Source: an uncultured Bacillota bacterium (GTDB lineage: Bacteria; Bacillota_I; Bacilli_A; RFN20; CAG-449). From it: 64,000 nt of DNA. The notes beneath the pieces are model-generated. The model was not told where the DNA came from, made no database searches, and saw only the letters and a program-made list of their open reading frames with translations. The first letter of the stretch is position 1. Each line of letters begins with the position of its first letter. Below are positions 1-64,000 of the stretch, one piece after another. A program made the translations under genes and the position numbers. Where the stretch lies: positions 17,278-81,277 of the forward strand of contig CABUOQ010000003.1 of NCBI GenBank assembly GCA_902493275.1. Reading direction: 5' to 3'.

Positions 1-2
1 TT

Positions 3-599
3 CATGGAAATTATTTAGTAGAATTGAATGAAGATGGAACAGCTTTGTTTAATGGTAATGAATATCAAGATGAACATAAAGTTCTAATTGCAGGAATACC
101 ATTAACTTCATTTAATAATTCATACTATGAAGGAGGCTATATTATTAAAAGAAATGGATATTACTATTTCTTTGGTAGCGCTGGAAGTTGTTGTGAACAA
201 CAAAAATCATCTTATCGAGTTTATTGTGGAAAAAGTGAATCTGTTGCAGGACCTTATCTTGCTCCAGATGGAAAGCCCTTGACTGGAAATAACTTTGGTA
301 ATACTAAAGGAAAATTAGTTTTATGGGCTGGCACAGATAATGATAAGTCTGTTGCGGGACCGGGGCATAATTCCATAATATGTGATGATGCAGGCGATTA
401 TTGGATGATATATCATGCTTATTGTGATTATGATGATTTTGCAACAAGGCATTTATTTATGGACAAATTATCATGGGACGATGATGAATTTCCATATGTA
501 AGTTATTCATATTTAGATGAAGAAACTAACGAAACAAAAGTAGTTAATCTAAAACCATCGTATAACATAATTATTGATGGCCCAAGATTTATTATATAA
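3..599 (+). CDS. Glycoside hydrolase family 43, C-terminal part (gene starts upstream of window)
   Basis: Reading frame of ORF 24..599 is open to the window edge. GH43-like beta-propeller segment (GPGHNSIICDDAGDYWMIYHAY). Paralogous to the downstream GH43 genes. Confidence 0.55.
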   Translation, partial: HGNYLVELNEDGTALFNGNEYQDEHKVLIAGIPLTSFNNSYYEGGYIIKRNGYYYFFGSAGSCCEQQKSSYRVYCGKSESVAGPYLAPDGKPLTGNNFGNTKGKLVLWAGTDNDKSVAGPGHNSIICDDAGDYWMIYHAYCDYDDFATRHLFMDKLSWDDDEFPYVSYSYLDEETNETKVVNLKPSYNIIIDGPRFII

Positions 600-611
600 A
601 AAGGAGAAACT

Positions 612-2354
612 ATGAAAACTAAAATTAAATTATTAGCTTTAGGATTAATTTGTATTTTAACCGGATGTGCAAGTAATAACTCATCATCTAGTCAAAGTAT
701 CATATCTTCAAGCTCATCTTCCTCATCTTCATCTTCGTCCTTATCTTCAATTGAAGAAAGAAGCGATGTAGCTGAAGAAGATCAAGTAAAACCAAGCGAA
801 ACATCTTTAACTTATACCGATCACTCATTAGAAGGAGAAAATCCAGACTTTAATGAAGTAAAATGGTATCGAAACGATTTAAAAGATATTCCTTTACCAG
901 ATCCATTCGTTTTACCAGTAGATGATACTTATTATATTTATGGAACCACAGATAGAACGGGATCAAAAACTTTAGATTGCTATGAAACTAAAGATTTTAA
1001 TAATTTTAAACTCTATATGAATATTGATTATCAAGATCCTAATTCTTGGGGAAAAAAAACAATGTTTGCACCAGAAGTTTATGTCTTTGATGATGTTTAT
1101 TATCTATATTATAGTGATGTATCTAAAGTAAATAATAGACGTTATATTCATGTTATGACTTCTGATAGTCCAACTGGACCATTTACAGAATATCAAGGTA
1201 AAAATTATTATGGTGAAGATATTGATGGATTAAAGAACCCAATCTTTACTCACAATGATTCTATTGGATTAGATGTTCTTGATCAAACATTATTTGTTGA
1301 TGATGATGGACAAATATATATGTATTATTCTGTTTATCACACTAGTGTTATGCAATATATTGTTGGATTTGAAATGTTAGATCCAGTTACTCCAAATTAT
1401 GACACATATAAAATTTTAGTTAGACCAGGTGAACTAACACCTCAAACAACTAAAATGAATACTCTTAGCTGGGAAGCATATACTTCTTTCAAGGTTGCAG
1501 AAGGACCTTTCCTACTTAAATCACCAGTTAACGGTAAATATTATATGACATATTCAGTTAACCATTATCCAAATCGTTATTATACTGTTTGTTATGCTGA
1601 AAGTGATACACCATTAGGAGATTATGAAAAACCTTATACTAAAGGTGGCAACTGGACCAATTTATTATTTGGATATGCTGGAGGAATGGCTGGAACAACT
1701 GTATTTGATCAATGGGAAGGATTTATGTCCGGAACAGCTCACCATTGCTTCTTTAAAATTGGTGACCAATATATGATAGGTTATCACGCGCATAGAAATA
1801 GAAATAATTCAGATAACGGAAGAATGTTTGGTATGGATTATTTATTCTTTGATGAAGAAGGGGTTCCATATTGCCATGGACCAACCTATTCTATTCAACC
1901 ATTACCTAGTGCAATCAGTGGATATGAAAATATTGCTTTGAATGCTAAGGTAAAATCAACTAACGTTGAACATCCTGAAAGAATTAATGATAATTATATT
2001 GTTGAGCATTATAATTTAAAGCAAGAACAAGATAGAGAAGTTATTCTTAATGAAGGTAAATCATTTATCGAATTAGACTTTGATAAAGAGTATTTAGTTG
2101 GTGGAATTAGTATCTACAATAGTGCATTCTATGAATATGCTTTAAGCGAAATAGATTTTATTAATTTCTATGATGGCAACGTAATATTAAATGGTGGTTT
2201 CTGCTATAATTATATCAATGAAGAAAAAGACTTCATCTTTCCAGGAAGTGCTTTTACATTTGATTTCAGTGATATAAAAGCCACTAGAGTTGTCATTGGA
2301 TTTAATACAAGTTCTGTGACACAAATTAATGAAATTAAGGTTTTAGGTAATTAA
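612..2354 (+). CDS. Lipoprotein, GH43 family glycoside hydrolase with C-terminal beta-sandwich (carbohydrate-binding-like) domain
   Basis: Signal peptide plus lipobox (ILTGC) followed by a Ser-rich linker. GH43 N-terminal motif DPFVLPVDDTYYIYGTT. RBS AAGGAGA upstream. Confidence 0.7.
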   Translation: MKTKIKLLALGLICILTGCASNNSSSSQSIISSSSSSSSSSSSLSSIEERSDVAEEDQVKPSETSLTYTDHSLEGENPDFNEVKWYRNDLKDIPLPDPFVLPVDDTYYIYGTTDRTGSKTLDCYETKDFNNFKLYMNIDYQDPNSWGKKTMFAPEVYVFDDVYYLYYSDVSKVNNRRYIHVMTSDSPTGPFTEYQGKNYYGEDIDGLKNPIFTHNDSIGLDVLDQTLFVDDDGQIYMYYSVYHTSVMQYIVGFEMLDPVTPNYDTYKILVRPGELTPQTTKMNTLSWEAYTSFKVAEGPFLLKSPVNGKYYMTYSVNHYPNRYYTVCYAESDTPLGDYEKPYTKGGNWTNLLFGYAGGMAGTTVFDQWEGFMSGTAHHCFFKIGDQYMIGYHAHRNRNNSDNGRMFGMDYLFFDEEGVPYCHGPTYSIQPLPSAISGYENIALNAKVKSTNVEHPERINDNYIVEHYNLKQEQDREVILNEGKSFIELDFDKEYLVGGISIYNSAFYEYALSEIDFINFYDGNVILNGGFCYNYINEEKDFIFPGSAFTFDFSDIKATRVVIGFNTSSVTQINEIKVLGN

Positions 2355-2356
2355 CT

Positions 2357-4870
2357 ATGAAAAGAAAAAATACATTATTTATTGTTTCACTTGTTAGTTT
2401 ACTTTCTGCTTGCTCATTTAATGGTAATAGTTCTTTATCGAGTTCTACTAGCAATAATCAAAGTGAGTCAGTTCAAAGTTCAAGTGTAAGCAGCGTAATT
2501 GATAAAGATCACTATGAAGAACAAGAACCTGTACTAGCACCAGATAGTGATTTGGCAACATTTGATGAGTTGCCATATGTTTATGATAACAAGATAAAAA
2601 TGCAAGGTGGTCAAGAGGTTCCAGATCCTTTTGTGTATCGTTTTAATGGACATTATTATCTATATCCAACTACTGGCGGAGGTGCAGTAAAAGCATTTAA
2701 GTCAGATGACTTATTTAATTGGGAATCTATTGGTAATGTTTATGAATATAGATCCGATGGCTCTGCCGCGCCAGATTCACAAACACCATTCGCTCCAGAA
2801 GTAACATATTTTAATGGTATGTTCTATATGATTGCTTCACCAAGCGGAAATGGTCACTATGTATTTTCTAGTGAATCACCAGAAGGTCCTTTCACTTGCA
2901 TTAGTGAAAATATTGGTCATAACATCGATGGAAGTTTCTTTATTGATGGTAATGAAGATATTTATCTTTTTGGCGCAAGCAATGGATCAATTAAAGCTTA
3001 TAAATTAGATGATGATATGCATACTTTCCTTGAAGATGATAGTGGCACAGAATTATCAGCTGCATTAAGCACTTGCCGTGTTGGTGGCTGGAATGAAGGT
3101 CCTTATATGCTTCAAAGAAATGGTAGTTACTATATGACATATTGTGGAACGCATTATCTCTCTAAAGATTATCGTATTGATTATGCTTATTGTAAAGAAG
3201 GTAGCGACGTCTTTAAAGATAGTAGCTACACTCGAGAAGATACAATAGCTATTTCTACTGAAGATAGTTTTAATGGCTTAGGACACTCATCAACAGTATT
3301 AGGTCCAGATATGGATAGTTATTATTTGGTTTACCATAACTTGGAACCATCAACATCAAGATACTTGAACCTTTCAAGATTATCATTTAATGGTTCAATG
3401 ATGGTAGCTAATGATGTTAAAGAGAAAAATTTAGTTGGAACAGATTTACCACCTTTTTATTCTTATGATATAAGTGAAGGCTATGATTCTGTAGGAAATT
3501 ATTATTTATCACCATTTGGTAGTGAAGAATCATTCACTGTTGAATTTAATGTCGCTGGTGAAGGAAAAATGATATTCTCTTATGTTGATGAAAGCAACTA
3601 TTCTTATATGGAATATGTGAATAATGCTATTACTATAAATAAAGTTATAGACGGAAATAAATCTGAAAAATATAAAGTTGAATTAATTAAAGAATATGAT
3701 AATTCAGTTATGCATACATTCCGTTTACAATATCATAAAGGAAAAATGAATATCTACTTCGATAACATGGAAAAAGCTTATGGCATTGATGCTTACTTTG
3801 TTGGTGGTAAGATGGGTTATGAAATTAATAACAATTTCATTGAAATCGGTTATACAGCTTATTCTAATGTAGCATTAGGTAGTTCAGATTCAAAAGCATA
3901 TAATAGCAAAATATCTCTTGCAAATGCTTATGATGAAAAACTTTCATATTTAACAGGTGATTCTAGATTACAAGTATGTGAGAGTAAATCTTTTGTTCAA
4001 GAAGATAATTATGATCTTGTTATCGCTAATGAAAACGATCGTGCTACATATCGTGTCTATGAAGAAGAAGGAGATTATACTATTGAGATGCGTATGCCTT
4101 CTTCAAATGTCGGTAAGACAATTGGCGTTAGAGTGGACGATGGTGATATTCAAAAATTCACAATTACGGCTGATGGACCTTCTATCTATAAAAAAGGCGA
4201 TATGAAAGTTTCAATCGGAAGTATTTATTTAACAGAAGGCCAACACAATATTTCAATTTATAATGTTGGTGATGAAATTTCATTTAGTGAAATATTCTAT
4301 GTATTAAATGATACAGAAGCAGAATTCGGTGCAGTATTTGATGAATCATTTACTACAGATGAATGTCGTGTAAGAAACTCATTAAATTTGAATAAAAATG
4401 GTATTAATTCAGATAATCAGGAATCATGTGGTATCATAACAAAAGCTAAATTTAGAAATGCCACTGTAGAATCTGAAATTAATTTAAAATCAATCAATGA
4501 CTTCGGTTATGTTTCAGTCTTATTAAATGTCTCTGATTATAATAAAAAATATAATGGTGATGCTGATGGAGCTGAAAGTCTTAATTGTTACCGTGGATAT
4601 CAATTTAGAATTGATGGCAATATGGCATATTTGATTTATACTGATTTTAATTTTTCAAAGACATTGAAACAAGTAGCATTATCAAATTTTGCAATGAATA
4701 CTTATGTAACTTTAAAAATTACTCAAGAAAACAATAAATATACATGCTATATCGACGATGAAGAGATTATAAGTGTTGTATATAATATTGGTAATTTATA
4801 TGGAAATATTGGTGTTATCGCTTCAAGATGCGATGCTACTATATCTTCACTTTTTGCTTATTGCGAATAA
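2357..4870 (+). CDS. Lipoprotein, GH43 glycoside hydrolase with long C-terminal carbohydrate-binding-module-like region
   Basis: Lipobox LLSAC and Ser-rich linker. GH43 motifs (DPFVYRFNGHYYLYPTTGG, FAPEV). About 500 aa of additional beta-sandwich-like sequence. Confidence 0.65.
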   Translation: MKRKNTLFIVSLVSLLSACSFNGNSSLSSSTSNNQSESVQSSSVSSVIDKDHYEEQEPVLAPDSDLATFDELPYVYDNKIKMQGGQEVPDPFVYRFNGHYYLYPTTGGGAVKAFKSDDLFNWESIGNVYEYRSDGSAAPDSQTPFAPEVTYFNGMFYMIASPSGNGHYVFSSESPEGPFTCISENIGHNIDGSFFIDGNEDIYLFGASNGSIKAYKLDDDMHTFLEDDSGTELSAALSTCRVGGWNEGPYMLQRNGSYYMTYCGTHYLSKDYRIDYAYCKEGSDVFKDSSYTREDTIAISTEDSFNGLGHSSTVLGPDMDSYYLVYHNLEPSTSRYLNLSRLSFNGSMMVANDVKEKNLVGTDLPPFYSYDISEGYDSVGNYYLSPFGSEESFTVEFNVAGEGKMIFSYVDESNYSYMEYVNNAITINKVIDGNKSEKYKVELIKEYDNSVMHTFRLQYHKGKMNIYFDNMEKAYGIDAYFVGGKMGYEINNNFIEIGYTAYSNVALGSSDSKAYNSKISLANAYDEKLSYLTGDSRLQVCESKSFVQEDNYDLVIANENDRATYRVYEEEGDYTIEMRMPSSNVGKTIGVRVDDGDIQKFTITADGPSIYKKGDMKVSIGSIYLTEGQHNISIYNVGDEISFSEIFYVLNDTEAEFGAVFDESFTTDECRVRNSLNLNKNGINSDNQESCGIITKAKFRNATVESEINLKSINDFGYVSVLLNVSDYNKKYNGDADGAESLNCYRGYQFRIDGNMAYLIYTDFNFSKTLKQVALSNFAMNTYVTLKITQENNKYTCYIDDEEIISVVYNIGNLYGNIGVIASRCDATISSLFAYCE

Positions 4871-4886
4871 GTTATAAATAAAAAAT

Positions 4887-4910
4887 AAGGAGAGCCAATA
4901 ACTCTCCTTA
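4887..4910 (+). terminator. Possible terminator hairpin (AAGGAGAG-n8-CTCTCCTT) after the GH43 gene. Weak T-tract.
   Basis: Inverted repeat seen directly in the sequence. Confidence 0.35.
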
Positions 4911-4930
4911 TTAAAATAAAGGAAAAAAAT

Positions 4931-7114
4931 ATGATTAAATATGATGAAAAAAATAAAATCTTTCACTTAACCAATAATAGCATTTCGTATTACCTGTATT
5001 TAAATGATGCAGGCTATTTGGAAACATTATATTTTGGACAATATTTAAGTGAAATCTTTACTTCAGACGGAATTAGAAAAGCTTATGTAGATAATAATGC
5101 CACTGAATATTTTTCTTTCAAAGACCAAAAAGAATGCACATATACTGATAATTTTAAAAGTACATACGCTTTGTTAGAAATGTCATCTCATGGATTAAAT
5201 GATAAGCGTGGAGCACCGGTTGTATTAAAATATAATAATGGCTCAACTGTTACAAATTTTAAATATGTTAATCATGAAATCTATAAGGGAATAAAACCAT
5301 TATCTAACTTGCCACATGCTTTGAATCATGATGATTGTGAGACGCTAGAGATTTTATTAAAAGAAAAATATCATGATATATTTTGTAAGTTCTATTTAAC
5401 TATTTATCTTGATAAAGATATTGTTGTAAAAAATTTTGAAATTATCAACAAATCAGATGAGACAGTCTTCATTCAAAAAGCATTCTCTATGCAATTAGAT
5501 TTGAATAATGTCGATTATCGTTTTGTGCATTTTAGAGGTTGCTGGGCAAAGGAAAGAGATTATATCATCAATGATGTTCATGATGGAATTCAAGAGGTTG
5601 CATCTAATTTTGGTCGTTCTTCCCATGATGAAAATCCTTTTGTGTATTTACAAAAAAAAGATGCTTCAAATGAATGTGGAGAAGTTATTGGTTTTAATTT
5701 AATCTATAGTGGTAATTTTAAGTTTAGAATGTTTAATAGTTATTTTCATAATTTACATATTACTTATGGAATTAATGATGAAGATTTCTTATGGAATTTA
5801 GGACCTAATGAAAGTTTTGTTACCCCTCAAGCAGTGATTTCTTATTCATATCAAGGTGTAGATAAAATGTCACAAAACTTCCATAGATTTATTAAAGAAG
5901 ATTTAATAACTTATGAAAAAGATAAGGGCTATAAACCAGTCTTATTTAATTCATGGGAAGGTTGTTATTTTGATTTCACTACAGAATCAATTATTTCATA
6001 TATTGATGATTCTAAAAAAATTAATGCTGAATTATTTGTTCTTGATGATGGATGGTTTGGTAGAAGAAATGACGATTTTGATGGGCTAGGGGATTGGTGG
6101 ATTAACACTAAGAAAATTGATTTAAGCAAGGTTATCAAACATTGTCATGATAACAATATGAAATTTGGCATTTGGTTTGAACCAGAGATGGTTAATCCTA
6201 AGAGTGACCTTTTCTTAAATAATCCATCTTATATTCTAGGTGAATCAAATCAAGATTTAACTATTCATCGTCATCAATTCCATCTAGATTTTTCTAATAA
6301 AGAAGTAGTCGATAATATCTATAGACAAATGGTGGATATTTTAGATAAATATCAAATAGATTATATCAAATGGGATTATAATCGCACTGTTAGTGAATCT
6401 TTTTCTCAGTGTTATGATGCTTCTCATCAAGGTGAAATATATCATCGTCTCGTGTTAGGCTATTATGATTTAATTTCACGATTAAGAGAGCGCTATCCTC
6501 ATATCATGTTTGAAGGATGTGCTTCTGGTGGTGGAAGATTTGATATGGGAACATTGTTTTATTGTCCTCAAATTTGGTGCAGTGATGAATCTGATCCAAT
6601 TCAAAGAATATTCATTCAATACAATACTTCATTAGGATATCCATTATCAACTATAGGCTCACACGCTAATGCTAATCCAATAACATCTTATAAAACTAAA
6701 GCAAGTATCGCATTGTTTGGAAGCTATGGATATGAAATGAATCCTAATAAACTAACAAAGACAGAAATTGATGAACTTGTTGAAATAGCATCTATTTATA
6801 AAAAATATCATCAAGAGGTTATTTGTAATGGTACTTTATATCATATATTATCACCAGTGACAACAAACTTCATTTGTATGATGAGTGTTAGCCAAAAGAA
6901 AGATAAAGCTTTAATTTTATTGATGAATAAATTAAAAGAAACTGATCAATATCGTTTCATAAAACTAAAAGGATTAGATGAAAAGAAGAAATATATTAAT
7001 AATTTTGACAATCGAATTTATACAGGTGAATACTTGATGAAAGTGGGGTTAAACTTTACATTTGATTGGTTTGACGAATTTAAGTGCCGATTAATTGAAA
7101 TAAATGAGATATAA
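4931..7114 (+). CDS. Alpha-galactosidase, GH36 family
   Basis: Hallmark GH36 motif LDDGWFGRRNDDFDGLGDW and catalytic-region KWDYNR. 727 aa, typical of AgaA/melibiase-type enzymes. No signal peptide. Confidence 0.8.
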   Translation: MIKYDEKNKIFHLTNNSISYYLYLNDAGYLETLYFGQYLSEIFTSDGIRKAYVDNNATEYFSFKDQKECTYTDNFKSTYALLEMSSHGLNDKRGAPVVLKYNNGSTVTNFKYVNHEIYKGIKPLSNLPHALNHDDCETLEILLKEKYHDIFCKFYLTIYLDKDIVVKNFEIINKSDETVFIQKAFSMQLDLNNVDYRFVHFRGCWAKERDYIINDVHDGIQEVASNFGRSSHDENPFVYLQKKDASNECGEVIGFNLIYSGNFKFRMFNSYFHNLHITYGINDEDFLWNLGPNESFVTPQAVISYSYQGVDKMSQNFHRFIKEDLITYEKDKGYKPVLFNSWEGCYFDFTTESIISYIDDSKKINAELFVLDDGWFGRRNDDFDGLGDWWINTKKIDLSKVIKHCHDNNMKFGIWFEPEMVNPKSDLFLNNPSYILGESNQDLTIHRHQFHLDFSNKEVVDNIYRQMVDILDKYQIDYIKWDYNRTVSESFSQCYDASHQGEIYHRLVLGYYDLISRLRERYPHIMFEGCASGGGRFDMGTLFYCPQIWCSDESDPIQRIFIQYNTSLGYPLSTIGSHANANPITSYKTKASIALFGSYGYEMNPNKLTKTEIDELVEIASIYKKYHQEVICNGTLYHILSPVTTNFICMMSVSQKKDKALILLMNKLKETDQYRFIKLKGLDEKKKYINNFDNRIYTGEYLMKVGLNFTFDWFDEFKCRLIEINEI

Positions 7115-7153
7115 TATACATTAATTTTATTGTGATTTTAACTAAAAACAATT

Positions 7154-7178
7154 AAAAAAAGCCTATTTATAGGCGTTT
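7154..7178 (+). terminator. Rho-independent terminator-like hairpin (GCCTAT-tt-ATAGGC) with flanking A/T runs
   Basis: Inverted repeat downstream of the GH36 stop codon. Confidence 0.45.
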
Positions 7179-7295
7179 AAGTAACCGCTTACAGCAAAAT
7201 GTTTAGCGCATATAAATAGTGCCTAAGATTGATTTTATGCCTAATTTAAGGTTAAATATATATGTAGTAACATATTAATAAAGGAGTAAAAAAAT

Positions 7296-9173
7296 ATGAA
7301 AAAAAATTTAGCAGTACTCGTATTATCATCACTTACTTTACTCGTTGCTTGTAATAATGGAGGTACATCTTCTACTAGTCAAAGTAGCAGTAGTTCTTTA
7401 GAAAGTAGCACTGTTGAAAGTTCAGTGTCAGAAAGTTCTTCAGAAGAAAAAGTGTGTATTGAAGATAATAAAGTACATTTGATTATTCTTACTGGACAAA
7501 GTGGAGCCAGAGGAAAAGCTGTTAATTCAGATCTTACAGATGAACAAAAAGAAGAAAACCTTGATGTTGATATTTGTGCTGATGGTCTAGATATGCCTAG
7601 ACTTAACAAAATTCCAGAGACATTATCAGCTCAAGCAGTATTAAAAGCTTTAAAACCTGGATTTGGTGATAATTCTTCTGAATTTGGACCTGAGCTTGGT
7701 ATGGGTGAAACATTAGCAAGCCGCTTCCCTAGAAATGGAGAATCTAGAAAGTCAGTAATTGTTAAATATACTGCTTGTGGTTCAACATTTCTTAATCATT
7801 GGTATTCAGAATCAGCTATAGATGATGTTGAAATCTGTGATAAACTTGATTTAGAACAAATAAGATCATATGAAGCAACTGACAAAGAAACCGGTGAAGT
7901 TGTTGAAAAATCAACTGGACCATTAACAAATAATTTATATCAATTAATTGATTCAACAATTGCTCAACTTGCTGATGAAGGATTTGAAACAGTAATTGAT
8001 GGTGCAATTTTTGTTCATGGTGAACAAGATGCAAAATTCGATGACAACATGGATATTTTTGAAAAATCAATGGAATATTTCATTAAAGATTTACGTAATT
8101 ATGTTGGAAATGAAGAAATGCCATTTATCGTTACCGAAGCTTTGACAAATAGCGCTAAGTATTCAAATAGATTAAGAGAGATTCAAAGAGGAATTACCGA
8201 AAAAGTTGATCACACTTCTTTTGTCTCGACAACAGATCTATATACAAACACATTTGAACCATGGCACTTTGGAACCGAGAGTAATTTCATTTTAGGCAAT
8301 CGTGCTGCTGCTGAACTTATTTCTTATAATGATAATCGTAAAGTTGTTTCATTTGAAGAAAAAGAAATTAATGTTCCATTAAATGCTGAAGTAGCTTTAC
8401 CAAAATACTTAAAAGCAACATTTGATAATGAATATGAAGGATATGTTAAGATTGATTATACTTCAGAATATGATAGAACAAAATTAGGTGTTCAAGAAGT
8501 TTCATTCAAAGCTGAAACCAATTGCGGAACATATAATGGTAAATTAAAGGTTAATGTAACTACTGAACCATTTGTTGATGGTGTCTTAAATGAATATGCA
8601 ACAACTAAAAAGAATACTAGTGAAGGCATTGGTGATATTTATGTCACTAAAGGAGAAAATGGTTTATATGTAAGTGCAAAAATCAATGATAAAGATTTAT
8701 GGACTGATGGTGAATCATGGCACACAGGTGATATGGGACAAAAAGACGCTAATGATGATTTTAGAATCTACATTGCTACCGATGACGCTGATGCAAGATA
8801 TACCGCTTGCTTAAGCGCAGCAAATCTTTTAAGAATGTATGCTGATGGAACAACCTTGACCGATGCTGGATTACCAAAGAAAAATTTGGTTTATACAAAA
8901 ATGTTAGGGGAATATAAATATCATGTAACTACTCATGGAATAGTCAATGTTGAAGATGGCGAAGCTTCTAATGGTATGGATTTAGAACTCTATTTACCTT
9001 ATGAAGATATTGGTGTTGATGATCCAGATACCATCAAGTTGTGCTTTAACTACAACAATGTTACCTCAACATCTGGTAAAAAGACTAACGAAGATCATTA
9101 CTTCGCTAAAAATGCTGTAGCTAATGCTGAAACAGATATTAATAATTACTTCTCTATAAGTGAATTAATTTAA
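7296..9173 (+). CDS. Lipoprotein, SASA/SGNH-type carbohydrate O-acetylesterase with C-terminal carbohydrate-binding-like domain
   Basis: Lipobox LLVAC and Ser-rich linker. SASA-domain motifs LTGQSGARG (GQSN-like) and FVHGEQDA (QGExD-like). Confidence 0.55.
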   Translation: MKKNLAVLVLSSLTLLVACNNGGTSSTSQSSSSSLESSTVESSVSESSSEEKVCIEDNKVHLIILTGQSGARGKAVNSDLTDEQKEENLDVDICADGLDMPRLNKIPETLSAQAVLKALKPGFGDNSSEFGPELGMGETLASRFPRNGESRKSVIVKYTACGSTFLNHWYSESAIDDVEICDKLDLEQIRSYEATDKETGEVVEKSTGPLTNNLYQLIDSTIAQLADEGFETVIDGAIFVHGEQDAKFDDNMDIFEKSMEYFIKDLRNYVGNEEMPFIVTEALTNSAKYSNRLREIQRGITEKVDHTSFVSTTDLYTNTFEPWHFGTESNFILGNRAAAELISYNDNRKVVSFEEKEINVPLNAEVALPKYLKATFDNEYEGYVKIDYTSEYDRTKLGVQEVSFKAETNCGTYNGKLKVNVTTEPFVDGVLNEYATTKKNTSEGIGDIYVTKGENGLYVSAKINDKDLWTDGESWHTGDMGQKDANDDFRIYIATDDADARYTACLSAANLLRMYADGTTLTDAGLPKKNLVYTKMLGEYKYHVTTHGIVNVEDGEASNGMDLELYLPYEDIGVDDPDTIKLCFNYNNVTSTSGKKTNEDHYFAKNAVANAETDINNYFSISELI

Positions 9174-9190
9174 GTTTATAAGGAGTCTAT

Positions 9191-10369
9191 ATGAACGTAT
9201 TAGGTGCGGATCCATATATTCTTTTTGATGAAAAAAGTGGCTATTATTATTGCTATGCAACAAGTAATAGTAGTGAAGAAGGACAATTTTATATTTATAA
9301 ATCGACAGATTTAATTAATTGGAAATTTGTCGGTTATGCTTTAAATACTAAGATTAATAGTTGGGCTAAGGATTGGTTCTGGGCTCCAGAATGTTATTTT
9401 AATCCTAATAATGGTTATTACTATCTTTTCTATAGTGCGGTTTTAAAAGACGAGTTAGTCGAACATTATTTTGCTAATCCAAATTATATCGAAAGCGCTA
9501 AAATTGGTGTGGCGGTAAGCAAATCGCCAGAAGGACCATTTATCAATATCAATGATCGACCAATGGATTATTATCCATATGATCCAGAATATTATGATAT
9601 TGATTGCATTTTTAAAAATGTCTTTGCTAAAGAAGTGACTCTACAAGAGGGTTTAAAGGCCCCTAGAGGAACATATTTATCATCAATTGATGTTAATCTA
9701 TTCTTTGATAAAAATAAAATCTTTATGTATTATTCTCGTTGCTGCTATCATAATTGTGTCTACGATAAAGAATTAAAAAAATATATCGAGGAGAGCAATA
9801 TTTTAGGAGTTGAATTAAATACTGAATGGTGGTTTGATAAAAACGCTTCTATGATGCCGACAATTAAAAATGAATTTATTGGATTTAATAAAGAAAAAAA
9901 TAGAAGAGAAGATAAGTTTGTTAACATAATTAATTATCAAAGCCAACCACAAAAATGGGAAAATGGTCATGTATATGATTATGAAACCTTTTCTAAAAGA
10001 AATCGTCGATGGTCAGAGGGAAGTACAACTTTCAAAAGAATCATCGATGGTAAAGAGAAATATTGTATAACTTATTCTTGCAACAATTTTGAAAATGCTT
10101 TATATGGAGTTGGTATTGCTTTTGGAGATGAACCTTTAGGCAAATATACAAAGTATGAGCAAAACCCTATTATTCATCAAATTAGTGAGCAATCTCTTTA
10201 TTCTACAGGACATGGTACAATCATAGAAAAAGATGGTAATACTTATTATTTCTTCCATGGTCGTGATTCAATAGAAAAAGATAGAACCCTTTATATTGGA
10301 AAACTAGATATTAATAGTCTTGATGATATTAAAGTTAGTGATATTATTCATTGTAAGTTAATTAAATAA
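9191..10369 (+). CDS. GH43 family glycoside hydrolase (cytoplasmic, no signal peptide)
   Basis: N-terminal GH43 motif DPYILFDEKSGYYYCYATS. Propeller-like repeats. 392 aa. Confidence 0.65.
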   Translation: MNVLGADPYILFDEKSGYYYCYATSNSSEEGQFYIYKSTDLINWKFVGYALNTKINSWAKDWFWAPECYFNPNNGYYYLFYSAVLKDELVEHYFANPNYIESAKIGVAVSKSPEGPFININDRPMDYYPYDPEYYDIDCIFKNVFAKEVTLQEGLKAPRGTYLSSIDVNLFFDKNKIFMYYSRCCYHNCVYDKELKKYIEESNILGVELNTEWWFDKNASMMPTIKNEFIGFNKEKNRREDKFVNIINYQSQPQKWENGHVYDYETFSKRNRRWSEGSTTFKRIIDGKEKYCITYSCNNFENALYGVGIAFGDEPLGKYTKYEQNPIIHQISEQSLYSTGHGTIIEKDGNTYYFFHGRDSIEKDRTLYIGKLDINSLDDIKVSDIIHCKLIK

Positions 10370-10378
10370 TTATTTAAG

Positions 10379-10420
10379 AACTTAAAAGATGTCAATTATA
10401 GCGTCTTTTAAGTTTTTTTA
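10379..10420 (+). terminator. Rho-independent terminator (11-bp stem AACTTAAAAGA/TCTTTTAAGTT followed by a T-run)
   Basis: Perfect inverted repeat followed by TTTTTT immediately after the GH43 stop. Confidence 0.7.
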
Positions 10421-10540
10421 TGTAAAAAATAGCTAAATATTGTTTTTTTCATAATATATTAATTTATACTTCTTTTATTATTTTACTTTTTCGTTTACAA
10501 TATATAAGTAGAATACTTTTTCTACAAAAGCGAGGAGAAA

Positions 10541-10807
10541 ATGAAAAAAAGTAAAATTTTATTTGCACTTTTATTAACTAGTGCGGCGTTAGTCTCGTGT
10601 GGAGCTAACAAAACAGAAGTATCATTTGCTAAGGCAAAAGAAATTGCTACCGAAAATAGCAAAAAAGAAATCACCTACACAAGCGCTACTGTTACAACAA
10701 AATACACAAAATTTGATTTGACCATTCCTGAAAGCGTTCTAGCTCTCTTAGGTAAAACACAAGAAGAGTTTAAACAAGAAATGTTAAGTAGCCAAGGAAT
10801 TAAATAA
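10541..10807 (+). CDS. Small lipoprotein (88 aa), possibly the 5' part of a frameshifted gene
   Basis: Signal peptide and lipobox LVSC. Its stop lies 17 nt before the next ORF, which is in another frame. Confidence 0.4.
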   Translation: MKKSKILFALLLTSAALVSCGANKTEVSFAKAKEIATENSKKEITYTSATVTTKYTKFDLTIPESVLALLGKTQEEFKQEMLSSQGIK

Positions 10808-10823
10808 AGAAACAAAACAAGAA

Positions 10824-11102
10824 TTGACAGATGCTGCTGAAATTCAAGCTATGCGTTTAGATGTTAGCTTATTTGATGATGAAAAAGAAGCTGAGGGTGT
10901 AACTTTCTACGTTGAAAAAAATTGTTTATCTTTTACTGCACAATATGAAGAAGAAGGAGCTTTAATAAAAGCTACTGCAGCATATAATGAATACAATTAT
11001 TTAACAAAGACAGAACAAGAAACAAAAATGTCAATGGCTGTTGGTACTGAAAAACTTGATATGAATCTTGGCGCAGTTATCAGTGTCAGCTATAAGAAAT
11101 AA
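10824..11102 (+). CDS. Hypothetical protein (92 aa, TTG start). Possibly the 3' part of the same lipoprotein gene.
   Basis: ORF only. Its frame is open back to 10788, overlapping the end of the upstream ORF. Confidence 0.35.
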   Translation: MTDAAEIQAMRLDVSLFDDEKEAEGVTFYVEKNCLSFTAQYEEEGALIKATAAYNEYNYLTKTEQETKMSMAVGTEKLDMNLGAVISVSYKK

Positions 11103-11132
11103 TTAACGAATAATATCGTATTTATTATTATT

Positions 11133-11159
11133 GAAACGCATTTTGCGTTTCTTTTTTTT
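11133..11159 (+). terminator. Rho-independent terminator (GAAACGCA-tttt-GCGTTTC plus T8)
   Basis: Inverted repeat and T-run seen in the sequence. Confidence 0.75.
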
Positions 11160-11238
11160 AATAATAATTTTTGTAAAGATAAAAGTTTATAGAAAAAAAA
11201 TATGTAAGTAATATATAATAATCTAGAGGAATATTGAT

Positions 11239-11787
11239 ATGTTTTTAATAGTTGGTTTAGGAAATCCAGGAAGAGAGTATGAAAATACTCGTCACAATAT
11301 GGGATTTCAAGTATTAAATAAATTAGCTCTTCGTTGGAAGGTTGATTTTAATAAAGAAGATTTTCATGGCGAATATGTTAAAACAAGTTTTAATGGTCAA
11401 GATGTCATTCTTTTAAAACCGATGACATTTATGAATCTATCTGGCCAAAGTGTCATGGAATTATCACATTTTTATAAGATTCCTACAGAAAATATTTTAG
11501 TGATTTTTGATGATTTAGATACTGTTCCTGGAAAAATAAGGTTAAGGGAAAAAGGATCTTCTGGAGGACAAAAAGGAATACAATCAATTATTGATATGAT
11601 GCATACTGATCAAATAAAAAGAATTAAAATTGGAATTGGACGCTCATCTATTCCAGTAGTTGATTATGTTTTATCAGTTCCTTCTAAAGAAGAATTAGAG
11701 AAAATTGACATGGCCCAAAACATAGCTTTAGATGCAATTGAAGCATTTTTAAATAAAGGGTTTTTATACGCCTTAAGTAGATATTAA
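11239..11787 (+). CDS. pth: Peptidyl-tRNA hydrolase
   Basis: Classic Pth N-terminus MFLIVGLGNPGREYENTRHNMGF. 182 aa. Followed by mfd, as in Bacillus. Confidence 0.9.
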   Translation: MFLIVGLGNPGREYENTRHNMGFQVLNKLALRWKVDFNKEDFHGEYVKTSFNGQDVILLKPMTFMNLSGQSVMELSHFYKIPTENILVIFDDLDTVPGKIRLREKGSSGGQKGIQSIIDMMHTDQIKRIKIGIGRSSIPVVDYVLSVPSKEELEKIDMAQNIALDAIEAFLNKGFLYALSRY

Positions 11788-11789
11788 TT

Positions 11790-14700
11790 ATGAATTCACT
11801 TTTATCTTTGTTAGGCAAAAATAAGGCGGTTGAGAATCTGCTAACAAATAAAGGTCGTCTTGTAATTCAAGACCACCTCGCTTTAGCGTATCTTGTTAGT
11901 GCTGCGTTTATAAAAAGTGAAAAGAATATTTCAATTGTGGCTAATAATTTATATACGGCTCAAAGTATATATGAACAGATTAGTTCTTTGCTTGGTGAAG
12001 ATAATTGTTTATTGTACCCAATGGATGAGGTTTTTCATCAAACAAATTATGCATATTCTAAGGAAATGCTTTCTCAACGCTTATATGTTTTAAATAAAAC
12101 TTTTGATAATAAAAAAAGAATTTTAATAACACATGTATGTGCATCAAGAAGATATTTACCGTTAAAAAGTCTTTATCAAGAAAACAATATTAAGTTAAAA
12201 AGAGGATCTACTTATAGCCTTTTGAAATTAGTCAAGCAATTGACTGACATGTCATTTACTCGTGTTAATAAAGTTGATCAATCACTTCAGTTTGCTCTTA
12301 GAGGTGATATTTTAGATATATTTCCTATAAATGAGGAAAAACCGATTAGAATTGAATTTTTTGATGATGAGATTGAATCTATAAGATATTTTGAAATTAC
12401 AAATCAAACTTCTTTTGAAGAAATCGAAGATATAGAAATATTTCCTTCTAGCGATTTATTATTTACGCAAGATCAAAAAGAAAAAGCTTTACTCAAGATA
12501 AAGAATAAACTTTTGGAAGACACAAAATCTTTAGATTATTCAATAAAAGAATCTTTAATTAATCAAGTCAATAGTGATATATCTGCCATTGAAAATAAAG
12601 GATTAGATGAAAGTTTATATCGATATTTTCATTTTTTCTTTGATGAATTAAAAGTGAGCATTTTTGATTATTTCAAAGCGGATATCAATATTTTTTATCA
12701 GATCAATGAAATTAATTCATCATTGGATGTTCATCAAAATGAACTATGCCAATATATCGGTGAACTATATCAAAATGGATTAAGTTTAAATGACTTTAAT
12801 CAAGAATTATCGCTATTTGATATTGTAAAGAACATTCCAAATAATATTAATTCTTTTTCATATTTTGCTAGCGATGATGATTATGGATTAAATATTAAAT
12901 CAATTCCTTTTTTTGCTAGTAATCTAATTAATTCTTTATCATTAATAAAAGAATATGCTAAGGCAAATAAAGTCATAATATCTTTATCTGAACAGTATTT
13001 TGATATTTACAAAGACTTCTTAAACGATAACAATATTGATTTTGAAATTATTGAAAATAAAATGCCTTCAAAGTCAGTTGCGTTAAAAAAAGATGACTTA
13101 CAATCTGGATTTGAATTATTAGATGAGAAAATTATCTTTTTATCTAAAAAGGAAATTTTTGGATACAAACAGAATCTAACTTTATTTTCTTCAAGATATA
13201 AAAAGGCAGTCATTTTAAATTCATATGAAGAATTACAAATAGGTGATTATATTGTACACGAAGAAAATGGTATAGGCAGATATGAAGGAATAGTTACTTT
13301 GACAGCTAATGAGATAACGCAAGATTACCTAAAAATAATGTACGCTAATGAGCAAGTGTTATATGTTCCTTTGACAAAGTTTTCGACTATTAGAAAATAT
13401 GTTTCTCGCGAAGGTAGTGTACCACGCCTAAGCAGAATAGGTGGTAAAGATTGGTCTAAGACTAAAGAAAAGATAAAAGAGAAAGTTAATTTCTTAGCAG
13501 AGAGATTGATAAAACTATATGCCGAAAGAGAAGCTACTCCTGGATTTGCATTTAAAAAAGATGATGAATTTCAAAACCAATTTGAAAGTACATTTCCATA
13601 TACTTTAACTCAAGATCAAACTAAAGCTATTGAAGAAATAAAAAAAGATATGGAACGTCCTGTCCCAATGGATCGTTTGTTATGTGGCGATGTTGGTTTT
13701 GGAAAAACTGAGGTGGCCTTTAGAGCAGCATTTAAAGCAATTCTTTCTAATAAACAAGTTGCCATTCTTTGTCCGACAACTATTTTAGCTAAACAACATT
13801 ATGATATCGCTCAGTCACGTTTTGCTTTATTTGGAGTTAAAATAGCTATTTTCTCTCGTTTTATTAGTGATGCTAGACAGCACGAATATATTGAACAAAT
13901 AAAAAAGGGAGATATTCATTTAATAATTGGAACGCATAGGTTGTTATCTAAAGAGATAGAAATTCCTAATTTAGGACTACTTATTGTTGATGAGGAACAA
14001 CGTTTTGGTGTAGAACATAAAGAAAGAATTAAAGAGATGTCTAAAAATATTGATGTTTTAACTTTAACTGCGACTCCAATACCAAGAACGTTACAAATGT
14101 CACTATTAGGAATTAGAAATTTATCTCAATTGAGGACACCACCATTTTCTAGAATGCCAATTCAAACATATGTTATGCCATATAATGCTCGATTATCTAA
14201 GGAAGCTATCTCACGTGAATTATCACGCGGAGGGCAAGTGTTTTATCTTCATAACCGCGTAAGCTCAATCTATCAAAAGGCGAAGGATTTATCGACTCGT
14301 TTACCTCAAGCAAGAATTAGTGTTGTTCATGCTAAAATGGATAAAGATGATATTGATGATATAATGACTGAGTTTTATTCGGGTAATATTGATGTTTTGG
14401 TCTGTACTTCAATTATCGAAGCTGGATTAGATGTTCCGAATGCCAATACTATAATTATTGAAAATGCAGATACATTTGGTTTATCGCAATTATATCAAAT
14501 TAAAGGAAGAGTAGGGCGCTCAAATAAAGTAGCATATGCATATTTATTTTATAATCAAAATAAAGAATTGAATGAAATTGCGGATAAGCGTTTAAAGGCT
14601 ATTAAAGAATTTACAGAATTGGGATCAGGAATAAAAATTGCTCAAAAAGATTTAAATATTCGTGGAGCGGGTGATATTCTTGGATCTGAGCAATCTGGAT

Positions 14701-15239
14701 TTATTGATACGGTTGGTATTGATATGTATGTAAGTATTTTAAGCGAAGTTATTCAAGATAAAAAAGGAATGAAGAAGCAAGATAAAAAAACAAAATCAAC
14801 TAATATAACTATTGGTGGATATATTCCATCAACATATGCTTTAGATTCAGATAAAATAGAATTATATCAAGAAATAGAAGCTTGTAATAGCCTTTCTTCA
14901 ATAGAAATTTTAAGAAGAAAAATAAGAGATATATATGGAAGAATTCCAAGTGAAGTTGACAAAATTTTCTTAAAGAGGAAAATTGATATTTTATCATCCA
15001 ATTATAATATTGAATCAGTTGTTGAAGAGGAAACAATCAATATTATTTTAACTAAGGAATTTTCAACCACTAGAGGTTTAGCTACAAAATTAGGTGAAAA
15101 GTTTATGGATATATATGAAGATATTTATGTTAAATTTATCGATAAACATTTAATTATAAAATTGAAAAAGAATAAAAAATCAATCAATAATTTAATATTT
15201 ATTTTGCAGACGATAAACGCTTTTGATTTAGTAAATTAA
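11790..15239 (+). CDS. mfd: Transcription-repair coupling factor
   Basis: 1149 aa. Helicase motifs (GDVGFGKTEVA, DEEQRFGV) and a TRCF domain. Position after pth is conserved. Confidence 0.9.
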   Translation: MNSLLSLLGKNKAVENLLTNKGRLVIQDHLALAYLVSAAFIKSEKNISIVANNLYTAQSIYEQISSLLGEDNCLLYPMDEVFHQTNYAYSKEMLSQRLYVLNKTFDNKKRILITHVCASRRYLPLKSLYQENNIKLKRGSTYSLLKLVKQLTDMSFTRVNKVDQSLQFALRGDILDIFPINEEKPIRIEFFDDEIESIRYFEITNQTSFEEIEDIEIFPSSDLLFTQDQKEKALLKIKNKLLEDTKSLDYSIKESLINQVNSDISAIENKGLDESLYRYFHFFFDELKVSIFDYFKADINIFYQINEINSSLDVHQNELCQYIGELYQNGLSLNDFNQELSLFDIVKNIPNNINSFSYFASDDDYGLNIKSIPFFASNLINSLSLIKEYAKANKVIISLSEQYFDIYKDFLNDNNIDFEIIENKMPSKSVALKKDDLQSGFELLDEKIIFLSKKEIFGYKQNLTLFSSRYKKAVILNSYEELQIGDYIVHEENGIGRYEGIVTLTANEITQDYLKIMYANEQVLYVPLTKFSTIRKYVSREGSVPRLSRIGGKDWSKTKEKIKEKVNFLAERLIKLYAEREATPGFAFKKDDEFQNQFESTFPYTLTQDQTKAIEEIKKDMERPVPMDRLLCGDVGFGKTEVAFRAAFKAILSNKQVAILCPTTILAKQHYDIAQSRFALFGVKIAIFSRFISDARQHEYIEQIKKGDIHLIIGTHRLLSKEIEIPNLGLLIVDEEQRFGVEHKERIKEMSKNIDVLTLTATPIPRTLQMSLLGIRNLSQLRTPPFSRMPIQTYVMPYNARLSKEAISRELSRGGQVFYLHNRVSSIYQKAKDLSTRLPQARISVVHAKMDKDDIDDIMTEFYSGNIDVLVCTSIIEAGLDVPNANTIIIENADTFGLSQLYQIKGRVGRSNKVAYAYLFYNQNKELNEIADKRLKAIKEFTELGSGIKIAQKDLNIRGAGDILGSEQSGFIDTVGIDMYVSILSEVIQDKKGMKKQDKKTKSTNITIGGYIPSTYALDSDKIELYQEIEACNSLSSIEILRRKIRDIYGRIPSEVDKIFLKRKIDILSSNYNIESVVEEETINIILTKEFSTTRGLATKLGEKFMDIYEDIYVKFIDKHLIIKLKKNKKSINNLIFILQTINAFDLVN

Positions 15240-15361
15240 ATAAATAATATTTTGGTAATAATTGCTAACGAATTAAACTAAATAATGATTTATATTTTTA
15301 TATTTATTGTGGTTTTACTGTGAAAAAGTTATAATTTAAATATAAAACCAAGGAATATAAA

Positions 15362-16288
15362 ATGAATTTAAAAAACATTTATTCAGATCAATTACGTATT
15401 AAATCATATTATAAAAAAAATCTTGATAGTTCCTTTTCTATGTGGCCTCATTCACATGAATATTTGGAAATCATGGAAGTAATTTCAGGAACAGTATATT
15501 TAGACATTTATATTAACAAAGAGTTAGTGGAAACTATTAAGGTGCAACCGAATTCAATTATATTAATTACATCTTCAATTTTTCATCGCATTAGAAATGT
15601 CGATGATGTAGTTATGACGAATTTAGAGTTTGAACCTAATACTTCTACGACCTCACCATTTATTAAACATGTATTCTACTTAAAACAAGATTCTGAATGG
15701 AATGCGATATTTAATTCTAAATACGGTATTAATATTTTTTCTGATACTAATAATATTAAACAATCAATTGAGTCAATCATTAATCGCATTGAGAAAAAAG
15801 GATTAATTCAATCTGATGTATATATTGATTCTTTAATTATGCACTTATTAATAAAGATTAGTGAATGTTATAAAATGTTTAAATTGGTTTTGGATGGAGG
15901 GACGTTTTATTACTATAAATCTATTGACATTATTAAAAGAAATATCATGAACGATATTTCAGTAAAAGATTTAGCTAAAGAATTAAATATTACTCCTTCT
16001 TATCTTGAAAGAATCTTTAAAGAAGTATCTAATATCACAGTAAAAAAATATGTTAATTATTTAAAATTAGAAATAATAAAAGAACAATTAATTAATTCAT
16101 ATGAACCAATAAATGTTCTTTTTAAAAAATATGGTTATAAGACTATGGAACAATTTATTTATCAATTTAAAAGTGTTTATAACATGACGCCTAAAGCTTA
16201 TCGTAATCAACACCATTTACAAGTTTACTCAAAGTCAGATTTCTCTAATTATAATGAGAAAACCTTTCAAGATAAGAATATAAAATGA
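15362..16288 (+). CDS. AraC-family transcriptional regulator (N-terminal cupin-like sensor plus C-terminal AraC HTH)
   Basis: C-terminal HTH region (VKDLAKELNITPSYLERIFKEV ... PKAYRNQ). Convergent with the glycan operon. Confidence 0.7.
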   Translation: MNLKNIYSDQLRIKSYYKKNLDSSFSMWPHSHEYLEIMEVISGTVYLDIYINKELVETIKVQPNSIILITSSIFHRIRNVDDVVMTNLEFEPNTSTTSPFIKHVFYLKQDSEWNAIFNSKYGINIFSDTNNIKQSIESIINRIEKKGLIQSDVYIDSLIMHLLIKISECYKMFKLVLDGGTFYYYKSIDIIKRNIMNDISVKDLAKELNITPSYLERIFKEVSNITVKKYVNYLKLEIIKEQLINSYEPINVLFKKYGYKTMEQFIYQFKSVYNMTPKAYRNQHHLQVYSKSDFSNYNEKTFQDKNIK

Positions 16289-16299
16289 ATTTTTGATGA

Positions 16300-18129
16300 T
16301 TATTTTTTATTGACCCATACTAGCATATCGGTAGTTTCACGATTAGCAAAACAATAATATGGTATAAATTTTAATGTAGTTTTAATATATTTATAAGTTG
16401 AATATTCTTTGCCATTATCAAGTTTTCGGTACCCTTCTAGTGATAAGGTGTTCATTTTATAAGTTTCGTTATATTCTATTTTTATATCATGAGTCTTTTT
16501 TACAAATAGAGCATTTAAATTTTCACCATTATCAATACCTTCTAAGCAATACACAATCATGCCATATAATAAAGCATATTTATTTTGGCAATATGAGTTA
16601 TTTGGATTTGCCTCAATGAAAAATGGTTTAACATTAAAATCTATATTGATTTTAGAATTAACTTTTTCATTTTTAAATATAAGATATCCATTTTTAACAC
16701 CTAAATATTTACACCCGGTAACATTGATAATTGGTTTTTTACTATACCATGGTAAGCGTATTTTTAAGAAATTGTTGGAATCAGCTTTATACTCTACTTC
16801 AATTTTAAATTCTTTTGGAAATTGTGATTTTAAAACAATCTCTTTGTTAGTAAAATGTAAAGTGCTTGAGATAAACTGATTTATATATATATCATTATTT
16901 TCTTCATAGTATATATATTTGCTAATAGAGGCTATTGTTCTTGCAATATTTGGAGGGCAACAAGAACATTCAAAAAGTTCTACTCGATGGGTTATCGGCA
17001 ATTTTTGCTTCCAAATATCTTTGACAGAGGTTTCTTTATTTATTTCTTTTAAACGTATTTCTAGAGGATTCTCATAAAAGAAAGCTTTACCATCTAAAGA
17101 GGTCGAGGATAAGAATCCGTTATATAAAATTCTTTCTATTTGATCATGATATTCTTTTTTATGCTTTAAATTATATAAATCAAATAAGAACATCATTTCA
17201 CCAATAGAAGCACATGATTCACTATAAGCCGTTAATGGTGGAAGGTCGTGAGGAATAGTAAATATTTCTCCAGCTCGATAAGAACCGATTGAGCCTGTTA
17301 TATATTGTTTAGTTAATAAATCCGCATAAAGCTTATTAAGCGAGGAATAGATGGCTTTATCTTTGTTTATATCAGCATATTTAGCCATTCCGTCATATAA
17401 ATACATAGCTCTTACAGCATGCCCTTCAACACTATTTAATTCTCTTATAGGGGCATTATCTTGAGCATAGTATTTATTTGCAAACTCTTCGTAATAATCT
17501 TTTTCATTAGCACCTCTTTTTTCTAAAAAGAAACTGGCCATATTAAAATATTTTTTGTCACCAGTATATTTATATAAGCGTAACAAAGCTAATTCTATTT
17601 CCTCATGACCAGGAGTTACAAAATTAACATCATTATTTTTAATAAAGTGTTCATCGACAAACTCTAAGTATTTTTTTATGACATTAAGTAACACTTTTTT
17701 GTTCGTCGCTTGATCATAGGCTATTGCCGCTTCAATAAGATGACCAAGATTATATAATTCATGGTCACATCTGTTTTTTAAAATGTCATTTGGCCTAACT
17801 ACTTGGAAATAAGAATTGAAATAGCCATCTTTTTGTTGATGTGTTGCAATGCTATCTATCAACTGATCACATATTTGCTCATATTCAGCATATTTTTTTC
17901 GATCTTTAACTAGATAGTATGCTATAGCTTCAATTAGCTTTGCTACATCGCTATCGTAGGCTCTATGATGACTATCATCCTTATTATCATAAGTAAAAAA
18001 TATAGCTTTAAATCTAGTATCATTAAATCTTTTAATGATATTTGGAATAGATGCATTAATATTTAATTCATATCTATCTTTCCAAAAACCATCTAGCAAA
18101 TCAATTTTTTCAAAGTTTATTTCACTCAT
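16300..18129 (-). CDS. GH127-like (DUF1680) beta-L-arabinofuranosidase-type glycoside hydrolase
   Basis: About 610 aa (alpha/alpha)6-barrel-like sequence with the Cys-rich ECSCCPPN motif, reminiscent of the Zn/Cys catalytic site of GH127. No signal peptide. Confidence 0.5.
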   Translation of the reverse strand: MSEINFEKIDLLDGFWKDRYELNINASIPNIIKRFNDTRFKAIFFTYDNKDDSHHRAYDSDVAKLIEAIAYYLVKDRKKYAEYEQICDQLIDSIATHQQKDGYFNSYFQVVRPNDILKNRCDHELYNLGHLIEAAIAYDQATNKKVLLNVIKKYLEFVDEHFIKNNDVNFVTPGHEEIELALLRLYKYTGDKKYFNMASFFLEKRGANEKDYYEEFANKYYAQDNAPIRELNSVEGHAVRAMYLYDGMAKYADINKDKAIYSSLNKLYADLLTKQYITGSIGSYRAGEIFTIPHDLPPLTAYSESCASIGEMMFLFDLYNLKHKKEYHDQIERILYNGFLSSTSLDGKAFFYENPLEIRLKEINKETSVKDIWKQKLPITHRVELFECSCCPPNIARTIASISKYIYYEENNDIYINQFISSTLHFTNKEIVLKSQFPKEFKIEVEYKADSNNFLKIRLPWYSKKPIINVTGCKYLGVKNGYLIFKNEKVNSKINIDFNVKPFFIEANPNNSYCQNKYALLYGMIVYCLEGIDNGENLNALFVKKTHDIKIEYNETYKMNTLSLEGYRKLDNGKEYSTYKYIKTTLKFIPYYCFANRETTDMLVWVNKK

Positions 18130-20918
18130 TGTTTTACTCCTATTATTATTTCATAGTTAATTTTCTTTTCAGTAAATTTATATTTGGTATCTAATTGTGG
18201 ACCACATGAATTTGATCCAATTCCAGACATTTTATAATCTAGTATTAAATGATTATAAGAATCTTCTATTAAGTCATAGCAATGTTTCTTACTAGAGAGT
18301 TCATTTATTGAGTATGGACTATAATTAAAAGAAGAAAATCCTTTAACTTGTATTTTAAGATTGTCTTTTTTTAGACTAATTTCATTAGCTAAATGTGAGT
18401 TATTTTCTTGAGGTTTAATATAATCAATCTCTGATTTTATGCAATCGTTAAATTCCCCAAACGTATCTAAATAATGCTTATCGAGATATGATTCATATGG
18501 ACCATATCCGATATATGAGTATTTATTAAACTTTTTGTTAATTTTAAAATCAAGTCCTAAGCGAGGTAAGTATTCTATTTCATTATTAATATTTAAGTTT
18601 AATGAAATTTTTAAAGAATTATTATTAATAGAGTATTCTATCTTTCCTTTTAGAATATTATCTATGGCGATGTTTGCAATAATTTTTTTAGAATCAATGA
18701 CATAAGATGAGCATTGAACATTATAATTGAATAAACCATATTTATTCCACTTATCTATTTCATATTGATCATTATCAATAGGAGCTCTAATTAATAATAA
18801 ATTTACATCTTTAGATAATGATTCATTATCATAAATTATCTCTTTAATTAATCCAGTGTTTTTATTGATACTGATGAATAATTTTTCTTTTGTAATGATA
18901 AGCTCTCGTTCTTTTTCTAATATCTGGAACTTACAAGGCTCAAACGATAAATCTATTGTCATGTCTTTTACAAATGATTCTTCATAGTACAAGTTGCTAT
19001 TTACAAATACCTTGAAATTTAATACAGGTTCATCGTTTGCACAAATAAGAACTTCTCCGTGAGGGCTTAAAGAATCTATTTTTAATTTATGGTCATTATA
19101 ATAAACAATAATGTTATTAACAGTATGAAAATTGAATCTACTGATTAAGTAATAGTTATTACCATCTTTTTTTATTTTTAATTCGCTGTAAGCGGATTTT
19201 AATTCCAACATGCTTGTATGTGGTTTTCTTTTATAGTCAATTAAACCATCAACACAAAAGTTTCCACTATGGATTGATTCATTAAAATCGCCACCATATC
19301 CAGGCGTATTTTTATTAAAGTTAATTGGAAAAAGATGATCATTAAATTCCCAAACAAATCCTCCAATACATTGTTTGTGATTATAAAAATATTCAACATA
19401 ATCATGTATATCGCCACAGCTATTCCCCATCGCGTGAGAAAATTCGCAAAGGAGAAGCGGACGATTATCCTTTTTTATTGTTTCATCCATTTTCTCTAAG
19501 GATGAATACATTTGAGATATTAAATCTAATTTATAATTATTTCTTTCGCTATGAGAAGTATAAAGAGACTCATAATGAATAAATCTTTGTGATTCTTTTT
19601 CCTTCATCATTTTGATTCCTTTAATAATTATTTGACCATATCCAGATTCATTACCTGCGGAGAAAGAAATAATGCTAAAACGATTATGATCGCGCATCAT
19701 ACTTCTATTTAATCTATCAAATATAACTTTTTCAAATATAGGATTATCAGTTATAATATCAAAATCATTAGCGTCATATTGTCCGCTATAACGAACAATT
19801 CCATGGCATTCAATATCTGCTTCTAACATAACATATAATCCATATTCATCGCAAAGATATAAAAATTCTGGAGAAGAGGGATAATGAGATGTTCGTACAG
19901 CGTTAATATGATGTTCTTTCATAATTTGAATATCTCTTATATAATCATCTTTTGAAAGATAAAACCCAGTTTCATAATTACTATCATGATGGTTAACACC
20001 TAATAATTTTATTTCTCGATCATTTATTTTTAGACAAGAACTAAGTTCAATAAATCTTAGCGCGATATAATCATAAATAACTTCGTCACCGGTTTTAATT
20101 GTCATATTATATAGATAAGGTTCTTCATTATTCCATAATTTAGCATTTTTAATCGTAAAAGCTATTTTATTTGAAGATGACTTAATATTTATAATTTTAT
20201 TATTGCTCGCATCGAATACTTCGATGGTTTTAATTAATTTTGGAGCGATAAAATCAATAGTAACATTAACGCCATTATTATCTTTTACATAATTAACATA
20301 ATATGAAGTAATATGCTTTATATCACGTTCTAAGATATATACGTCTCTAAATAAACCAGATAAGCGGAACTTATCTTGGCATTCGAAATATGTTCCTACA
20401 CATGTCTCATACACAAAGACAATTATTTCATTTACACCATCATATAAATATTTAGTAATATCAAATTCGCTTGTGCAATGTGATACTTGATCAAATCCGA
20501 TAAAGTGATTGTTTAAGTATACATAGATACAACTATCTTTGCCTTCAAAATTTAAATAATATTTTTGGTTGATATTTTTTTTGAATATAAATGATTTACG
20601 GTAAACCCCATAATTAGAGTCATCAATAAATGGAGGTTTGATGTCAATTAGATAGTGATCGTTTACATAGCAAATATTACCATATCCATATACTTGATAA
20701 TTGCAAGGGACCTTAATTTTATTAAAAGAATCGTTTATGTTAAATTTTTCGTTTTTTAAATAATAGTGAAAATCCCAATCGCCATTTAATAAGGTAATTC
20801 TACTACCACCTTTATAAACGCTTTTCTTATCATGTATTCTTTTCGGACAGTAAAAATTTCTATCAATTAATCGATTTACTGAGATATGGTTTATGTCTTT
20901 GTGATAAGAATGCTTCAT
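18126..20918 (-). CDS. Beta-galactosidase, GH2 family
   Basis: GH2 TIM-barrel motif NAVRTSHYPSSPEFLYLCDEYGLYVMLEADIECHG. 930 aa. Confidence 0.8.
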   Translation of the reverse strand: MKHSYHKDINHISVNRLIDRNFYCPKRIHDKKSVYKGGSRITLLNGDWDFHYYLKNEKFNINDSFNKIKVPCNYQVYGYGNICYVNDHYLIDIKPPFIDDSNYGVYRKSFIFKKNINQKYYLNFEGKDSCIYVYLNNHFIGFDQVSHCTSEFDITKYLYDGVNEIIVFVYETCVGTYFECQDKFRLSGLFRDVYILERDIKHITSYYVNYVKDNNGVNVTIDFIAPKLIKTIEVFDASNNKIINIKSSSNKIAFTIKNAKLWNNEEPYLYNMTIKTGDEVIYDYIALRFIELSSCLKINDREIKLLGVNHHDSNYETGFYLSKDDYIRDIQIMKEHHINAVRTSHYPSSPEFLYLCDEYGLYVMLEADIECHGIVRYSGQYDANDFDIITDNPIFEKVIFDRLNRSMMRDHNRFSIISFSAGNESGYGQIIIKGIKMMKEKESQRFIHYESLYTSHSERNNYKLDLISQMYSSLEKMDETIKKDNRPLLLCEFSHAMGNSCGDIHDYVEYFYNHKQCIGGFVWEFNDHLFPINFNKNTPGYGGDFNESIHSGNFCVDGLIDYKRKPHTSMLELKSAYSELKIKKDGNNYYLISRFNFHTVNNIIVYYNDHKLKIDSLSPHGEVLICANDEPVLNFKVFVNSNLYYEESFVKDMTIDLSFEPCKFQILEKERELIITKEKLFISINKNTGLIKEIIYDNESLSKDVNLLLIRAPIDNDQYEIDKWNKYGLFNYNVQCSSYVIDSKKIIANIAIDNILKGKIEYSINNNSLKISLNLNINNEIEYLPRLGLDFKINKKFNKYSYIGYGPYESYLDKHYLDTFGEFNDCIKSEIDYIKPQENNSHLANEISLKKDNLKIQVKGFSSFNYSPYSINELSSKKHCYDLIEDSYNHLILDYKMSGIGSNSCGPQLDTKYKFTEKKINYEIIIGVKQ

Positions 20919-20924
20919 AATATT

Positions 20925-22469
20925 TTATTTCCTTTTTTTGATTAGTACAAATGTTAAGATTAAACCGGCAACTACAATTACAGCACCGACAGATGCTCCT
21001 ATAATTAAGCCTGTGTTTGTTTCTGGAGTATTATTTGGTTTATCATCTTCTGATGGTTTTCCTTTAGATACAATTATTTCTCTTTCAATTTGAGATGCAT
21101 TATATGTTACATCGTCTTCAATATAAGATGATGAATAAGTAACGTAGTATATGCCGATTGATGTAGGAGTAAATTTGTTATTTTCAACAGTGATTTCATT
21201 CCCTATCGGATCTTCAACTTTGATGGTAACACTTCTTTGAACATTATTTTTATCAGTCGCGGTCGCAGTTGGAAGAATAATTTCTTGATTGGTATAACCT
21301 ACTGTAGGGAATTCGCCATCTAAGACAATGTCATATCCTTTAGTTACTTCAATTTCTAGTGGGTCAGACAAACCGATATTTCCAGCAAGGTCGGTTACTT
21401 CTAAAACTAATTTATATTTTCCAGTGTTAGGAAAAGAAATTTGCTTTATTAAACTAGAAGTAGTATCAACATTTCCTACATATGAAAATGTTTCTTCATC
21501 ATTATGATAAACTCTTAATTTACTATTAGTTACCAAATCGTCAGCAACAGATGCAAAGTCCATAATAGGTCTTACATAAAAATCAGCAGAAGTATTTGGT
21601 GAATGTAACCATTTTTCGATTCTTAGGGTGTATTCTGTATTTTTTGTGTAAACTTGTTCGGTGCTTTTTTGAATGGCAGGAATGCAAGGTGCTACGTTAT
21701 CTTCGAGCATACCATCATCATTTAAGCACATTGTTTGGCCATTAATATTTTTGATAACAACCTCATTAATTGTATCTGCTTCTAATTCTGAATGTGCAAA
21801 CCAAAATTCAATGTTTGTTGCATCTCCATAGTGCTTTTGCATGAAAGATAAGTATTGTTCTTCCTTATTTCCAATTTCACCCAACTTATGAAATGGAACC
21901 ATTTCATCTAGCCAACTACAATAGCCCGAAAAGAAATTAGTTGTATCAAACGAAATTTTGAATGAGGAGTTATTTGTAAATACACCGCTTATATAGCCAC
22001 CACTATAGGTTTCCCAATTTGATGTTTCTTGCTCACAAAATTCCATCCAACTGCTTGTTTCACCAGGATTAGTTGAATTGCTTGACCATATTCTGAATCT
22101 GGTGTTGAATCCGGTATCCACATTAATAAGAAAAATATCGTAAGGAATGCTAATACTTGTATGATTTTCTAATAATGTTCGAGTTTCATCGTCGTAATCA
22201 GGAATTTGAAATTCTACACTTGCTATTTGATTATTTGAGACATCAAATTGTTGTTTAATGCCGATTCCATTAGCGTACTTATCGTTAGAATCATATTTTC
22301 TTACTCCATGGGCACCATCTTTTTGAAATCCAGAATCGCTAGTGCTTATCCAGTTAAATACATTATCGATTTCTATTGGATTAATCGCTTTTGTTTCAGC
22401 TTTGACTAGCAAATTATTATTTCCAAATATTAATAAGCCTAGTAATGACGCAAATATAATTTTTTTCAT
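20925..22469 (-). CDS. Cell-surface protein with N-terminal signal peptide, Ig-like/carbohydrate-binding-like middle region and C-terminal TM anchor (no LPXTG)
   Basis: Signal peptide ending VKA. C-terminal hydrophobic segment followed by KKRK. Confidence 0.5.
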   Translation of the reverse strand: MKKIIFASLLGLLIFGNNNLLVKAETKAINPIEIDNVFNWISTSDSGFQKDGAHGVRKYDSNDKYANGIGIKQQFDVSNNQIASVEFQIPDYDDETRTLLENHTSISIPYDIFLINVDTGFNTRFRIWSSNSTNPGETSSWMEFCEQETSNWETYSGGYISGVFTNNSSFKISFDTTNFFSGYCSWLDEMVPFHKLGEIGNKEEQYLSFMQKHYGDATNIEFWFAHSELEADTINEVVIKNINGQTMCLNDDGMLEDNVAPCIPAIQKSTEQVYTKNTEYTLRIEKWLHSPNTSADFYVRPIMDFASVADDLVTNSKLRVYHNDEETFSYVGNVDTTSSLIKQISFPNTGKYKLVLEVTDLAGNIGLSDPLEIEVTKGYDIVLDGEFPTVGYTNQEIILPTATATDKNNVQRSVTIKVEDPIGNEITVENNKFTPTSIGIYYVTYSSSYIEDDVTYNASQIEREIIVSKGKPSEDDKPNNTPETNTGLIIGASVGAVIVVAGLILTFVLIKKRK

Positions 22470-22480
22470 TTTTTAACCTC

Positions 22481-24034
22481 CTAAATAATGCTTTGTATTG
22501 TATTTGAGTTTAATTTTTCATTTTCAATGACTTTAAAACGATATAGTAAGCCAGGGATGGCTTTTAATTCTTGATTATATACTCCTTTGTCTTCAGATAT
22601 GAACTCGCCGTTTTCTTTGACGTATCCGATTTCATAGTTATTTTCAATAGTGCTATTTTGTATTTTAAAATTAGCTTCTTCTGTTGAAAGTAAATAGATA
22701 TAATCTCCGTTATTTATTGCATAAGCTAATGAGCCATCTTCTGTTTTAAAATCAAATTGTGTTTTTGATGTTCTAATACTTTGAATCTTATTTTGGTTAG
22801 GCAAATCTTCATCAACATTAAATATTGCAATGTCCTCTGAATCAGTAATTGCAAAATATGGACCGGCTTTATTTATTCCGTCGAGCATCTTTTTTGCAAG
22901 TGCAAAAGCCGGCTTTTCTTGTTTTGTTATATTGTCGAGGATTCCCCAATCATAATATCCCCAACTATTAGTGATAACGGAAGGAGTTATTAAGTCGTAT
23001 ATTGAATATCCTCCACCTAGCATATTTGTCATTAAATAAAGCGAAGCAGTATTTATGAAATGACCTGTATTTTCTGCAATCTGTGGATAAGAATTAAGTC
23101 TTTCTTTCATTTGAATAATTATATTTTTATTAAATGAAATTGAGCTGTTATAGGTGTCTTCACCAACTAAATCAATGGATGATAAAGAACATACGTTTTG
23201 CCAATTAGTATAACTAATGTCTTCATTAAAACAGCATAAGTTTACTCGAGTTATAACTTTATATTTAGAAGCTTTTACTACTTTTCCAATATACTCAGTT
23301 GCATATAGTGTTTCTTCCCAAGCTTCTTCATAAGTTAATAATTCCCCATTTTCTTTTCTAAGTTCATGTTCAGTTATTCTTTTTTCAGCATATAAATCTG
23401 GTTCGTTTCTAACTTGAATTGAGATGACTGTGTTTGAATTATTTTGTTTACTCCAATCATATATGGCATTCATTAGAGCCTCTACCATTAGGGCTTCTCT
23501 TTTTAAAAGATTTTCATTTGTCTGTACAAAAAATAATGCATCTGGATGATTCAAGGTGTTTTTATATTGAGGGTATTTATCAGTATCATTTTTTATATAA
23601 TCTGGAATAGTTCCACTCATTCCACCGATGTTTATAGTGAATAATAGTATTTCAACTTTTAGATTATATTTTTTAGCTAAAGAAAGAATTTTCGAAAGGT
23701 TTCTAAAATCATACGCTCCTTCGCGAGGCTCAATATCTTTCCATTGAATAGGGAGTTCAACCATTTTAATTCCTAGTTTTTGTGATTCTTGAAAATAATA
23801 TTCTAAATCATTAATTGATTCTTTTTGGACATCTAATAACCAATCTATACGAATTTGAGCTCCATTAAAATTAAATGGATTTCCATCAACTTCGATATAT
23901 TTTCTTTTACTTTTAGTTTCCTTAATTTGCGACACCATTATATCTTCATTAGTTGGTAAAGATGAAATGGTCGTTGTTTTACACCCTACAAGCAAAGATG
24001 ATGTTAAACATAATAAAGCAAGTGCTTTGTTCAT
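22481..24034 (-). CDS. Lipoprotein, clan GH-A TIM-barrel glycoside hydrolase (GH5/GH53-like), paralog 1
   Basis: Lipobox LLVGC. IQVRNEPD motif (NEP acid/base motif of clan GH-A). Similar to the adjacent paralog. Confidence 0.5.
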   Translation of the reverse strand: MNKALALLCLTSSLLVGCKTTTISSLPTNEDIMVSQIKETKSKRKYIEVDGNPFNFNGAQIRIDWLLDVQKESINDLEYYFQESQKLGIKMVELPIQWKDIEPREGAYDFRNLSKILSLAKKYNLKVEILLFTINIGGMSGTIPDYIKNDTDKYPQYKNTLNHPDALFFVQTNENLLKREALMVEALMNAIYDWSKQNNSNTVISIQVRNEPDLYAEKRITEHELRKENGELLTYEEAWEETLYATEYIGKVVKASKYKVITRVNLCCFNEDISYTNWQNVCSLSSIDLVGEDTYNSSISFNKNIIIQMKERLNSYPQIAENTGHFINTASLYLMTNMLGGGYSIYDLITPSVITNSWGYYDWGILDNITKQEKPAFALAKKMLDGINKAGPYFAITDSEDIAIFNVDEDLPNQNKIQSIRTSKTQFDFKTEDGSLAYAINNGDYIYLLSTEEANFKIQNSTIENNYEIGYVKENGEFISEDKGVYNQELKAIPGLLYRFKVIENEKLNSNTIQSII

Positions 24035-25611
24035 TATATTCCTCCTATAAAGTCGATTGTATTTGATTTAAAGTTAGATTCATAATTGTCAATATTTAAA
24101 CGATATAATTTGTCGCCTTTTAAACTTAATTTACTATCCGTGATATTTAATTTTTCTTTTTGAATGAAAGAACCATCGTTATTTACATATCCTGTATACA
24201 AAAAAGGCTGATAATTTGCTCCTTGAATGCTTATTGTAGCATCGTCTGTTAAATATATATCGATATACTTATCACCAGTAATTAGATAACCCATAGATGC
24301 GTTATTTGCTTCAAAAGTCACTAACGCACGATTTGTTTGCATCGTTTGAGTTATTTGCTCGCTAGGAATATTATTTCTAATATTAAAGGAAGCGATATTT
24401 TCAATATCTTCTAAGATAAAGTCTGATCCAGCTAGAGTTATTCCATTAATAATCTTACGGCTAAGAGATGTATGTGACTTATCTTGCAAAGTGACATTAT
24501 CAACAATTGACCAATCATCCCAACCATATTCATTTACCGCTATTTCAGGTGTGGCAAGATCATAGATCATATACCCCCCACCCATGGCAAGACAACCTAG
24601 AATTAATGAAGGCGTTGTATTATATGAACCATCATTTTCACTGATATGTGGAAAGTTATTACCATTAAATATTTCTTGACTATTAAAATCTTTTATCACA
24701 GATTTATTAAATGAAACTGTTTGTTCATATGTATCATCTCCAACAATGTCTATTCCTTCCAAAGAGTAGATTTTTTGAACAAAATTTTGCCATGAATCTT
24801 TATATGCTTGCGCAACATTTACTCTAGTTATACATTTATAATCTGACTTTTTAACAACTTTTCCTAAATAGTCATAAGCATCTAAAGTTTCTTGCCAAGC
24901 TTCAATGTCTGTTAAACGTCTTGAACCATCGACGGTCATTATTTCTTGTTGAGATAAGACAAAGCGTGGGAATGTATCAGATTCATTGTGAATTTGAATA
25001 GCGCTAACGACATGGGTATTATTATTTGATATGGACCATGTATTTATTGCAGACATTAATTCATTTAACCATTTACCTTCACGCTCTAGTAGTTTTGCAT
25101 TATTTTGCACTAAAAATAATCCGTTTGGAGATTTGAGAGACTTGTATCGAGGATATGTTAAGCTATCTTCTTTTATATAATCAGGAACGTTATCGCTCCA
25201 ACCGGTAGTATTTGTAGAGAATAAAAGAAATTCGACTTTTAATTCTAGTTCATTTGCTATTGATAAAATTTTTCCAACATCACGGAAATTATACATATCC
25301 TTTGATGGCTCACTTTCTCTCCAAGGCAGAGGGATTTCGACTAAACTAACACCAAGATTTTTAGCACATTGAAAATATGTTTTTATTTCATCAAAAGATT
25401 TGTTTTCTTTATAAATAAGTAAATCAGTTCGTATTTGTATTCCAATAGGAGTGACAGGTTTTCCATCTAAAGAATAGTATGTCTTACCTGATTTTGTTTT
25501 TTTTATTTCACTAATAAAATTACTTGTAGATGGCTCATTAATTTGTTGTTTATTACATCCGCATGACAGTAAGATTATAGATATTGATAATAGCTTTAAT
25601 ATTTTTTTCAT
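24034..25611 (-). CDS. Lipoprotein, clan GH-A TIM-barrel glycoside hydrolase, paralog 2
   Basis: Lipobox LLSCGC. IQIHNESD motif. Colinear similarity to 22481..24034. Confidence 0.5.
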   Translation of the reverse strand: MKKILKLLSISIILLSCGCNKQQINEPSTSNFISEIKKTKSGKTYYSLDGKPVTPIGIQIRTDLLIYKENKSFDEIKTYFQCAKNLGVSLVEIPLPWRESEPSKDMYNFRDVGKILSIANELELKVEFLLFSTNTTGWSDNVPDYIKEDSLTYPRYKSLKSPNGLFLVQNNAKLLEREGKWLNELMSAINTWSISNNNTHVVSAIQIHNESDTFPRFVLSQQEIMTVDGSRRLTDIEAWQETLDAYDYLGKVVKKSDYKCITRVNVAQAYKDSWQNFVQKIYSLEGIDIVGDDTYEQTVSFNKSVIKDFNSQEIFNGNNFPHISENDGSYNTTPSLILGCLAMGGGYMIYDLATPEIAVNEYGWDDWSIVDNVTLQDKSHTSLSRKIINGITLAGSDFILEDIENIASFNIRNNIPSEQITQTMQTNRALVTFEANNASMGYLITGDKYIDIYLTDDATISIQGANYQPFLYTGYVNNDGSFIQKEKLNITDSKLSLKGDKLYRLNIDNYESNFKSNTIDFIGGI

Positions 25612-25619
25612 ATATACCT

Positions 25620-26468
25620 CTATTTAAAAGCAGATTGAATTGAGTTTCCGATAAAGTATTTTTGTAACGAAAATAGAACTATGACCATCGGAATTGAGAA
25701 CATAACTGATCCCGCTAATGTTAAGTTCCAATTGGTTGTGTAACTATTTTGAAAGTTTAATAATGATAAAGATAAAGTCTTTTGTTCATCATATAGCAAA
25801 TAAAGATTAGGACCGATATAATCTGACCACATTGAAGTAAAAAGAAATATAAACAAGGTTATTAAGATTGGTTTCATGTTAGGTAGAATAACCTTGAATA
25901 ATGTTGTTAATGAAGAACAGCCATCTATTTTCGCAGCATCATCGAGGTCTTTTGGAATTGACATTATGAATTGCCTCATCATAAATATGTTATATGCGCT
26001 TCCACCAAATGCTGGAATAATTAATGGTAAAAATGTACCTATCCATCCAATTTTCTTAAAAACAACAAATGCTGGAATCATAGTAACTACCCAAGGTAGC
26101 ATCATCGTACCAATTAAAATTGCAAACAGAAAATTTTTTCCTTTAGCTTTAAATCTAGCAAAACCATAAGCGGCTAATAAAGAGCCAGTCATATTAAGAA
26201 TCATAACAGGTATCATTATTAATAAAGTGTTACCTAAACTCCTTAAAAAATTCATAGTTTTGAAAGCTTCAATATAATTTTGAAATTTCCAGGTTTTTGG
26301 TAACACAGAAGGATTGATGGTTAATATCTCCGAATCGCTTCCAGCAAAGGAATTTAAAACCATATATATAAAAGGAAAGACAAAAAAGAATGTGATGATA
26401 ATGGAACAAATATTCCATAAAATGCCATTTATACTTTTTATATTTCTTTTGTTTCTAGTTGCCATCAT
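25620..26468 (-). CDS. Carbohydrate ABC transporter permease (MalG-like)
   Basis: Six TM segments. EAA-loop region DAAKIDGCSSLTTLFKVILP. Confidence 0.8.
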   Translation of the reverse strand: MMATRNKRNIKSINGILWNICSIIITFFFVFPFIYMVLNSFAGSDSEILTINPSVLPKTWKFQNYIEAFKTMNFLRSLGNTLLIMIPVMILNMTGSLLAAYGFARFKAKGKNFLFAILIGTMMLPWVVTMIPAFVVFKKIGWIGTFLPLIIPAFGGSAYNIFMMRQFIMSIPKDLDDAAKIDGCSSLTTLFKVILPNMKPILITLFIFLFTSMWSDYIGPNLYLLYDEQKTLSLSLLNFQNSYTTNWNLTLAGSVMFSIPMVIVLFSLQKYFIGNSIQSAFK

Positions 26469-27405
26469 AGTACACCTTCTTTCCTACAGTTTTAAAGAAA
26501 ATAGCTGTAAACACAGATATTATTGCGAAACATATCCATGCCATAGCGCACGCATAACCCATACCTGCTCCAGAAAAGGCGTTATCCATAATAGACATAG
26601 TCATAGTATAGGTATTATAATTGTCACCAAATAAAAGAGTGATTTCTGTATATGCTTGTAGGGTGTTAATAAAACCAGTAGCTAATAAGAAAAATAAAGA
26701 TGGTGATATATGAGGGATTACGATTTTAAATAGGGTTCTTATCTTTCCAGAACCATCTACTCTAGAAGCATCAATTAAATCTCCGGGAACATTTTGTAAT
26801 GCGGATAAGATGACAATCATCCACGGGCCGATTGCACCAAGAGAGTTTATTAAAACTACGGTAATCATCGCGGTTGCAGGACTTCTTAAATCAATTTTAC
26901 CGAATCCAAGGCTTTGTAAGATATTTACAATTAAACTTCGATCTTGACATACTAATAGTTGCCATAATAAAGCACTTGATACAGCAGGAATGACAGCTGG
27001 TAAATATATCAAAACACGATATAAATTTCTAAGTTTTCTAAATTTTCCTTTTTGATTTAAAAACAAAGCAATTAGAAATGAAAAAACAATAGTGACTATT
27101 ACTTTAAGAATGGCATATAGAAATGAATTTTTTATCGAATTTAAAAACAGATGATCAGTTTTAAAAATATCACTATAATTCATCCACCCAATAAAGTGTA
27201 AAGGTTTAGTTGTTATTGTCGATACTTTAGCGTTAGTAAATGATAATATTAATGATACTATCATAGGAACTAAAGTAAAGCATATCAAAGCGATAAGCCA
27301 TGGCAGTATATACAAATAAAATTGATGTTTAGAGAGAAACTTTTTGAATTTCCTCCAGGTTGAGTTTTTATTTATTTGTTCCATATTATAATCTCGCCAA
27401 TACAC
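26455..27405 (-). CDS. Carbohydrate ABC transporter permease (MalF-like)
   Basis: TM-rich. EAA-loop DASRVDGSGKIRTLFKIVIP. Overlaps the downstream permease by 14 nt. Confidence 0.8.
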   Translation of the reverse strand: MYWRDYNMEQINKNSTWRKFKKFLSKHQFYLYILPWLIALICFTLVPMIVSLILSFTNAKVSTITTKPLHFIGWMNYSDIFKTDHLFLNSIKNSFLYAILKVIVTIVFSFLIALFLNQKGKFRKLRNLYRVLIYLPAVIPAVSSALLWQLLVCQDRSLIVNILQSLGFGKIDLRSPATAMITVVLINSLGAIGPWMIVILSALQNVPGDLIDASRVDGSGKIRTLFKIVIPHISPSLFFLLATGFINTLQAYTEITLLFGDNYNTYTMTMSIMDNAFSGAGMGYACAMAWICFAIISVFTAIFFKTVGKKVYYDGN

Positions 27406-28792
27406 GTTTTATTTCATCTTCGATATCTTTTTTGCAAAGTTTTAGAGCTTCTTCTGTTGATAGTGGAGAGTCGCTATCCCATGTCTTACCATAATTTAAG
27501 CCTAATTTTGATTCCATTGTAGTTGTGTTGATGTATTGTGAAAATTTAAGTGGTTCAGCAATAGATGTCATGTTATAAAAATATTTATTGAGTTCTTGTT
27601 GCTTCTCATTGCCACTATTTAGATATGCATCACTACTTGCAATAGTTTTATTTGCGGGAACGTTAAATGACTCACCATTTCTTATTTCTTGTTGCACACC
27701 AGAAGTTAGAATATATTCTAAAAATTTATATGCGACACCTGGATATTTTGTTTGTGAATTGATACTAATTCCAACATAACTCGTTGTAGTAAACACTTCA
27801 TCATCAGCATTTCTTACAGGTCCAGGAGCAACACCTATATCAAATGAGGTGTTTTCCCAATCGTAAGCTTTAAATGACCATCTTCCTGCCCATACTACAG
27901 AAACAGATCCGCTTTTAAAACCAATACCTGTGTCAACAGATTTTACATCTAATGGTGTTGAACTTGCTTTATCACCATAACAATAATTTGTTAAATGTTT
28001 AAAAGCAGCAATTAATTTTTCATCATCAGCATTGAAAGTTTTCCCATCATTTGAGAAGAATGCTCCTCCTTGTTGCTGAACCCATTCCATGACATGTCTC
28101 CATGGAATATAATCAAAAACAGTACCATATCTCTCGAAACCACCATTTGTATCATATTTAGTTAGTTGATAGCAAAATTCTTCATTTTGTTCCCAAGTCA
28201 TAGGTTTGGTGGAACTTGGATAGACTCCATCATCTGACGGATAACCAATTAAATCTTTTAATGAAGTATCATGTGTGCTGTTATATTCATCAATGTGATT
28301 TTTGTTATACACCATCATGAAATCGGCACTTAAATCTTTAGCAAATGCATATAAATCACCTTGACCTAGAATATTATTTTCATAGTCGTAACGGTAAAAA
28401 TTATTTGCTTCCCATAAATCTGATTCTTTAAGATTTGTTCCTTTTTCAATATATGGTTGTAGGTTTAATAGATTCTCATCTCTTAAAAAAGAAGAAATCT
28501 CTCCAGCTTCCATGAAAAACATATCTGGAGCTATTCCAGCACCAAAATATGTTTTTAAATTGTCAAAATATGATGATTTATTTTCTCTAATTGTGATAGT
28601 CCAATTTGGATAAATAGTATTAAATTGACTTGCGAGTTTTCTATATGCATTAGCATTATCGTATACATAGAATTCAATTGAACATTTTTGATCTTCGTTG
28701 GCTGATTGATATCCTTGCGAAGAATTTACTGTTGTATTACATCCAGCTAGTAATAAACCTATACATGATAATAATGTTAACTTATTTTTCAT
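27386..28792 (-). CDS. Lipoprotein, extracellular solute-binding protein of a carbohydrate ABC transporter
   Basis: Lipobox LLAGC. About 470 aa. Placed ahead of the two permeases. Confidence 0.7.
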   Translation of the reverse strand: MKNKLTLLSCIGLLLAGCNTTVNSSQGYQSANEDQKCSIEFYVYDNANAYRKLASQFNTIYPNWTITIRENKSSYFDNLKTYFGAGIAPDMFFMEAGEISSFLRDENLLNLQPYIEKGTNLKESDLWEANNFYRYDYENNILGQGDLYAFAKDLSADFMMVYNKNHIDEYNSTHDTSLKDLIGYPSDDGVYPSSTKPMTWEQNEEFCYQLTKYDTNGGFERYGTVFDYIPWRHVMEWVQQQGGAFFSNDGKTFNADDEKLIAAFKHLTNYCYGDKASSTPLDVKSVDTGIGFKSGSVSVVWAGRWSFKAYDWENTSFDIGVAPGPVRNADDEVFTTTSYVGISINSQTKYPGVAYKFLEYILTSGVQQEIRNGESFNVPANKTIASSDAYLNSGNEKQQELNKYFYNMTSIAEPLKFSQYINTTTMESKLGLNYGKTWDSDSPLSTEEALKLCKKDIEDEIKRVLARL

Positions 28793-28836
28793 AAAAATCC
28801 TCTTTCTTTTAGTTTTATAATTAGTATTATTATTTA

Positions 28837-29850
28837 TTAGTTTATATCAATCCAAATTGTAGAAGAATAATTTTCAAAAATAGTGATATAAAAAGTGTAG
28901 TTTCCATCAGCAGTGACTTCAAAATTGTCACCATTAGCTTTGAAATTGGTTTCTAATACATTGCAGCCACTATTGAGATTACTTATTCCATACCATCTTT
29001 CAGGATCGGATAAAAGATGGAAAGTGAATACATCACCAACTTTTAAATTTGTATTTGTTGAATATTTTTCTAATGCTGATGGATCATCATACATATCAGA
29101 TAATTTAATACCTGTATTGTCTTGCCAATCGCCAGTTCCGTTTAAAAATGAACCACATCCTACCATGTAACAATTGTCTCTTTCAGCTGGAGGGGTAAAA
29201 CTATTCACAGCAATATAAATGTCTGCAGTATAGTTTGCCCAAATTGATACGTAAATTGTATAATTTCCAGATACTTTTGTTTTTATATTATTATCGCCTT
29301 CTTTTTCAAAGAATGCACCTTGGTAATCAGGATGTGTAACATCTAATAAATCACCGGTTCCATACCAACGATCAGGAGTAGATAATAAGTGGAACATAAA
29401 TACATCGCCTGCAAGCAAATCTACAGTAGTAGTATATTTTTCAAGAGCGTTAGGATTATCGTTCATTGTTTCCAATTTAATACCAGTGCTTTCTTGCCAG
29501 TCGCCAGAACCAGTTAAATAAGAACCATATCCTACCATATAACAATCATCAACTAGAACTTCGGAAGAACTAGATTCCGATGATACCTCTATAGAAGAAC
29601 TGGATTCTGAAGATACTTCTTGAGAAGAACTTTCTTCACTGGAAGAGACAACTTCTGATGAGATTGATTCCTCGTTGGAAGACACTTCTTGGGAACTACT
29701 TTCTGATAAAGAAGTAGAACTATTTACAAAAGAAGAACTTGAACTACTATAATTAGATGATGAAGACATACTAGAGTTATTTTCGTTACAAGCAAATAAG
29801 CCACCTATAAATAAAGAGCTTATGAAGAGCATTTTAAAGTGTTTTTTCAT
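28837..29850 (-). CDS. Surface lipoprotein with Ser-rich linker and two tandem copies of a carbohydrate-binding-like domain (about 110 aa each)
   Basis: Lipobox LFAC. Internal duplication DCYMVGYGSYLTGSGDWQESTGIKL...WYG versus DNCYMVGCGSFLNGTGDWQDNTGIKL...WYG. Confidence 0.6.
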   Translation of the reverse strand: MKKHFKMLFISSLFIGGLFACNENNSSMSSSSNYSSSSSSFVNSSTSLSESSSQEVSSNEESISSEVVSSSEESSSQEVSSESSSSIEVSSESSSSEVLVDDCYMVGYGSYLTGSGDWQESTGIKLETMNDNPNALEKYTTTVDLLAGDVFMFHLLSTPDRWYGTGDLLDVTHPDYQGAFFEKEGDNNIKTKVSGNYTIYVSIWANYTADIYIAVNSFTPPAERDNCYMVGCGSFLNGTGDWQDNTGIKLSDMYDDPSALEKYSTNTNLKVGDVFTFHLLSDPERWYGISNLNSGCNVLETNFKANGDNFEVTADGNYTFYITIFENYSSTIWIDIN

Positions 29851-30128
29851 TTATAATTAACTCCTTTCATTAATTATTTTTATATCTTAAGTGTTACAAA
29901 ATCGTTTTTAATAAGCAATACGCTTACTTTGTCTTAGTTCACTTTTTCAAGGTTTTATTAATATTTATTAGACATAATTTAGATAATTTTTTTTAATTAT
30001 TATAGTAAAAAAATATATTTATTATTATTTATAATAATACTATGATAAAGAGCTACAAAAAATCAAAAAACTATGAATTGCGTTTTTATAAAAATTAATA
30101 TAGTATTTTTTTACAGGAGATATTGAAT

Positions 30129-31439
30129 ATGGATGATTTAAATAACAATCAAAATAATAATGATAAGTTTGTTTCATTAATTAATATTAATAAAACATTT
30201 GATAAAAATGTTAGGGCAGTAGTTGATTTTAATTTAGACATTAAACGATATGAATTTATTGTCTTTGTTGGTCCTTCAGGATGCGGAAAATCAACAACAT
30301 TAAGAATGATTGCAGGTTTAGAGGAAATAACTTCAGGTGAATTATATTTTGATGGAGTATTAGTTAATGATTATACTCCTAAAGAAAGAGACATAGCTAT
30401 GGTATTTCAAAATTATTCATTATATCCTAGTATGACAGTTTATGAAAATTTAGCATTTTCTTTAAAAGTTAGACATTATGAAAAAGAAGAAATTCATAAG
30501 CGAATAATGAAGGCGGCACAGATATTAGATATTTCAGAGTTATTATATCGTAAACCAAAAGAACTTTCAGGCGGTCAACGTCAAAGGGTAGCATTAGGTA
30601 GAGCTATCGTCAGAGATGCAAAAGTATTTTTAATGGATGAGCCTTTAAGTAATCTTGATGCAAAATTAAGAGTACAAATGCGTAGTGAAATTATTAATCT
30701 TCACCGAAAAATAAAAGCTACAACTATATATGTTACTCATGATCAAACAGAAGCGATGACTATGGCTGATCGTATAGTTGTAATGTCTAAAGGATATATA
30801 CAACAAATAGGAACACCAGAAGAAATTTATGCTCGTCCAAAAAACAAATTTGTTGCTTCTTTTATCGGAAGTCCGGCGATGAATTTTATAGAAGTTAATT
30901 ATACAAATGATAATAACATTGTTTTTGATAATGGATTTAAATTAATAATTAGTGATTCATTTGCTAAAAAACATAATCAATTTTATAAAGAGCAACTAAA
31001 TATTAAACAATTAAAATATCAAAAACTAGAAGATGAATTACAACAGTTACAATCACATACATTTACAAAAAGAAAGCAAATAATTAAAAATAAAAGTGAT
31101 ATTGAAGAAATTTCTAACAATATGAAGTTATTAAATGAAGCAATTTTAATTAATAAAAAAATTGTCAATAATGAAAACCATAGAATTGTTCTTGGAATTA
31201 GACCAGAAAATATAAAATGGTCCTTAAAAGAGAAAGCAAATTATTTATCAACTGAAGTTATTCTTTCGGAATTATTAGGTGATGAATATTATATACATTT
31301 TAATATTGAGAATACAAAATTTGTTTTGAAAACACATATCAAAAACAAATTACTATCTGGTGATAAGATATATATTTCTTTTGATCCTAATGATATATAT
31401 TTCTTTGATTTAGAAACAGAGTTGACAATTAATATCTAA
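30129..31439 (+). CDS. msmK: Sugar ABC transporter ATP-binding protein (MalK/MsmK family) with a coiled-coil insertion in the C-terminal regulatory domain
   Basis: Walker [10 protein letters not shown]. Signature LSGGQRQRV. Walker [20 protein letters not shown] 8 nt upstream of the ATG at 30129 (the track ORF begins at the in-frame TTG at 30123). Confidence 0.8.
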
Positions 31440-31538
31440 TGCATTTTAATGATTTTTGTTAATATTTATTATGATGAATGATGCGTATCTTTGCTATTTA
31501 AAAATATACTTTTTAATTATGAAATTCAAATTAAGATA

Positions 31539-31567
31539 TTGACAAATTTTACATTTACCATTATCAT
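31539..31567 (+). promoter_or_regulatory. Sigma-A-type promoter for the tracrRNA (TTGACA, 17-bp spacer, TATCAT)
   Basis: -35 at 31539..31544 and -10 at 31562..31567, placed about 7 nt upstream of the anti-repeat. Confidence 0.5.
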
Positions 31568-31573
31568 CTAAGT

Positions 31574-31651
31574 ATAGATAACACTACAAGTTCAAATAAG
31601 CATTTTGCTATCACACCCGTTAGGGATAGTCTCCATATAGGAGATTTTTTT
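31574..31651 (+). ncRNA. tracrRNA: tracrRNA of the type II-A CRISPR-Cas system
   Basis: Anti-repeat TAGATAACACTAC is the reverse complement of repeat positions 9-21, followed by an imperfect TTCAAA pairing with the repeat 5' end (bulged duplex). Downstream hairpins and the terminator CTCCATATAGGAG plus T7. Confidence 0.7.
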
Positions 31652-31741
31652 ATTTTCAAATTTTTACTAAAGTTTATATTTTAGGGGCTTTATATTTGTT
31701 TTAATATATAGTATTATTTAAATATACAGGGAGTAAGAATT

Positions 31742-34700
31742 ATGGATAATTATTATATTGGATTAGATTTAGGAAGCGACTCAGTAGGATGGGCGGCTAC
31801 TGATGAAAATTATAATCTTTTAAAACTAAATCGAAAATCTGCTTTTGGGGCAAGAATTTTTTCTGCTGCAAATGGATGTGTTGAGCGAAGATCCTTTCGT
31901 TCTTCCAGAAGAAGGATGGCAAGAAGAAAATATCGAATTCATTTATTAAATGAGTTATTGTGTGAAGAAATTTCAAAAACTGATGATACATTTTTCCTTC
32001 GTTTATCAAATTCAATGTATAAATTAGAGGATAAAAAACATTTAGGAAAAAGTTTGCTTTTTAAATCAATTGATGAAGAAAAGCAATTTAATAAACTTTA
32101 CCCTACAATTTGGCATTTAAGGCAAAAGTTAATATATGATGATGAAATTGCTTTTTCAAATATAAAAAATGTTTATTTTGCACTTCATCATATCATTAAA
32201 TATCGGGGAAATTTCATAAGTGAGAATGATATTTCTAGCAAAGGGTTCAACTATGAAAGATTAAATGATTTAAATAATGTTTTAAAATCTTCTTTGGAAA
32301 ACGAAGATGATGAGCCTATATTTGATGGCGATATTATCTATGGTACTTCAGAAAATTGGAGTAAAATAGAAAGCATTCTAAGTAATAAAGAATTAAATGC
32401 TAAAAATAAGCAAAAACAATTAAAAGAATTATTTAATTATAAAAACAAAAATGATTTGATAGATTTATTTATTATTATTGTAACTGGTGGTAAGAAAAAA
32501 TTTAATGATATAGATATTTGCTTTAATGATTCATTTGACGATAAAGAAGATGAGATACAAGCTTCTCTTGGTGAACAATATGATGTTGTTTTGATTGCAA
32601 AAGAAATGTTTGATTATATTTATGTTAAAAAATTAATGGGAGAACATAAATATCTATCCGATTCCATGGTAGATTTATATGATAAGCATGCGCGGGATTT
32701 AAAACTTCTTAAATCTCTGATTAAAAAACTCGACTTAAAATTGCAATTAACTGATAAAAAAAGTAATTATTATGCAATTTTTAAAAAGAATAAAATAGAT
32801 GAAGATAATAAAAAACAACAAAATAACGAGGAAGATAAAAATAGTAATAAAAATAAAAAGGGGTTAAATAACTACCCTTCTTATGTTGGTCATAATTCAT
32901 GTGAAACTAAATGCAATATAGAAGATTTCAATGATACAATAAAAAAATTGATTATAGATAATAAACAAGCTCTTGAAGAAATTGATTTGGATACGACAAA
33001 ATATATTTTAGAACAAGTCGAAAATAAAACTTTTTTGAAGACAATTGCAAGTTATACAACAAGTGCTATACCTCATCAACTTCATGAAAATGAATTAAAA
33101 GTTATTTTAAAAAATGCTAAGAGCAGATATCCAACAATTTTTGCAAATGATTTAAATGAAAAAATTATTAAACTTTTTCTTTTTAGAGTGCCATATTACT
33201 ATGGTCCACTTAATAGTGAAAGCCCATATTCTAATTTAGAAAAGAAAGATAAATATGCTAAAGTTTATCCTTGGAATGTAAATGAAATAATTGATGATAA
33301 TAAAACAAGACAAAAGTTCATGGCTAAATTAACTAATAAATGCCAATATTTAGAAGAATGTAATGTATTACCAAAATCATCATTACTATATGAAGAATAT
33401 ATGATATTAGATCGTTTAAATACAATGATTGTTAATGGTGAAAGACTAAATCATGAATTAAAAGATAAATTATATAAAGAAATTATTTCTAAAAAGAAAA
33501 CCACGTTAGCAAATATACAAAAATTGCTATCAAAAGTTTATAATTTTAATGAAAATGAAGTAATAATAAGCGGTGTGAATTTGGATGTCGCTTTTGAAGC
33601 AGTAACACATTATACTTTGAGTAAAGAGTTTGATTTACCAAAAGATTATAAAATGCTTGAAGAGTTGATTAATTATTCAACAATTTTTGCGGATGATAAA
33701 AAAGAACTAGAGAGATTTATTAGAAGTAACTACTCTTTTCTTTCGGATGCACAAATAAAGTGTATTAAATCATTGGGTACTAAAAAATGGGCTTCATTCT
33801 CTAGAGAATTATTAGATGGCATTACTGTAGCGGATGAGTTAGGTGAAGTAAATACGATAATTGGATTTATGAGAAACCAAAGTAAAAACTTTCAAGAAGT
33901 ATTAAATGGATATGGATTTAATAAGGTAATAGATATCAAAAATCGAGAATTTAGAGGGGATAAAACTAAATCAAAAATAATAAAAGAAAAATTAGATGCT
34001 GTTCCGGCAATATTTAGAAGAACAATCAACCAAACTTTGTTAATATTAGATGATATTGTTTCGGTTGCAAAAAAGGAGCCATCGAAAATTTTTGTTGAAG
34101 TTACAAGAGAAGACTTAAAAAACAAAGATAAAATTGAGTCTAAAAAGAGAAGAAAAGAATTAGAAGAATTTTTAAAGTCTATTAAAAATGATAAAGAATA
34201 CTATTATAAGCAAGCACATGAATTGCTGGAAGAATTAAATGATGAAAGAATCTCAGATTTAAGATTAAAAGGTAAGCATTTATATTTATATTTTAAACAA
34301 TTAGGTCTAGACCTTTATAGTGGTGAAAAGATTAATATTGAAGATGTTTTAAATTCAGATAAATATGATATTGATCATATCGTTCCTCAAAAATTAATTA
34401 AAGATGATTCTTTAGATAATATGGTTTTAGTCAATAGAGAAGCTAATCAAAAAATTAAAAAAGATACATATCCTTTGCCACTTTCAATTAGAAATGAAAA
34501 AACAAAATCTATTTGGAAATATTTAGTTGAAAAAAAAGCAATTACTCAAAAAAAATATGATAATTTGGTGCGTGATACAGAGATAACAGATTCTGAATTA
34601 TCACAATTTATTAATAGGCAAATTAATAATATAAATGCATCAAATAAAGTTGTTAAGGATATTATTAATATCAAATACCCTAATACAGATGTTATTTTTT

Positions 34701-35872
34701 CTAAGGCACAATATCCTAGCTTTATAAGAAAAGAATATAGAATTGTTAAAGTAAGGGAATTAAATGATGCCCATCATGCTGTTGATGCATATTTAAACAT
34801 TGTGTCAGGCAATATCTTATATACCACTTTTTCGAATATGTCTATGATTATGGTTCGAAAAAAAATTAATGATATAAGCCAAGATGATAATAAAGAAAAA
34901 ACAGATAATATGGAAAGTGTCATTAAATATAATTTTAAAAAGAATAATCTTTTAGATCGCGTTAAGAAAACATGTTTTAGAAAAGATGCTTTAATAACAT
35001 ATAAATGTGATTTTGTTAATTCCGGATTTTATGATATGACGATATATAAAGCAGAAAATAATTTAATACCAATTCATACAAAAAAAGATAATCCGATGAA
35101 TGATGTTACAAAATATGGTGGATATAGTTCTGCAAAAAGTTCGAAATTAGCATTGATAGAATATACAAAAGGAAAGAAAGTTGTTAGAAAAATTAATGCT
35201 GTAAAACCTATTTATGAAAAAATGTATAGTAATGATGAAGATAAATTCTTAAAAATAATTGCTAATGATGATAAAGCACAAAATATTAAATTATTAAGAT
35301 ATATACCTATAAATCAGAAAATAATATATGATGGTGGATATTATTTATTATTAAATAATAATGAAACTAGAAATAAACTAAAATTGATTTATCAAAACTA
35401 TATTGATAATGATTTATTATATTATTTTACAAAAGCTAAAAAATTGATAGATATTGAAGATAATGAAGCTCATCCAGAGCAACTTGAGCAGAAAATTATA
35501 ACAAGTAGAAATGGAAAACCTTTTGTTATTTCAAAGGAAAAGAACTTAGAAGTAATGAAAGCATTATATAATAATGCATTTAATAAAGTTTATGATTCAA
35601 GTAGGACTATATTAGATTTAAGAAATGATGTAATTTTGGATATTTTTGAATCACAAACCTTATCAAAGCAACTTGAAATTATATTAGATTCGATGATTTT
35701 TATGTCAAGAAATTATAATTCAAGTGAACTATATAATACTAAAAAATACAAATGTTTTGAAAAATTGATTAAGACAAATACAAATTTAGTATCTAAAAAT
35801 ATATCAAATAATAAAATTTATCTTATTCATGATTCTCCTTCTGGGTTATATTCTTATAAGGAAAAGATTTAA
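31742..35872 (+). CDS. cas9: Cas9 endonuclease (type II-A)
   Basis: 1376 aa. RuvC-I (IGLDLGSDSVGWA). HNH (YDIDHIVPQ ... NMVLVNREANQ). RuvC-III (NDAHHAVDAYLN). Arg-rich bridge helix. Confidence 0.92.
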   Translation: MDNYYIGLDLGSDSVGWAATDENYNLLKLNRKSAFGARIFSAANGCVERRSFRSSRRRMARRKYRIHLLNELLCEEISKTDDTFFLRLSNSMYKLEDKKHLGKSLLFKSIDEEKQFNKLYPTIWHLRQKLIYDDEIAFSNIKNVYFALHHIIKYRGNFISENDISSKGFNYERLNDLNNVLKSSLENEDDEPIFDGDIIYGTSENWSKIESILSNKELNAKNKQKQLKELFNYKNKNDLIDLFIIIVTGGKKKFNDIDICFNDSFDDKEDEIQASLGEQYDVVLIAKEMFDYIYVKKLMGEHKYLSDSMVDLYDKHARDLKLLKSLIKKLDLKLQLTDKKSNYYAIFKKNKIDEDNKKQQNNEEDKNSNKNKKGLNNYPSYVGHNSCETKCNIEDFNDTIKKLIIDNKQALEEIDLDTTKYILEQVENKTFLKTIASYTTSAIPHQLHENELKVILKNAKSRYPTIFANDLNEKIIKLFLFRVPYYYGPLNSESPYSNLEKKDKYAKVYPWNVNEIIDDNKTRQKFMAKLTNKCQYLEECNVLPKSSLLYEEYMILDRLNTMIVNGERLNHELKDKLYKEIISKKKTTLANIQKLLSKVYNFNENEVIISGVNLDVAFEAVTHYTLSKEFDLPKDYKMLEELINYSTIFADDKKELERFIRSNYSFLSDAQIKCIKSLGTKKWASFSRELLDGITVADELGEVNTIIGFMRNQSKNFQEVLNGYGFNKVIDIKNREFRGDKTKSKIIKEKLDAVPAIFRRTINQTLLILDDIVSVAKKEPSKIFVEVTREDLKNKDKIESKKRRKELEEFLKSIKNDKEYYYKQAHELLEELNDERISDLRLKGKHLYLYFKQLGLDLYSGEKINIEDVLNSDKYDIDHIVPQKLIKDDSLDNMVLVNREANQKIKKDTYPLPLSIRNEKTKSIWKYLVEKKAITQKKYDNLVRDTEITDSELSQFINRQINNINASNKVVKDIINIKYPNTDVIFSKAQYPSFIRKEYRIVKVRELNDAHHAVDAYLNIVSGNILYTTFSNMSMIMVRKKINDISQDDNKEKTDNMESVIKYNFKKNNLLDRVKKTCFRKDALITYKCDFVNSGFYDMTIYKAENNLIPIHTKKDNPMNDVTKYGGYSSAKSSKLALIEYTKGKKVVRKINAVKPIYEKMYSNDEDKFLKIIANDDKAQNIKLLRYIPINQKIIYDGGYYLLLNNNETRNKLKLIYQNYIDNDLLYYFTKAKKLIDIEDNEAHPEQLEQKIITSRNGKPFVISKEKNLEVMKALYNNAFNKVYDSSRTILDLRNDVILDIFESQTLSKQLEIILDSMIFMSRNYNSSELYNTKKYKCFEKLIKTNTNLVSKNISNNKIYLIHDSPSGLYSYKEKI

Positions 35873-36732
35873 TGCCGTTTAGAACAGTCATAATTTCTTC
35901 ACATTCTAAATTAGAATATTCTTTAAATTATCTTGTTTATAAAACAATAGAAGAAACCAAAAAAATAGTATTAGATGAAATTCATACATTAATTATAGAA
36001 TCAACTATGGTTTCAATAACATCATCCTTATTAGTTGAATTGATGAATAAAAAGATAAAAGTTATTTTTTGTGATGAAAAAAAGAATCCGCATTCAGAAT
36101 TAATCCCATATTATGGTAATTCTCAAACAGTAACAAGAATTGAAGAACAAATTAATTGGTCTAAAGACATAAAAGATAGTATTTGGCAAAGAATTGTCAT
36201 TGAAAAAATTAAAAATCAAGCAAAAGTTTTATCTTTAATTGATAAAAAAGAAGCTGATAAATTATTTCAATACTCTAATGAAGTAGAAATAGGTGACATA
36301 ACAAATCGCGAAGGGCATGCGGCTAAAGTTTATTTTAATCGACTCATGGGACTTAATTTTTCTCGCGGAGGATCTGATAAAAGAAATATATATTTAAATT
36401 ATGGTTATTCTATTTTATTAGCACAAATAAATAGATGTATTGTATCTAAAGGTTATTTAACTCAACTAGGTATTCATCATAAAAATGATTTTAATCAATT
36501 TAATCTTTCGTGTGATTTTATTGAGCCTCTTAGACCGATTGTAGATAAATTATCTCTTAGTTTAAATGATGAAAACTACAAATCTGAATTAATTAATATG
36601 CTGAATACGTGCTTTATTATTAATGGCCAAAACCAATCATTGCATAATGCAATTGAAATATACTGTGCTTCTATTTTTAGAAGTTTAAATACAGGTACAA
36701 TTAATGAAATTGTATTTATTGAGATAATATGA
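35872..36732 (+). CDS. cas1: Cas1 integrase
   Basis: Colinear with S. pyogenes Cas1 (NREGHAAKVYFN, NYGYSILL, IEPLRPIVD). 1-nt overlap with cas9. Confidence 0.9.
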   Translation: MPFRTVIISSHSKLEYSLNYLVYKTIEETKKIVLDEIHTLIIESTMVSITSSLLVELMNKKIKVIFCDEKKNPHSELIPYYGNSQTVTRIEEQINWSKDIKDSIWQRIVIEKIKNQAKVLSLIDKKEADKLFQYSNEVEIGDITNREGHAAKVYFNRLMGLNFSRGGSDKRNIYLNYGYSILLAQINRCIVSKGYLTQLGIHHKNDFNQFNLSCDFIEPLRPIVDKLSLSLNDENYKSELINMLNTCFIINGQNQSLHNAIEIYCASIFRSLNTGTINEIVFIEII

Positions 36733-37049
36733 GTAACAGATTTATGAGAATTATTTTGTTTTTCGATTTACCAGCTGTAACTAAAAAAGACCATAGAGAA
36801 TATACAAGATTTATCAAACAAATAAAAAAACTTGGCTTTATAATGATGCAAGAAAGTGTTTATACAAAATTAGCCCTAAATCCTTCGGTTTCTAATTCAG
36901 CAATAAATGATATTAAAAAGAATTTGCCTCCAGAAGGAGTAGTTTCTGTATTAACAATTACAGAAAACCAATTTGCATCTATTGATTATCTAATTGGTGA
37001 AATAAAAACTGATATTATTTCAAATGAAGATGAGGTTATTAAATTATGA
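36729..37049 (+). CDS. cas2: Cas2
   Basis: MSNRFMRIILFFDLP ... GFIMMQESVY closely matches the type II Cas2 family. 4-nt overlap with cas1. Confidence 0.9.
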   Translation: MSNRFMRIILFFDLPAVTKKDHREYTRFIKQIKKLGFIMMQESVYTKLALNPSVSNSAINDIKKNLPPEGVVSVLTITENQFASIDYLIGEIKTDIISNEDEVIKL

Positions 37050-37717
37050 ATAAGATACTAGTTAATGATTTTAAAATAGAAGAAAGTGAAGATTCTTTAG
37101 ATAGTTGCTTATTAATAATTCAAAATAAGAAAAAACTATATAAAGTTTTAATGAATCTTGATAGTGATTTTGAAGATACGCCGTTTATTAAAATTATCGA
37201 TAATTCGTATAAATTATTAAAAAACAGCGACTATATTGATTATATTCCTAATTTATTACTAATAGATGTTAATACTAAAAAAAATATTAATGCTTTACTT
37301 CGGCAAATTAAAGTTGTATCATCTGGAGAAATAAAAAAAACATGTGGAAAAATTGTTGAAGAATTAATTGATTGTTTTAATAATATAAAATTTGAGTCAA
37401 CATTTAGTTTATATGAAGAAATTGAATTTGAAGATGACGATTTATTAAAGTTATTATCAATAAAAATAGAAGACAATAAATTAGATATTTTAAATAGATT
37501 AATTACATATATAAAGATAAGTTATGAATTAAGAAATATAAAAATATTTATTACTTTTAATATATATTCTTTATTAGAGGATGAGGAAATAAATTTATTA
37601 ATTAAAGAGACCAAATTATTAGGTGTTAAATTAATAAATATTGAAACAAGCGATGTTCATAAAAATAATTTTGATATAAAGAAAATATTAGATAAAGACC
37701 TTTGTTTAATAGAATAA
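37046..37717 (+). CDS. csn2: Csn2 (type II-A signature protein, short form)
   Basis: 223 aa. Located between cas2 and the array. 4-nt overlap with cas2. Confidence 0.7.
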   Translation: MNKILVNDFKIEESEDSLDSCLLIIQNKKKLYKVLMNLDSDFEDTPFIKIIDNSYKLLKNSDYIDYIPNLLLIDVNTKKNINALLRQIKVVSSGEIKKTCGKIVEELIDCFNNIKFESTFSLYEEIEFEDDDLLKLLSIKIEDNKLDILNRLITYIKISYELRNIKIFITFNIYSLLEDEEINLLIKETKLLGVKLINIETSDVHKNNFDIKKILDKDLCLIE

Positions 37718-37766
37718 TTATTCTATAATATTAATAGATGCATTGCCTTAAGCCTATTAATTTGAG
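37718..37766 (+). other. CRISPR leader (AT-rich, 49 bp)
   Basis: Lies between the csn2 stop and the first repeat. Confidence 0.5.
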
Positions 37767-38725
37767 GTTTGAGAGTAGTGTTATCTATTATTACTTTCAA
37801 ACACTTGCGGATGCGGATATTCCAAGCGACATGTTTGAGAGTAGTGTTATCTATTATTACTTTCAAACTAAACGTCAATATAAGCATTGTCCATTACAGT
37901 TTGAGAGTAGTGTTATCTATTATTACTTTCAAACTAAACGTCAATATAAGCATTATCCATAACAGTTTGAGAGTAGTGTTATCTATTATTACTTTCAAAC
38001 CTTTTTGACTTTGTGTGCTCTAAACCAGTTGTTTGAGAGTAGTGTTATCTATTATTACTTTCAAACATTTAAAAAAATTAGTGACTTCGCCAGGGTGTTT
38101 GAGAGTAGTGTTATCTATTATTACTTTCAAACTACTTATTAATTATTACTGGTTACTTTATTGTTTGAGAGTAGTGTTATCTATTATTACTTTCAAACTA
38201 CCTGCTTCAACAATCATATCAAGCCTATGTTTGAGAGTAGTGTTATCTATTATTACTTTCAAACTTGACGGATTGGAAGTAGTGGAAGATACAGGTTTGA
38301 GAGTAGTGTTATCTATTATTACTTTCAAACCAGGTATATTCGCATTGACTTAAACAAGGAGTTTGAGAGTAGTGTTATCTATTATTACTTTCAAACGAAT
38401 GTGATTGTGATTTAGTTGAATCTATTGTTTGAGAGTAGTGTTATCTATTATTACTTTCAAACTACCTGCTTCAACAATCATATCAAGCCTATGTTTGAGA
38501 GTAGTGTTATCTATTATTACTTTCAAACTTGACGGATTGGAAGTAGTGGAAGATACAGGTTTGAGAGTAGTGTTATCTATTATTACTTTCAAACCAGGTA
38601 TATTCGCATTGACTTAAACAAGGAGTTTGAGAGTAGTGTTATCTATTATTACTTTCAAACGTTTAAAAAAGTGAAAATTTTCATTTTTTGTTTGAGAGTA
38701 GTTAATATACTTATTAATGGTTATA
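37767..38725 (+). CRISPR. CRISPR array: 14 full 36-bp repeats (GTTTGAGAGTAGTGTTATCTATTATTACTTTCAAAC), 14 spacers of 29-30 bp, and a degenerate terminal repeat at 38690..38725
   Basis: Exact repeat copies at 37767, 37833, 37899, 37965, 38031, 38097, 38163, 38229, 38295, 38361, 38427, 38493, 38559 and 38625. The terminal repeat keeps only the first 13 nt. Confidence 0.95.
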
Positions 38726-38741
38726 GAAGGAGATATAATAA

Positions 38742-39038
38742 ATGAAAAAAATGAAACCGGAAGAAGTTGAATTTCATAAAGCGTTATATGAAATATCTTT
38801 AAAAAAAGCAAGAAAAGAAAATCCGGGAATAAATATTTTAGAAGAGAAAATGCCAAGATTTATGACTGATGAAACTTGGGGAAAGATTGATGAAGATGCA
38901 GGATATAACGCTATATGTCCATATAAAATTGTTGATGGAGCACCTGGTGAAGCATATAGAGAATTTAATTATTATATTATGACATTTGAAACGTTATTTG
39001 GGATAGATTTGTTAGATTATCCTGATGCAAAAAAATAG
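38742..39038 (+). CDS. Hypothetical small protein (98 aa) immediately downstream of the CRISPR array
   Basis: RBS GAAGGAGA 10 nt upstream. Followed by a terminator hairpin. Confidence 0.5.
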   Translation: MKKMKPEEVEFHKALYEISLKKARKENPGINILEEKMPRFMTDETWGKIDEDAGYNAICPYKIVDGAPGEAYREFNYYIMTFETLFGIDLLDYPDAKK

Positions 39039-39042
39039 AGAA

Positions 39043-39091
39043 AAAATAAGCGGACCTAAAAAAGTCCGCTTTTATTATGGAAAGGAGAAAT
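39043..39091 (+). repeat. Direct repeat copy 1: terminator-like hairpin AAGCGGAC-ctaaaaaa-GTCCGCTT followed by ATGGAAAGGAGA (RBS module)
   Basis: Near-identical copy at 40419..40468. Confidence 0.7.
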
Positions 39092-40093
39092 ATGAGTACT
39101 AAAATTAACAATGGCGGTAAGCAGCAACCTTATATACCAAAAGGAAATGGCGATGAATCTGGCGAATATAGAAATAATGAAACAGGAATAAACAAAGGTC
39201 AATACAACGCGCAAGTTGTAAATAATTACTATCAATATAATACAAAACCGCTCAATGTAAACACGCAGAATGAAAACGCTAAAAAAACTATCAAAGAAAA
39301 AATTAATTTTAAAGAATCGTCGCCAGAACAAAAAGATTCTTATCTTGAAAAATATGGATATAATAAGCCTGATGTTAACGACTATTTAAATAAAATAGAT
39401 ATAGAAACCAATAAAGGCTTTACCGATATGCATAGTTCGAAGGAAAGAGAAACGCAAGATATAAAATTTATTAATGATGAAATAAATAAACAAAGAGCAA
39501 GCAGAAAAATAAAATATGAAAAGAAAGCTATATTTATATTAGGGTTACTTGCTTCAGGAAAGTCTAGTGTGGCGAATCCATTAATTAATAAATTGGGTGC
39601 TTATGAAATTGATCCAGATATTTTCAAAGAAAATTATATTCCAGAATATAATGTTTATACAAAAGGTGATGGAATAGGTGTTTCAAGAGTTCATAAGGAA
39701 TCATCAGATATGGCAAAAGAAATGCAAAGACTTGTTGCAAGTAATGGAGCAAATATTGTAGTTCCAACAGTAGGTGGAAATGTTAAAAAAACAATTGAGA
39801 AAATAAGTAAATTAACAGATTTAGGATATTCTGTAGATGTGGTTCTTGCTCAGCTTCCTTTAGAAAAAGCATTGCAAAGAAATATGAGTAGATACGAACA
39901 AGGAAAAGCGAAGGGAAATGCAAGATTAGTAAGACCTGATTTAATAAATGGTCAAGAAGGAAAGCCAATAGATACTTATGAACAATTAAAAGAATCTAAT
40001 TTAATAACAAATTATGGCGCGTGGAGTACTGATGTGAATTATGGCGAAAAACCAATTTTAATTGAAAAATCAGATAATATGTTAGATTTATGA
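39092..40093 (+). CDS. P-loop kinase-like protein (zeta-toxin/AAA_33-like fold) with an N/Q-rich low-complexity N-terminal extension of about 150 aa
   Basis: Walker A ILGLLASGKSS after a low-complexity N-terminus. RBS GGAAAGGAGA upstream of the ATG at 39092 (track ORF from 39077). Confidence 0.45.
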   Translation: MSTKINNGGKQQPYIPKGNGDESGEYRNNETGINKGQYNAQVVNNYYQYNTKPLNVNTQNENAKKTIKEKINFKESSPEQKDSYLEKYGYNKPDVNDYLNKIDIETNKGFTDMHSSKERETQDIKFINDEINKQRASRKIKYEKKAIFILGLLASGKSSVANPLINKLGAYEIDPDIFKENYIPEYNVYTKGDGIGVSRVHKESSDMAKEMQRLVASNGANIVVPTVGGNVKKTIEKISKLTDLGYSVDVVLAQLPLEKALQRNMSRYEQGKAKGNARLVRPDLINGQEGKPIDTYEQLKESNLITNYGAWSTDVNYGEKPILIEKSDNMLDL

Positions 40094-40148
40094 TAAAAAT
40101 TGAAAAATCAGCATATAAATGTTATTATAAAAGAGAGGAGAAAATTAT

Positions 40149-40385
40149 ATGGAATACACTGTAACATTTGATAACAATGGTAAAAGATATAAAACATACT
40201 CAGAGTACACTAAAGAAGAATTAAAAATGCTTCCTCCTGTTCCTAAAAGAATATGGGAAAGTTTTGGTGAATATATTTACTATAATCCAAGAGCAAAAGA
40301 ATGGGATGATGATGAGAGCCCAGGATTATATTGTAGTGATTATAAACTCTATTTAAAGACTAAAGATACATTGAATAAAGATTAA
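40149..40385 (+). CDS. Hypothetical small protein (78 aa) co-transcribed with the P-loop protein
   Basis: RBS GAGAGGAGA upstream. Followed by the second hairpin copy. Confidence 0.45.
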   Translation: MEYTVTFDNNGKRYKTYSEYTKEELKMLPPVPKRIWESFGEYIYYNPRAKEWDDDESPGLYCSDYKLYLKTKDTLNKD

Positions 40386-40418
40386 TTTGAAGTCATAGCT
40401 ATATTTTAGATGCTATCA

Positions 40419-40468
40419 CATATAAGCGGACCTAAAAAGTCCGCTTTTCTAATGGGAAAGGAGAGAAA
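40419..40468 (+). repeat. Direct repeat copy 2: hairpin AAGCGGAC-ctaaaaa-GTCCGCTT followed by ATGGGAAAGGAGAGAAAAT
   Basis: About 45-bp identity with 39043..39091 (3-4 mismatches). Followed by a start-less ORF remnant. Confidence 0.7.
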
Positions 40469-40820
40469 ATCAAAGATTAGTTCAGTTAATCAATAAAAAG
40501 GTTAATGAAGAACTAATAAAAAAGATACCTAACTTAGAACTTGAAAAAATAAAGTTAGATATCTCAATAACAATTAAACCTACTAAATAATAGGTTTAGC
40601 CTAAGGGGAAGTGAATCCCCTTAGGTATCATAATTAGTATATATGATTTTCTTTAATTAGTCAAATTTATGGTTAGCGAAGCTCAAAAGAAAGCATCGAT
40701 AAAATATAAAGCATAGTGTACTTCGGAAAAATCCGAAACAAAAAACGATAATTTTAGTTTTTAGAAAATTTAAGCAAAAAATTTTTTTAGAATATATACT
40801 TTTAGCAAGGAGAAAATAAA

Positions 40821-42785
40821 ATGAAAAATAAATTTACTATAACTATATTATCATTAATATCATTGTCATCAATTATGGCTTGTCAAAACACATCTTCAAA
40901 TGTGTCTAGTAATCTTACTAGTACTTCATCAGAAATATTATCTAGTGAAATTGTTTCATCAAGTTCAATTTCTTCTAGTATAGATTATGGAACATTAACA
41001 ATTAACGATATTGAAATAGCATTTATGGGTGAAATGCTAATAAATCCAATTTTTTCAAATGATAAGTATGAAGAAGAACTTATTTATGAATTTGATGGTA
41101 ATAATATTCAAATTACTGAAGATAAAGTAAAGGGATTAGTCCCGGGAACAACAACAATCGTAACAGCAAAAAGTCAGCATTTTACTGCAACATTTAAAGT
41201 TATAGTTACATATATAAATGCTATATTAACAAATAATACGGGAGCAGAATCAAAGTATTTAGTTGCAGTACCTGAAGATGATAACTATGTCGTTCATTTT
41301 AACGTTAAAATTCTTGAATATGTTAATGAGTACACAAGGTTATCAAGTTTTGCTTTTAATGGAAGTAATAATTCTTGGTACAATATAGAGATGCAAGGCG
41401 ATGGCAGTATAAATTTGTTTGCTAATTTTTTAGGAAAAGAAAAAAAGTGGATATATTTAGGTAATAAATCTAATTTTACTAATAGCGATAATGTTTTAGA
41501 ATATAAAGTGGATTTGCTAAAGAATGGGTTATCAACAAGATTTTATTTTAATGAAAAATTAGTCTGTTCTTATTCAGAAAAAGATATGTTAGGCAGTGAA
41601 AAATTATCATCGTTAGAAGTAACCTCAGCGGCAGATAGGGAAAATGCTGGTAAATATACTATTGAGTTAAAAGATGTATATTACGAACTTGAAAATAGTG
41701 AAAATTATCAAAAAATGATTAATAGTAATGCAATTCTTTTTCCAAATATAGAATTAACTAAAGATGATGGTTCAGAAGATAAGTATTATTATGGTGATAT
41801 TTCAGCAATTAGTGATAGTTTTCTTTATTCTACTACTATAGATGTTGTTACATGGGATAATAATAAAACTCGCCCTTGCGCCATTGCTTTTAATGGTAGC
41901 GATAATTCTTGGTATAACATTGAAATGAATAGTGATGGAAACCTTATATTATATGGAAGATTTAATGGCGTGGAAAAATACAATATATTTTTGGACAATA
42001 AATCTAATTTAATGGTTAATAATAAGATTCATTTTACAGTTAATATTTTAAAAAGAGGACAAGCAACATGGTATTTTTTCAATGACAGATTGGTATGTTG
42101 GTACACTGAAAAAGAATTAGAAAACTATGAGAATTTAAGTGGGTTTGAAGTGACAGCTGCTACTGATGTTTGGCAAGATGGCGGAGCATATAAAGTTGAA
42201 TTAACTGATACTAAAGTTGAACTCAGCAATTCTTCAAAATATAAGACGTATATGGATAAAGTATTTAAATCATATGAAGATACAACTTTAAAATCTGATG
42301 ATGGTGCAGAACAAAGAGCGCCTGAAATTGCTGTTAGCGATAATTGTGTTTATACGACTACAGTGATAATAAAATCTGATGCTAATGGATGGTTTAGACC
42401 TTGTGCTTTTGCTTTTAATAATAGTGATAATTCTTGGTATAATATTGAAACTGATGAAGGTGGAAGTTTAACATTATTTGCAAGATTTAATGGAATAGAA
42501 AAATATTTTATTTCATTGGGAAATAAAACTGATTATTTGATAGATGGTTTTATTACTTTAAATATATCTATTTTAAAAAGAGGACAATCGACTGCTTTCT
42601 TTGTTAATGATATATTAAAAGCTGATTTTAATGATGAAAATATGACTGGTTATAGTGGATTATATACTTTATTTGTAACTTCTTGTGCTGATCGCTCTAG
42701 CAGTGCGTTTGAAGTATTGTTAAAAAATCAAAGATTAGACGATGAAGAATCAGAGATGTTTAATAAATATAAAAATTTATTGTAA
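40821..42785 (+). CDS. Lipoprotein with three tandem internal repeats of about 170 aa (AFNGS[DN]NSWYNIE ... repeats)
   Basis: Lipobox IMAC and Ser-rich linker. Three colinear repeats containing FNGS(D/N)NSWYNIE and LKRGQ(A/S)T. Confidence 0.6.
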   Translation: MKNKFTITILSLISLSSIMACQNTSSNVSSNLTSTSSEILSSEIVSSSSISSSIDYGTLTINDIEIAFMGEMLINPIFSNDKYEEELIYEFDGNNIQITEDKVKGLVPGTTTIVTAKSQHFTATFKVIVTYINAILTNNTGAESKYLVAVPEDDNYVVHFNVKILEYVNEYTRLSSFAFNGSNNSWYNIEMQGDGSINLFANFLGKEKKWIYLGNKSNFTNSDNVLEYKVDLLKNGLSTRFYFNEKLVCSYSEKDMLGSEKLSSLEVTSAADRENAGKYTIELKDVYYELENSENYQKMINSNAILFPNIELTKDDGSEDKYYYGDISAISDSFLYSTTIDVVTWDNNKTRPCAIAFNGSDNSWYNIEMNSDGNLILYGRFNGVEKYNIFLDNKSNLMVNNKIHFTVNILKRGQATWYFFNDRLVCWYTEKELENYENLSGFEVTAATDVWQDGGAYKVELTDTKVELSNSSKYKTYMDKVFKSYEDTTLKSDDGAEQRAPEIAVSDNCVYTTTVIIKSDANGWFRPCAFAFNNSDNSWYNIETDEGGSLTLFARFNGIEKYFISLGNKTDYLIDGFITLNISILKRGQSTAFFVNDILKADFNDENMTGYSGLYTLFVTSCADRSSSAFEVLLKNQRLDDEESEMFNKYKNLL

Positions 42786-42802
42786 AATTGGAGAATTTTA
42801 AT

Positions 42803-45445
42803 ATGAATAAAGAAAAAAAACTATTGTTTACACTAATTGGAGTTATATTAATTTCTTCATGTAATGCTAATATAAGTAGCAATTCATCAAGTAGCTCTTC
42901 ACAAGAAGAAATATCGTCATTAGTATCTTCTGATGACAAAGGAGATTATAATTTGAAAAATGATTTATTAAATCTTAATTTAAAAGGATATATTGGTACA
43001 AATTTAAAAAATAATATTAAGTATTGGCAAAAATCTGCATATCAAAATAATCCTAATATTATTACTCAAATTAGGGTTGCAAATACTAGCGACGAATTAG
43101 TGTCATTATCTAATATATTAGGAAATGATTATTTTGGTGTAGATTCATCATCTGAAATAGATATACTTGAAAAAGATGGAGAAAAATATATTGGATGGAT
43201 ATTAAAATCTTTACCAACATCATATGGAGATCGTGATTTTAGATTTTCTAATGATCCTCACGCTATAACATCATGGAAAGGGGCGAAGGAACTGTTAATC
43301 CATGTTGATAATAGTCAAATAGATGGAATAACCTCATTAAGGTTAGCATTCGAAGAAAATACTATAGGAAGAGAATCGTATTCTTTAATCAAAGATTCTG
43401 AAGTTTATCTTTTAAATAATGGAAAAAGTGAAACTATAACAACATTAGATAATGGATATATAGAAATTCCGCCTAAATTTGTAGGATATGTTGCTTTACC
43501 TCTAGATATAAATCATTTTGCTTGTTATTGGAGTGAAGGTGGAAATAAAATCTTAGAACTAGATAATGTTGTTCAATTTCAAATTTCAATCAAAGGTACC
43601 ACAAAAAATATTGATAAACCATTTTATATGAATAATTTTGCAATTGTTGGTGATTTTGAAGGAAATGATTTATCAAATGAAATTGGATTTGAAGAAAATA
43701 GCAAAATAGTATGGGATTTATCTTTTGTAGAAAAGAGAAAAGAAAAAAGTGAAGAACCATCATCATTAGCTTGGTATGGAGAATTTGTAGGTAAATTATT
43801 AACGGGAATTGCATTTTCTTATCGTGCAGAACCTAGCGAAGATTTATTTAATGAGGCAGAAACTATTATTAATGATTTGTTTGAAGCACAAGGAGATGAT
43901 GGATATTTAGGTGTTTTTAAAGGTGGGGCACGTTATTCTATTTCTTCGAGCAATTGGGACTTGTGGAATCAGTATCATTGCGTTGTTGGGCTCTTAGAGT
44001 GGTATAAAAATAGCGGTAATGAAAAAGCATTAAGTATTGCTAAGAAAACTTTAGATTGTATATATGAAACCTTTAAAAATCGTAGCTATATTGTTAGTGG
44101 TGGTTTTGAAACTAATCGTGGAATTGCCCATGGCTTTGCTTTAATGTATCAAATTTCACGTGAAGAAAAATATCTTAAAGAAGCTGAAAGAATTATTCAA
44201 CAAGATTGTCGAGATAATAATGGTTGGTATAATATGGCTTTAAAAGGAAACCATTTTTATAAATCTTCAAGTGCAAGATGGGAAGTTCTTCATATGATAA
44301 TGACATTAGCAATTCTTTATCAAGAAACACAAAATGAAGAGTATTTTTCAGTGATGGATATAATTTGGCATGATATTTTAGAAACAGACATTCATAATGA
44401 TGGTGGTTTTACTACAAATGAAGGTGCAATTGGAGATCCATATCGAGATGGGGTTATTGAAACTTGTTGTAGTATTGCATGGAATGCATTTAGTAATGAA
44501 TTTTTAAAAATTAATAAAGATGTTTCAATAGTCGATGAAATAGAAAGAACATATTTTAATGCTATTCAAGGATCGTTATTAGATAATGATAAATATTGTA
44601 CATACAATACCCCAGTAGATGGAGTATTAGGAAGTTGTGGTGGATATAATGGGCTTAGGGTAGCTTCTCAACAAGATATTTCTTTCCAATTTAATAATGG
44701 TTCTCCTGATATGAATTGTTGCCAAGCAAATTTAGCTCGAGGATTAGGACAAATTTCTGAATGGGCTATTATGGCTGAAGATAATGACTTATATTTAAAC
44801 TATTATGGTAGTTCTACAATGGAAACTAGATATAAAGATGAAGTATTAATTATTGATCAAGAGACAAATTATCCAATTAATGGCAAAATAAAATTAACAA
44901 TATCTGGATTAAGTAAGCCAACCGAAATTAATTTGAAGTTAAGAATTCCTTCTTGGAGTAAAGATTCTAAAGTTAAGTGTGGTGGCAAAGAATATAGCGT
45001 TGAGTCTAATCAGTATTTTTCTGTTGATAAATTGTTTAATAATGGTGATATTATTGAATTAGATTTAGGTATGAGTTTTACTTGCTGGAAAGGTGAAAAG
45101 TCTAAAGAAGGAAAAACATCATTATATTATGGACCGATATTATTAACGCTTGATGAATACTATATGAATAAATCAAATTATAATATTTCGTTTGATAAAA
45201 ATATTGAATTTTCAGCCAGTAAGTTCGCTGAAGCAAAAATTATTGACGCGAAAAGTGATAGAGCATGGTTATTTGTTGACGTTCCTTATAATAATAATTA
45301 TATTCGACTTGTTGATTTTGCTTCAGCAGGAAAGTTTAATGGAAATTCACAGCCATATAGATATTATTCTTGGCTAAACATTAATAATTTAATTGATAAC
45401 GAATCAGATGATATTGTAAATCGTTGGAAACTTAACTTATACTAA
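42803..45445 (+). CDS. Lipoprotein with C-terminal GH127/DUF1680-like glycoside hydrolase domain
   Basis: Lipobox ISSC and Ser-rich linker. C-terminal region with TCCSIAWN and NCCQANLARG Cys motifs resembling 16300..18129. Start at the ATG 9 nt after GGAG (track ORF starts at the in-frame TTG at 42788). Confidence 0.5.
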   Translation: MNKEKKLLFTLIGVILISSCNANISSNSSSSSSQEEISSLVSSDDKGDYNLKNDLLNLNLKGYIGTNLKNNIKYWQKSAYQNNPNIITQIRVANTSDELVSLSNILGNDYFGVDSSSEIDILEKDGEKYIGWILKSLPTSYGDRDFRFSNDPHAITSWKGAKELLIHVDNSQIDGITSLRLAFEENTIGRESYSLIKDSEVYLLNNGKSETITTLDNGYIEIPPKFVGYVALPLDINHFACYWSEGGNKILELDNVVQFQISIKGTTKNIDKPFYMNNFAIVGDFEGNDLSNEIGFEENSKIVWDLSFVEKRKEKSEEPSSLAWYGEFVGKLLTGIAFSYRAEPSEDLFNEAETIINDLFEAQGDDGYLGVFKGGARYSISSSNWDLWNQYHCVVGLLEWYKNSGNEKALSIAKKTLDCIYETFKNRSYIVSGGFETNRGIAHGFALMYQISREEKYLKEAERIIQQDCRDNNGWYNMALKGNHFYKSSSARWEVLHMIMTLAILYQETQNEEYFSVMDIIWHDILETDIHNDGGFTTNEGAIGDPYRDGVIETCCSIAWNAFSNEFLKINKDVSIVDEIERTYFNAIQGSLLDNDKYCTYNTPVDGVLGSCGGYNGLRVASQQDISFQFNNGSPDMNCCQANLARGLGQISEWAIMAEDNDLYLNYYGSSTMETRYKDEVLIIDQETNYPINGKIKLTISGLSKPTEINLKLRIPSWSKDSKVKCGGKEYSVESNQYFSVDKLFNNGDIIELDLGMSFTCWKGEKSKEGKTSLYYGPILLTLDEYYMNKSNYNISFDKNIEFSASKFAEAKIIDAKSDRAWLFVDVPYNNNYIRLVDFASAGKFNGNSQPYRYYSWLNINNLIDNESDDIVNRWKLNLY

Positions 45446-45449
45446 TATT

Positions 45450-46394
45450 ATGGAAAAATTCTATGATAAAACATTAAATATTTCTTTAAGAAATGAAAGG
45501 CAATGTAAAGCAATTTTTAAAGCTTTAAATAATAAAACTAGAAGAGATATATTAAGATTGCTATCTAAAAAAGGACCATTAAGTATTCAAAGTATTTCTT
45601 TTAATTTGGATTTGCCATTATCAACTATTTCTGAACATGTATCGATATTATTAAAATCCGGTGTTATATCATCTTTTAAAAAAAATTCTGAACGTGGGCA
45701 AACAAAAATTGTATTTAGGCAATACGATAAAATAGATATTTCATTAAATGATTATGCGGATAATTTAATTGAAACTGATAATACAATTATGGAAATTCCG
45801 ATTGGATCTTATTCCGGATTCGATATCCATCAATTATGTGGAATGGTATGTAATGAAGGATATATTGGTAGCCGTGATAGCAGTTTATGTTTTCATCATA
45901 GCGAAAGATTTAAAGCACAATTAATTTGGCTTGATTATGGATATTTAGAATATAAAATACCATTAGATTGCTTAACTAAAAAAGAAATATTTTCATTTTC
46001 ATTCTCACTTGAACTCTGTTCTGAAGCACCTGGTTATAATGAAAATTGGAAATCGGACATTTTTTTTGAAATAAATGATCAAGAGATAGGTTATTTTACA
46101 TCACAAGGTGATTATGGTAGGCGTAGAGGAAAATTGACTCCTTCTTGGTGGTCTGGTGATGTAACATCATATGGAGTGTTAAAACAAATTGAAGTCAATG
46201 AAGACGGAAGCTTTATTGATGGAATAAAAGTGTCAGATATAACTATATATGACTTAAATATCGAGGCAAATAAAGTGCTAAAATTAAGATTTGGAGTGAA
46301 AGAAAATGCAAAAAATCGTGGGGGATTAAATCTTTTCGGTGATAGTTTTGGTGACTATCCTCAACATATTATTTTGATTATTTCGTATAGATGA
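45450..46394 (+). CDS. ArsR/SmtB-type winged-helix regulator fused to a C-terminal domain of unknown function (about 220 aa)
   Basis: N-terminal ArsR-like HTH (NNKTRRDILRLLSKKGPLSIQSISFNLDLPLSTISEHVSILLKSGVI). Rest unrecognised. Confidence 0.5.
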   Translation: MEKFYDKTLNISLRNERQCKAIFKALNNKTRRDILRLLSKKGPLSIQSISFNLDLPLSTISEHVSILLKSGVISSFKKNSERGQTKIVFRQYDKIDISLNDYADNLIETDNTIMEIPIGSYSGFDIHQLCGMVCNEGYIGSRDSSLCFHHSERFKAQLIWLDYGYLEYKIPLDCLTKKEIFSFSFSLELCSEAPGYNENWKSDIFFEINDQEIGYFTSQGDYGRRRGKLTPSWWSGDVTSYGVLKQIEVNEDGSFIDGIKVSDITIYDLNIEANKVLKLRFGVKENAKNRGGLNLFGDSFGDYPQHIILIISYR

Positions 46395-46624
46395 TTTAGA
46401 TTAATTATTAATTACAAAAGAAAGCGGCGGTAAAATACAAAGTAAAAATGATCATTCGTCTAGTTTTGGTTTAAATGTTAAAATTGATGCTGATATTCTT
46501 GAGTTCTTGAATCAAAGTGACGAGTCATCAGCAACTTTGATTAGGTGATTAATTTGTGAGAAGATAAAACGAATTAATAAAATAAATACTTTTATATAAT
46601 GTAATTTAGAATTAATATATAAAT

Positions 46625-46879
46625 ATGAGAATAGACAAATATTTAAAACTATCACGTGTTATTAAAAGAAGAACAATCGCTAAAGATATTCTAAGTTTAG
46701 GTTTTGTAAAAATTAATGCTAAAATAGCAAAACCTTCAACTGAAGTTAAAGAAGGAGACATAGTTGAATTAACTTTAGGTGAAAGGATTTTGACAATTAA
46801 AGTTTGCAATGTATTAACTTATGCTAACAAACAAACATCATCTACAATGTTTGAAGTTATCAAAGATGAATCAATATAG
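46625..46879 (+). CDS. yabO: S4-domain RNA-binding protein (YabO/Hsp15-like)
   Basis: MRIDKYLKLSRVIKRRTIAKDIL ... closely parallels B. subtilis YabO. Followed by yabP-yabQ-divIC. Confidence 0.8.
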   Translation: MRIDKYLKLSRVIKRRTIAKDILSLGFVKINAKIAKPSTEVKEGDIVELTLGERILTIKVCNVLTYANKQTSSTMFEVIKDESI

Positions 46880-46959
46880 AATCCTTGGAATGAGTAATAT
46901 TTTATTAAATAGTGATTAATTTAACCTTTTAATCATAAATATGATTAGGAGGTTTTTTT

Positions 46960-47247
46960 ATGGAGGAAATTCTTCAATCAACAAAAAAACATAATATTTG
47001 CATACATGAAAGAAAAGAAGCTGTAATAGAAGGAGTGTTAAAATTAGATAGCTTTGATAAGAATGAATTTTTGATAAATACAACTAAAGGTTATTTGCAT
47101 ATTAAAGGCAAAGATTTATCTTTGGGTAACATGGATATGGATAAAGGATTATTAACCATCAATGGATGTATTGATTCTTTAATGTATTTGCTATCTTCAT
47201 CTTCGTCACAAAAGAAAGAGAGTTTCTTAAAAAAACTATTTAAATAA
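46960..47247 (+). CDS. yabP: Sporulation protein YabP
   Basis: LKLDSFDKNEFLINTTKGYLHIKGKDLSLGNMDMDKGLLTINGCIDSLMYL matches the YabP family pattern. Confidence 0.8.
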   Translation: MEEILQSTKKHNICIHERKEAVIEGVLKLDSFDKNEFLINTTKGYLHIKGKDLSLGNMDMDKGLLTINGCIDSLMYLLSSSSSQKKESFLKKLFK

Positions 47248-47669
47248 TGACTCTTTTTAATCAGTTTCAAACATTTATAGGATCAATTATTTTAGGAATG
47301 CTATTTAGTTTTATTTGGTCCTTATTTAATCGAGTGTTTTATTCGAAAAAACTGTTTATTATTAGATTAATATTTGAAATAGCTTTGATTTGTAGTTTAA
47401 CATTTACATATTATATTTTTCTTTCTAGATTTGGTCATGGAATATTTAATGTATTTTATGTTCTCGCATTATTTTTAGGATTGATATTATATTATGAATT
47501 TTATGCTTATAATTTTGAGGTTTTATTTGAAAAGGCTGCTTCTTCTTTATATAAAACGATAATCTATCCAATAAAATTGAAAAAAAAGAAGTTTCGTGAT
47601 AAATTAAAATCAAGGAAGAAAAAGCATGGCAAAAAAAGTTCAATCAAAAAAAGTCAACCGCATACTTAG
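47247..47669 (+). CDS. yabQ: Spore cortex biosynthesis membrane protein YabQ
   Basis: Small polytopic membrane protein directly after yabP (1-nt overlap). Lys-rich tail. Confidence 0.65.
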   Translation: MTLFNQFQTFIGSIILGMLFSFIWSLFNRVFYSKKLFIIRLIFEIALICSLTFTYYIFLSRFGHGIFNVFYVLALFLGLILYYEFYAYNFEVLFEKAASSLYKTIIYPIKLKKKKFRDKLKSRKKKHGKKSSIKKSQPHT

Positions 47670-47910
47670 CTTGATATGTATTGCAATATTTGCGATATCA
47701 TTAGTATGTGTTGGCTTTTTTGCAGTTGAAATTATAAATCAAAATAAGCAGAAACAAGATTTATTGAGACGCCAAGAAGAAATTACACAAGAATATAACC
47801 ATATACGTGATATCTATGATAATAATGTAGATGACGATGGATATTTTAATGTTTATACCGATGGTGATATGATTGTATATGGCACTGGATCAACAATTCA
47901 AATTAGTTAA
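47626..47910 (+). CDS. divIC: Septum formation initiator (DivIC/FtsB family)
   Basis: Single N-terminal TM followed by a coiled coil (QNKQKQDLLRRQEEITQEY). Conserved position after yabQ. Confidence 0.6.
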   Translation: MAKKVQSKKVNRILSLICIAIFAISLVCVGFFAVEIINQNKQKQDLLRRQEEITQEYNHIRDIYDNNVDDDGYFNVYTDGDMIVYGTGSTIQIS

Positions 47911-47917
47911 GATATAA

Positions 47918-49357
47918 TTATTGAATATTGTCGAAATGACCTATATAAAGAGGTAAGTTATTTCTATCATATATTACATAAATAAAAGGTTGGTTTAATC
48001 TTATTTCATAAGTTAAGATAGATGTATTTTTAGCTCCTGCTCCCATTGTAACTGATTTTATAGTTGTTCCATCTTCAGTAAAAGAAATTTTGTTTTTTTG
48101 CTTTAATTCGGATAAAGTTACATCGTGATAATCAGTAAATACACCATCGAGAGAATTGTTGTTAAATAAATGATTAAATCCGACATTTTTTAATGTGGTT
48201 ATAAAATCACATGATGATGTTGATGTAAATTTTGGCAGAGTAAGATTAATTATTTTAGGACTTTTTACTAAATTGTCTTCGTTTTCATTAATAAAATTGA
48301 TGTTTGACAATAATGAATAGATATTATCTGCGGAGTTTTTAGGAATAAGATATTGAATTTTTAAATCATTTTTATAATAATCATATACACTATAATATTT
48401 ATCATAGTCATATATTTTGCCATTATAGGAGTGATTCATATAAGTAGTTTTATATGGAACACCATCTGTTGGATAAAAGTAATCAAAGGTGTTTTCACTT
48501 TGGAAAAATTTTGTTCTCCAATAATTGTTAAAATATAAAGTGGTAAAATAATAAATTAAGTAATCATGGTTTAAATTTAAGAAATCTTTATCGATGAAAT
48601 TACTTTCGTTTGTTTTTTGATTTACCCAATCTAACATTAATTCAATATCTTGTTCGTTTTTAAAATCTAGTTGAAAAGCTTCAGTATAGTATGATTGTAA
48701 TTCATTAATAAAATTTTGGTTAGGTTCATATTCATTGCTTAAAAATATTCCATTATATAATTGTATTGAACCATCATTATTATAGAAAAAATTGTTTCTA
48801 TAAAGGTTTCTATAATTTTCTTTTCTTCGGAAACGATTTAAACCAAGAATTTCATCAAATTCATTTATTACCATATTATTTTTGCTTGATAGAGAAATAA
48901 TTTCTAAATTTGAATAAAGTGATAATGGTGAAAACGAAAAATTTTCTTTTTTATCATAAGCTTGATAAATATTATAAGAGAAGTCCCTTATTGCTGAAAG
49001 ATATTCATCTTCTACTTTATAGTTGCTTAATTCTCCAGAAGGGTATGTTATCTTATTTAAACTTTTAAAAGAAGAGTTCTGAATAGCTTCAACTTCATTT
49101 AAAGTGTAGTGTCTAGCATACACTCTTTGTCTAGAGGTGGTAGTTAGCATCATTAAAAAAGGTGTGGCAATAAATACTAAGACAATTGTACAAGAGACAA
49201 TAGTAACAATATTTTTAGTTATTTTGCTTTTTTTGTTTTTATGTAATTTTTTTTGATATTGATCATAATCTATGCGATTTTCTAATTCAGTGAAATCGAA
49301 TTTTAAATTTGTTGTATCATTTATTTTATTAAGTATTTTCTTTTCGTCTTTATTCAT
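47918..49357 (-). CDS. Membrane-anchored serpin-domain protein with anti-sigma-factor-like topology (short cytoplasmic N-terminus, one TM, extracellular serpin)
   Basis: TM segment TIVSCTIVLVFIATPFLMMLTT. Serpin motifs FSFSPLSLYSNLEIISL. Hinge EDGTTIKSV. C-terminal LNQPFIYVIY fits the serpin PROSITE signature. Confidence 0.65.
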   Translation of the reverse strand: MNKDEKKILNKINDTTNLKFDFTELENRIDYDQYQKKLHKNKKSKITKNIVTIVSCTIVLVFIATPFLMMLTTTSRQRVYARHYTLNEVEAIQNSSFKSLNKITYPSGELSNYKVEDEYLSAIRDFSYNIYQAYDKKENFSFSPLSLYSNLEIISLSSKNNMVINEFDEILGLNRFRRKENYRNLYRNNFFYNNDGSIQLYNGIFLSNEYEPNQNFINELQSYYTEAFQLDFKNEQDIELMLDWVNQKTNESNFIDKDFLNLNHDYLIYYFTTLYFNNYWRTKFFQSENTFDYFYPTDGVPYKTTYMNHSYNGKIYDYDKYYSVYDYYKNDLKIQYLIPKNSADNIYSLLSNINFINENEDNLVKSPKIINLTLPKFTSTSSCDFITTLKNVGFNHLFNNNSLDGVFTDYHDVTLSELKQKNKISFTEDGTTIKSVTMGAGAKNTSILTYEIRLNQPFIYVIYDRNNLPLYIGHFDNIQ

Positions 49358-49371
49358 ACAAAAACCTCCTC

Positions 49372-49875
49372 TTATAAAAGTTTAGATTTAATTTTTTTAA
49401 TACTTCTAAAGTAAGTTGTTTTAATTGTCGATACGGGTTTATTTAATTGAATGGATATTTCTTTAAAAGTATAATCATAAATTAAATGAAGGTAAAATAT
49501 TTTTTTCTCAAAATCATCTAGGATTATATCAATATCGTAATATATGCTATTGTCTTTAGTCTCGCTGGCTAAATAGTCGAAACAATTATCTGCTTGAACA
49601 ATATTTTTAGTTTTTTTCAAAAAATTAATAGCGGCATTTTTAGCACAGGTTGTTAAATAATTTTTTATTGAAGAGTTAATGTTTTCTATGTGATTAAAAA
49701 AATATAAAAAAGTATCGTTTGTTAGATCTTTTATATCATCGATATCCTTGATATAATTTCCGATGACAAAACCGACTAAATGACAATATTTATTGTAAAT
49801 TAACTCAAATTGTTTTTTTAATCCTTTTTGATTAGAAGATTTAGAAATTTTCTTTATTTGATGCGCATCAGACAT
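49372..49875 (-). CDS. Small sigma-70/ECF-family RNA polymerase sigma factor
   Basis: 167 aa. Region-2-like FELIYNKYCHLVGFVIGNY and region-4 HTH FKEISIQLNKPVSTIKTTYFRSIKKIK. Immediately upstream of the serpin gene on the same strand. Confidence 0.6.
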   Translation of the reverse strand: MSDAHQIKKISKSSNQKGLKKQFELIYNKYCHLVGFVIGNYIKDIDDIKDLTNDTFLYFFNHIENINSSIKNYLTTCAKNAAINFLKKTKNIVQADNCFDYLASETKDNSIYYDIDIILDDFEKKIFYLHLIYDYTFKEISIQLNKPVSTIKTTYFRSIKKIKSKLL

Positions 49876-49992
49876 AATAAATATTTACCTTTCTATTAAT
49901 TAAGACAATTTGATTTAAAAAAAAGTTTTAAAAAATTATACAAAGTAATTCTTTCGACAAAAATAGCATGATGAATACATTACTATGATAGC

Positions 49993-52206
49993 ATGAAACA
50001 AATAAAGAGATTATTTTTAAATTCAAAATTCGTTGAAAATATTATATTTATTTTTCTAATAAGTTTAATTAGTCTTATTAGTGATTCTTATGCGTTTAAT
50101 CCATTTGTTTTAGTGATTTTATTTTTAAGTTACAATAGAGGAATTAATACATATATTTGCACTGTTTCATTCAATATAATTACCTCATTTATTGTATCAG
50201 TTTCTTATGGGGTAGAAATAGTTATTGTAAATGCGCTATTTTTTCTTTTTTGCTTATTAATGTGCATGATAAAAACATCTTATTCGATAAAGAAGTATAT
50301 GCCATTTATTATGACTCATATCACTATTATCATCTTATTTTTAATCAAGTTTTTTTCGTGGTCGTTATTTATTAATTTATTATTAGAGTTTGCCTTATCG
50401 AGTATATTATTATATGGTTACAATTCTTTAATGTGCTGTATAAATGAAAAAGACTATGAATTTGATAATCGCGCTAAAGTTATAGTTTTGTCGTCTTTTT
50501 CTTTAATATTCTTTGGGATACAGGGCTTTTATTTAGTGATAGTATGTTTGATCCATTTAATTATTTGTAAAATATCTTCATCTATTATCGGGGCTCTTTC
50601 GTTAATCTTAAATTGTCTTATTTTATATTATTTGCAAAACTTTTCTTATAATAGTTTGATATGTTTAATTTTTCCATCGTTAATTGCGATATTTATCAAT
50701 AAAAAATATGTTTCTTTTATATATCTTGTTAGCTATGTGTTCATAAATGCTTTTGTATATGAAAATTTTTATACTTCGATGATGTTTTATCAAGGTTTAA
50801 TAGCTATAACTTTAAGCATCATTATTCCTAAAAAAGTATATGATTATTTTAGTGAATTATTTCTTCGCGCGGATAATCGTTTATATTTAGAAACAGAAAA
50901 GAGTCTAAATATTGCAACACAAGAAATTAATAATATTATTTCATATCTAGATGTAGTGTTAGCCTCATCTTTGAATAATCAATATATGCCAGAAGAAAAA
51001 TTAATTTCAGCTATGAAAGAGAAAATATGCATCGAATGTTCAAATAAGGGGACATGTGAATTGTTCACAATGCTTAAAGAATCTTTAAACACTGGATTAT
51101 CTTCTTCATCAAGAAAAAAATTGTTTGATGAATGTTATTTTCCATATAAAATAGTTCATTATTTGCGCATAGCATCATCATCGCTAAAAAACGAAAAAAA
51201 ACTCATTGATGAAATAAGAAATACTAATGCTTTATATCAAAAGGAAATTGAACATATTTATCGTCCATTAAGAAATTTATTTAATAAAACATCGATATTA
51301 ATCAAGCAAAAATCATATCTTGAAAAAGAATTAGAGAAAAATAAATATGTGATTAATAATCTTTCAATAAATAATAATAAAATATCTTTTGAAATCAGTC
51401 TAAAAAATAAACAGTATATATATGATGTTATTAATGTGATATCTTCTACGCTTAATCATAGTTATTATCTCGAAGATTTATTTTTTGTCCTGTCAATTAA
51501 TATGTATAAAGTTGAACTATCTTCTGATCCATTGTTTGAAATGCAAGAAGGAATAATATCATATGGATTAAATGATGGAGTCAATGGTGATTCGTATTTA
51601 AGTGTTGTTGAAAAAGACCATTACTATCTATTGCTTTCAGATGGAATTGGTCATAATAAAGATTCTTCATCAATATCTTTTTATTTGGTTAATGCTTTGT
51701 CATGTTATCGCAAAATAGAAGATGATGTTAGCAAACAAATAAGTAATGTAAATGCATTATTAAAGTCTAAGGTTGATGAAGAAAAATATGCGACATTAGA
51801 TTATATAGATATTAATTTAGTAAACGGAGAAATGAAAATGTACAAATGTGGATCATTTAATTCTTATTTATATCATCAAAATACTTTATATAAATTTAAA
51901 TCTAATACGCCACCTATTGGTATATTATATGACGTTAATACAGAACCTTTAGATAAAGAGCTAATCGATAATGATATTTTAATTTGCATGAGTGATGGTT
52001 ATAGTGATAATCCAGAAGATATTCTCCTAAGAATCTTAGCTAAAAGCGTTAATAAGGATTCAAATCAAATTGCTAAGGAATTAAATGAAGCTTTTATAAG
52101 TGAGAATTTAATAGAAGATGATAAAACATTAATCGTTTTAAAAATTCGAAAAATAAATAAGAGGTTTGAAGGAAAAAATGTAGGCATTTCCTTAAAAAAG
52201 ATATAG
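49993..52206 (+). CDS. spoIIE: Stage II sporulation protein E (polytopic N-terminus plus C-terminal PP2C-type phosphatase)
   Basis: About 10 TM helices, then a PP2C-like domain (LLLSDGIGHNKDSS, ILICMSDGYSD). Conserved position upstream of tilS-ftsH. Confidence 0.7.
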   Translation: MKQIKRLFLNSKFVENIIFIFLISLISLISDSYAFNPFVLVILFLSYNRGINTYICTVSFNIITSFIVSVSYGVEIVIVNALFFLFCLLMCMIKTSYSIKKYMPFIMTHITIIILFLIKFFSWSLFINLLLEFALSSILLYGYNSLMCCINEKDYEFDNRAKVIVLSSFSLIFFGIQGFYLVIVCLIHLIICKISSSIIGALSLILNCLILYYLQNFSYNSLICLIFPSLIAIFINKKYVSFIYLVSYVFINAFVYENFYTSMMFYQGLIAITLSIIIPKKVYDYFSELFLRADNRLYLETEKSLNIATQEINNIISYLDVVLASSLNNQYMPEEKLISAMKEKICIECSNKGTCELFTMLKESLNTGLSSSSRKKLFDECYFPYKIVHYLRIASSSLKNEKKLIDEIRNTNALYQKEIEHIYRPLRNLFNKTSILIKQKSYLEKELEKNKYVINNLSINNNKISFEISLKNKQYIYDVINVISSTLNHSYYLEDLFFVLSINMYKVELSSDPLFEMQEGIISYGLNDGVNGDSYLSVVEKDHYYLLLSDGIGHNKDSSSISFYLVNALSCYRKIEDDVSKQISNVNALLKSKVDEEKYATLDYIDINLVNGEMKMYKCGSFNSYLYHQNTLYKFKSNTPPIGILYDVNTEPLDKELIDNDILICMSDGYSDNPEDILLRILAKSVNKDSNQIAKELNEAFISENLIEDDKTLIVLKIRKINKRFEGKNVGISLKKI

Positions 52207-52217
52207 AATAACCATTG

Positions 52218-53423
52218 ATGGAACAACTTAATTTAAATCGTAAATATAAGTATTTATTAGCGATATCAGGCGGTAGTGATTCAATGGCTCTTGCAGATAT
52301 GCTTATTAAACAACATTATGATGTTTGTTTTGCTCATGTGAATTATCATCATCGCCAAGAAAGTAATTATGAACAAAAAATGATTGAAGAATATGCTTTA
52401 AAAAATAACATTAAAGTTTTTATAAAACAAGCATATTATGAAAATCAAAATCGTAATTTTGAAAATTGGGCCAGGGAAATTCGTTATCAGTTTTTTAGTG
52501 AGACTATTAAGAAAAATAATCTTTATGGATGTTTAGTTGCTCATCATCAAGATGATTTAATTGAAACTTATCTAATGCAAAAAAAACGTGGATATGTTTT
52601 AAATTATGGCATAAAATATCAAACAATTATTAAGAATATTTTAATTATTAGACCATTATTAAATTTTACTAAAGATGATTTAGAAAAATATTGTTTACAA
52701 AATGAAATCCCCTACTCATTTGATATTACAAACGATGATTTAACTTTATCGCGAAATAAAATTCGACACCAGATAGTTAAAAAATTAGATAAAGATCAAC
52801 GGGCTAAATTGCTAAATGAGATTGCTTATGAAAATCAAAAAATAGAATTGATAAATAATAAAATCAAAAAAATGGATTTAAAGAATCTAAAGATGAATGA
52901 TTTACAAGCATTAGATGAAGAACCCTTTCATCGCTTATTATTTAAAATTGCTAATGATGAGGATGAGAGTTTGATATTAAGCAAGAAACGATTAGATGAA
53001 ATTAGAAAGATATTAATTAATTCAAAGGGAAATCAAAAAATTAGACTCAATTCATCATATTATTTTTTAAAAGAGTATGAGAGTTTAAAGTTAGTTAAAA
53101 AAGAGCGATATAATTATGATATAACAATCAAAACACCACAGATTGTTGATAATCGCTTCATATATTTTGATCTTATTACAAACCCTAAGCGATTTTATAT
53201 TAACGAAGATTCTTATCCTTTAACGATTAGAATAGTTTCTAAAAAAGATATCATAAAAATTGGAAACATTCATAAAACTATTAATAGGCTGTTTATCGAT
53301 GAGAAAATTCCGTTTCTAAAAAGACAATATTGGCCAAAAATTGTTGATTGTTATGGCAAAATAATTTTTGTTCCTCGAATAAGTGCAGATGAAGATGGCT
53401 TATATGTTGTAAAAAACATTTAA
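52218..53423 (+). CDS. tilS: tRNA(Ile)-lysidine synthetase
   Basis: PP-loop motif LLAISGGSDSMALA. Located upstream of ftsH. Confidence 0.8.
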   Translation: MEQLNLNRKYKYLLAISGGSDSMALADMLIKQHYDVCFAHVNYHHRQESNYEQKMIEEYALKNNIKVFIKQAYYENQNRNFENWAREIRYQFFSETIKKNNLYGCLVAHHQDDLIETYLMQKKRGYVLNYGIKYQTIIKNILIIRPLLNFTKDDLEKYCLQNEIPYSFDITNDDLTLSRNKIRHQIVKKLDKDQRAKLLNEIAYENQKIELINNKIKKMDLKNLKMNDLQALDEEPFHRLLFKIANDEDESLILSKKRLDEIRKILINSKGNQKIRLNSSYYFLKEYESLKLVKKERYNYDITIKTPQIVDNRFIYFDLITNPKRFYINEDSYPLTIRIVSKKDIIKIGNIHKTINRLFIDEKIPFLKRQYWPKIVDCYGKIIFVPRISADEDGLYVVKNI

Positions 53424-53497
53424 TTTATGATATAATTAATCGAGTTTCAAATAATTAAAATTTTATTTTTTAAGAAATTTAGTTTAAGGAGGCAACA

Positions 53498-55672
53498 ATG
53501 AATAATAAGAAAAAAGGCAGTTTCTTTTCGTTCATATTTCCATACATATTAATTGCGGGAATTATCATTACCATTCTTTTTATGTTTAATGGTTTCAATA
53601 GAAATCAAGTAAGATATTTATCTGAACCTGAGGTTTTAGGAAGTATCACCCAAGTCGATTTAGATATGCTTACTAACGCATCTAATGATAAAGACAAAGA
53701 GAATGCGACAAATAATTTAAATGAAAAATTAGATAAATCATTTTTATATAAAGAAAGAATTACTTCTCTTGATATTTCACCTAAGACAAATTTAATTAAT
53801 TTAACTGGTTATTATATCGGAATTAATTCGTCTAATAAAGAATCTCAATATGCTTTTTCAGCGACAATTAGTAAAGATAGCCAAGTTATTTTAAATTATA
53901 TTGTTAACAATAGATATCAAAAAGAAGCTGATGGTACATTTAAGCTCGATGAAAATGGACAAAAGATTATTTACTTTAATAAATCTATTTTATCTTATTC
54001 TGATCCATATGCGTCAAATTTCTGGAGAGATTATTTTCCAACGATTTTAATCGCGGGTGTATTAATTATCTTAGGGGTATTCTTGTTTTCAAGAATGTCA
54101 AATTCGATAAATAAATCAAATAATTCAGCATTAGATTTTAATAGTTCACGTGCGAGACGTGAAGATGCATCCAATGTTCGTTTTGATGATGTAGCGGGAT
54201 GTGATGAGTGTAAAGCAGAGATGATTGAGTTAGTTGATTATTTACGTCAACCTCAAAAATATTCTAAATTTGGTGCAAAATTACCAAAAGGCGTTCTCCT
54301 TGTTGGCCCACCAGGAACAGGTAAAACTTTGCTTGCTAAAGCCGTTGCAGGTGAGGCTAAAGTTCCATTTTATTCAATTTCAGGTTCTGATTTTGTTGAA
54401 ATGTTTGTTGGTGTTGGTGCTGGTAGAGTTAGAGATATGTTCAAAAAGGCTAAACAAACGGCACCTTGCTTAATATTTATTGATGAAATTGATGCTGTTG
54501 GTCGTCAAAGAGGAACAGGAATGGGCGGCGGAAACGATGAACGTGAACAAACCTTGAATCAATTACTTGTTGAAATGGATGGCTTCTCAGATAATGCGGG
54601 AATAATTGTAATCGCGGCTACTAATAGAGATGATGTATTAGACCCAGCACTTTTAAGAGCTGGTCGTTTCGATAGAAAAATTACTGTTGATTTGCCAGAT
54701 AAGGAAGGACGTGAAGCAATCTTAAAGGTTCACGCAAGAAATAAAACTATATCTAAAGAAGTTGACTTTGGCGCTATTGCAAAAAGAACAGTTGGTTTCT
54801 CTGGAGCGGATTTAGCTAATATTTTAAACGAAGCTGCGATTCTTGCAGTTAGAGAAAATAAAACAGAAGTAACCACTAAAGATATTGATGAAGCAATCGA
54901 TAGAAGAATTGCAGGACCTGCTAAATCAAGCAAATCACTTTCTGAACACGAAAAAAGAGTTGTTGCTTTCCATGAGGCAGGACATGCAATAATCGGATTA
55001 AAAATACCTTATTCAGATAAAGTTCAAAAAGTTACTATTATTCCACGTGGAAGAACTGGTGGCCATGTATTGATGACACCAGAAGAAGACAGATTCTTAA
55101 TGACAAAAGGTGAACTAGAGGCCCGTATTATTGGTTATCTTGGTGGAAGATCTTCAGAAGAGGTATTCTTTGATGATGTTTCTACAGGAGCTTCAAATGA
55201 TATTGAAGTAGCAACTAGAATTGCCAGAGCAATGGTATCACAATATGGTATGTCTTCATTAGGACCAATTCAATATGAATCTGATCAAGGTTCGGTGTTC
55301 TTAGGTAGAGATTATACTAGTGCTGGAAGAAATTTCTCTTCACAAGTTGCAAATGAAATAGATGCTGAGATAAGAAAGATTATTGATCACGCTCATCAAA
55401 TAGCGTTAAAAACAATTAAAGATAATAAAGATAAGGTTACTTTAATTGCTAATGTCTTAATTGAAAAAGAGACAATAAATGCGGAAGAGATTGATTATTT
55501 GATGAAATATGGTGAATTACCTCCAGAAAAAACAGTTAAAACTGAAGAAGTTAATTCCGAGGTAAAAACTGAAGAAGTAAATAGTACTTTAGAAGAAAAT
55601 AAAATCGAAGAAGTAAAAAAAGAAAATGTTGAATCTAATGATGATTCAAAAAAACAAGATGAAACAAAATAA
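53498..55672 (+). CDS. ftsH: ATP-dependent zinc metalloprotease FtsH
   Basis: AAA Walker [12 protein letters not shown] motif. Zn motif HEAGHA. Two N-terminal TM segments. Confidence 0.95.
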
Positions 55673-55696
55673 AAGGAGAGAAAACTCTCCTTTTTA
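55673..55696 (+). terminator. Rho-independent terminator (GGAGAG-aaaa-CTCTCC plus T5)
   Basis: Inverted repeat and T-run directly after the ftsH stop. Confidence 0.75.
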
Positions 55697-55711
55697 TAAG
55701 TAGTAAGAATT

Positions 55712-56683
55712 ATGAATAAAAAACCATTATTAATTTTAGCGCCTCTTGCAGGTTATACCAATATTGCTTATCGCTCTTTTATGAAAGAGTTTGGCTTTGA
55801 TATTGTAGTTTCAGAAATGATTTCTGATTTTGCTTTAATTTACTCTAATCAAGAGACATTTAAAATGGTTGAGACATCATCCAAAGAAAAGCCAGTGGCA
55901 ATTCAATTATTTGGAGGTAATAAAGATACACTTATTAAAGCGGAACAAATTTTAAATAAGATATCAAATTACGACTATCTTGATGTTAATTTAGGATGCC
56001 CTGTTCAAAAGGTTGTCAAAAATAATGCGGGGTCTTCATGGTTAAAAAATGATCGCCAAGAAGAATTATATTTAATGATGAGGGAATTATGTGAAAAATC
56101 ACAAAAACCAGTCACAGCGAAAATACGTTTGGGTTGGGATAAAGATTCTATAAATGTTATTGAAACATGTAAATTATTAGAAAAAGCCGGAGTGAAATTG
56201 ATTGTTATCCATGGTAGGACTAAGAGTCAACTTTATTCTGGTCAAAGCGATTATGAATGGATAAAAAAAGCTAAAGATGCGGTATCTATTCCAATTATTG
56301 CTAATGGAGATATAAATTCTTTGTCAAAAGCTATAGAGGTATTAGATTATACGAAGGCTGATGGAATCGCTCTTGGAAGAGGAGCACTTGGTAATCCGTA
56401 TTTAGCCACTCAAATTAAAACTTACTTTGAAACGGGAGAGATATTACCTTCATCAACGATACAAATGCAGATAGATTATTTAAAGAAACATTATGTAGCC
56501 TTAGAAAAATTAAAAGGTGAATATATTGCAATTCGTGAAATGCGAGGAATTTCTTCCTGGTATTTAAAAGGATTTAGTCATGTTAGAGACTATAAAGTTG
56601 CATTTTCTACGATTAATTCATCCAAAGATTTATATGAAATTTGTCAAAACATCTTAAAAGATGATAAAATTGAACGTGTTTAA
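55712..56683 (+). CDS. dusB: tRNA-dihydrouridine synthase
   Basis: Dus family TIM-barrel (LAPLAGYTN, NLGCP, VIHGRT). Precedes lysS as in Bacillus. Confidence 0.85.
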   Translation: MNKKPLLILAPLAGYTNIAYRSFMKEFGFDIVVSEMISDFALIYSNQETFKMVETSSKEKPVAIQLFGGNKDTLIKAEQILNKISNYDYLDVNLGCPVQKVVKNNAGSSWLKNDRQEELYLMMRELCEKSQKPVTAKIRLGWDKDSINVIETCKLLEKAGVKLIVIHGRTKSQLYSGQSDYEWIKKAKDAVSIPIIANGDINSLSKAIEVLDYTKADGIALGRGALGNPYLATQIKTYFETGEILPSSTIQMQIDYLKKHYVALEKLKGEYIAIREMRGISSWYLKGFSHVRDYKVAFSTINSSKDLYEICQNILKDDKIERV

Positions 56684-56752
56684 TACGTATTTGCTTATTT
56701 ATGGTTTAAATATCATTAAAAATTAATTAAAATATATATTGAGGTTTATTTT

Positions 56753-58234
56753 ATGGAAGAAAAATTAACAGAACAAGAAATTATAAGAAGAGAAAAACTT
56801 AACAAATTAAAAGAAATGGGTGTAAATCCTTATGGTGAAAAATTTATTCGTAGTGATAATTCTGAGACTATAAAAAGATTCAAGGATTTAACCAAAGAAG
56901 AATTGGAAGAGAAGAACGTCATTGTAACAATGGCAGGACGTGTTATGACAGTTAGAAGAATGGGAAAAGCCTCATTTTTCCATGCTCAGGATAAATTTGG
57001 ATTATTTCAATGCTTTATTTCTAAAGATTCAGTAGGAGAAGAGCAATACAATATTTTTAAAATTGCTGATATTGGAGACATTGTTGGTGTCGAAGGTATG
57101 GTAATGAAAACTAATACAGGTGAACTAACGATAAAAGTTCATAAATATACTCATTTAAGTAAATCTCTTAGACCTTTACCAGAAAAATTTCATGGTTTAA
57201 CTGATGTGGAAGAGAGATATCGTCGTCGTTATGTTGATTTAATTATGAATGAGGATTCTAAGCGTGTCGCATTATTAAGACCTAGAATCATTCGTATTAT
57301 GCAAAATTATTTTGATTCACTTGGATTTGTTGAAGTTGAAACCCCTATTTTAACTTCAATTGTATCAGGTGCTTCGGCTAGACCATTTATGACTCACCAC
57401 AATTCTTTAAATAAAGATTTTGCTTTAAGAATTGCCTTAGAGTGCAATTTAAAAAGATTGATTGTTGGAGGTCTTGAAAGAGTCTATGAGATTGGAAGAA
57501 ACTTCCGTAATGAAGGTATAGATACAAGGCATAATCCAGAATTTACTATGGTAGAATTATATCAAGCATATGGTGATCTATCAGATATGATGGATTTAAT
57601 TGAAAACACTTTCCGTCTTATTTCTAAAGAAATTAATCACACTGCAGTTATTCCATTTGGTGAATACACAATAGATATGGAAAAACCATTTAGAAGAGTT
57701 ACCATGGCTGAATTAGTAAAAGAAGCAACAGGTGTTGATTTTGTTAATAATCATTATACATTTGAAGAAGCATGTGAATTAGCTAAAGAACATAAAGTTC
57801 CATTAGAGCCACATTTTACAGGTGTTGGACATGTTTTAAATGCTTTCTTTGAAACATATTGTGAAGAAAAACTTATTCAACCTACAATTGTTATGGGACA
57901 TCCAATTGAGATATCTCCTCTTACAAAAAAGAGTGAAGATCCACGTTTCACAGAAAGATTTGAATTATTTATCGCCGGTGGCGAATATTGTAATGCATAT
58001 TCAGAACTTAATGATCCAATTGATCAAAAAGAGCGATTTATTGAACAATTAAAAGAAAAAGAATTAGGTAATGAAGAAGCTGGTGATTATGATCAAGACT
58101 TCATTGAGGCCCTTGAATATGGTATGCCTCCATGTGGTGGTATTGGTATTGGCATTGATCGTATGGTAATGTTGATGACAAATTCAACTTCTATTCGTGA
58201 TGTATTATTATTCCCAACGATGAAGGATAGATAA
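56753..58234 (+). CDS. lysS: Lysine--tRNA ligase (class II)
   Basis: Class II aaRS motifs (FRNEGIDTRHNPEFT, GGIGIGIDR). 493 aa. Confidence 0.95.
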   Translation: MEEKLTEQEIIRREKLNKLKEMGVNPYGEKFIRSDNSETIKRFKDLTKEELEEKNVIVTMAGRVMTVRRMGKASFFHAQDKFGLFQCFISKDSVGEEQYNIFKIADIGDIVGVEGMVMKTNTGELTIKVHKYTHLSKSLRPLPEKFHGLTDVEERYRRRYVDLIMNEDSKRVALLRPRIIRIMQNYFDSLGFVEVETPILTSIVSGASARPFMTHHNSLNKDFALRIALECNLKRLIVGGLERVYEIGRNFRNEGIDTRHNPEFTMVELYQAYGDLSDMMDLIENTFRLISKEINHTAVIPFGEYTIDMEKPFRRVTMAELVKEATGVDFVNNHYTFEEACELAKEHKVPLEPHFTGVGHVLNAFFETYCEEKLIQPTIVMGHPIEISPLTKKSEDPRFTERFELFIAGGEYCNAYSELNDPIDQKERFIEQLKEKELGNEEAGDYDQDFIEALEYGMPPCGGIGIGIDRMVMLMTNSTSIRDVLLFPTMKDR

Positions 58235-58254
58235 AATTTAAAGTTAAAAAACTA

Positions 58255-58290
58255 AACTAGGAGAAAAAAATAATCTTCTAGTTTTTTTGT
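58255..58290 (+). terminator. Terminator for lysS (AACTAGGAGA ... TCTTCTAGTT plus T7)
   Basis: Near-perfect inverted repeat with a T-run. Confidence 0.6.
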
Positions 58291-58292
58291 AC

Positions 58293-58323
58293 AAAAAAAG
58301 GTTAGCAGAAAATCCGCTAACCT
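58293..58323 (-). terminator. Terminator for the convergent minus-strand lipoprotein gene (GGTTAGC ... GCTAACC with a T-run on the minus strand)
   Basis: Inverted repeat flanked by A7 on the plus strand. Confidence 0.55.
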
Positions 58324-58346
58324 AGATGGAATTGAAATAAAGTTTA

Positions 58347-59924
58347 TTATTCTACTTTTGTTAAATAGAACATGTCATATCCTTTATATAATCTATTGCC
58401 TCTTGAATTTATAGAGTATTCTTCACCATTAATAAGGAATGCAAGTTCGCCATAATCATTAACACTTAAATCAGTTGCAAGTACACCATCTAAAGTAACA
58501 CTTGTTTCTGTAACAACTAAAGTACCAGTAATAGTATCATCATAATTAGAATATGTATATGATCCGGCATGATTTGCTAATAATGCAGGTAATGGGTCAA
58601 ATGCAGAAATAGTTTCTAAATCAAATGGAAGAGTATATCCTTCATAGAGATATTCAATTGATGAAACGTGTCCATCGCCAGAAGCTTCAATTTTAGAAAT
58701 TTTATTATTTGAATTTAAATATATGTTAACTTCGGTTGAAGCATAGTTTTGAGGATCTTCAAATGGTTGAATACCATATAGGAAGACACCGGCTATTTCA
58801 CCAGTTAAAGTATAAGCACCTGTAGTTTCATCATAAGTGAAAAATTCAGTAGCGATGTTAAATCCGGTTAATTTTTCAGCTTTTTCCATAGTGAATGTAT
58901 TATAAGAATATGTTCCATTTTCTTCATCGTATACCAATTGATGAGCTTCACCATCTTTTACGATATAACCATCGCTTTCATCATAAGTTTGATCATATAT
59001 AAATAAATATGAATCTCCGCCTTCACCATAGTAACAATCAGTAACATATTCTGTATCATCACCATAATAAGTCATTAATTGAACAGCTTTATAGGTATCA
59101 TTTTCAAGTGTTGTAAGAGCATTTCTTAAAGTGGTATGATATGGTTTAGTTTCTAATGGTGTAGGTAATGGATATTCTTCAAAATCTTCTGGTAAAGAAA
59201 TAGCTAAATCATATTCATAATAACTTGATCCAAGTGAATCTGTAAATACTGGTGTCTTAATATGAATAGAAGTAATTTCATCATCAACAATCTTTAAAGA
59301 AAAATCTTCTAAACTAGGATATGTGCTATAAACTAGATTTGATGTTGCATAAATAGCTTCTGCACTCTTTTCAGTGTCTTTAATATCTAAACGATAAACG
59401 CTAGGATCAGCTTCATCTGCAGTAAATGACTCGGCACTAATATAACGGAAAGGATTATCATAATCTTTCCATTGGAATAAATTGCCTTCGTCATCTTCAA
59501 GTACTTCATATTCTACTTCATTATTTGAGGTAATATAATAGTGAAGAACTGTGTCATCTTCTCCTTTATATAAAGTTGAAGTAAGACCTAAATCTCCAGT
59601 TATTTCAATATGATAACTTTCGTTACCAAGAATTAAGCTTAATTCTCCTTCTACGACAGCTTTTTCTTCTAAAGTGGTGCTATCGACAAGCACTTCTTTA
59701 GCTGTACCATTTACGAGCATAGCACGGTTTAATTTTGCATACGCTTCTGCAAAATTAATTACAGAGCCGCTAGATTCTTCTGAAGAACTTACTCCTGAAG
59801 AAATAGCTTCTGAACTAGATTCTTCTGATACGTTAGCAGATGAACTAGATGATGAAGAAGCAACAGAATTACATGCCATAACCATCAATAATGATGGAAG
59901 CAAAACAAATATTTTTTTGTTCAT
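58347..59924 (-). CDS. Ser-rich surface lipoprotein (525 aa)
   Basis: Lipobox LMVMAC followed by a poly-Ser linker. Confidence 0.6.
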   Translation of the reverse strand: MNKKIFVLLPSLLMVMACNSVASSSSSSSANVSEESSSEAISSGVSSSEESSGSVINFAEAYAKLNRAMLVNGTAKEVLVDSTTLEEKAVVEGELSLILGNESYHIEITGDLGLTSTLYKGEDDTVLHYYITSNNEVEYEVLEDDEGNLFQWKDYDNPFRYISAESFTADEADPSVYRLDIKDTEKSAEAIYATSNLVYSTYPSLEDFSLKIVDDEITSIHIKTPVFTDSLGSSYYEYDLAISLPEDFEEYPLPTPLETKPYHTTLRNALTTLENDTYKAVQLMTYYGDDTEYVTDCYYGEGGDSYLFIYDQTYDESDGYIVKDGEAHQLVYDEENGTYSYNTFTMEKAEKLTGFNIATEFFTYDETTGAYTLTGEIAGVFLYGIQPFEDPQNYASTEVNIYLNSNNKISKIEASGDGHVSSIEYLYEGYTLPFDLETISAFDPLPALLANHAGSYTYSNYDDTITGTLVVTETSVTLDGVLATDLSVNDYGELAFLINGEEYSINSRGNRLYKGYDMFYLTKVE

Positions 59925-60115
59925 ATAAATCTCCTTTGTAAAGTATTTTTGATAAAAATAATACTTAGAAAAATAATATATGTTTGTATTTTTTTTATCA
60001 ATAGAATTTAAACAATATTCTTAATTTGTCGTATAATTTATATTTGTTTTGCAAATAAACAAAAAACGCAAATAAATTCAATTTGCGTTTAATTAATGAA
60101 AAATAGATTTATTTA

Positions 60116-60958
60116 TTATATTGATTCGGGTGAATATAGCGTTCCTTTAAAATCAGATAAGGCGGTATAATGATAACTCATAGTCGTTTCTTTCATGGCA
60201 TAATTATATTGATAGTCACCTAAAAATTGTGCACCTTCTATTTTTTCATAGGAATTGATTAATCTATTGTTTGAAAACGATAATTCAAAGTCGTAGGACA
60301 TAACTTCACTGGCACTTGAACCATCTTCGGTTTGAGTTATCTGTGAGTCATAAGAACAAATTAAGGTGTATACGCCTTCATATAAACTAAGAGATACACT
60401 ACGATTAAAAATATGTGAAACAACTATATTATCTTCAGTTCGCTCGTATTCTTCATCATTAATTATGCTATTTAATAAACTATAAAAGTAGTCGTTTTCA
60501 TTTAAGGAGAAGACTTTTTTTAATGATTCTTCAGTGTATCTACTTTTAGGAGTACTTATAGAATAATTATCTTTTGAATTAGGACCATAATACCAAATTT
60601 CAATAACGCTTGATTTTGTTTCATATACTTGTTTTTCAAAAGAAAAGGTAGAATCTTCATACTTGCTTTCACCATTATCGATAATTATATTATTGTTATA
60701 TAAAGTCGAGGTATAATTTGAAGTTGTTTTAAGATTGTTGTCGGTATTTAAAATAATTTGTTTTTGAGATACAACATCATTCATATCATTAATAGTGGCA
60801 ACAAATTCCCTTATCTCTTGATCATTAAAATCTACTTTAGAGGATACGGAAGAATTAATACTTGATGATGAATCACTATTAGAACTTACTAATGATGAAG
60901 TAATGTTATTTTGACATGATAATAAGAATGGCAAAGTTAATAAGAATATTTTTTTCAT
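60116..60958 (-). CDS. Surface lipoprotein (280 aa)
   Basis: Lipobox FLLSC. Ser-rich linker. Confidence 0.55.
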   Translation of the reverse strand: MKKIFLLTLPFLLSCQNNITSSLVSSNSDSSSSINSSVSSKVDFNDQEIREFVATINDMNDVVSQKQIILNTDNNLKTTSNYTSTLYNNNIIIDNGESKYEDSTFSFEKQVYETKSSVIEIWYYGPNSKDNYSISTPKSRYTEESLKKVFSLNENDYFYSLLNSIINDEEYERTEDNIVVSHIFNRSVSLSLYEGVYTLICSYDSQITQTEDGSSASEVMSYDFELSFSNNRLINSYEKIEGAQFLGDYQYNYAMKETTMSYHYTALSDFKGTLYSPESI

Positions 60959-62823
60959 TACAAAGCTCCTTTAAATAAATTGCAGCTATAGTATTCTTCA
61001 TCATATTCATCTAAAATTGTTAAATTGAAATAGGAAAGATCACTGCGTAAAGTTGCTTCGGCATTATAAACATTTCCATTAATCCAAGTTAAATTGTTTA
61101 TTCTAAATTGATATGAACCTAAGTCTTCAAAAGAAAAATTGACTTTATTGCCTTCAAAAATATAATAACCAGTCATATCATCATTAAAATAGAAATTTAA
61201 ATCAGCATATAAATGATACCATCTATATGGTTTTAATAAAGAAGAGATATTTAAGGTATTATCACTTACTGTAACATCTAATGTACCTTTTATATTTGGA
61301 TTAGCTTTGCTTGAGGCTGTAATAGTGGTTTCACCCGGCTTAACAGCAATTAAATAAGGTGTATTTTGAATTATTGCTACTCTGGCAATAGATTCATCAG
61401 CTGATTCAAATGTAATATCTTCTAAAGTTCCAGCTGGATTAATTGTGTATAATATTTCAAATTGATCACCAGGGAATATGTTTCCTTGATATGATATACC
61501 ATGATATAGGAATAGTTTTATACTTGTAATATCAACGTTACCAATTGTAATTTCTGTTTTTTCTGTAATTCCATTAGATGAAGTTACAGAAACGTTGCAT
61601 GTACCTTTTTGATTAGAGATAAATCCGCTACCATCAACAGAGATAATACTTTCATTATCGGAAGATACTGCAGTTAAATCTAAATCTAAAGCTTTTTCTG
61701 GAGAATAAGTTTCGGCATAAGGAAAAACAAATGTTCCAACTGGAGCAGTATTATTTTTACAATATAATCTTTCGCCCATATGTTCTGGATCTGGATACCA
61801 AAAACCAATAGTGTATTCTTTTAACCAATAATTTTCTGGATCTTCATAATCTATAGTTTCATTGCTTCGTTCACCACGGTCGACTATATATGATTCTTTA
61901 ACAGTTGTTAATAATTCATTTTCTGTAGCTTCTGTTTGTGAGATACCAAAGTCAAAAGCTTTTAAGAAACCATCTTCTTTATTTATTACTACATCCATGG
62001 TATAGTCTAAAATATATGATCCATATTCATCGCCAGAAGGACTACCATTCACGATTATTGAATATTTTAAATCAGAGCCAACTTCTTCATATCCAATGCG
62101 GGATGTTTCACCAAGATTAATCATGAAATAATTATTAATATACGTTAAGAAATAATATGAAGCAAACATGGATGTATTGAAATCAAGATCTTGTTTTAAA
62201 ATTTCATCATTATCTGGAGTTCCCTCGTCGATTATTAGATACTTTCTCGCGGTATCATCTTCTTTGCCAATTTCATAATCGGTGATGGCATAGAAATATT
62301 CGCCTTTTACTCCTTTATAAGTCGTATATGTCTTATTAACAGGTTCATACATTGATGAAGAATCAGGAGCATTTTCCCATTTTATTGAAGAAGTTCCTAA
62401 TGTGTAGGAAAAATCTTTATACATTGTCAGGTTTTCTTCAATAATTTGCTCTCTTGCTAAAGAATTAGAGTAGTAACTTTTAGTGACGCTTTTATGATAT
62501 GAGACTGAGGTTTCTTTGCCTTCCGTATCCATATTGCTATATACTGCATTATATAAATCACCTAAGGTTTTAGGAATTTCGTATACATATTCTATTTCAC
62601 TAGAACTGATAGATGATGACGAAGATGTCTCTGAATCAGGTCTTGAAATAGATATTATTGAGTTATTAGAAGAACTGCTACTTTCAATAACACTTGACAA
62701 TGATGAGTTTTCACTAGACGAGATAGAATTTGTTGAACTTGAAGTGCTTGATTGACTAGATGTAGGTGATGAAACACAACCTAGCAATAAAAAAGCGCTG
62801 ATAAATAATACTGATTTTTTCAT
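60958..62823 (-). CDS. Ser-rich surface lipoprotein with C-terminal bacterial Ig-like (BIG2-type) domains
   Basis: Lipobox LLLGC. Ig-like segments (ITFESADESIARVA ... GETTITASS). Confidence 0.6.
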   Translation of the reverse strand: MKKSVLFISAFLLLGCVSSPTSSQSSTSSSTNSISSSENSSLSSVIESSSSSNNSIISISRPDSETSSSSSISSSEIEYVYEIPKTLGDLYNAVYSNMDTEGKETSVSYHKSVTKSYYSNSLAREQIIEENLTMYKDFSYTLGTSSIKWENAPDSSSMYEPVNKTYTTYKGVKGEYFYAITDYEIGKEDDTARKYLIIDEGTPDNDEILKQDLDFNTSMFASYYFLTYINNYFMINLGETSRIGYEEVGSDLKYSIIVNGSPSGDEYGSYILDYTMDVVINKEDGFLKAFDFGISQTEATENELLTTVKESYIVDRGERSNETIDYEDPENYWLKEYTIGFWYPDPEHMGERLYCKNNTAPVGTFVFPYAETYSPEKALDLDLTAVSSDNESIISVDGSGFISNQKGTCNVSVTSSNGITEKTEITIGNVDITSIKLFLYHGISYQGNIFPGDQFEILYTINPAGTLEDITFESADESIARVAIIQNTPYLIAVKPGETTITASSKANPNIKGTLDVTVSDNTLNISSLLKPYRWYHLYADLNFYFNDDMTGYYIFEGNKVNFSFEDLGSYQFRINNLTWINGNVYNAEATLRSDLSYFNLTILDEYDEEYYSCNLFKGAL

Positions 62824-62832
62824 TAAAACCTC

Positions 62833-63657
62833 CTAAAATAAACTTGATAAAGTTTCATAATTATATACAAATATTGAAAGGTTATCATCGTTAAATTCAA
62901 TTAAACGTAATCCATATTCACGATTTTCATCATATCCAATGAAGAATCCAGAAGAGTTATCTTTTACAATGGAAAATCCACTGGTGTTTAATGTCGCAAC
63001 ATAGTTTTTTAAAGCATTCTTTGGGACATTAAAAATATCAATCATTGCATAGTCGGCATCATATAATTGTGAATTTCCGGTATAAAGTTTATATTCATCA
63101 CTTTCATATACAGGTATGTCACCTGTAGTATTTAAGAATGTATTTATTTGTTCTATTGGCCAATCAGGACCAACATAAGAATACTTTATTTCATTTGAGA
63201 AAGGTTCTTTTTTTGCTGTTCCAAAATCTTGATTTCCTGATAGATCCTCAAATGCCCAATCAACAAATTCGCCATCATATGAGACGATGAATTTTGTTAT
63301 TCCACTATCGCTTATATATAAATTAGTTTCTTCAAAGTTATCGTATATACCTGCAAAATTAAAATGAACATTTCCCATTTGCATTGTATAATCTTCAAAA
63401 ATTTCAAAGCTTAAATTTATAGAAAGAATTCCGGTTGAAGAATGTATATACCATACACCGATTAATTCGGAATGAAATAAAGAATAATCAATTGATGAAC
63501 TGCTTTCTTCAGAACTAGTGGTGCTATCGCTAGAACTTGAAACTGATAAAATATCACTAGAACTTGAACTTAATAAGCTACTATTTGAACTTATTTGATT
63601 TGTTTGATTACAACTGCATAACGCTAAAAGCGCAAAGATAATTAATTGTTTTTTCAT
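62833..63657 (-). CDS. Ser-rich surface lipoprotein (274 aa)
   Basis: Lipobox LALCSC. Ser-rich linker. Confidence 0.55.
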   Translation of the reverse strand: MKKQLIIFALLALCSCNQTNQISSNSSLLSSSSSDILSVSSSSDSTTSSEESSSSIDYSLFHSELIGVWYIHSSTGILSINLSFEIFEDYTMQMGNVHFNFAGIYDNFEETNLYISDSGITKFIVSYDGEFVDWAFEDLSGNQDFGTAKKEPFSNEIKYSYVGPDWPIEQINTFLNTTGDIPVYESDEYKLYTGNSQLYDADYAMIDIFNVPKNALKNYVATLNTSGFSIVKDNSSGFFIGYDENREYGLRLIEFNDDNLSIFVYNYETLSSLF

Positions 63658-63659
63658 AT

Positions 63660-64000
63660 TTACTCCTCATATTTTGTAAAAGTATAAGTTTTTTTTGAAT
63701 ATGTTGATGAACTAGTTGCCATCTTACCCGTAAGAATTAGCCCACTTTTATCTAATGTTAAATTTTCTAATGTATAGAATAAAGTTGAATTTGTTGTTTT
63801 GACATTAGAGATAGCAATTTCAAAACCATTTATTTCATAGTCGAATGTGCCATATAGGGTGGAGTAATCTTCATTTCCATCAACAACCCTTCCTTTTCCA
63901 TTTTCTAAGAAATTTAAGATATATGCTTTGTCTCCATTCATAGTTTTAAACTTTGTAGATAAAAGTGTTGATAGAACATCTGTTTCACTTATATTTTCAT
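63660..64000 (-). CDS. Hypothetical protein, C-terminal part (gene start lies beyond the window end)
   Basis: The minus-strand frame stays open from 63941 to the window edge. Confidence 0.4.
   Translation of the reverse strand, partial: ENISETDVLSTLLSTKFKTMNGDKAYILNFLENGKGRVVDGNEDYSTLYGTFDYEINGFEIAISNVKTTNSTLFYTLENLTLDKSGLILTGKMATSSSTYSKKTYTFTKYEE

Follow-up and report, generated by a model that had tools for sequence, protein, structure and literature searches.

A zeta-toxin-like kinase cassette beside a type II-A CRISPR array as a probable relic of phage effector genes

The cassette that we analysed covers about 1.9 kb, around 38.7-40.6 kb of the window (the whole 64-kb stretch of DNA under study), at the trailer end of a type II-A CRISPR array. 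All the features of the window given here are on the plus strand. The array (37767-38726), which is context and lies outside the cassette, has 14 full 36-nt repeats and a degenerate terminal repeat at 38690-38726, and its trailer end abuts the ribosome-binding site (RBS) of a 98-aa ORF (38742-39038). Downstream of this ORF there are a first copy of a hairpin/RBS module (39046-39088), a gene for a P-loop kinase (39092-40093), a 78-aa gene (40149-40385), an intergenic region of phage type (40386-40465) that holds the second copy of the module (40422-40465), and an ORF without a start codon (40465-40590). A second, unrelated hairpin (CCTAAGGGGA...TCCCCTTAGG, 40600-40625), read by eye from the sequence, closes the variable region. 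Cas9, Cas1, Cas2 and Csn2 are located upstream of the array, according to the Pfam annotation of the syntenic locus L003. The host DNA has 28% GC and carries the sporulation genes SpoIIE and YabP as well as the type II-A CRISPR.

Regarding the module, it consists of 43-45 nt with an 8-bp GC hairpin, a T-run and a GGAAAGGAGA RBS, and there are exactly two copies in the 64 kb, one on each side of the 333-aa P-loop protein and the 78-aa ORF, just as the original prediction had described. In copy 1 the hairpin AAGCGGAC-CTAAAAAA-GTCCGCTT (39048-39071) is followed by TTATTATGGAAAGGAGA; it is terminator-like, with 8 bp, -12.2 kcal/mol and a short T-run, and the RBS GGAAAGGAGA is at 39079-39088. In copy 2 the hairpin (40424-40446) is followed by TTCTAATGGGAAAGGAGAG, the RBS being at 40454-40465. 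The two copies are around 91% identical over 44-45 columns, with one loop A, two substitutions past the T-run and one extra G as the differences, and both give a predicted stem-loop of -11 to -13 kcal/mol (z about -2.6 to -3.0). The pattern GCGGAC-N(3-12)-GTCCGC has only two sites in the window, with 0 expected from 100 shuffles. Each of the sister loci also has two copies, always in identical positions. The module sequence had no match among the viral contigs, and the bare 25-nt hairpin sequence recurs, hairpin part only, in three unrelated metagenome contigs, which suggests that the hairpin has a generic terminator shape. The prediction had also considered a common intergenic repeat; judged from the window, the sister loci and the viral and metagenome contigs, the module is not a dispersed repeat of the REP/MITE-like type.

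The kinase gene starts at the ATG at 39092, which is properly spaced from the RBS, whereas the ORF from 39077 would give 338 aa. The P-loop protein of 334 aa that had been described is present, together with its Walker A motif GLLASGKSS (aa 151-159 of the 333-aa form), but its length is 333 aa. The gap between the RBS and the ATG is just 3 nt, too little for a promoter to fit between hairpin 1 and the kinase gene. Four parts can be distinguished in the protein, namely a leader (aa 1-29), a disordered N/Q-rich linker (aa 30-60), a helical N-subdomain (aa ~61-143) and a kinase core (aa 144-333). The AlphaFold model that we used was made from an alignment of 63 homologues and has a pLDDT of 85; it replaced a single-sequence model with a pLDDT of 34. 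Only aa 30-60 are below pLDDT 50 in this model, and aa ~70-143 are confident helices that form part of the conserved domain. Thus, the low-complexity N-terminus of about 150 aa reported before is reduced to the disordered aa 30-60, the rest being a conserved phage leader and helices that are folded in the model.

The protein matched the Pfam family Zeta_toxin (PF06414) with an E-value of 2.7e-15 and 56.8 bits, clearly above the gathering cut-off of 22.3, over aa 144-293 of the 338-aa form. The kinase strings GLLASGKSS / IDPDIFK align with GQPGSGKTS / IDNDTFK of zeta. The conserved residues are Walker A G151-S158, D174/D176, H201/E203, G228 and R267/R278, and G151, G156, K157, D174 and D176 are invariant among the 63 homologues; the ORF of the window is full-length and retains every family-invariant column. 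A Foldseek search with the model returned the zeta toxin (3q8x / 1gvn) at the top, with E 1e-10, TMt 0.63 and rmsd 2.5 A, followed by 2p5t (PezT) and 4z8t (AvrRxo1, E 1e-6). By Pfam and by its modelled fold, then, the kinase belongs to the Zeta_toxin family with its catalytic motifs intact, in agreement with the prediction. The zeta substrate-contact residue E116 aligns to Pro, which is non-acidic, suggesting that the substrate may differ from UDP-GlcNAc. A housekeeping kinase, which the prediction had also kept in mind, does not fit, because the NCBIfam models for such kinases (shikimate, APS, homoserine) gave 13-18 bits at best versus cut-offs of 138-715.

In all, 2470 relatives of the kinase were found, and one is encoded at no fewer than 59 IMG/VR loci. 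Among the best 150 of the 2470, the majority are domains within proteins of 700-4800 aa, and many of the viral matches are ORFs of 700-3700 aa. The window protein has one catalytic domain only (Pfam and model), and no MuF domain was found in it with Pfam or PHROGs. Among the cultured phages, a relative of the kinase was present only in five Bacteroides phages and the partner in none.

The 78-aa protein had no full-length homologues and no family match in Pfam, NCBIfam, PHROG or PADLOC; a scan for it gave nothing in a set of 5.8 billion proteins and no confirmed relative among the viral contigs. Its core YSEYTKEELKMLPPVPKRIW recurs in small ORFs adjoining the kinase homologues P0009, P0012 and P0010, and these small ORFs share with it the motif [YF][TN][KE][ER]EL..PP.P, the pairwise BLASTP similarity being short (E 6e-5 and 1e-4). 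The pairing of kinase and partner recurs in L079, L082 and L081, and in the phage L081 the partner gene is convergent, lying on the strand opposite to that of the late operon. As three more kinase homologues have a motif-level homologue of the partner beside them, the data support a pair of toxin and partner, and we propose that the 78-aa protein may be the cognate inhibitor or immunity protein of the kinase. The 55-nt gap before its gene contains a promoter-like site (40100-40128, TTGAAA, 17 nt, TG-n-TATTAT), which is a consensus match only and of a kind not enriched over shuffles. Similar -35/extended -10-like strings, read by eye, precede the partner genes in L079 and L082.

The 98-aa ORF is a different case. 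It had no detected homologues and no family match in Pfam, NCBIfam, PHROG or PADLOC, and it is present in every sister strain, with 1 nt different in L002 and with a stop codon that splits it in L003, L004 and L005. Because it is kept where the C-terminal domain is a different one, and because some strains have it as a pseudogene, we do not tie it to the kinase. The previous suggestion that the small genes are partners of the kinase is therefore maintained for the 78-aa gene, which is exchanged between strains together with the kinase domain, but not for the 98-aa gene.

A kinase with the zeta fold and the Pfam membership, whose homologues have a small partner conserved beside them, could also be read as a module of the epsilon/zeta (PezAT) kind, namely a type II toxin-antitoxin or abortive-infection system on the chromosome, acting in addiction or in phage defence beside the CRISPR array and with no role in the virion. 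The ORFs of the cassette are intact while the flanking phage genes are truncated or deleted, and the place is a strain-variable spot adjoining the cas genes, which is also in favour of such a module. Actually, the cassette has in common with epsilon/zeta and PezAT the fold, the Walker A motif, the DxD catalytic region, the closest solved structures and the pairing with a small protein. Nevertheless, no antitoxin of the epsilon/PezA family was found directly upstream of the kinase, where epsilon/zeta and PezAT would have it; here the small gene is downstream (convergent in L081) and matched no family in Pfam, NCBIfam, PHROG or PADLOC, the kinase has an extra leader, linker and helical subdomain and lacks an acidic equivalent of E116, and the context is one of phage structural genes. 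Furthermore, PADLOC-DB 2.0 gave no match at E <= 1 for the 98-aa, 338-aa and 78-aa proteins, so this check did not bear out the defence role that had been suggested. Neither did we see a functional tie to the adjacent array, as the spacers of the window, L002, L003 and L005 had no match to any phage locus fetched. Capture of phage DNA mediated by CRISPR spacers was provisionally set aside with the same zero matches, which refer to the phage loci fetched.

The comparison between strains was informative about how the cassette has changed. The window and L002 have 1 mismatch over 38625-39228, start to diverge at 39229, are unrelated over 39229-40417 and are 99.7% identical from 40461 on. The sister strains have a different C-terminal domain, and the exchanged stretch begins directly behind codon 46 and reaches up to hairpin copy 2, so that on this alignment the C-terminal domain has been allelically replaced between strains. 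The leader-coding part of the kinase gene (39092-39229, aa 1-46 MSTKINNGGKQQPYIPKGNGDESGEYRNNETGINKGQYNAQVVNNY) is common to the sister alleles, which encode 293-295 aa. The recombination at the module that had been predicted is thus right for one side only: the right junction is at hairpin copy 2, but the left one is inside the gene after codon 46 and not at copy 1. The alternative alleles have a dN/dS of 0.35-0.45, which suggests purifying selection, and they have no separate small partner gene, hence a logic of toxin and immunity does not hold for every allele of this locus. The lack of a partner in the alternative allele is a further point against a toxin-antitoxin module.

A conserved N-terminus with a C-terminus that varies, a small ORF after it, and a recombination junction right past the conserved N-terminal coding region, would also be expected of a secreted interbacterial polymorphic toxin with its immunity protein, the N-terminus being a secretion signal (e.g. 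type VII-like) for swappable C-terminal toxins. However, Pfam gave no signal peptide, LXG or WXG region, the annotated parts of the window (which lie beyond its first ~28 kb) contain no secretion-system genes, and the leader gene was in a phage virion operon wherever the fetched stretch showed neighbours. We consider a secreted toxin very unlikely.

The right flank of the cassette leads to phages. After copy 2, the start-less ORF (41 codons and a stop) is, as had been noticed, a remnant: it is a 5'-truncated version of a 44-aa ORF, MTKKENQRLVQ..., which is intact in the sister strains L002 and L004. A deletion whose junction is at the RBS of copy 2 took a 90-aa remnant of a phage adaptor-position gene and the first 4 codons of the 44-aa ORF, and both the 90-aa gene and the intact 44-aa ORF are retained in L002 and L003. 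The 90-aa product of L002 has 74% identity to the first 90 aa of a 163-aa adaptor-position protein of L073, an IMG/VR locus in which the genes for minor head, Neck1 and tail follow the usual order. The 90-aa gene was also tried as an immunity gene of the sister strains and rejected, being a truncated phage adaptor-position gene. Similarly, a 121-aa gene of L003 is 49% identical to a 121-aa gene of L073, and a 272-aa ORF of L006 is 81% identical to the C-terminal 257 aa of the 449-aa capsid-position protein of L073. We tried this 272-aa neighbour as an encapsulin shell and discarded it, since it had no Pfam, PHROG, NCBIfam or PDB match and corresponds to the C-terminal part of the capsid-position protein. 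Finally, positions 40376-40464 of the window are 77% identical to 4423-4514 of L073, the region in front of the 163-aa adaptor-position gene, with the same hairpin and RBS. Judged from these alignments, hairpin copy 2 and the flanks of the cassette are of phage origin.

With these truncated and deleted phage genes, the whole locus could be regarded as inert prophage debris, in which the hairpins are two similar intrinsic terminators and the genes are heading to pseudogenes, as the 98-aa gene already is in some strains. The hairpin in three unrelated metagenome contigs and the missing promoter space before the kinase RBS would agree with this. Nevertheless, the kinase is full-length with all the invariant residues of its family, the identical protein sequence is present on 6 contigs, the alternative alleles show the dN/dS values given above, and the repeat covers the RBS as well as the hairpin and has its homologue in the intergenic region of the phage L073. 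Mere debris is therefore improbable.

The leader gives the second link to phages. Its core motif, TKxNxGGxQQPY...G.Y, lies within aa 3-26, and a degenerate DNA pattern of it was found in 8 IMG/VR stretches, always at the predicted N-terminus (in L075 once a spurious ORF that overlaps is disregarded), and in two loci when the genome contigs were scanned. Most of these 8 leader genes are directly after or near portal, minor-head or capsid-position genes; in L077 the gene is after a tail-position gene, outside the head block, and we identified no structural gene on L069 and L072, both of them short fragments. Related leaders head enzymes of unrelated function in phage virion modules, namely RelA/SpoT-like, metallopeptidase-like and ferritin-like ones, and in their C-terminal parts leader proteins gave matches to 'head morphogenesis' families of PHROG and to the S. 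pneumoniae MuF protein (SPP1 gp7 family), within its toxin domain. In L012, three of the genes that follow the major head gene begin with an identical GNPYHDKEGKFTS leader and a fourth one with a close variant; one of the three encodes a kinase homologue. In L081 the order is terminase, portal, Phage_min_cap2 and then the leader-kinase, and in L073 a leader-tagged ferritin-like gene adjoins the capsid gene. Kinase or leader homologues are in the head/packaging module in L012, L081, L068, L071 and L073, whereas the window copy is in a remnant without capsid genes. Four leader-bearing kinase homologues could be seen in context, and the two on long contigs are in phage structural operons, the contigs of the other two being shorter than 2 kb. 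These two operons, as well as the same leader on enzymes of unrelated function, weigh against a chromosomal toxin-antitoxin module, which we consider unlikely on the whole.

A variant of the motif, NPYHDxxxG[RKQ]FT, is present in C-terminal extensions of portal proteins, directly after Peptidase_S78 prohead protease domains and in one ART-PolyVal protein. We infer that the window form QQPY...GEY and the NPYHD...GRF form are one motif, because they occupy the same position in homologous kinases. We also looked at the leader as a piece of the MuF linker and rejected this, as there is no clear motif at the MuF/toxin junction of the S. pneumoniae phage IPP32. A literature search on the motif strings, on capsid targeting and on packaged toxins found no account of such a leader.

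Taking these data together, the locus is probably a fragment of a decayed temperate siphovirus operon of virion genes, and its core would be a two-gene phage effector cassette made of the leader-kinase and its 78-aa partner. In the parent phage the leader, which may be a docking peptide or a site for the maturation protease, would direct the enzyme into the capsid. The packaged enzyme would then be delivered with the phage DNA, as MuF toxins and polyvalent proteins are, with the tag acting in trans and no fused MuF, and the 78-aa protein would bind and block the kinase in the cell that produces the phage or carries it as a lysogen. The hairpin/RBS copies would serve as operon punctuation, that is, a terminator or RNA-stabilising stem and then an RBS; one copy may have arisen by duplication during cassette shuffling, and both copies, along with the leader-coding DNA, may act as homology arms for cassette exchange. 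At the window locus any virion delivery would be lost, since the capsid genes are all gone. The kinase and its partner may persist on the chromosome because a toxin-inhibitor pair is hard to lose.

We put forward more tentatively, as a possibility that we would not yet call probable, that the leader is a portable tag for the virion interior (docking peptide or maturation-protease site) and defines an undescribed class of cargo loaded in trans without a fused MuF, its coding DNA doubling as a recombination arm and its relics persisting as toxin-inhibitor pairs. The proposed tagged cargo includes kinases, RelA/SpoT-like enzymes, metallopeptidases, a GNAT-like domain and an encapsulated-ferritin-like protein. 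The argument for capsid loading rests on gene position and on the related, non-identical motif in portal and protease proteins.

Several known systems resemble parts of this arrangement. In AvrRxo1, a delivery signal is found at the N-terminus, and the gene directly after it encodes a small protein that binds it. The AvrRxo1-ORF1/ORF2 (Arc1) pair also has the zeta-like kinase fold, as seen in the Foldseek match; however, it is destined for type III secretion into plant cells, therefore this is an analogy of layout and not a membership. In the T4 internal proteins, an N-terminal tag brings diverse proteins into the head. The junction motifs of polymorphic toxins (VENN in CdiA, DPxGL in Rhs) are alike in being a short conserved peptide whose coding DNA marks a boundary of domain exchange. 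Nevertheless, both these motifs and the T4 capsid-targeting sequences are unrelated in sequence to ours, which is at the N-terminus of free-standing genes and has a variant in portal tails and protease fusions.

The cassette also resembles the MuF polymorphic toxins (Jamet et al. 2017, PMC5576092), with which it shares a C-terminal domain of toxin type and, afterwards, a small ORF (<150 aa). The MuF toxins are encoded among the head/packaging genes of temperate siphoviruses from Firmicutes, where the homologues in the phages named above also lie; moreover, the C-terminal domains of the leader-bearing relatives match PHROG 'head morphogenesis' families in common with them, as well as the MuF-toxin domain of S. 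pneumoniae. The difference is that a motif of ~30 aa and a linker take the place of the MuF domain, that the phages have a separate short MuF-like minor-head gene nearby (in L068, L071 and L081), and that the window copy is outside a phage. Iyer et al. (2017, PMC5512222) have described zeta-toxin-like kinases both as parts of polyvalent proteins and as fusions to MuF. The window kinase is of the same family as those, but polyvalent proteins have two or more effector domains in one polypeptide, whereas this one is a stand-alone protein with a single enzymatic domain, its own leader and a partner gene. The cassette is thus probably a phage relic related to MuF and polyvalent effectors and not a new defence system. 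The free-standing defence or addiction cassette inserted at the module, as originally predicted, gives way to a probable relic of a phage operon, in which copy 2 is the native intergenic terminator/RBS.

Should the leader prove to be a genuine tag for capsid loading, it would provide a sequence rule to recognise phage-delivered effectors without MuF and possibly a handle to load chosen proteins into phage particles. In that case phage cargo would parallel the cargo peptides of encapsulins, given the leader-tagged ferritin-like gene beside the capsid gene of L073. The locus also indicates that toxin-type genes can outlive their prophage and still exchange domains. This is relevant wherever a variable island beside a CRISPR locus is taken for a defence island.

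Between the two hairpin-plus-RBS modules of the window lies a kinase of the Zeta_toxin family. Its ATG at 39092 has the correct spacing to the RBS and gives a protein of 333 aa, instead of the 334 aa of the original prediction. It matched Zeta_toxin in Pfam with an E-value of 2.7e-15, exceeding the gathering score, and AAA_33 more weakly. An exhaustive HMMER search retrieved 2470 relatives, the best of which were mostly single domains within proteins of 700-4800 aa, and a smaller set were stand-alone proteins of 300-460 aa. When 63 stand-alone relatives were aligned, the kinase had retained all the invariant columns (G151, G156, K157, D174, D176, Y246 and R267), and an AlphaFold model built on this alignment (pLDDT 85) was well ordered from about residue 70 onward. 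The closest solved structures were those of zeta toxin (3q8x and 1gvn, E 1e-10), with further matches to PezT (2p5t) and AvrRxo1 (4z8t). Models of housekeeping kinases scored far below their cut-offs and PADLOC gave no match for the cassette; therefore, the zeta-family assignment made from the sequence was right. Regarding the N-terminus, described then as about 150 aa of low complexity, only aa 30-60 form a disordered linker, which is preceded by a leader (aa 1-29) and followed by a conserved helical subdomain (aa ~61-143).

We found no full-length homologue of the 78-aa protein proposed as the partner. Small ORFs adjoining three other kinase homologues carry its core motif, YSEYTKEELKMLPPVPKRIW in the window against FTKEELEKMPPCP, FTKEELKNYPPIP and YNERELAVLPPKTW in the three other loci, with pairwise BLASTP E-values of 6e-5 and 1e-4. 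These kinases are 48% (P0009, locus L079), 38% (P0012, locus L082) and 37% (P0010, phage stretch L081) identical to that of the window, and the small ORF is downstream in the first two and adjacent on the opposite strand in the third. The short gap 5' of the 78-aa gene contains a promoter-like sequence whose -10 element is extended; such matches were not enriched over shuffles. Epsilon/zeta toxin-antitoxin membership was rejected for the pair, because neither the gene order nor the antitoxin family is the one of those systems.

The 98-aa gene upstream, for which no homologues were found, had also been grouped with the kinase. It is also present beside other alleles, and three sister strains (L003, L004 and L005) have it as a pseudogene; therefore, it is not part of the pair. 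Directly ahead of it a type II-A CRISPR array (37767-38726) ends in a degenerate repeat; we found no evidence for a functional link between array and cassette. Of this terminal repeat only the first 12 nt remain, with the RBS of the 98-aa gene following immediately. Within the array, a block of three spacers (starts 38199, 38265 and 38331) is exactly duplicated at 38463-38624, and spacers 2 and 3 (37869 and 37935) mismatch at only 2 of 30 nt.

Word matches to the kinase were confined to eight proteins in a 5.8-billion set. In four of these, of 293-295 aa, the resemblance covers only the first ~60 residues and a different C-terminal domain follows; in other assemblies their genes stand at the identical position, with the CRISPR array on one side and the gene of a 654-aa lipoprotein on the other. 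The window and the sister strain L002 differ by one base over 38625-39228, are unrelated over 39229-40417, starting just past codon 46 of the kinase gene, and are 99.7% identical again from 40461. Therefore, the exchanged block comprises the linker, the kinase domain, the 78-aa gene and the spacer, which means that the 78-aa gene travels with the kinase domain. From this comparison, the left junction lies inside the gene, directly past the conserved leader, and the right one at the second hairpin. The alternative alleles showed a dN/dS of 0.35-0.45 and, unlike the kinase allele, have no separate small ORF ahead of the hairpin. Their C-terminal domain (L002 618-1499, P0002; L003 10001-10888, P0003; L006 10001-10888, P0007) had no Pfam or NCBIfam match and only a weak PHROG match (phrog_2563, 2e-4); judged by eye, its sequence, …DDGLSGFAITKDGDLVSVFNL…LDCY…GFK…, resembles an acetyltransferase (GNAT) core.

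The predicted direct repeat was seen at both sites, 39046-39088 (copy 1) and 40422-40465 (copy 2), the copies being about 91% alike. Copy 1 has one additional A in its loop, copy 2 has one additional G, and two substitutions lie past the T-run; both stem-loops fold with -11 to -13 kcal/mol. The hairpin core had no third site within the 64-kb window and was absent from shuffled sequence. The bare hairpin matched three unrelated metagenome contigs, without the RBS part or flank homology, and none of the viral contigs searched; it is a generic terminator shape and not a dispersed, common intergenic repeat. The start-less reading frame behind copy 2 (40465-40590) is also real. Downstream of copy 2, L002 and L003 still have a 90-aa gene and an undamaged 44-aa ORF; in the window a deletion took the former together with four codons from the start of the latter and left this frame.

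The degenerate DNA pattern of the leader matched eight IMG/VR stretches, among them L073, from a contig of 38,219 nt (29% GC) listed as viral. Its gene order is minor head, scaffold-position, 449-aa capsid-position, 121-aa leader, 201-aa leader, 92-aa ORF, hairpin plus RBS, 163-aa, Neck1-type and tail genes. Window 40376-40464 aligns to the intergenic L073 4423-4514, where AAGCGGAAGTAAAAAATCCGCTTTTT ATTTTGGAAAGGAGA precedes the 163-aa gene; this points to copy 2 as punctuation native to a phage late operon, copy 1 being its duplicate set before the leader gene. Residues 1-90 of the 163-aa protein share 74% identity with the 90-aa product of the sister strains, the 121-aa proteins of L003 and L073 are 49% identical, and in L006 a 272-aa ORF beside another copy of the leader gene shares 81% identity with the last 257 residues of the 449-aa protein. 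On these homologies, the locus is a phage relic.

L006 (9084-10947, contig SRR23947518_1465) is a second relic of the same module in a different chromosomal neighbourhood, behind MutS2, UvrC, GerE and Germane-domain genes. It consists of the capsid-position gene cut to 272 aa, a 295-aa leader gene, a hairpin/RBS whose stem carries a G-U-compatible change and the first part of the adaptor-position gene, so that the same small virion-operon piece is retained at two chromosomal places. The source contig of L073 is also found in a genome collection (L076, CAAFXL010000096.1), where it belongs to a MAG labelled 'uncultured Ruminobacter sp.', a binning that looks wrong given its 29-33% GC and its homology to relics of a low-GC sporeformer. 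For the 654-aa lipoprotein just downstream in the window (40821-42785) the syntenic loci give no Pfam annotation; it has three internal repeats, each about 175 aa long, seen in the DNA as 128-nt repeats at 525-534 nt spacing.

In all eight viral matches the leader motif, TKxNx[GA]GxQQ[PE]Y...G.[FY], is at the predicted N-terminus, L075 being counted after discounting an overlapping spurious ORF. No structural gene was identified in two of these stretches, the short fragments L069 and L072. The proteins following the leader vary. That of L068 is RelA/SpoT-like and also matches the toxin domain of MuF (SPP1 gp7 family) proteins of S. pneumoniae phages; that of L070 and L071 is HExxH metallopeptidase-like and directly behind terminase and portal, and L074 is another copy from a different place on the same contig; others are of unknown function. 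Their C-terminal parts match PHROG "head morphogenesis" families. About one in three stand-alone kinase relatives begins with a leader variant, such as QQPYDEKGRF, GNPYHDDLGRF and HPRxxxGxF. In the phage stretch L012, three different genes past the major head gene, one of them a kinase homologue, open with an identical GNPYHDKEGKFTS leader and a fourth with a close variant, with small ORFs in between. The order in L081 is terminase, portal, Phage_min_cap2 and leader-kinase; in L077 the leader gene sits past a tail-position gene. The tandem leader-bearing genes of L068 (4402-6820) and L012 (4514-8325) alternate with ORFs of 81-139 aa, resembling the orphan toxin/immunity cassette arrays of CDI and Rhs loci.

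The variant NPYHDxxxG[RKQ]FT had 78 matches in 67 viral stretches. Of the 72 assessable ones, 30 were at most 40 codons past the preceding stop and the remainder were internal; the 10 internal cases scanned were in C-terminal extensions of portals, directly behind Peptidase_S78 prohead protease domains and in an ART-PolyVal protein. In many viral contigs, the motif in portal extensions and behind Peptidase_S78 is followed by a glycine-rich stretch (L087 2813-4585, L101 7012-9051, L127 1767-3410, L104 5576-6754, L128 644-2164, L136 6677-8332 and L088 3257-4501), an arrangement for which we found no description in the literature. Portal tails and prohead proteases are both inside the procapsid, and we infer that the motif may mark capsid-interior proteins, as a docking peptide or a processing site. 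The C-terminus of the 121-aa leader protein (L003 9631-9996, L004 463-828, L005 3354-3719; phage homologue L073 3148-3513) is half-ferritin-like (DEFEAIEGY ... EEDH). It had weak, sub-threshold matches to the ferritin-like encapsulin cargo families EncB_fam (1e-5) and ferrit_encaps (2e-4), to DUF2383 and to Rubrerythrin, and in L073 its position directly behind the capsid-position gene parallels the shell-plus-cargo layout of encapsulins.

According to Iyer et al. (2017, PMC5512222), zeta-like kinases are found as parts of polyvalent proteins and as fusions to MuF, and Jamet et al. (2017, PMC5576092) describe small ORFs of immunity type behind MuF toxins. The cassette is not itself a MuF toxin, because it has no MuF domain, and the kinase, with a single domain, is not a polyvalent protein. 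The cassette departs from these in two respects, having a short leader in place of a fused MuF domain and being now in a ~1.9-kb chromosomal relic without capsid genes. It is best read as a phage effector cassette akin to MuF toxins and polyvalent proteins. The original observation is confirmed and its interpretation partly supported. For the window itself the interest is moderate, and it would be greater should the leader turn out to load proteins into capsids in general.

Follow-up and report, generated by a model that had tools for sequence, protein, structure and literature searches.

Can a serpin act as the sensing part of an anti-sigma factor? This question arises from two adjacent genes on the minus strand of the window, that is, the whole 64-kb stretch of DNA analysed here, where a small sigma factor is followed by a membrane-anchored protein whose outer part resembles a serpin. 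The preliminary description of this DNA had proposed a protease-sensing sigma/anti-sigma pair, and both open reading frames are found where it placed them:

49372..49875, minus strand: sigma-70 factor of the ECF type (group 4), 167 aa (open reading frame; Pfam and TIGR02937 matches)
49365..49371, minus strand: ribosome-binding site GAGGAGG of the serpin gene (sequence, within the intergenic gap)
47918..49357, minus strand: single-pass membrane protein of 479 aa with an extracytoplasmic serpin, putative anti-sigma factor (open reading frame; PF00079 match)

The two genes are separated by 14 nt (15 nt had been counted before; the tight spacing itself stands), and in most other loci the genes either overlap or lie at distances of -8 to +5 nt. 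No alternative start codon is present between codons 1 and 69 of the serpin-protein open reading frame. The operon consists of these two genes, its neighbours being convergent and divergent. According to profile matches, yabP and yabQ lie upstream of the pair, and spoIIE, tilS and ftsH lie downstream. The sporulation neighbourhood reported earlier is thus real in the window (yabP, yabQ, spoIIE), but this synteny was not found around the cassette in other loci, and the 94-aa open reading frame called divIC has no match to the DivIC family and owes its name to its position only. A link of the cassette to sporulation was consequently rejected: the site between divIC and spoIIE is incidental, and the neighbourhood holds for the window genome only. 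When the flanking open reading frames of 65 loci were clustered, no recurrent third gene was obtained (each cluster occurs in at most 4 loci), and no protease gene was found in the flanks of the loci examined.

The sigma factor is well defined. The 167-aa protein matches Sigma70_r2 (29.6 bits, aa 27-90) and Sigma70_r4_2 (31.7 bits, aa 123-162) above the Pfam cut-offs, and also the sigma70-ECF model TIGR02937 (53.1 bits, cut-off 42.9), which bears out the ECF assignment made before; no named ECF equivalog of NCBIfam reaches its cut-off. It contains only the sigma-2 and sigma-4 regions, and it is placed in ECF group 4, for which these two regions alone and a size of about 170-200 aa were used as defining features. 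The nearest solved relative, by family profile, is SigW (5wuq, E=2e-12). A sister sigma in locus L001 (E=9e-54) has as its partner a single-pass protein with an RsgI_M domain, overlapping by 4 nt, which is a precedent within the sigma clade. Besides, a second serpin clade (locus L077) likewise comes directly after an ECF sigma, and locus L048 carries two tandem sigma/serpin pairs with different reactive-centre loops.

The membrane protein is divided as follows:

49211..49357, minus strand: cytoplasmic N-terminal segment, aa 1-49, proposed sigma-binding module (family alignments)
49148..49210, minus strand: transmembrane helix, about aa 50-70, N-in/C-out (peak of hydropathy; charges follow the positive-inside rule)
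48995..49147, minus strand: variable post-transmembrane linker, aa 71-84, and conserved pre-serpin extension, aa 85-121 (alignment)
47930..48994, minus strand: serpin domain, aa 122-476 (PF00079, AlphaFold model, Foldseek)
48011..48076, minus strand: reactive-centre loop, aa 428-449 (alignment, low model pLDDT)

The most hydrophobic 19-residue window of the protein starts at aa 50, and the AlphaFold model places the transmembrane helix at aa 50-68. Seven Lys/Arg residues are counted in the 15 residues before the helix and three after it; the family means are 5.2 and 2.7, respectively, with more before than after in 32 of 36 members, and this bias predicts an N-terminus inside the cell and a serpin outside. 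A serpin outside the cell is likewise indicated by the sister proteins, which are lipoproteins. Hydropathy and charge bias are therefore in agreement with the topology first described, i.e. a cytoplasmic N-terminus of some 50 aa, one transmembrane helix and an outer domain. The family consensus of the N-terminus is M-x-K-L-K-x-Q-F-K-x-D-F-E-...-L-x-F-D-x-x-x-L-E followed by a Lys/Arg-rich stretch, and the model predicts helices at aa 3-16, 23-28 and 32-35, with a pLDDT of about 70 over the first 20 residues.

This N-terminus does not resemble any anti-sigma family. Similarity to RsgI_N, zf-HC2 or other anti-sigma families was not detected in Pfam or NCBIfam, the only hit to such a family in Pfam at E<=10 being a non-significant one to Sigma_reg_N (E=1.9). 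A profile of the segment preceding the helix matched serpin partners only among the 3483 open reading frames of the fetched loci, and serpin partners or short fragments only in a database of 5.8 billion proteins. A candidate N-terminal motif common to the partners in loci L001 and L097 was dropped, as it had no statistical support. The label 'RsgI/RsiV-type' thus survives as an analogy of topology and not as family membership: RsgI_N and RsgI_M are absent from the window protein and its partner is an ECF sigma instead of sigma-I, the DUF4179/DUF3298-type ectodomain of RsiV is absent, Serpin being the sole ectodomain match, and a class I anti-sigma domain (zf-HC2/RsiW/RslA-type) is lacking from an N-terminus of just about 45 aa. 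What the protein shares with single-pass anti-sigma factors is its placement downstream of a sigma gene with which it is co-conserved, and its single N-in transmembrane helix.

The co-conservation was analysed in 79 complete serpin open reading frames from species-representative genomes. An ECF sigma gene lies directly upstream on the same strand in 46 of the 48 serpins with a long cytoplasmic N-terminus, with gaps of -35 to +37 nt in the linked pairs, whereas it is found upstream of none of the 31 lipoprotein or short-anchor serpins. The two exceptions look like artefacts of open reading frame calling (over-extended frames). The association is strong (Fisher p about 6e-20 for the 79 serpins, loci that are not phylogenetically independent). 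Reciprocally, a serpin is the next gene downstream in 14 of the 14 closest sigma relatives in metagenome contigs, so the genes do travel together, as the earlier proposal demanded; a more distant sigma, in locus L085, is followed by a divergent serpin. In a serpin-domain tree without support values, the unlinked serpins nest at four places within the sigma-linked clade, and the sigma and the N-terminal module appear to have been lost together at these four places. A scan of genome contigs with a single-protein query gave no match, and an alignment-based query recovered the loci. About 95 representative clusters at 50% identity were obtained, most of which share the architecture of the window protein, and the carriers are uncultured gut and rumen Bacilli/Erysipelotrichales. 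Judged by this distribution, the pair is a conserved, self-contained cassette that behaves as a unit.

The cassette also seems to have its own promoter:

49901..49929, minus strand: putative autoregulatory ECF-type promoter (match to AAC-N17-TGTCTTA)

ECF promoters were considered as bipartite elements, with AAC/GAC in the -35 and CGT/TGT in the -10, located upstream of their own operon. Elements of this kind are found across the family as a putative promoter, known from sequence: a -35 CGAC(A/G)AAA and a -10 TTGT(C/T/A)TTATT at fixed spacing precede the sigma gene in 34 of 44 loci, which can be written in short form as CGACAAAA-N17/18-TTGTCTTATT. At the window locus, the -35 AAAAC, a 17-nt spacer and the -10 TTGTCTTA are located 33 nt upstream of the sigma ATG. 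Compared with the family consensus its -35 is weak, and the site falls below the threshold of the position weight matrix, but AAC-N17-TGTCTTA has this single match in the 64-kb window, where 0.19 would be expected. Over 590 kb of loci, the matrix gave 41 matches in front of the own operon and one marginal match elsewhere; no convincing extra copy of the promoter was found in these loci or in the window. The operon is probably autoregulated through this putative ECF-type promoter.

At the level of sequence, these data strongly support the assignment of the two proteins as a sigma/anti-sigma pair, because the N-terminal module tracks the sigma gene, both are apparently lost jointly and the operon carries a putative ECF-type promoter. 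Related to this, no other candidate anti-sigma is present in the two-gene operon.

The outer domain had been recognised as a serpin by its motifs, and profile and structure searches now confirm it. PF00079 matches residues 122-476 with 149.2 bits (cut-off 27, E=2.4e-43), the alignment spanning positions 2-368 of the 370 of the model, i.e. its full length. The motifs FSPLSLYS, EDGT and LNQPFIYVIY are located at aa 142-149, 428-431 and 454-463; IRLNQPFIYVI (aa 452-462, around s4B/s5B) fits the PROSITE-type serpin pattern, and L454, P457, F458 and Y460 are invariant across the family alignment. In the AlphaFold model, the pLDDT is >90 in the serpin body and below 50 in the reactive-centre loop (aa 433-445). 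Foldseek ranks native tengpin first (2pee_A; E=3.5e-27; target TM-score 0.81), and antithrombin and alpha-1-antitrypsin are further top matches, with E values from about 1e-27 to 1e-24 overall. On the basis of profile and model, the ectodomain is a bona fide serpin, with a predicted native fold and exposed loop. In the shutter, H334 and N186 of alpha-1-antitrypsin presumably correspond to Gln and Ser/Thr here; the idea that these changes reflect clade-specific altered mechanics was discarded, since relatives with a canonical hinge also have Gln at the same position.

The serpin is preceded by an extension with the motif S-F-K-x-L-N-x-V-x-Y-P, in which F97, L100, N101 and P106 are invariant or nearly so. 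Its pLDDT is 93-95 at aa 101-120, and it is also found in the lipoprotein sisters. Tengpin of Thermoanaerobacter tengcongensis (PDB 2pee/2vh4), the closest solved relative by sequence and fold, likewise comes from a Firmicute and carries an N-terminal extension in front of helix A, which holds the protein in its metastable native form and gives way in the relaxed one (PMC1905895). The two extension motifs do not align, as the profile alignment to tengpin begins only at profile position 109; the equivalence of L100-N101 with the N40-L41-M42 trap of tengpin was thus rejected and a positional analogy is kept. Tengpin also differs in its canonical small-residue hinge (ELGTKAGAVT), and neither a transmembrane anchor nor a sigma partner has been reported for it.

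The hinge of the reactive-centre loop is the most conserved segment and the distal loop is among the most variable ones, with top-residue frequencies of 0.79 and 0.40, respectively, and indels in the latter. In the window protein, the hinge reads E428-D-G430-T-T-I433-K-S-V-T437 (EDGTTIKSVT) and is followed by the variable bait region M-G-A-G-A-K-N-T-S-I-L-T, in which P1 would be about N444, with K443 at P2, counting from P17. The consensus of inhibitory hinges is ExGTEAAAA from P17 to P9, with small residues at P12-P9 (PMC8233489). The clade retains P17 Glu, P15 Gly and P14 Thr/Ser, as well as the alternating small-inward pattern that is compatible with strand insertion, but it departs from the consensus at P12 (I/V in 45 of 49), P11 (K/R in 45 of 49) and P9 (V/L/I in 48 of 49); a hinge of the AAA type is present in distant unlinked serpins of the same dataset. 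The E-D-G-T hinge noticed before is therefore present, and a classical inhibitory picture of the domain has to be qualified. Since beta-branched or charged residues occupy P12, P11 and P9 in place of Ala, Gly or Ser, the serpin may serve as a conformational switch set off by cleavage instead of inhibiting efficiently, and classical protease trapping by the window serpin is uncertain. A conserved, non-canonical hinge combined with a hypervariable distal loop fits a protease bait, perhaps one that senses cleavage.

Protease sensing by the serpin pair is what we infer from this combination of features. As a whole, a self-contained and autoregulated two-gene signalling cassette, whose anti-sigma factor has a serpin ectodomain and releases the sigma upon attack by a protease, has in our judgement an even chance of being correct. 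In the resting state, the amphipathic cytoplasmic N-terminus of ~45 aa would hold the sigma at the membrane, and the ectodomain, according to sequence and model, presents an exposed reactive-centre loop with a hypervariable bait region. This loop would be attacked from outside by a protease, most plausibly a digestive enzyme of the host or one of microbial origin in the gut or rumen, and cleavage, covalent trapping or both would lead to the irreversible stressed-to-relaxed transition. Since the serpin body stays membrane-bound when only the loop is cut, a further site-1 event must be postulated: the juxtamembrane region would be exposed or destabilised, allowing site-1 cleavage and then the action of a site-2 protease, by analogy with RsiV, RsiW and RsiP. 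The freed sigma would transcribe its own operon from the ECF promoter, which would raise the amounts of sigma and surface serpin; genes elsewhere in the genome are possible further targets. The specific chain of a suicide-bait sensor, in which attack on the loop, the stressed-to-relaxed change, release of the extension and intramembrane proteolysis free the ECF sigma, is offered tentatively, at slightly less than an even chance. Paralogous pairs such as those of locus L048 would then give different protease specificities.

Other explanations have to be weighed. It could be that the serpin is the output and not the sensor: the N-terminus would sequester the sigma, a generic envelope or proteolytic stress acting through the transmembrane helix or linker would release it, and the tethered inhibitor would protect the cell surface, its level being raised through autoregulation. 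The sigma-less lipoprotein and short-anchor sisters, which show a stand-alone surface function of the ectodomain, speak in its favour, together with the characterised gut bacterial serpins, which inhibit host proteases and have a protective role (PMC8233489, PMC8201313), and with the fact that no further regulon member was found near the cassette. Nevertheless, if the effector is part of an anti-sigma factor that activation destroys, it would be lost when it is needed, unless resynthesis outpaces the loss, and the non-canonical hinge speaks against efficient inhibition. In addition, the ectodomain is the sensing part of the characterised single-pass anti-sigma factors RsiV, RsgI and FecR. We consider this explanation unlikely, at about one chance in four.

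The hinge deviations across the whole clade could also be read as the mark of a non-inhibitory serpin that works as a ligand receptor, comparable to hormone-binding or chaperone serpins, the loop being no bait and the molecule sensed being something other than a protease; the hinge is, moreover, more conserved than flexibility alone requires. This is improbable, because P17 Glu, P15 Gly, P14 Thr/Ser and the small-inward alternation are retained, a hypervariable distal loop with indels is typical of protease-directed loops and no ligand-binding feature was identified. Equally little weight is given to the proposal that there is no anti-sigma factor at all, so that a sigma controlled elsewhere simply drives its co-operonic serpin and the cytoplasmic segment has another role, e.g. 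in localisation or stability. It is consistent with an N-terminus devoid of homology to anti-sigma domains, but that segment tracks the adjacent sigma, with joint loss apparent at four places of the tree; the gene spacing is of the translational-coupling type, no other candidate regulator accompanies the sigma, and at the same position the sister sigma is paired with a recognisable protein of the single-pass anti-sigma type.

The signalling cassette with a serpin-ectodomain anti-sigma factor can be compared with several characterised systems. RsiV/sigma-V, from Bacillus subtilis, Clostridioides difficile and Enterococcus, is a lysozyme-sensing single-pass anti-sigma system. Like it, the window pair combines an ECF sigma with a putative single-pass anti-sigma factor of N-in topology, encoded in one, probably autoregulated, operon; here too the ectodomain would make direct contact with a host hydrolase acting against the cell envelope, and regulated intramembrane proteolysis is the expected route of activation. 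On the other hand, the RsiV ectodomain is a lysozyme receptor of the DUF4179/DUF3298 type instead of a serpin, no N-terminal sequence similarity to the window protein was detected, and its binding is reversible, whereas a serpin would report the attack on a peptide bond through an irreversible change of fold. The RsgI proteins of the sigma-I systems of Clostridium thermocellum and Bacillus consist of RsgI_N, a transmembrane helix, an RsgI_M/SEA-like domain and a variable sensor; this modular design with interchangeable extracellular sensors is similar, and differs in the domains and the type of sigma already mentioned.

Among bacterial serpins, a physiological precedent is that of Bifidobacterium breve, another gut bacterium coupling extracellular proteases to serpin expression, in which proteases induce the serpin via an adjacent two-component system (PMC8012564). 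The regulator gene also adjoins the serpin gene there, but a separate histidine kinase senses and the serpin is the output, whereas the window serpin is fused to a putative signalling protein and paired with an ECF sigma. Siropins, miropin and the serpin of B. longum are extracytoplasmic proteins of commensals of the gut and mouth, and are believed to encounter proteases of the host (PMC8233489, PMC8201313); their localisation resembles that of the lipoprotein sisters of the window clade, and neither a sigma partner nor a signalling module in the cytoplasm has been described for them. Most bacterial serpins of Groups T and U have been described as inhibitory by sequence analysis, the roles of bacterial serpins have been called 'enigmatic', and regulatory networks of serpins of the eukaryotic type are said to be unused by prokaryotes (PMC8233489). 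The preliminary description knew of no characterised sigma/anti-sigma system with a serpin fusion, and no published system joining a serpin with an anti-sigma, ECF or other sigma factor was found in the literature searched. The arrangement is a variant of single-pass anti-sigma signalling with a serpin ectodomain, previously undescribed in that literature.

If the suicide-bait sensor is correct, this would be the first bacterial serpin used as a signalling receptor, and no anti-sigma factor before it would have sensed an enzymatic activity by serving as its substrate. A serpin wired straight to a transcription factor would contradict the above view of prokaryotic serpins (PMC8233489), and it would add a new input to the ECF sigma factors, irreversible and based on activity, comparable to the sensing of lysozyme by RsiV. 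With two genes, a defined promoter and naturally diversified loops, such cassettes could be turned into orthogonal biosensors of proteases. Should the serpin prove to be no more than the output, the cassette would still be a new and widespread surface-protection module, present in about 95 clusters of uncultured Bacilli. The cassette would give, in any case of sensing, a testable model of how gut and rumen Firmicutes perceive the proteases of their hosts or competitors.

The two minus-strand ORFs of the cassette lie where the preliminary description had placed them:

49372-49875, minus strand: ECF sigma factor of 167 aa, with Sigma70_r2 and Sigma70_r4_2 domains, both above the Pfam cut-offs
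47918-49357, minus strand: serpin membrane protein of 479 aa, matching Pfam Serpin end to end over aa 122-476 (E=2.4e-43)

The assignment of the upstream protein to the ECF-type sigma factors holds, since it also exceeds the cut-off of the superfamily model TIGR02937 (53.1 bits; cut-off 42.9), and no named ECF equivalog is reached at its cut-off. SigW is the nearest solved relative. The genes are indeed adjacent, the intergenic gap being 14 nt instead of the 15 nt first counted, and it contains a GAGGAGG ribosome-binding site. The extracellular domain of about 385 aa is a serpin, as the end-to-end Pfam match indicates, and all the serpin motifs originally quoted are found in it. Hydropathy and the positive-inside rule agree on the proposed topology, with a cytoplasmic N-terminus and an extracellular serpin, for the window protein and for 32 of 36 relatives. 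Alternative start codons are absent from codons 2-68 of the serpin gene, so the TM helix cannot be made without translation of the N-terminal segment. An AlphaFold model built with 48 homologues as input gave pLDDT values >90 over the serpin body, with the reactive-centre loop (RCL; aa 433-445) disordered and exposed. The closest structure to this model is native-state tengpin, the serpin of Thermoanaerobacter tengcongensis.

The same architecture is present in ~50 clusters at 90% identity and in ~95 representatives at 50% identity (mostly 467-544 aa long, with alignments beginning at the first positions of the profile), the identical search giving about 32,700 serpin representatives overall. 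Eighty loci from species-representative genomes, mostly MAGs of uncultured Bacilli and Erysipelotrichales from gut and rumen, were fetched and analysed by script. Among 79 complete serpin ORFs, 48 were called with a long cytoplasmic N-terminus and a TM helix, and 46 of these have an ECF sigma gene immediately upstream on the same strand (gaps from -35 to +37 nt, most pairs overlapping or a few bases apart). The other 31 serpins, which carry a short anchor, a signal peptide or a lipoprotein signal, all lack an adjacent sigma gene (Fisher p ~6e-20 for adjacency against N-terminus type, the loci not being phylogenetically independent). The serpins of loci L009 and L064, taken as long-N-terminus proteins without a sigma gene, were rejected as over-extended ORF calls before signal or lipoprotein-type peptides. 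Reciprocally, when metagenome contigs were scanned with the sigma alignment, a serpin followed all 14 of the closest sigma relatives, and a divergent serpin follows the more distant sigma of locus L085. The two genes are therefore co-conserved. In a neighbour-joining tree of the serpin domain alone, built without support values, the unlinked serpins of L001, L010, L005 with L009, and L024 with L035 branch off at four distinct points within a clade in which every deep branch is sigma-linked; the simplest reading would be that the cytoplasmic module has been lost repeatedly, each time jointly with the sigma gene.

A conserved bipartite motif with fixed spacing precedes the sigma genes (-35 CGAC(A/G)AAA, -10 TTGT(C/T/A)TTATT), with GAAC/CGTC variants in more divergent pairs. 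Over 590 kb of loci, its weight matrix recovered 41 own-operon promoters and, beyond these, a single marginal site; the matches in L054 and L121 flagged as 'other' are actually own promoters. The window carries a diverged copy:

49901-49929, minus strand: AAAAC-N17-TTGTCTTA, 33 nt before the sigma ATG

It is the only match of its type in 64 kb (0.19 expected), and no second copy of the promoter is found in the window. This distribution fits an operon that would be autoregulated. An extended -10 type element, TGTATAAT, lies at 49935-49942 (minus strand), some 25 nt further upstream than the ECF-type promoter, and might support basal transcription of the operon by sigma-A. In seven loci (L015, L017, L018, L020, L023, L045 and L054) only 17-18 nt separate the start of the -10 from the annotated start codon of the sigma gene; here the transcript would be near-leaderless, or the true sigma start would be further downstream.

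The serpin fold residues W194, F208, P289, K290, E342, G344, P369, F370 and G386 (alpha-1-antitrypsin numbering) are retained. No segment of the whole protein is better conserved than the proximal hinge of the RCL (aa 428-437; top-residue frequency 0.79), and the distal loop ranks with the most variable ones (0.40, with 39% gaps). A conserved hinge beside a hypervariable loop is the pattern expected of a loop attacked by proteases. The clade hinge, E-D-G-[TS]-[TI]-[IV]-[KR]-S-[VL]-[TS], agrees with the inhibitory consensus ExGTEAAAA (PMC8233489) at P17, P15 and P14, and differs at P12 (Ile/Val), P11 (Lys/Arg) and P9. The canonical hinge does occur in the dataset, in unlinked bacterial serpins that are more distant. 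The clade sequence is compatible with insertion as strand 4A because small or beta-branched inward residues (T, I/V, S, T) alternate with outward-facing ones. Serpins with a bulky P12 insert the loop more slowly and tend to behave as substrates, so this domain may act as a cleavage-triggered switch and not as an efficient inhibitor. Unlinked lipoprotein sisters have the same hinge, which makes it a feature of the clade and not an adaptation to signalling. Counting from P17, P1 of the window protein is about N444 and P2 is K443. In most relatives P1 varies and S-A-x-P comes after it; the window protein has no such segment, and its distal RCL (48011-48046, aa 438-449) has 2-5 residues fewer than that of most relatives. 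Before helix A there is a conserved, confidently modelled extension of 35-40 aa (...E-S-V-K...S-F-K-x-L-N-x-V-x-Y-P). Tengpin has an N-terminal extension that covers a hydrophobic patch and keeps the protein trapped in its native state; on relaxation this extension is displaced (PMC1905895). By analogy, the extension seen here might relay a fold change to the juxtamembrane region, although its motif shows no alignment with that of tengpin.

The setting in a sporulation neighbourhood, pointed out initially, is particular to this genome. No spoIIE, yabP or yabQ lies near the cassette in other loci and no third gene family recurs beside it in 65 loci, so its position between spoIIE and the supposed divIC is incidental; the cassette moves as a unit. 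The supposed divIC owes its name to its position only:

47626-47910, plus strand: ORF of 94 aa, with a single TM helix, coiled-coil-like

Neither Pfam nor NCBIfam gives this ORF a DivIC/FtsB family match, though it lies where divIC does in Bacillus. Its start shares 44 nt with the end of yabQ, and it converges on the serpin gene, ending 7 nt from the serpin stop codon.

Elsewhere in the window there is a type II CRISPR-Cas locus (31742-36732), with a Cas9 of 1376 aa containing REC, HNH, RuvC and PI domains (Cas9_REC E=1.4e-83) directly followed by a 286-aa ORF (35872-36732), probably cas1. Genes for plant-polysaccharide enzymes are dense at 612-9173, 16300-20918 and 42788-45445 (two GH43, GH36 melibiase, SASA esterase, two GH127 and GH2 beta-galactosidase), as would suit a gut or rumen organism of ~25% G+C that degrades fibre. 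A 314-aa protein encoded directly after a GH127 gene (45450-46394, plus strand) may be a sugar-responsive regulator; its N-terminus holds an ArsR-type HTH, and its C-terminal half, ~230 aa, is uncharacterised.

The two proteins probably constitute a sigma/anti-sigma pair with a serpin ectodomain, a reading held with good confidence because the sigma gene and the N-terminal module strictly co-occur and appear to be lost together, the pair spacing is typical of translational coupling, the topology fits, and other candidate regulators travelling with the sigma are absent. Further evidence comes from locus L001, where a close sister sigma (E=9e-54) has a different partner:

8103-9955 of L001, minus strand: sister sigma and 445-aa single-pass partner with RsgI_M (SEA-like) and a long coiled-coil tail

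The partner overlaps the sigma gene by 4 nt and matches RsgI_M (PF23750, E=8.9e-22); the sigma clade therefore uses single-pass partners of recognised anti-sigma architecture. The same locus holds a serpin that has lost both its own sigma and the cytoplasmic module. It seems improbable that the membrane protein has no anti-sigma role. The cytoplasmic segment follows the pattern M-x-K-L-K-x-Q-F-K-x-D-F-E...L-x-F-D-x-x-x-L-E and then a basic stretch, with amphipathic-helix-like hydrophobic spacing and helices predicted by the model at aa 3-16 and 23-28, and we infer that it binds sigma. The RsgI/RsiV-type topology initially noted stands as a single-pass arrangement, and membership of those families does not follow: comparison of the N-terminus with zf-HC2, RsgI_N and other anti-sigma families gave no profile similarity, an HMM of the segment recovered only serpin partners among 3483 ORFs, and a database-wide profile search returned five short fragments only.

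The complete chain of a sense-and-replenish loop has about an even chance of being correct. Protease attack on the bait loop would cause an irreversible conformational change of the ectodomain and/or a complex with the protease, the membrane protein would be removed through regulated proteolysis, and the released sigma would induce the operon. It is rather unlikely, though less so than the other alternatives, that the serpin is output only and the anti-sigma factor is triggered generically; a serpin ectodomain serving as a non-inhibitory ligand receptor has little probability. Two loci argue that the serpin-sigma link is functional and not accidental. L048 contains two tandem cassettes on one contig (3877-5848 and 6578-8631; its label, Gemmiger formicilis, is possibly a binning error) with differing distal RCLs, as expected of paralogues with different specificities. 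L077 (399-3708) holds a second, unrelated serpin clade with the hinge VEGAAYTMYV and a different cytoplasmic N-terminus (…AMNAIDDKYLEEA…), overlapping an upstream ECF sigma by 11 nt, which suggests that the link may have arisen more than once. Another serpin upstream in L077 has no sigma match in the 398 nt before it.

Among known systems, RsiV/sigma-V is the closest in logic, the RsiV ectodomain engaging the attacking host enzyme, and the RsgI systems are the closest in modularity; the window system falls outside both families. Bifidobacterium breve is known to raise serpin expression in response to proteases, but does so through a separate two-component system (PMC8012564). A full-text literature search gave no papers linking serpins with anti-sigma or ECF factors, and serpins are unmentioned in the main text of the ECF re-classification paper. 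The system would represent ECF anti-sigma signalling of the single-pass kind, in which the sensor domain is without precedent and works by an unusual mechanism.
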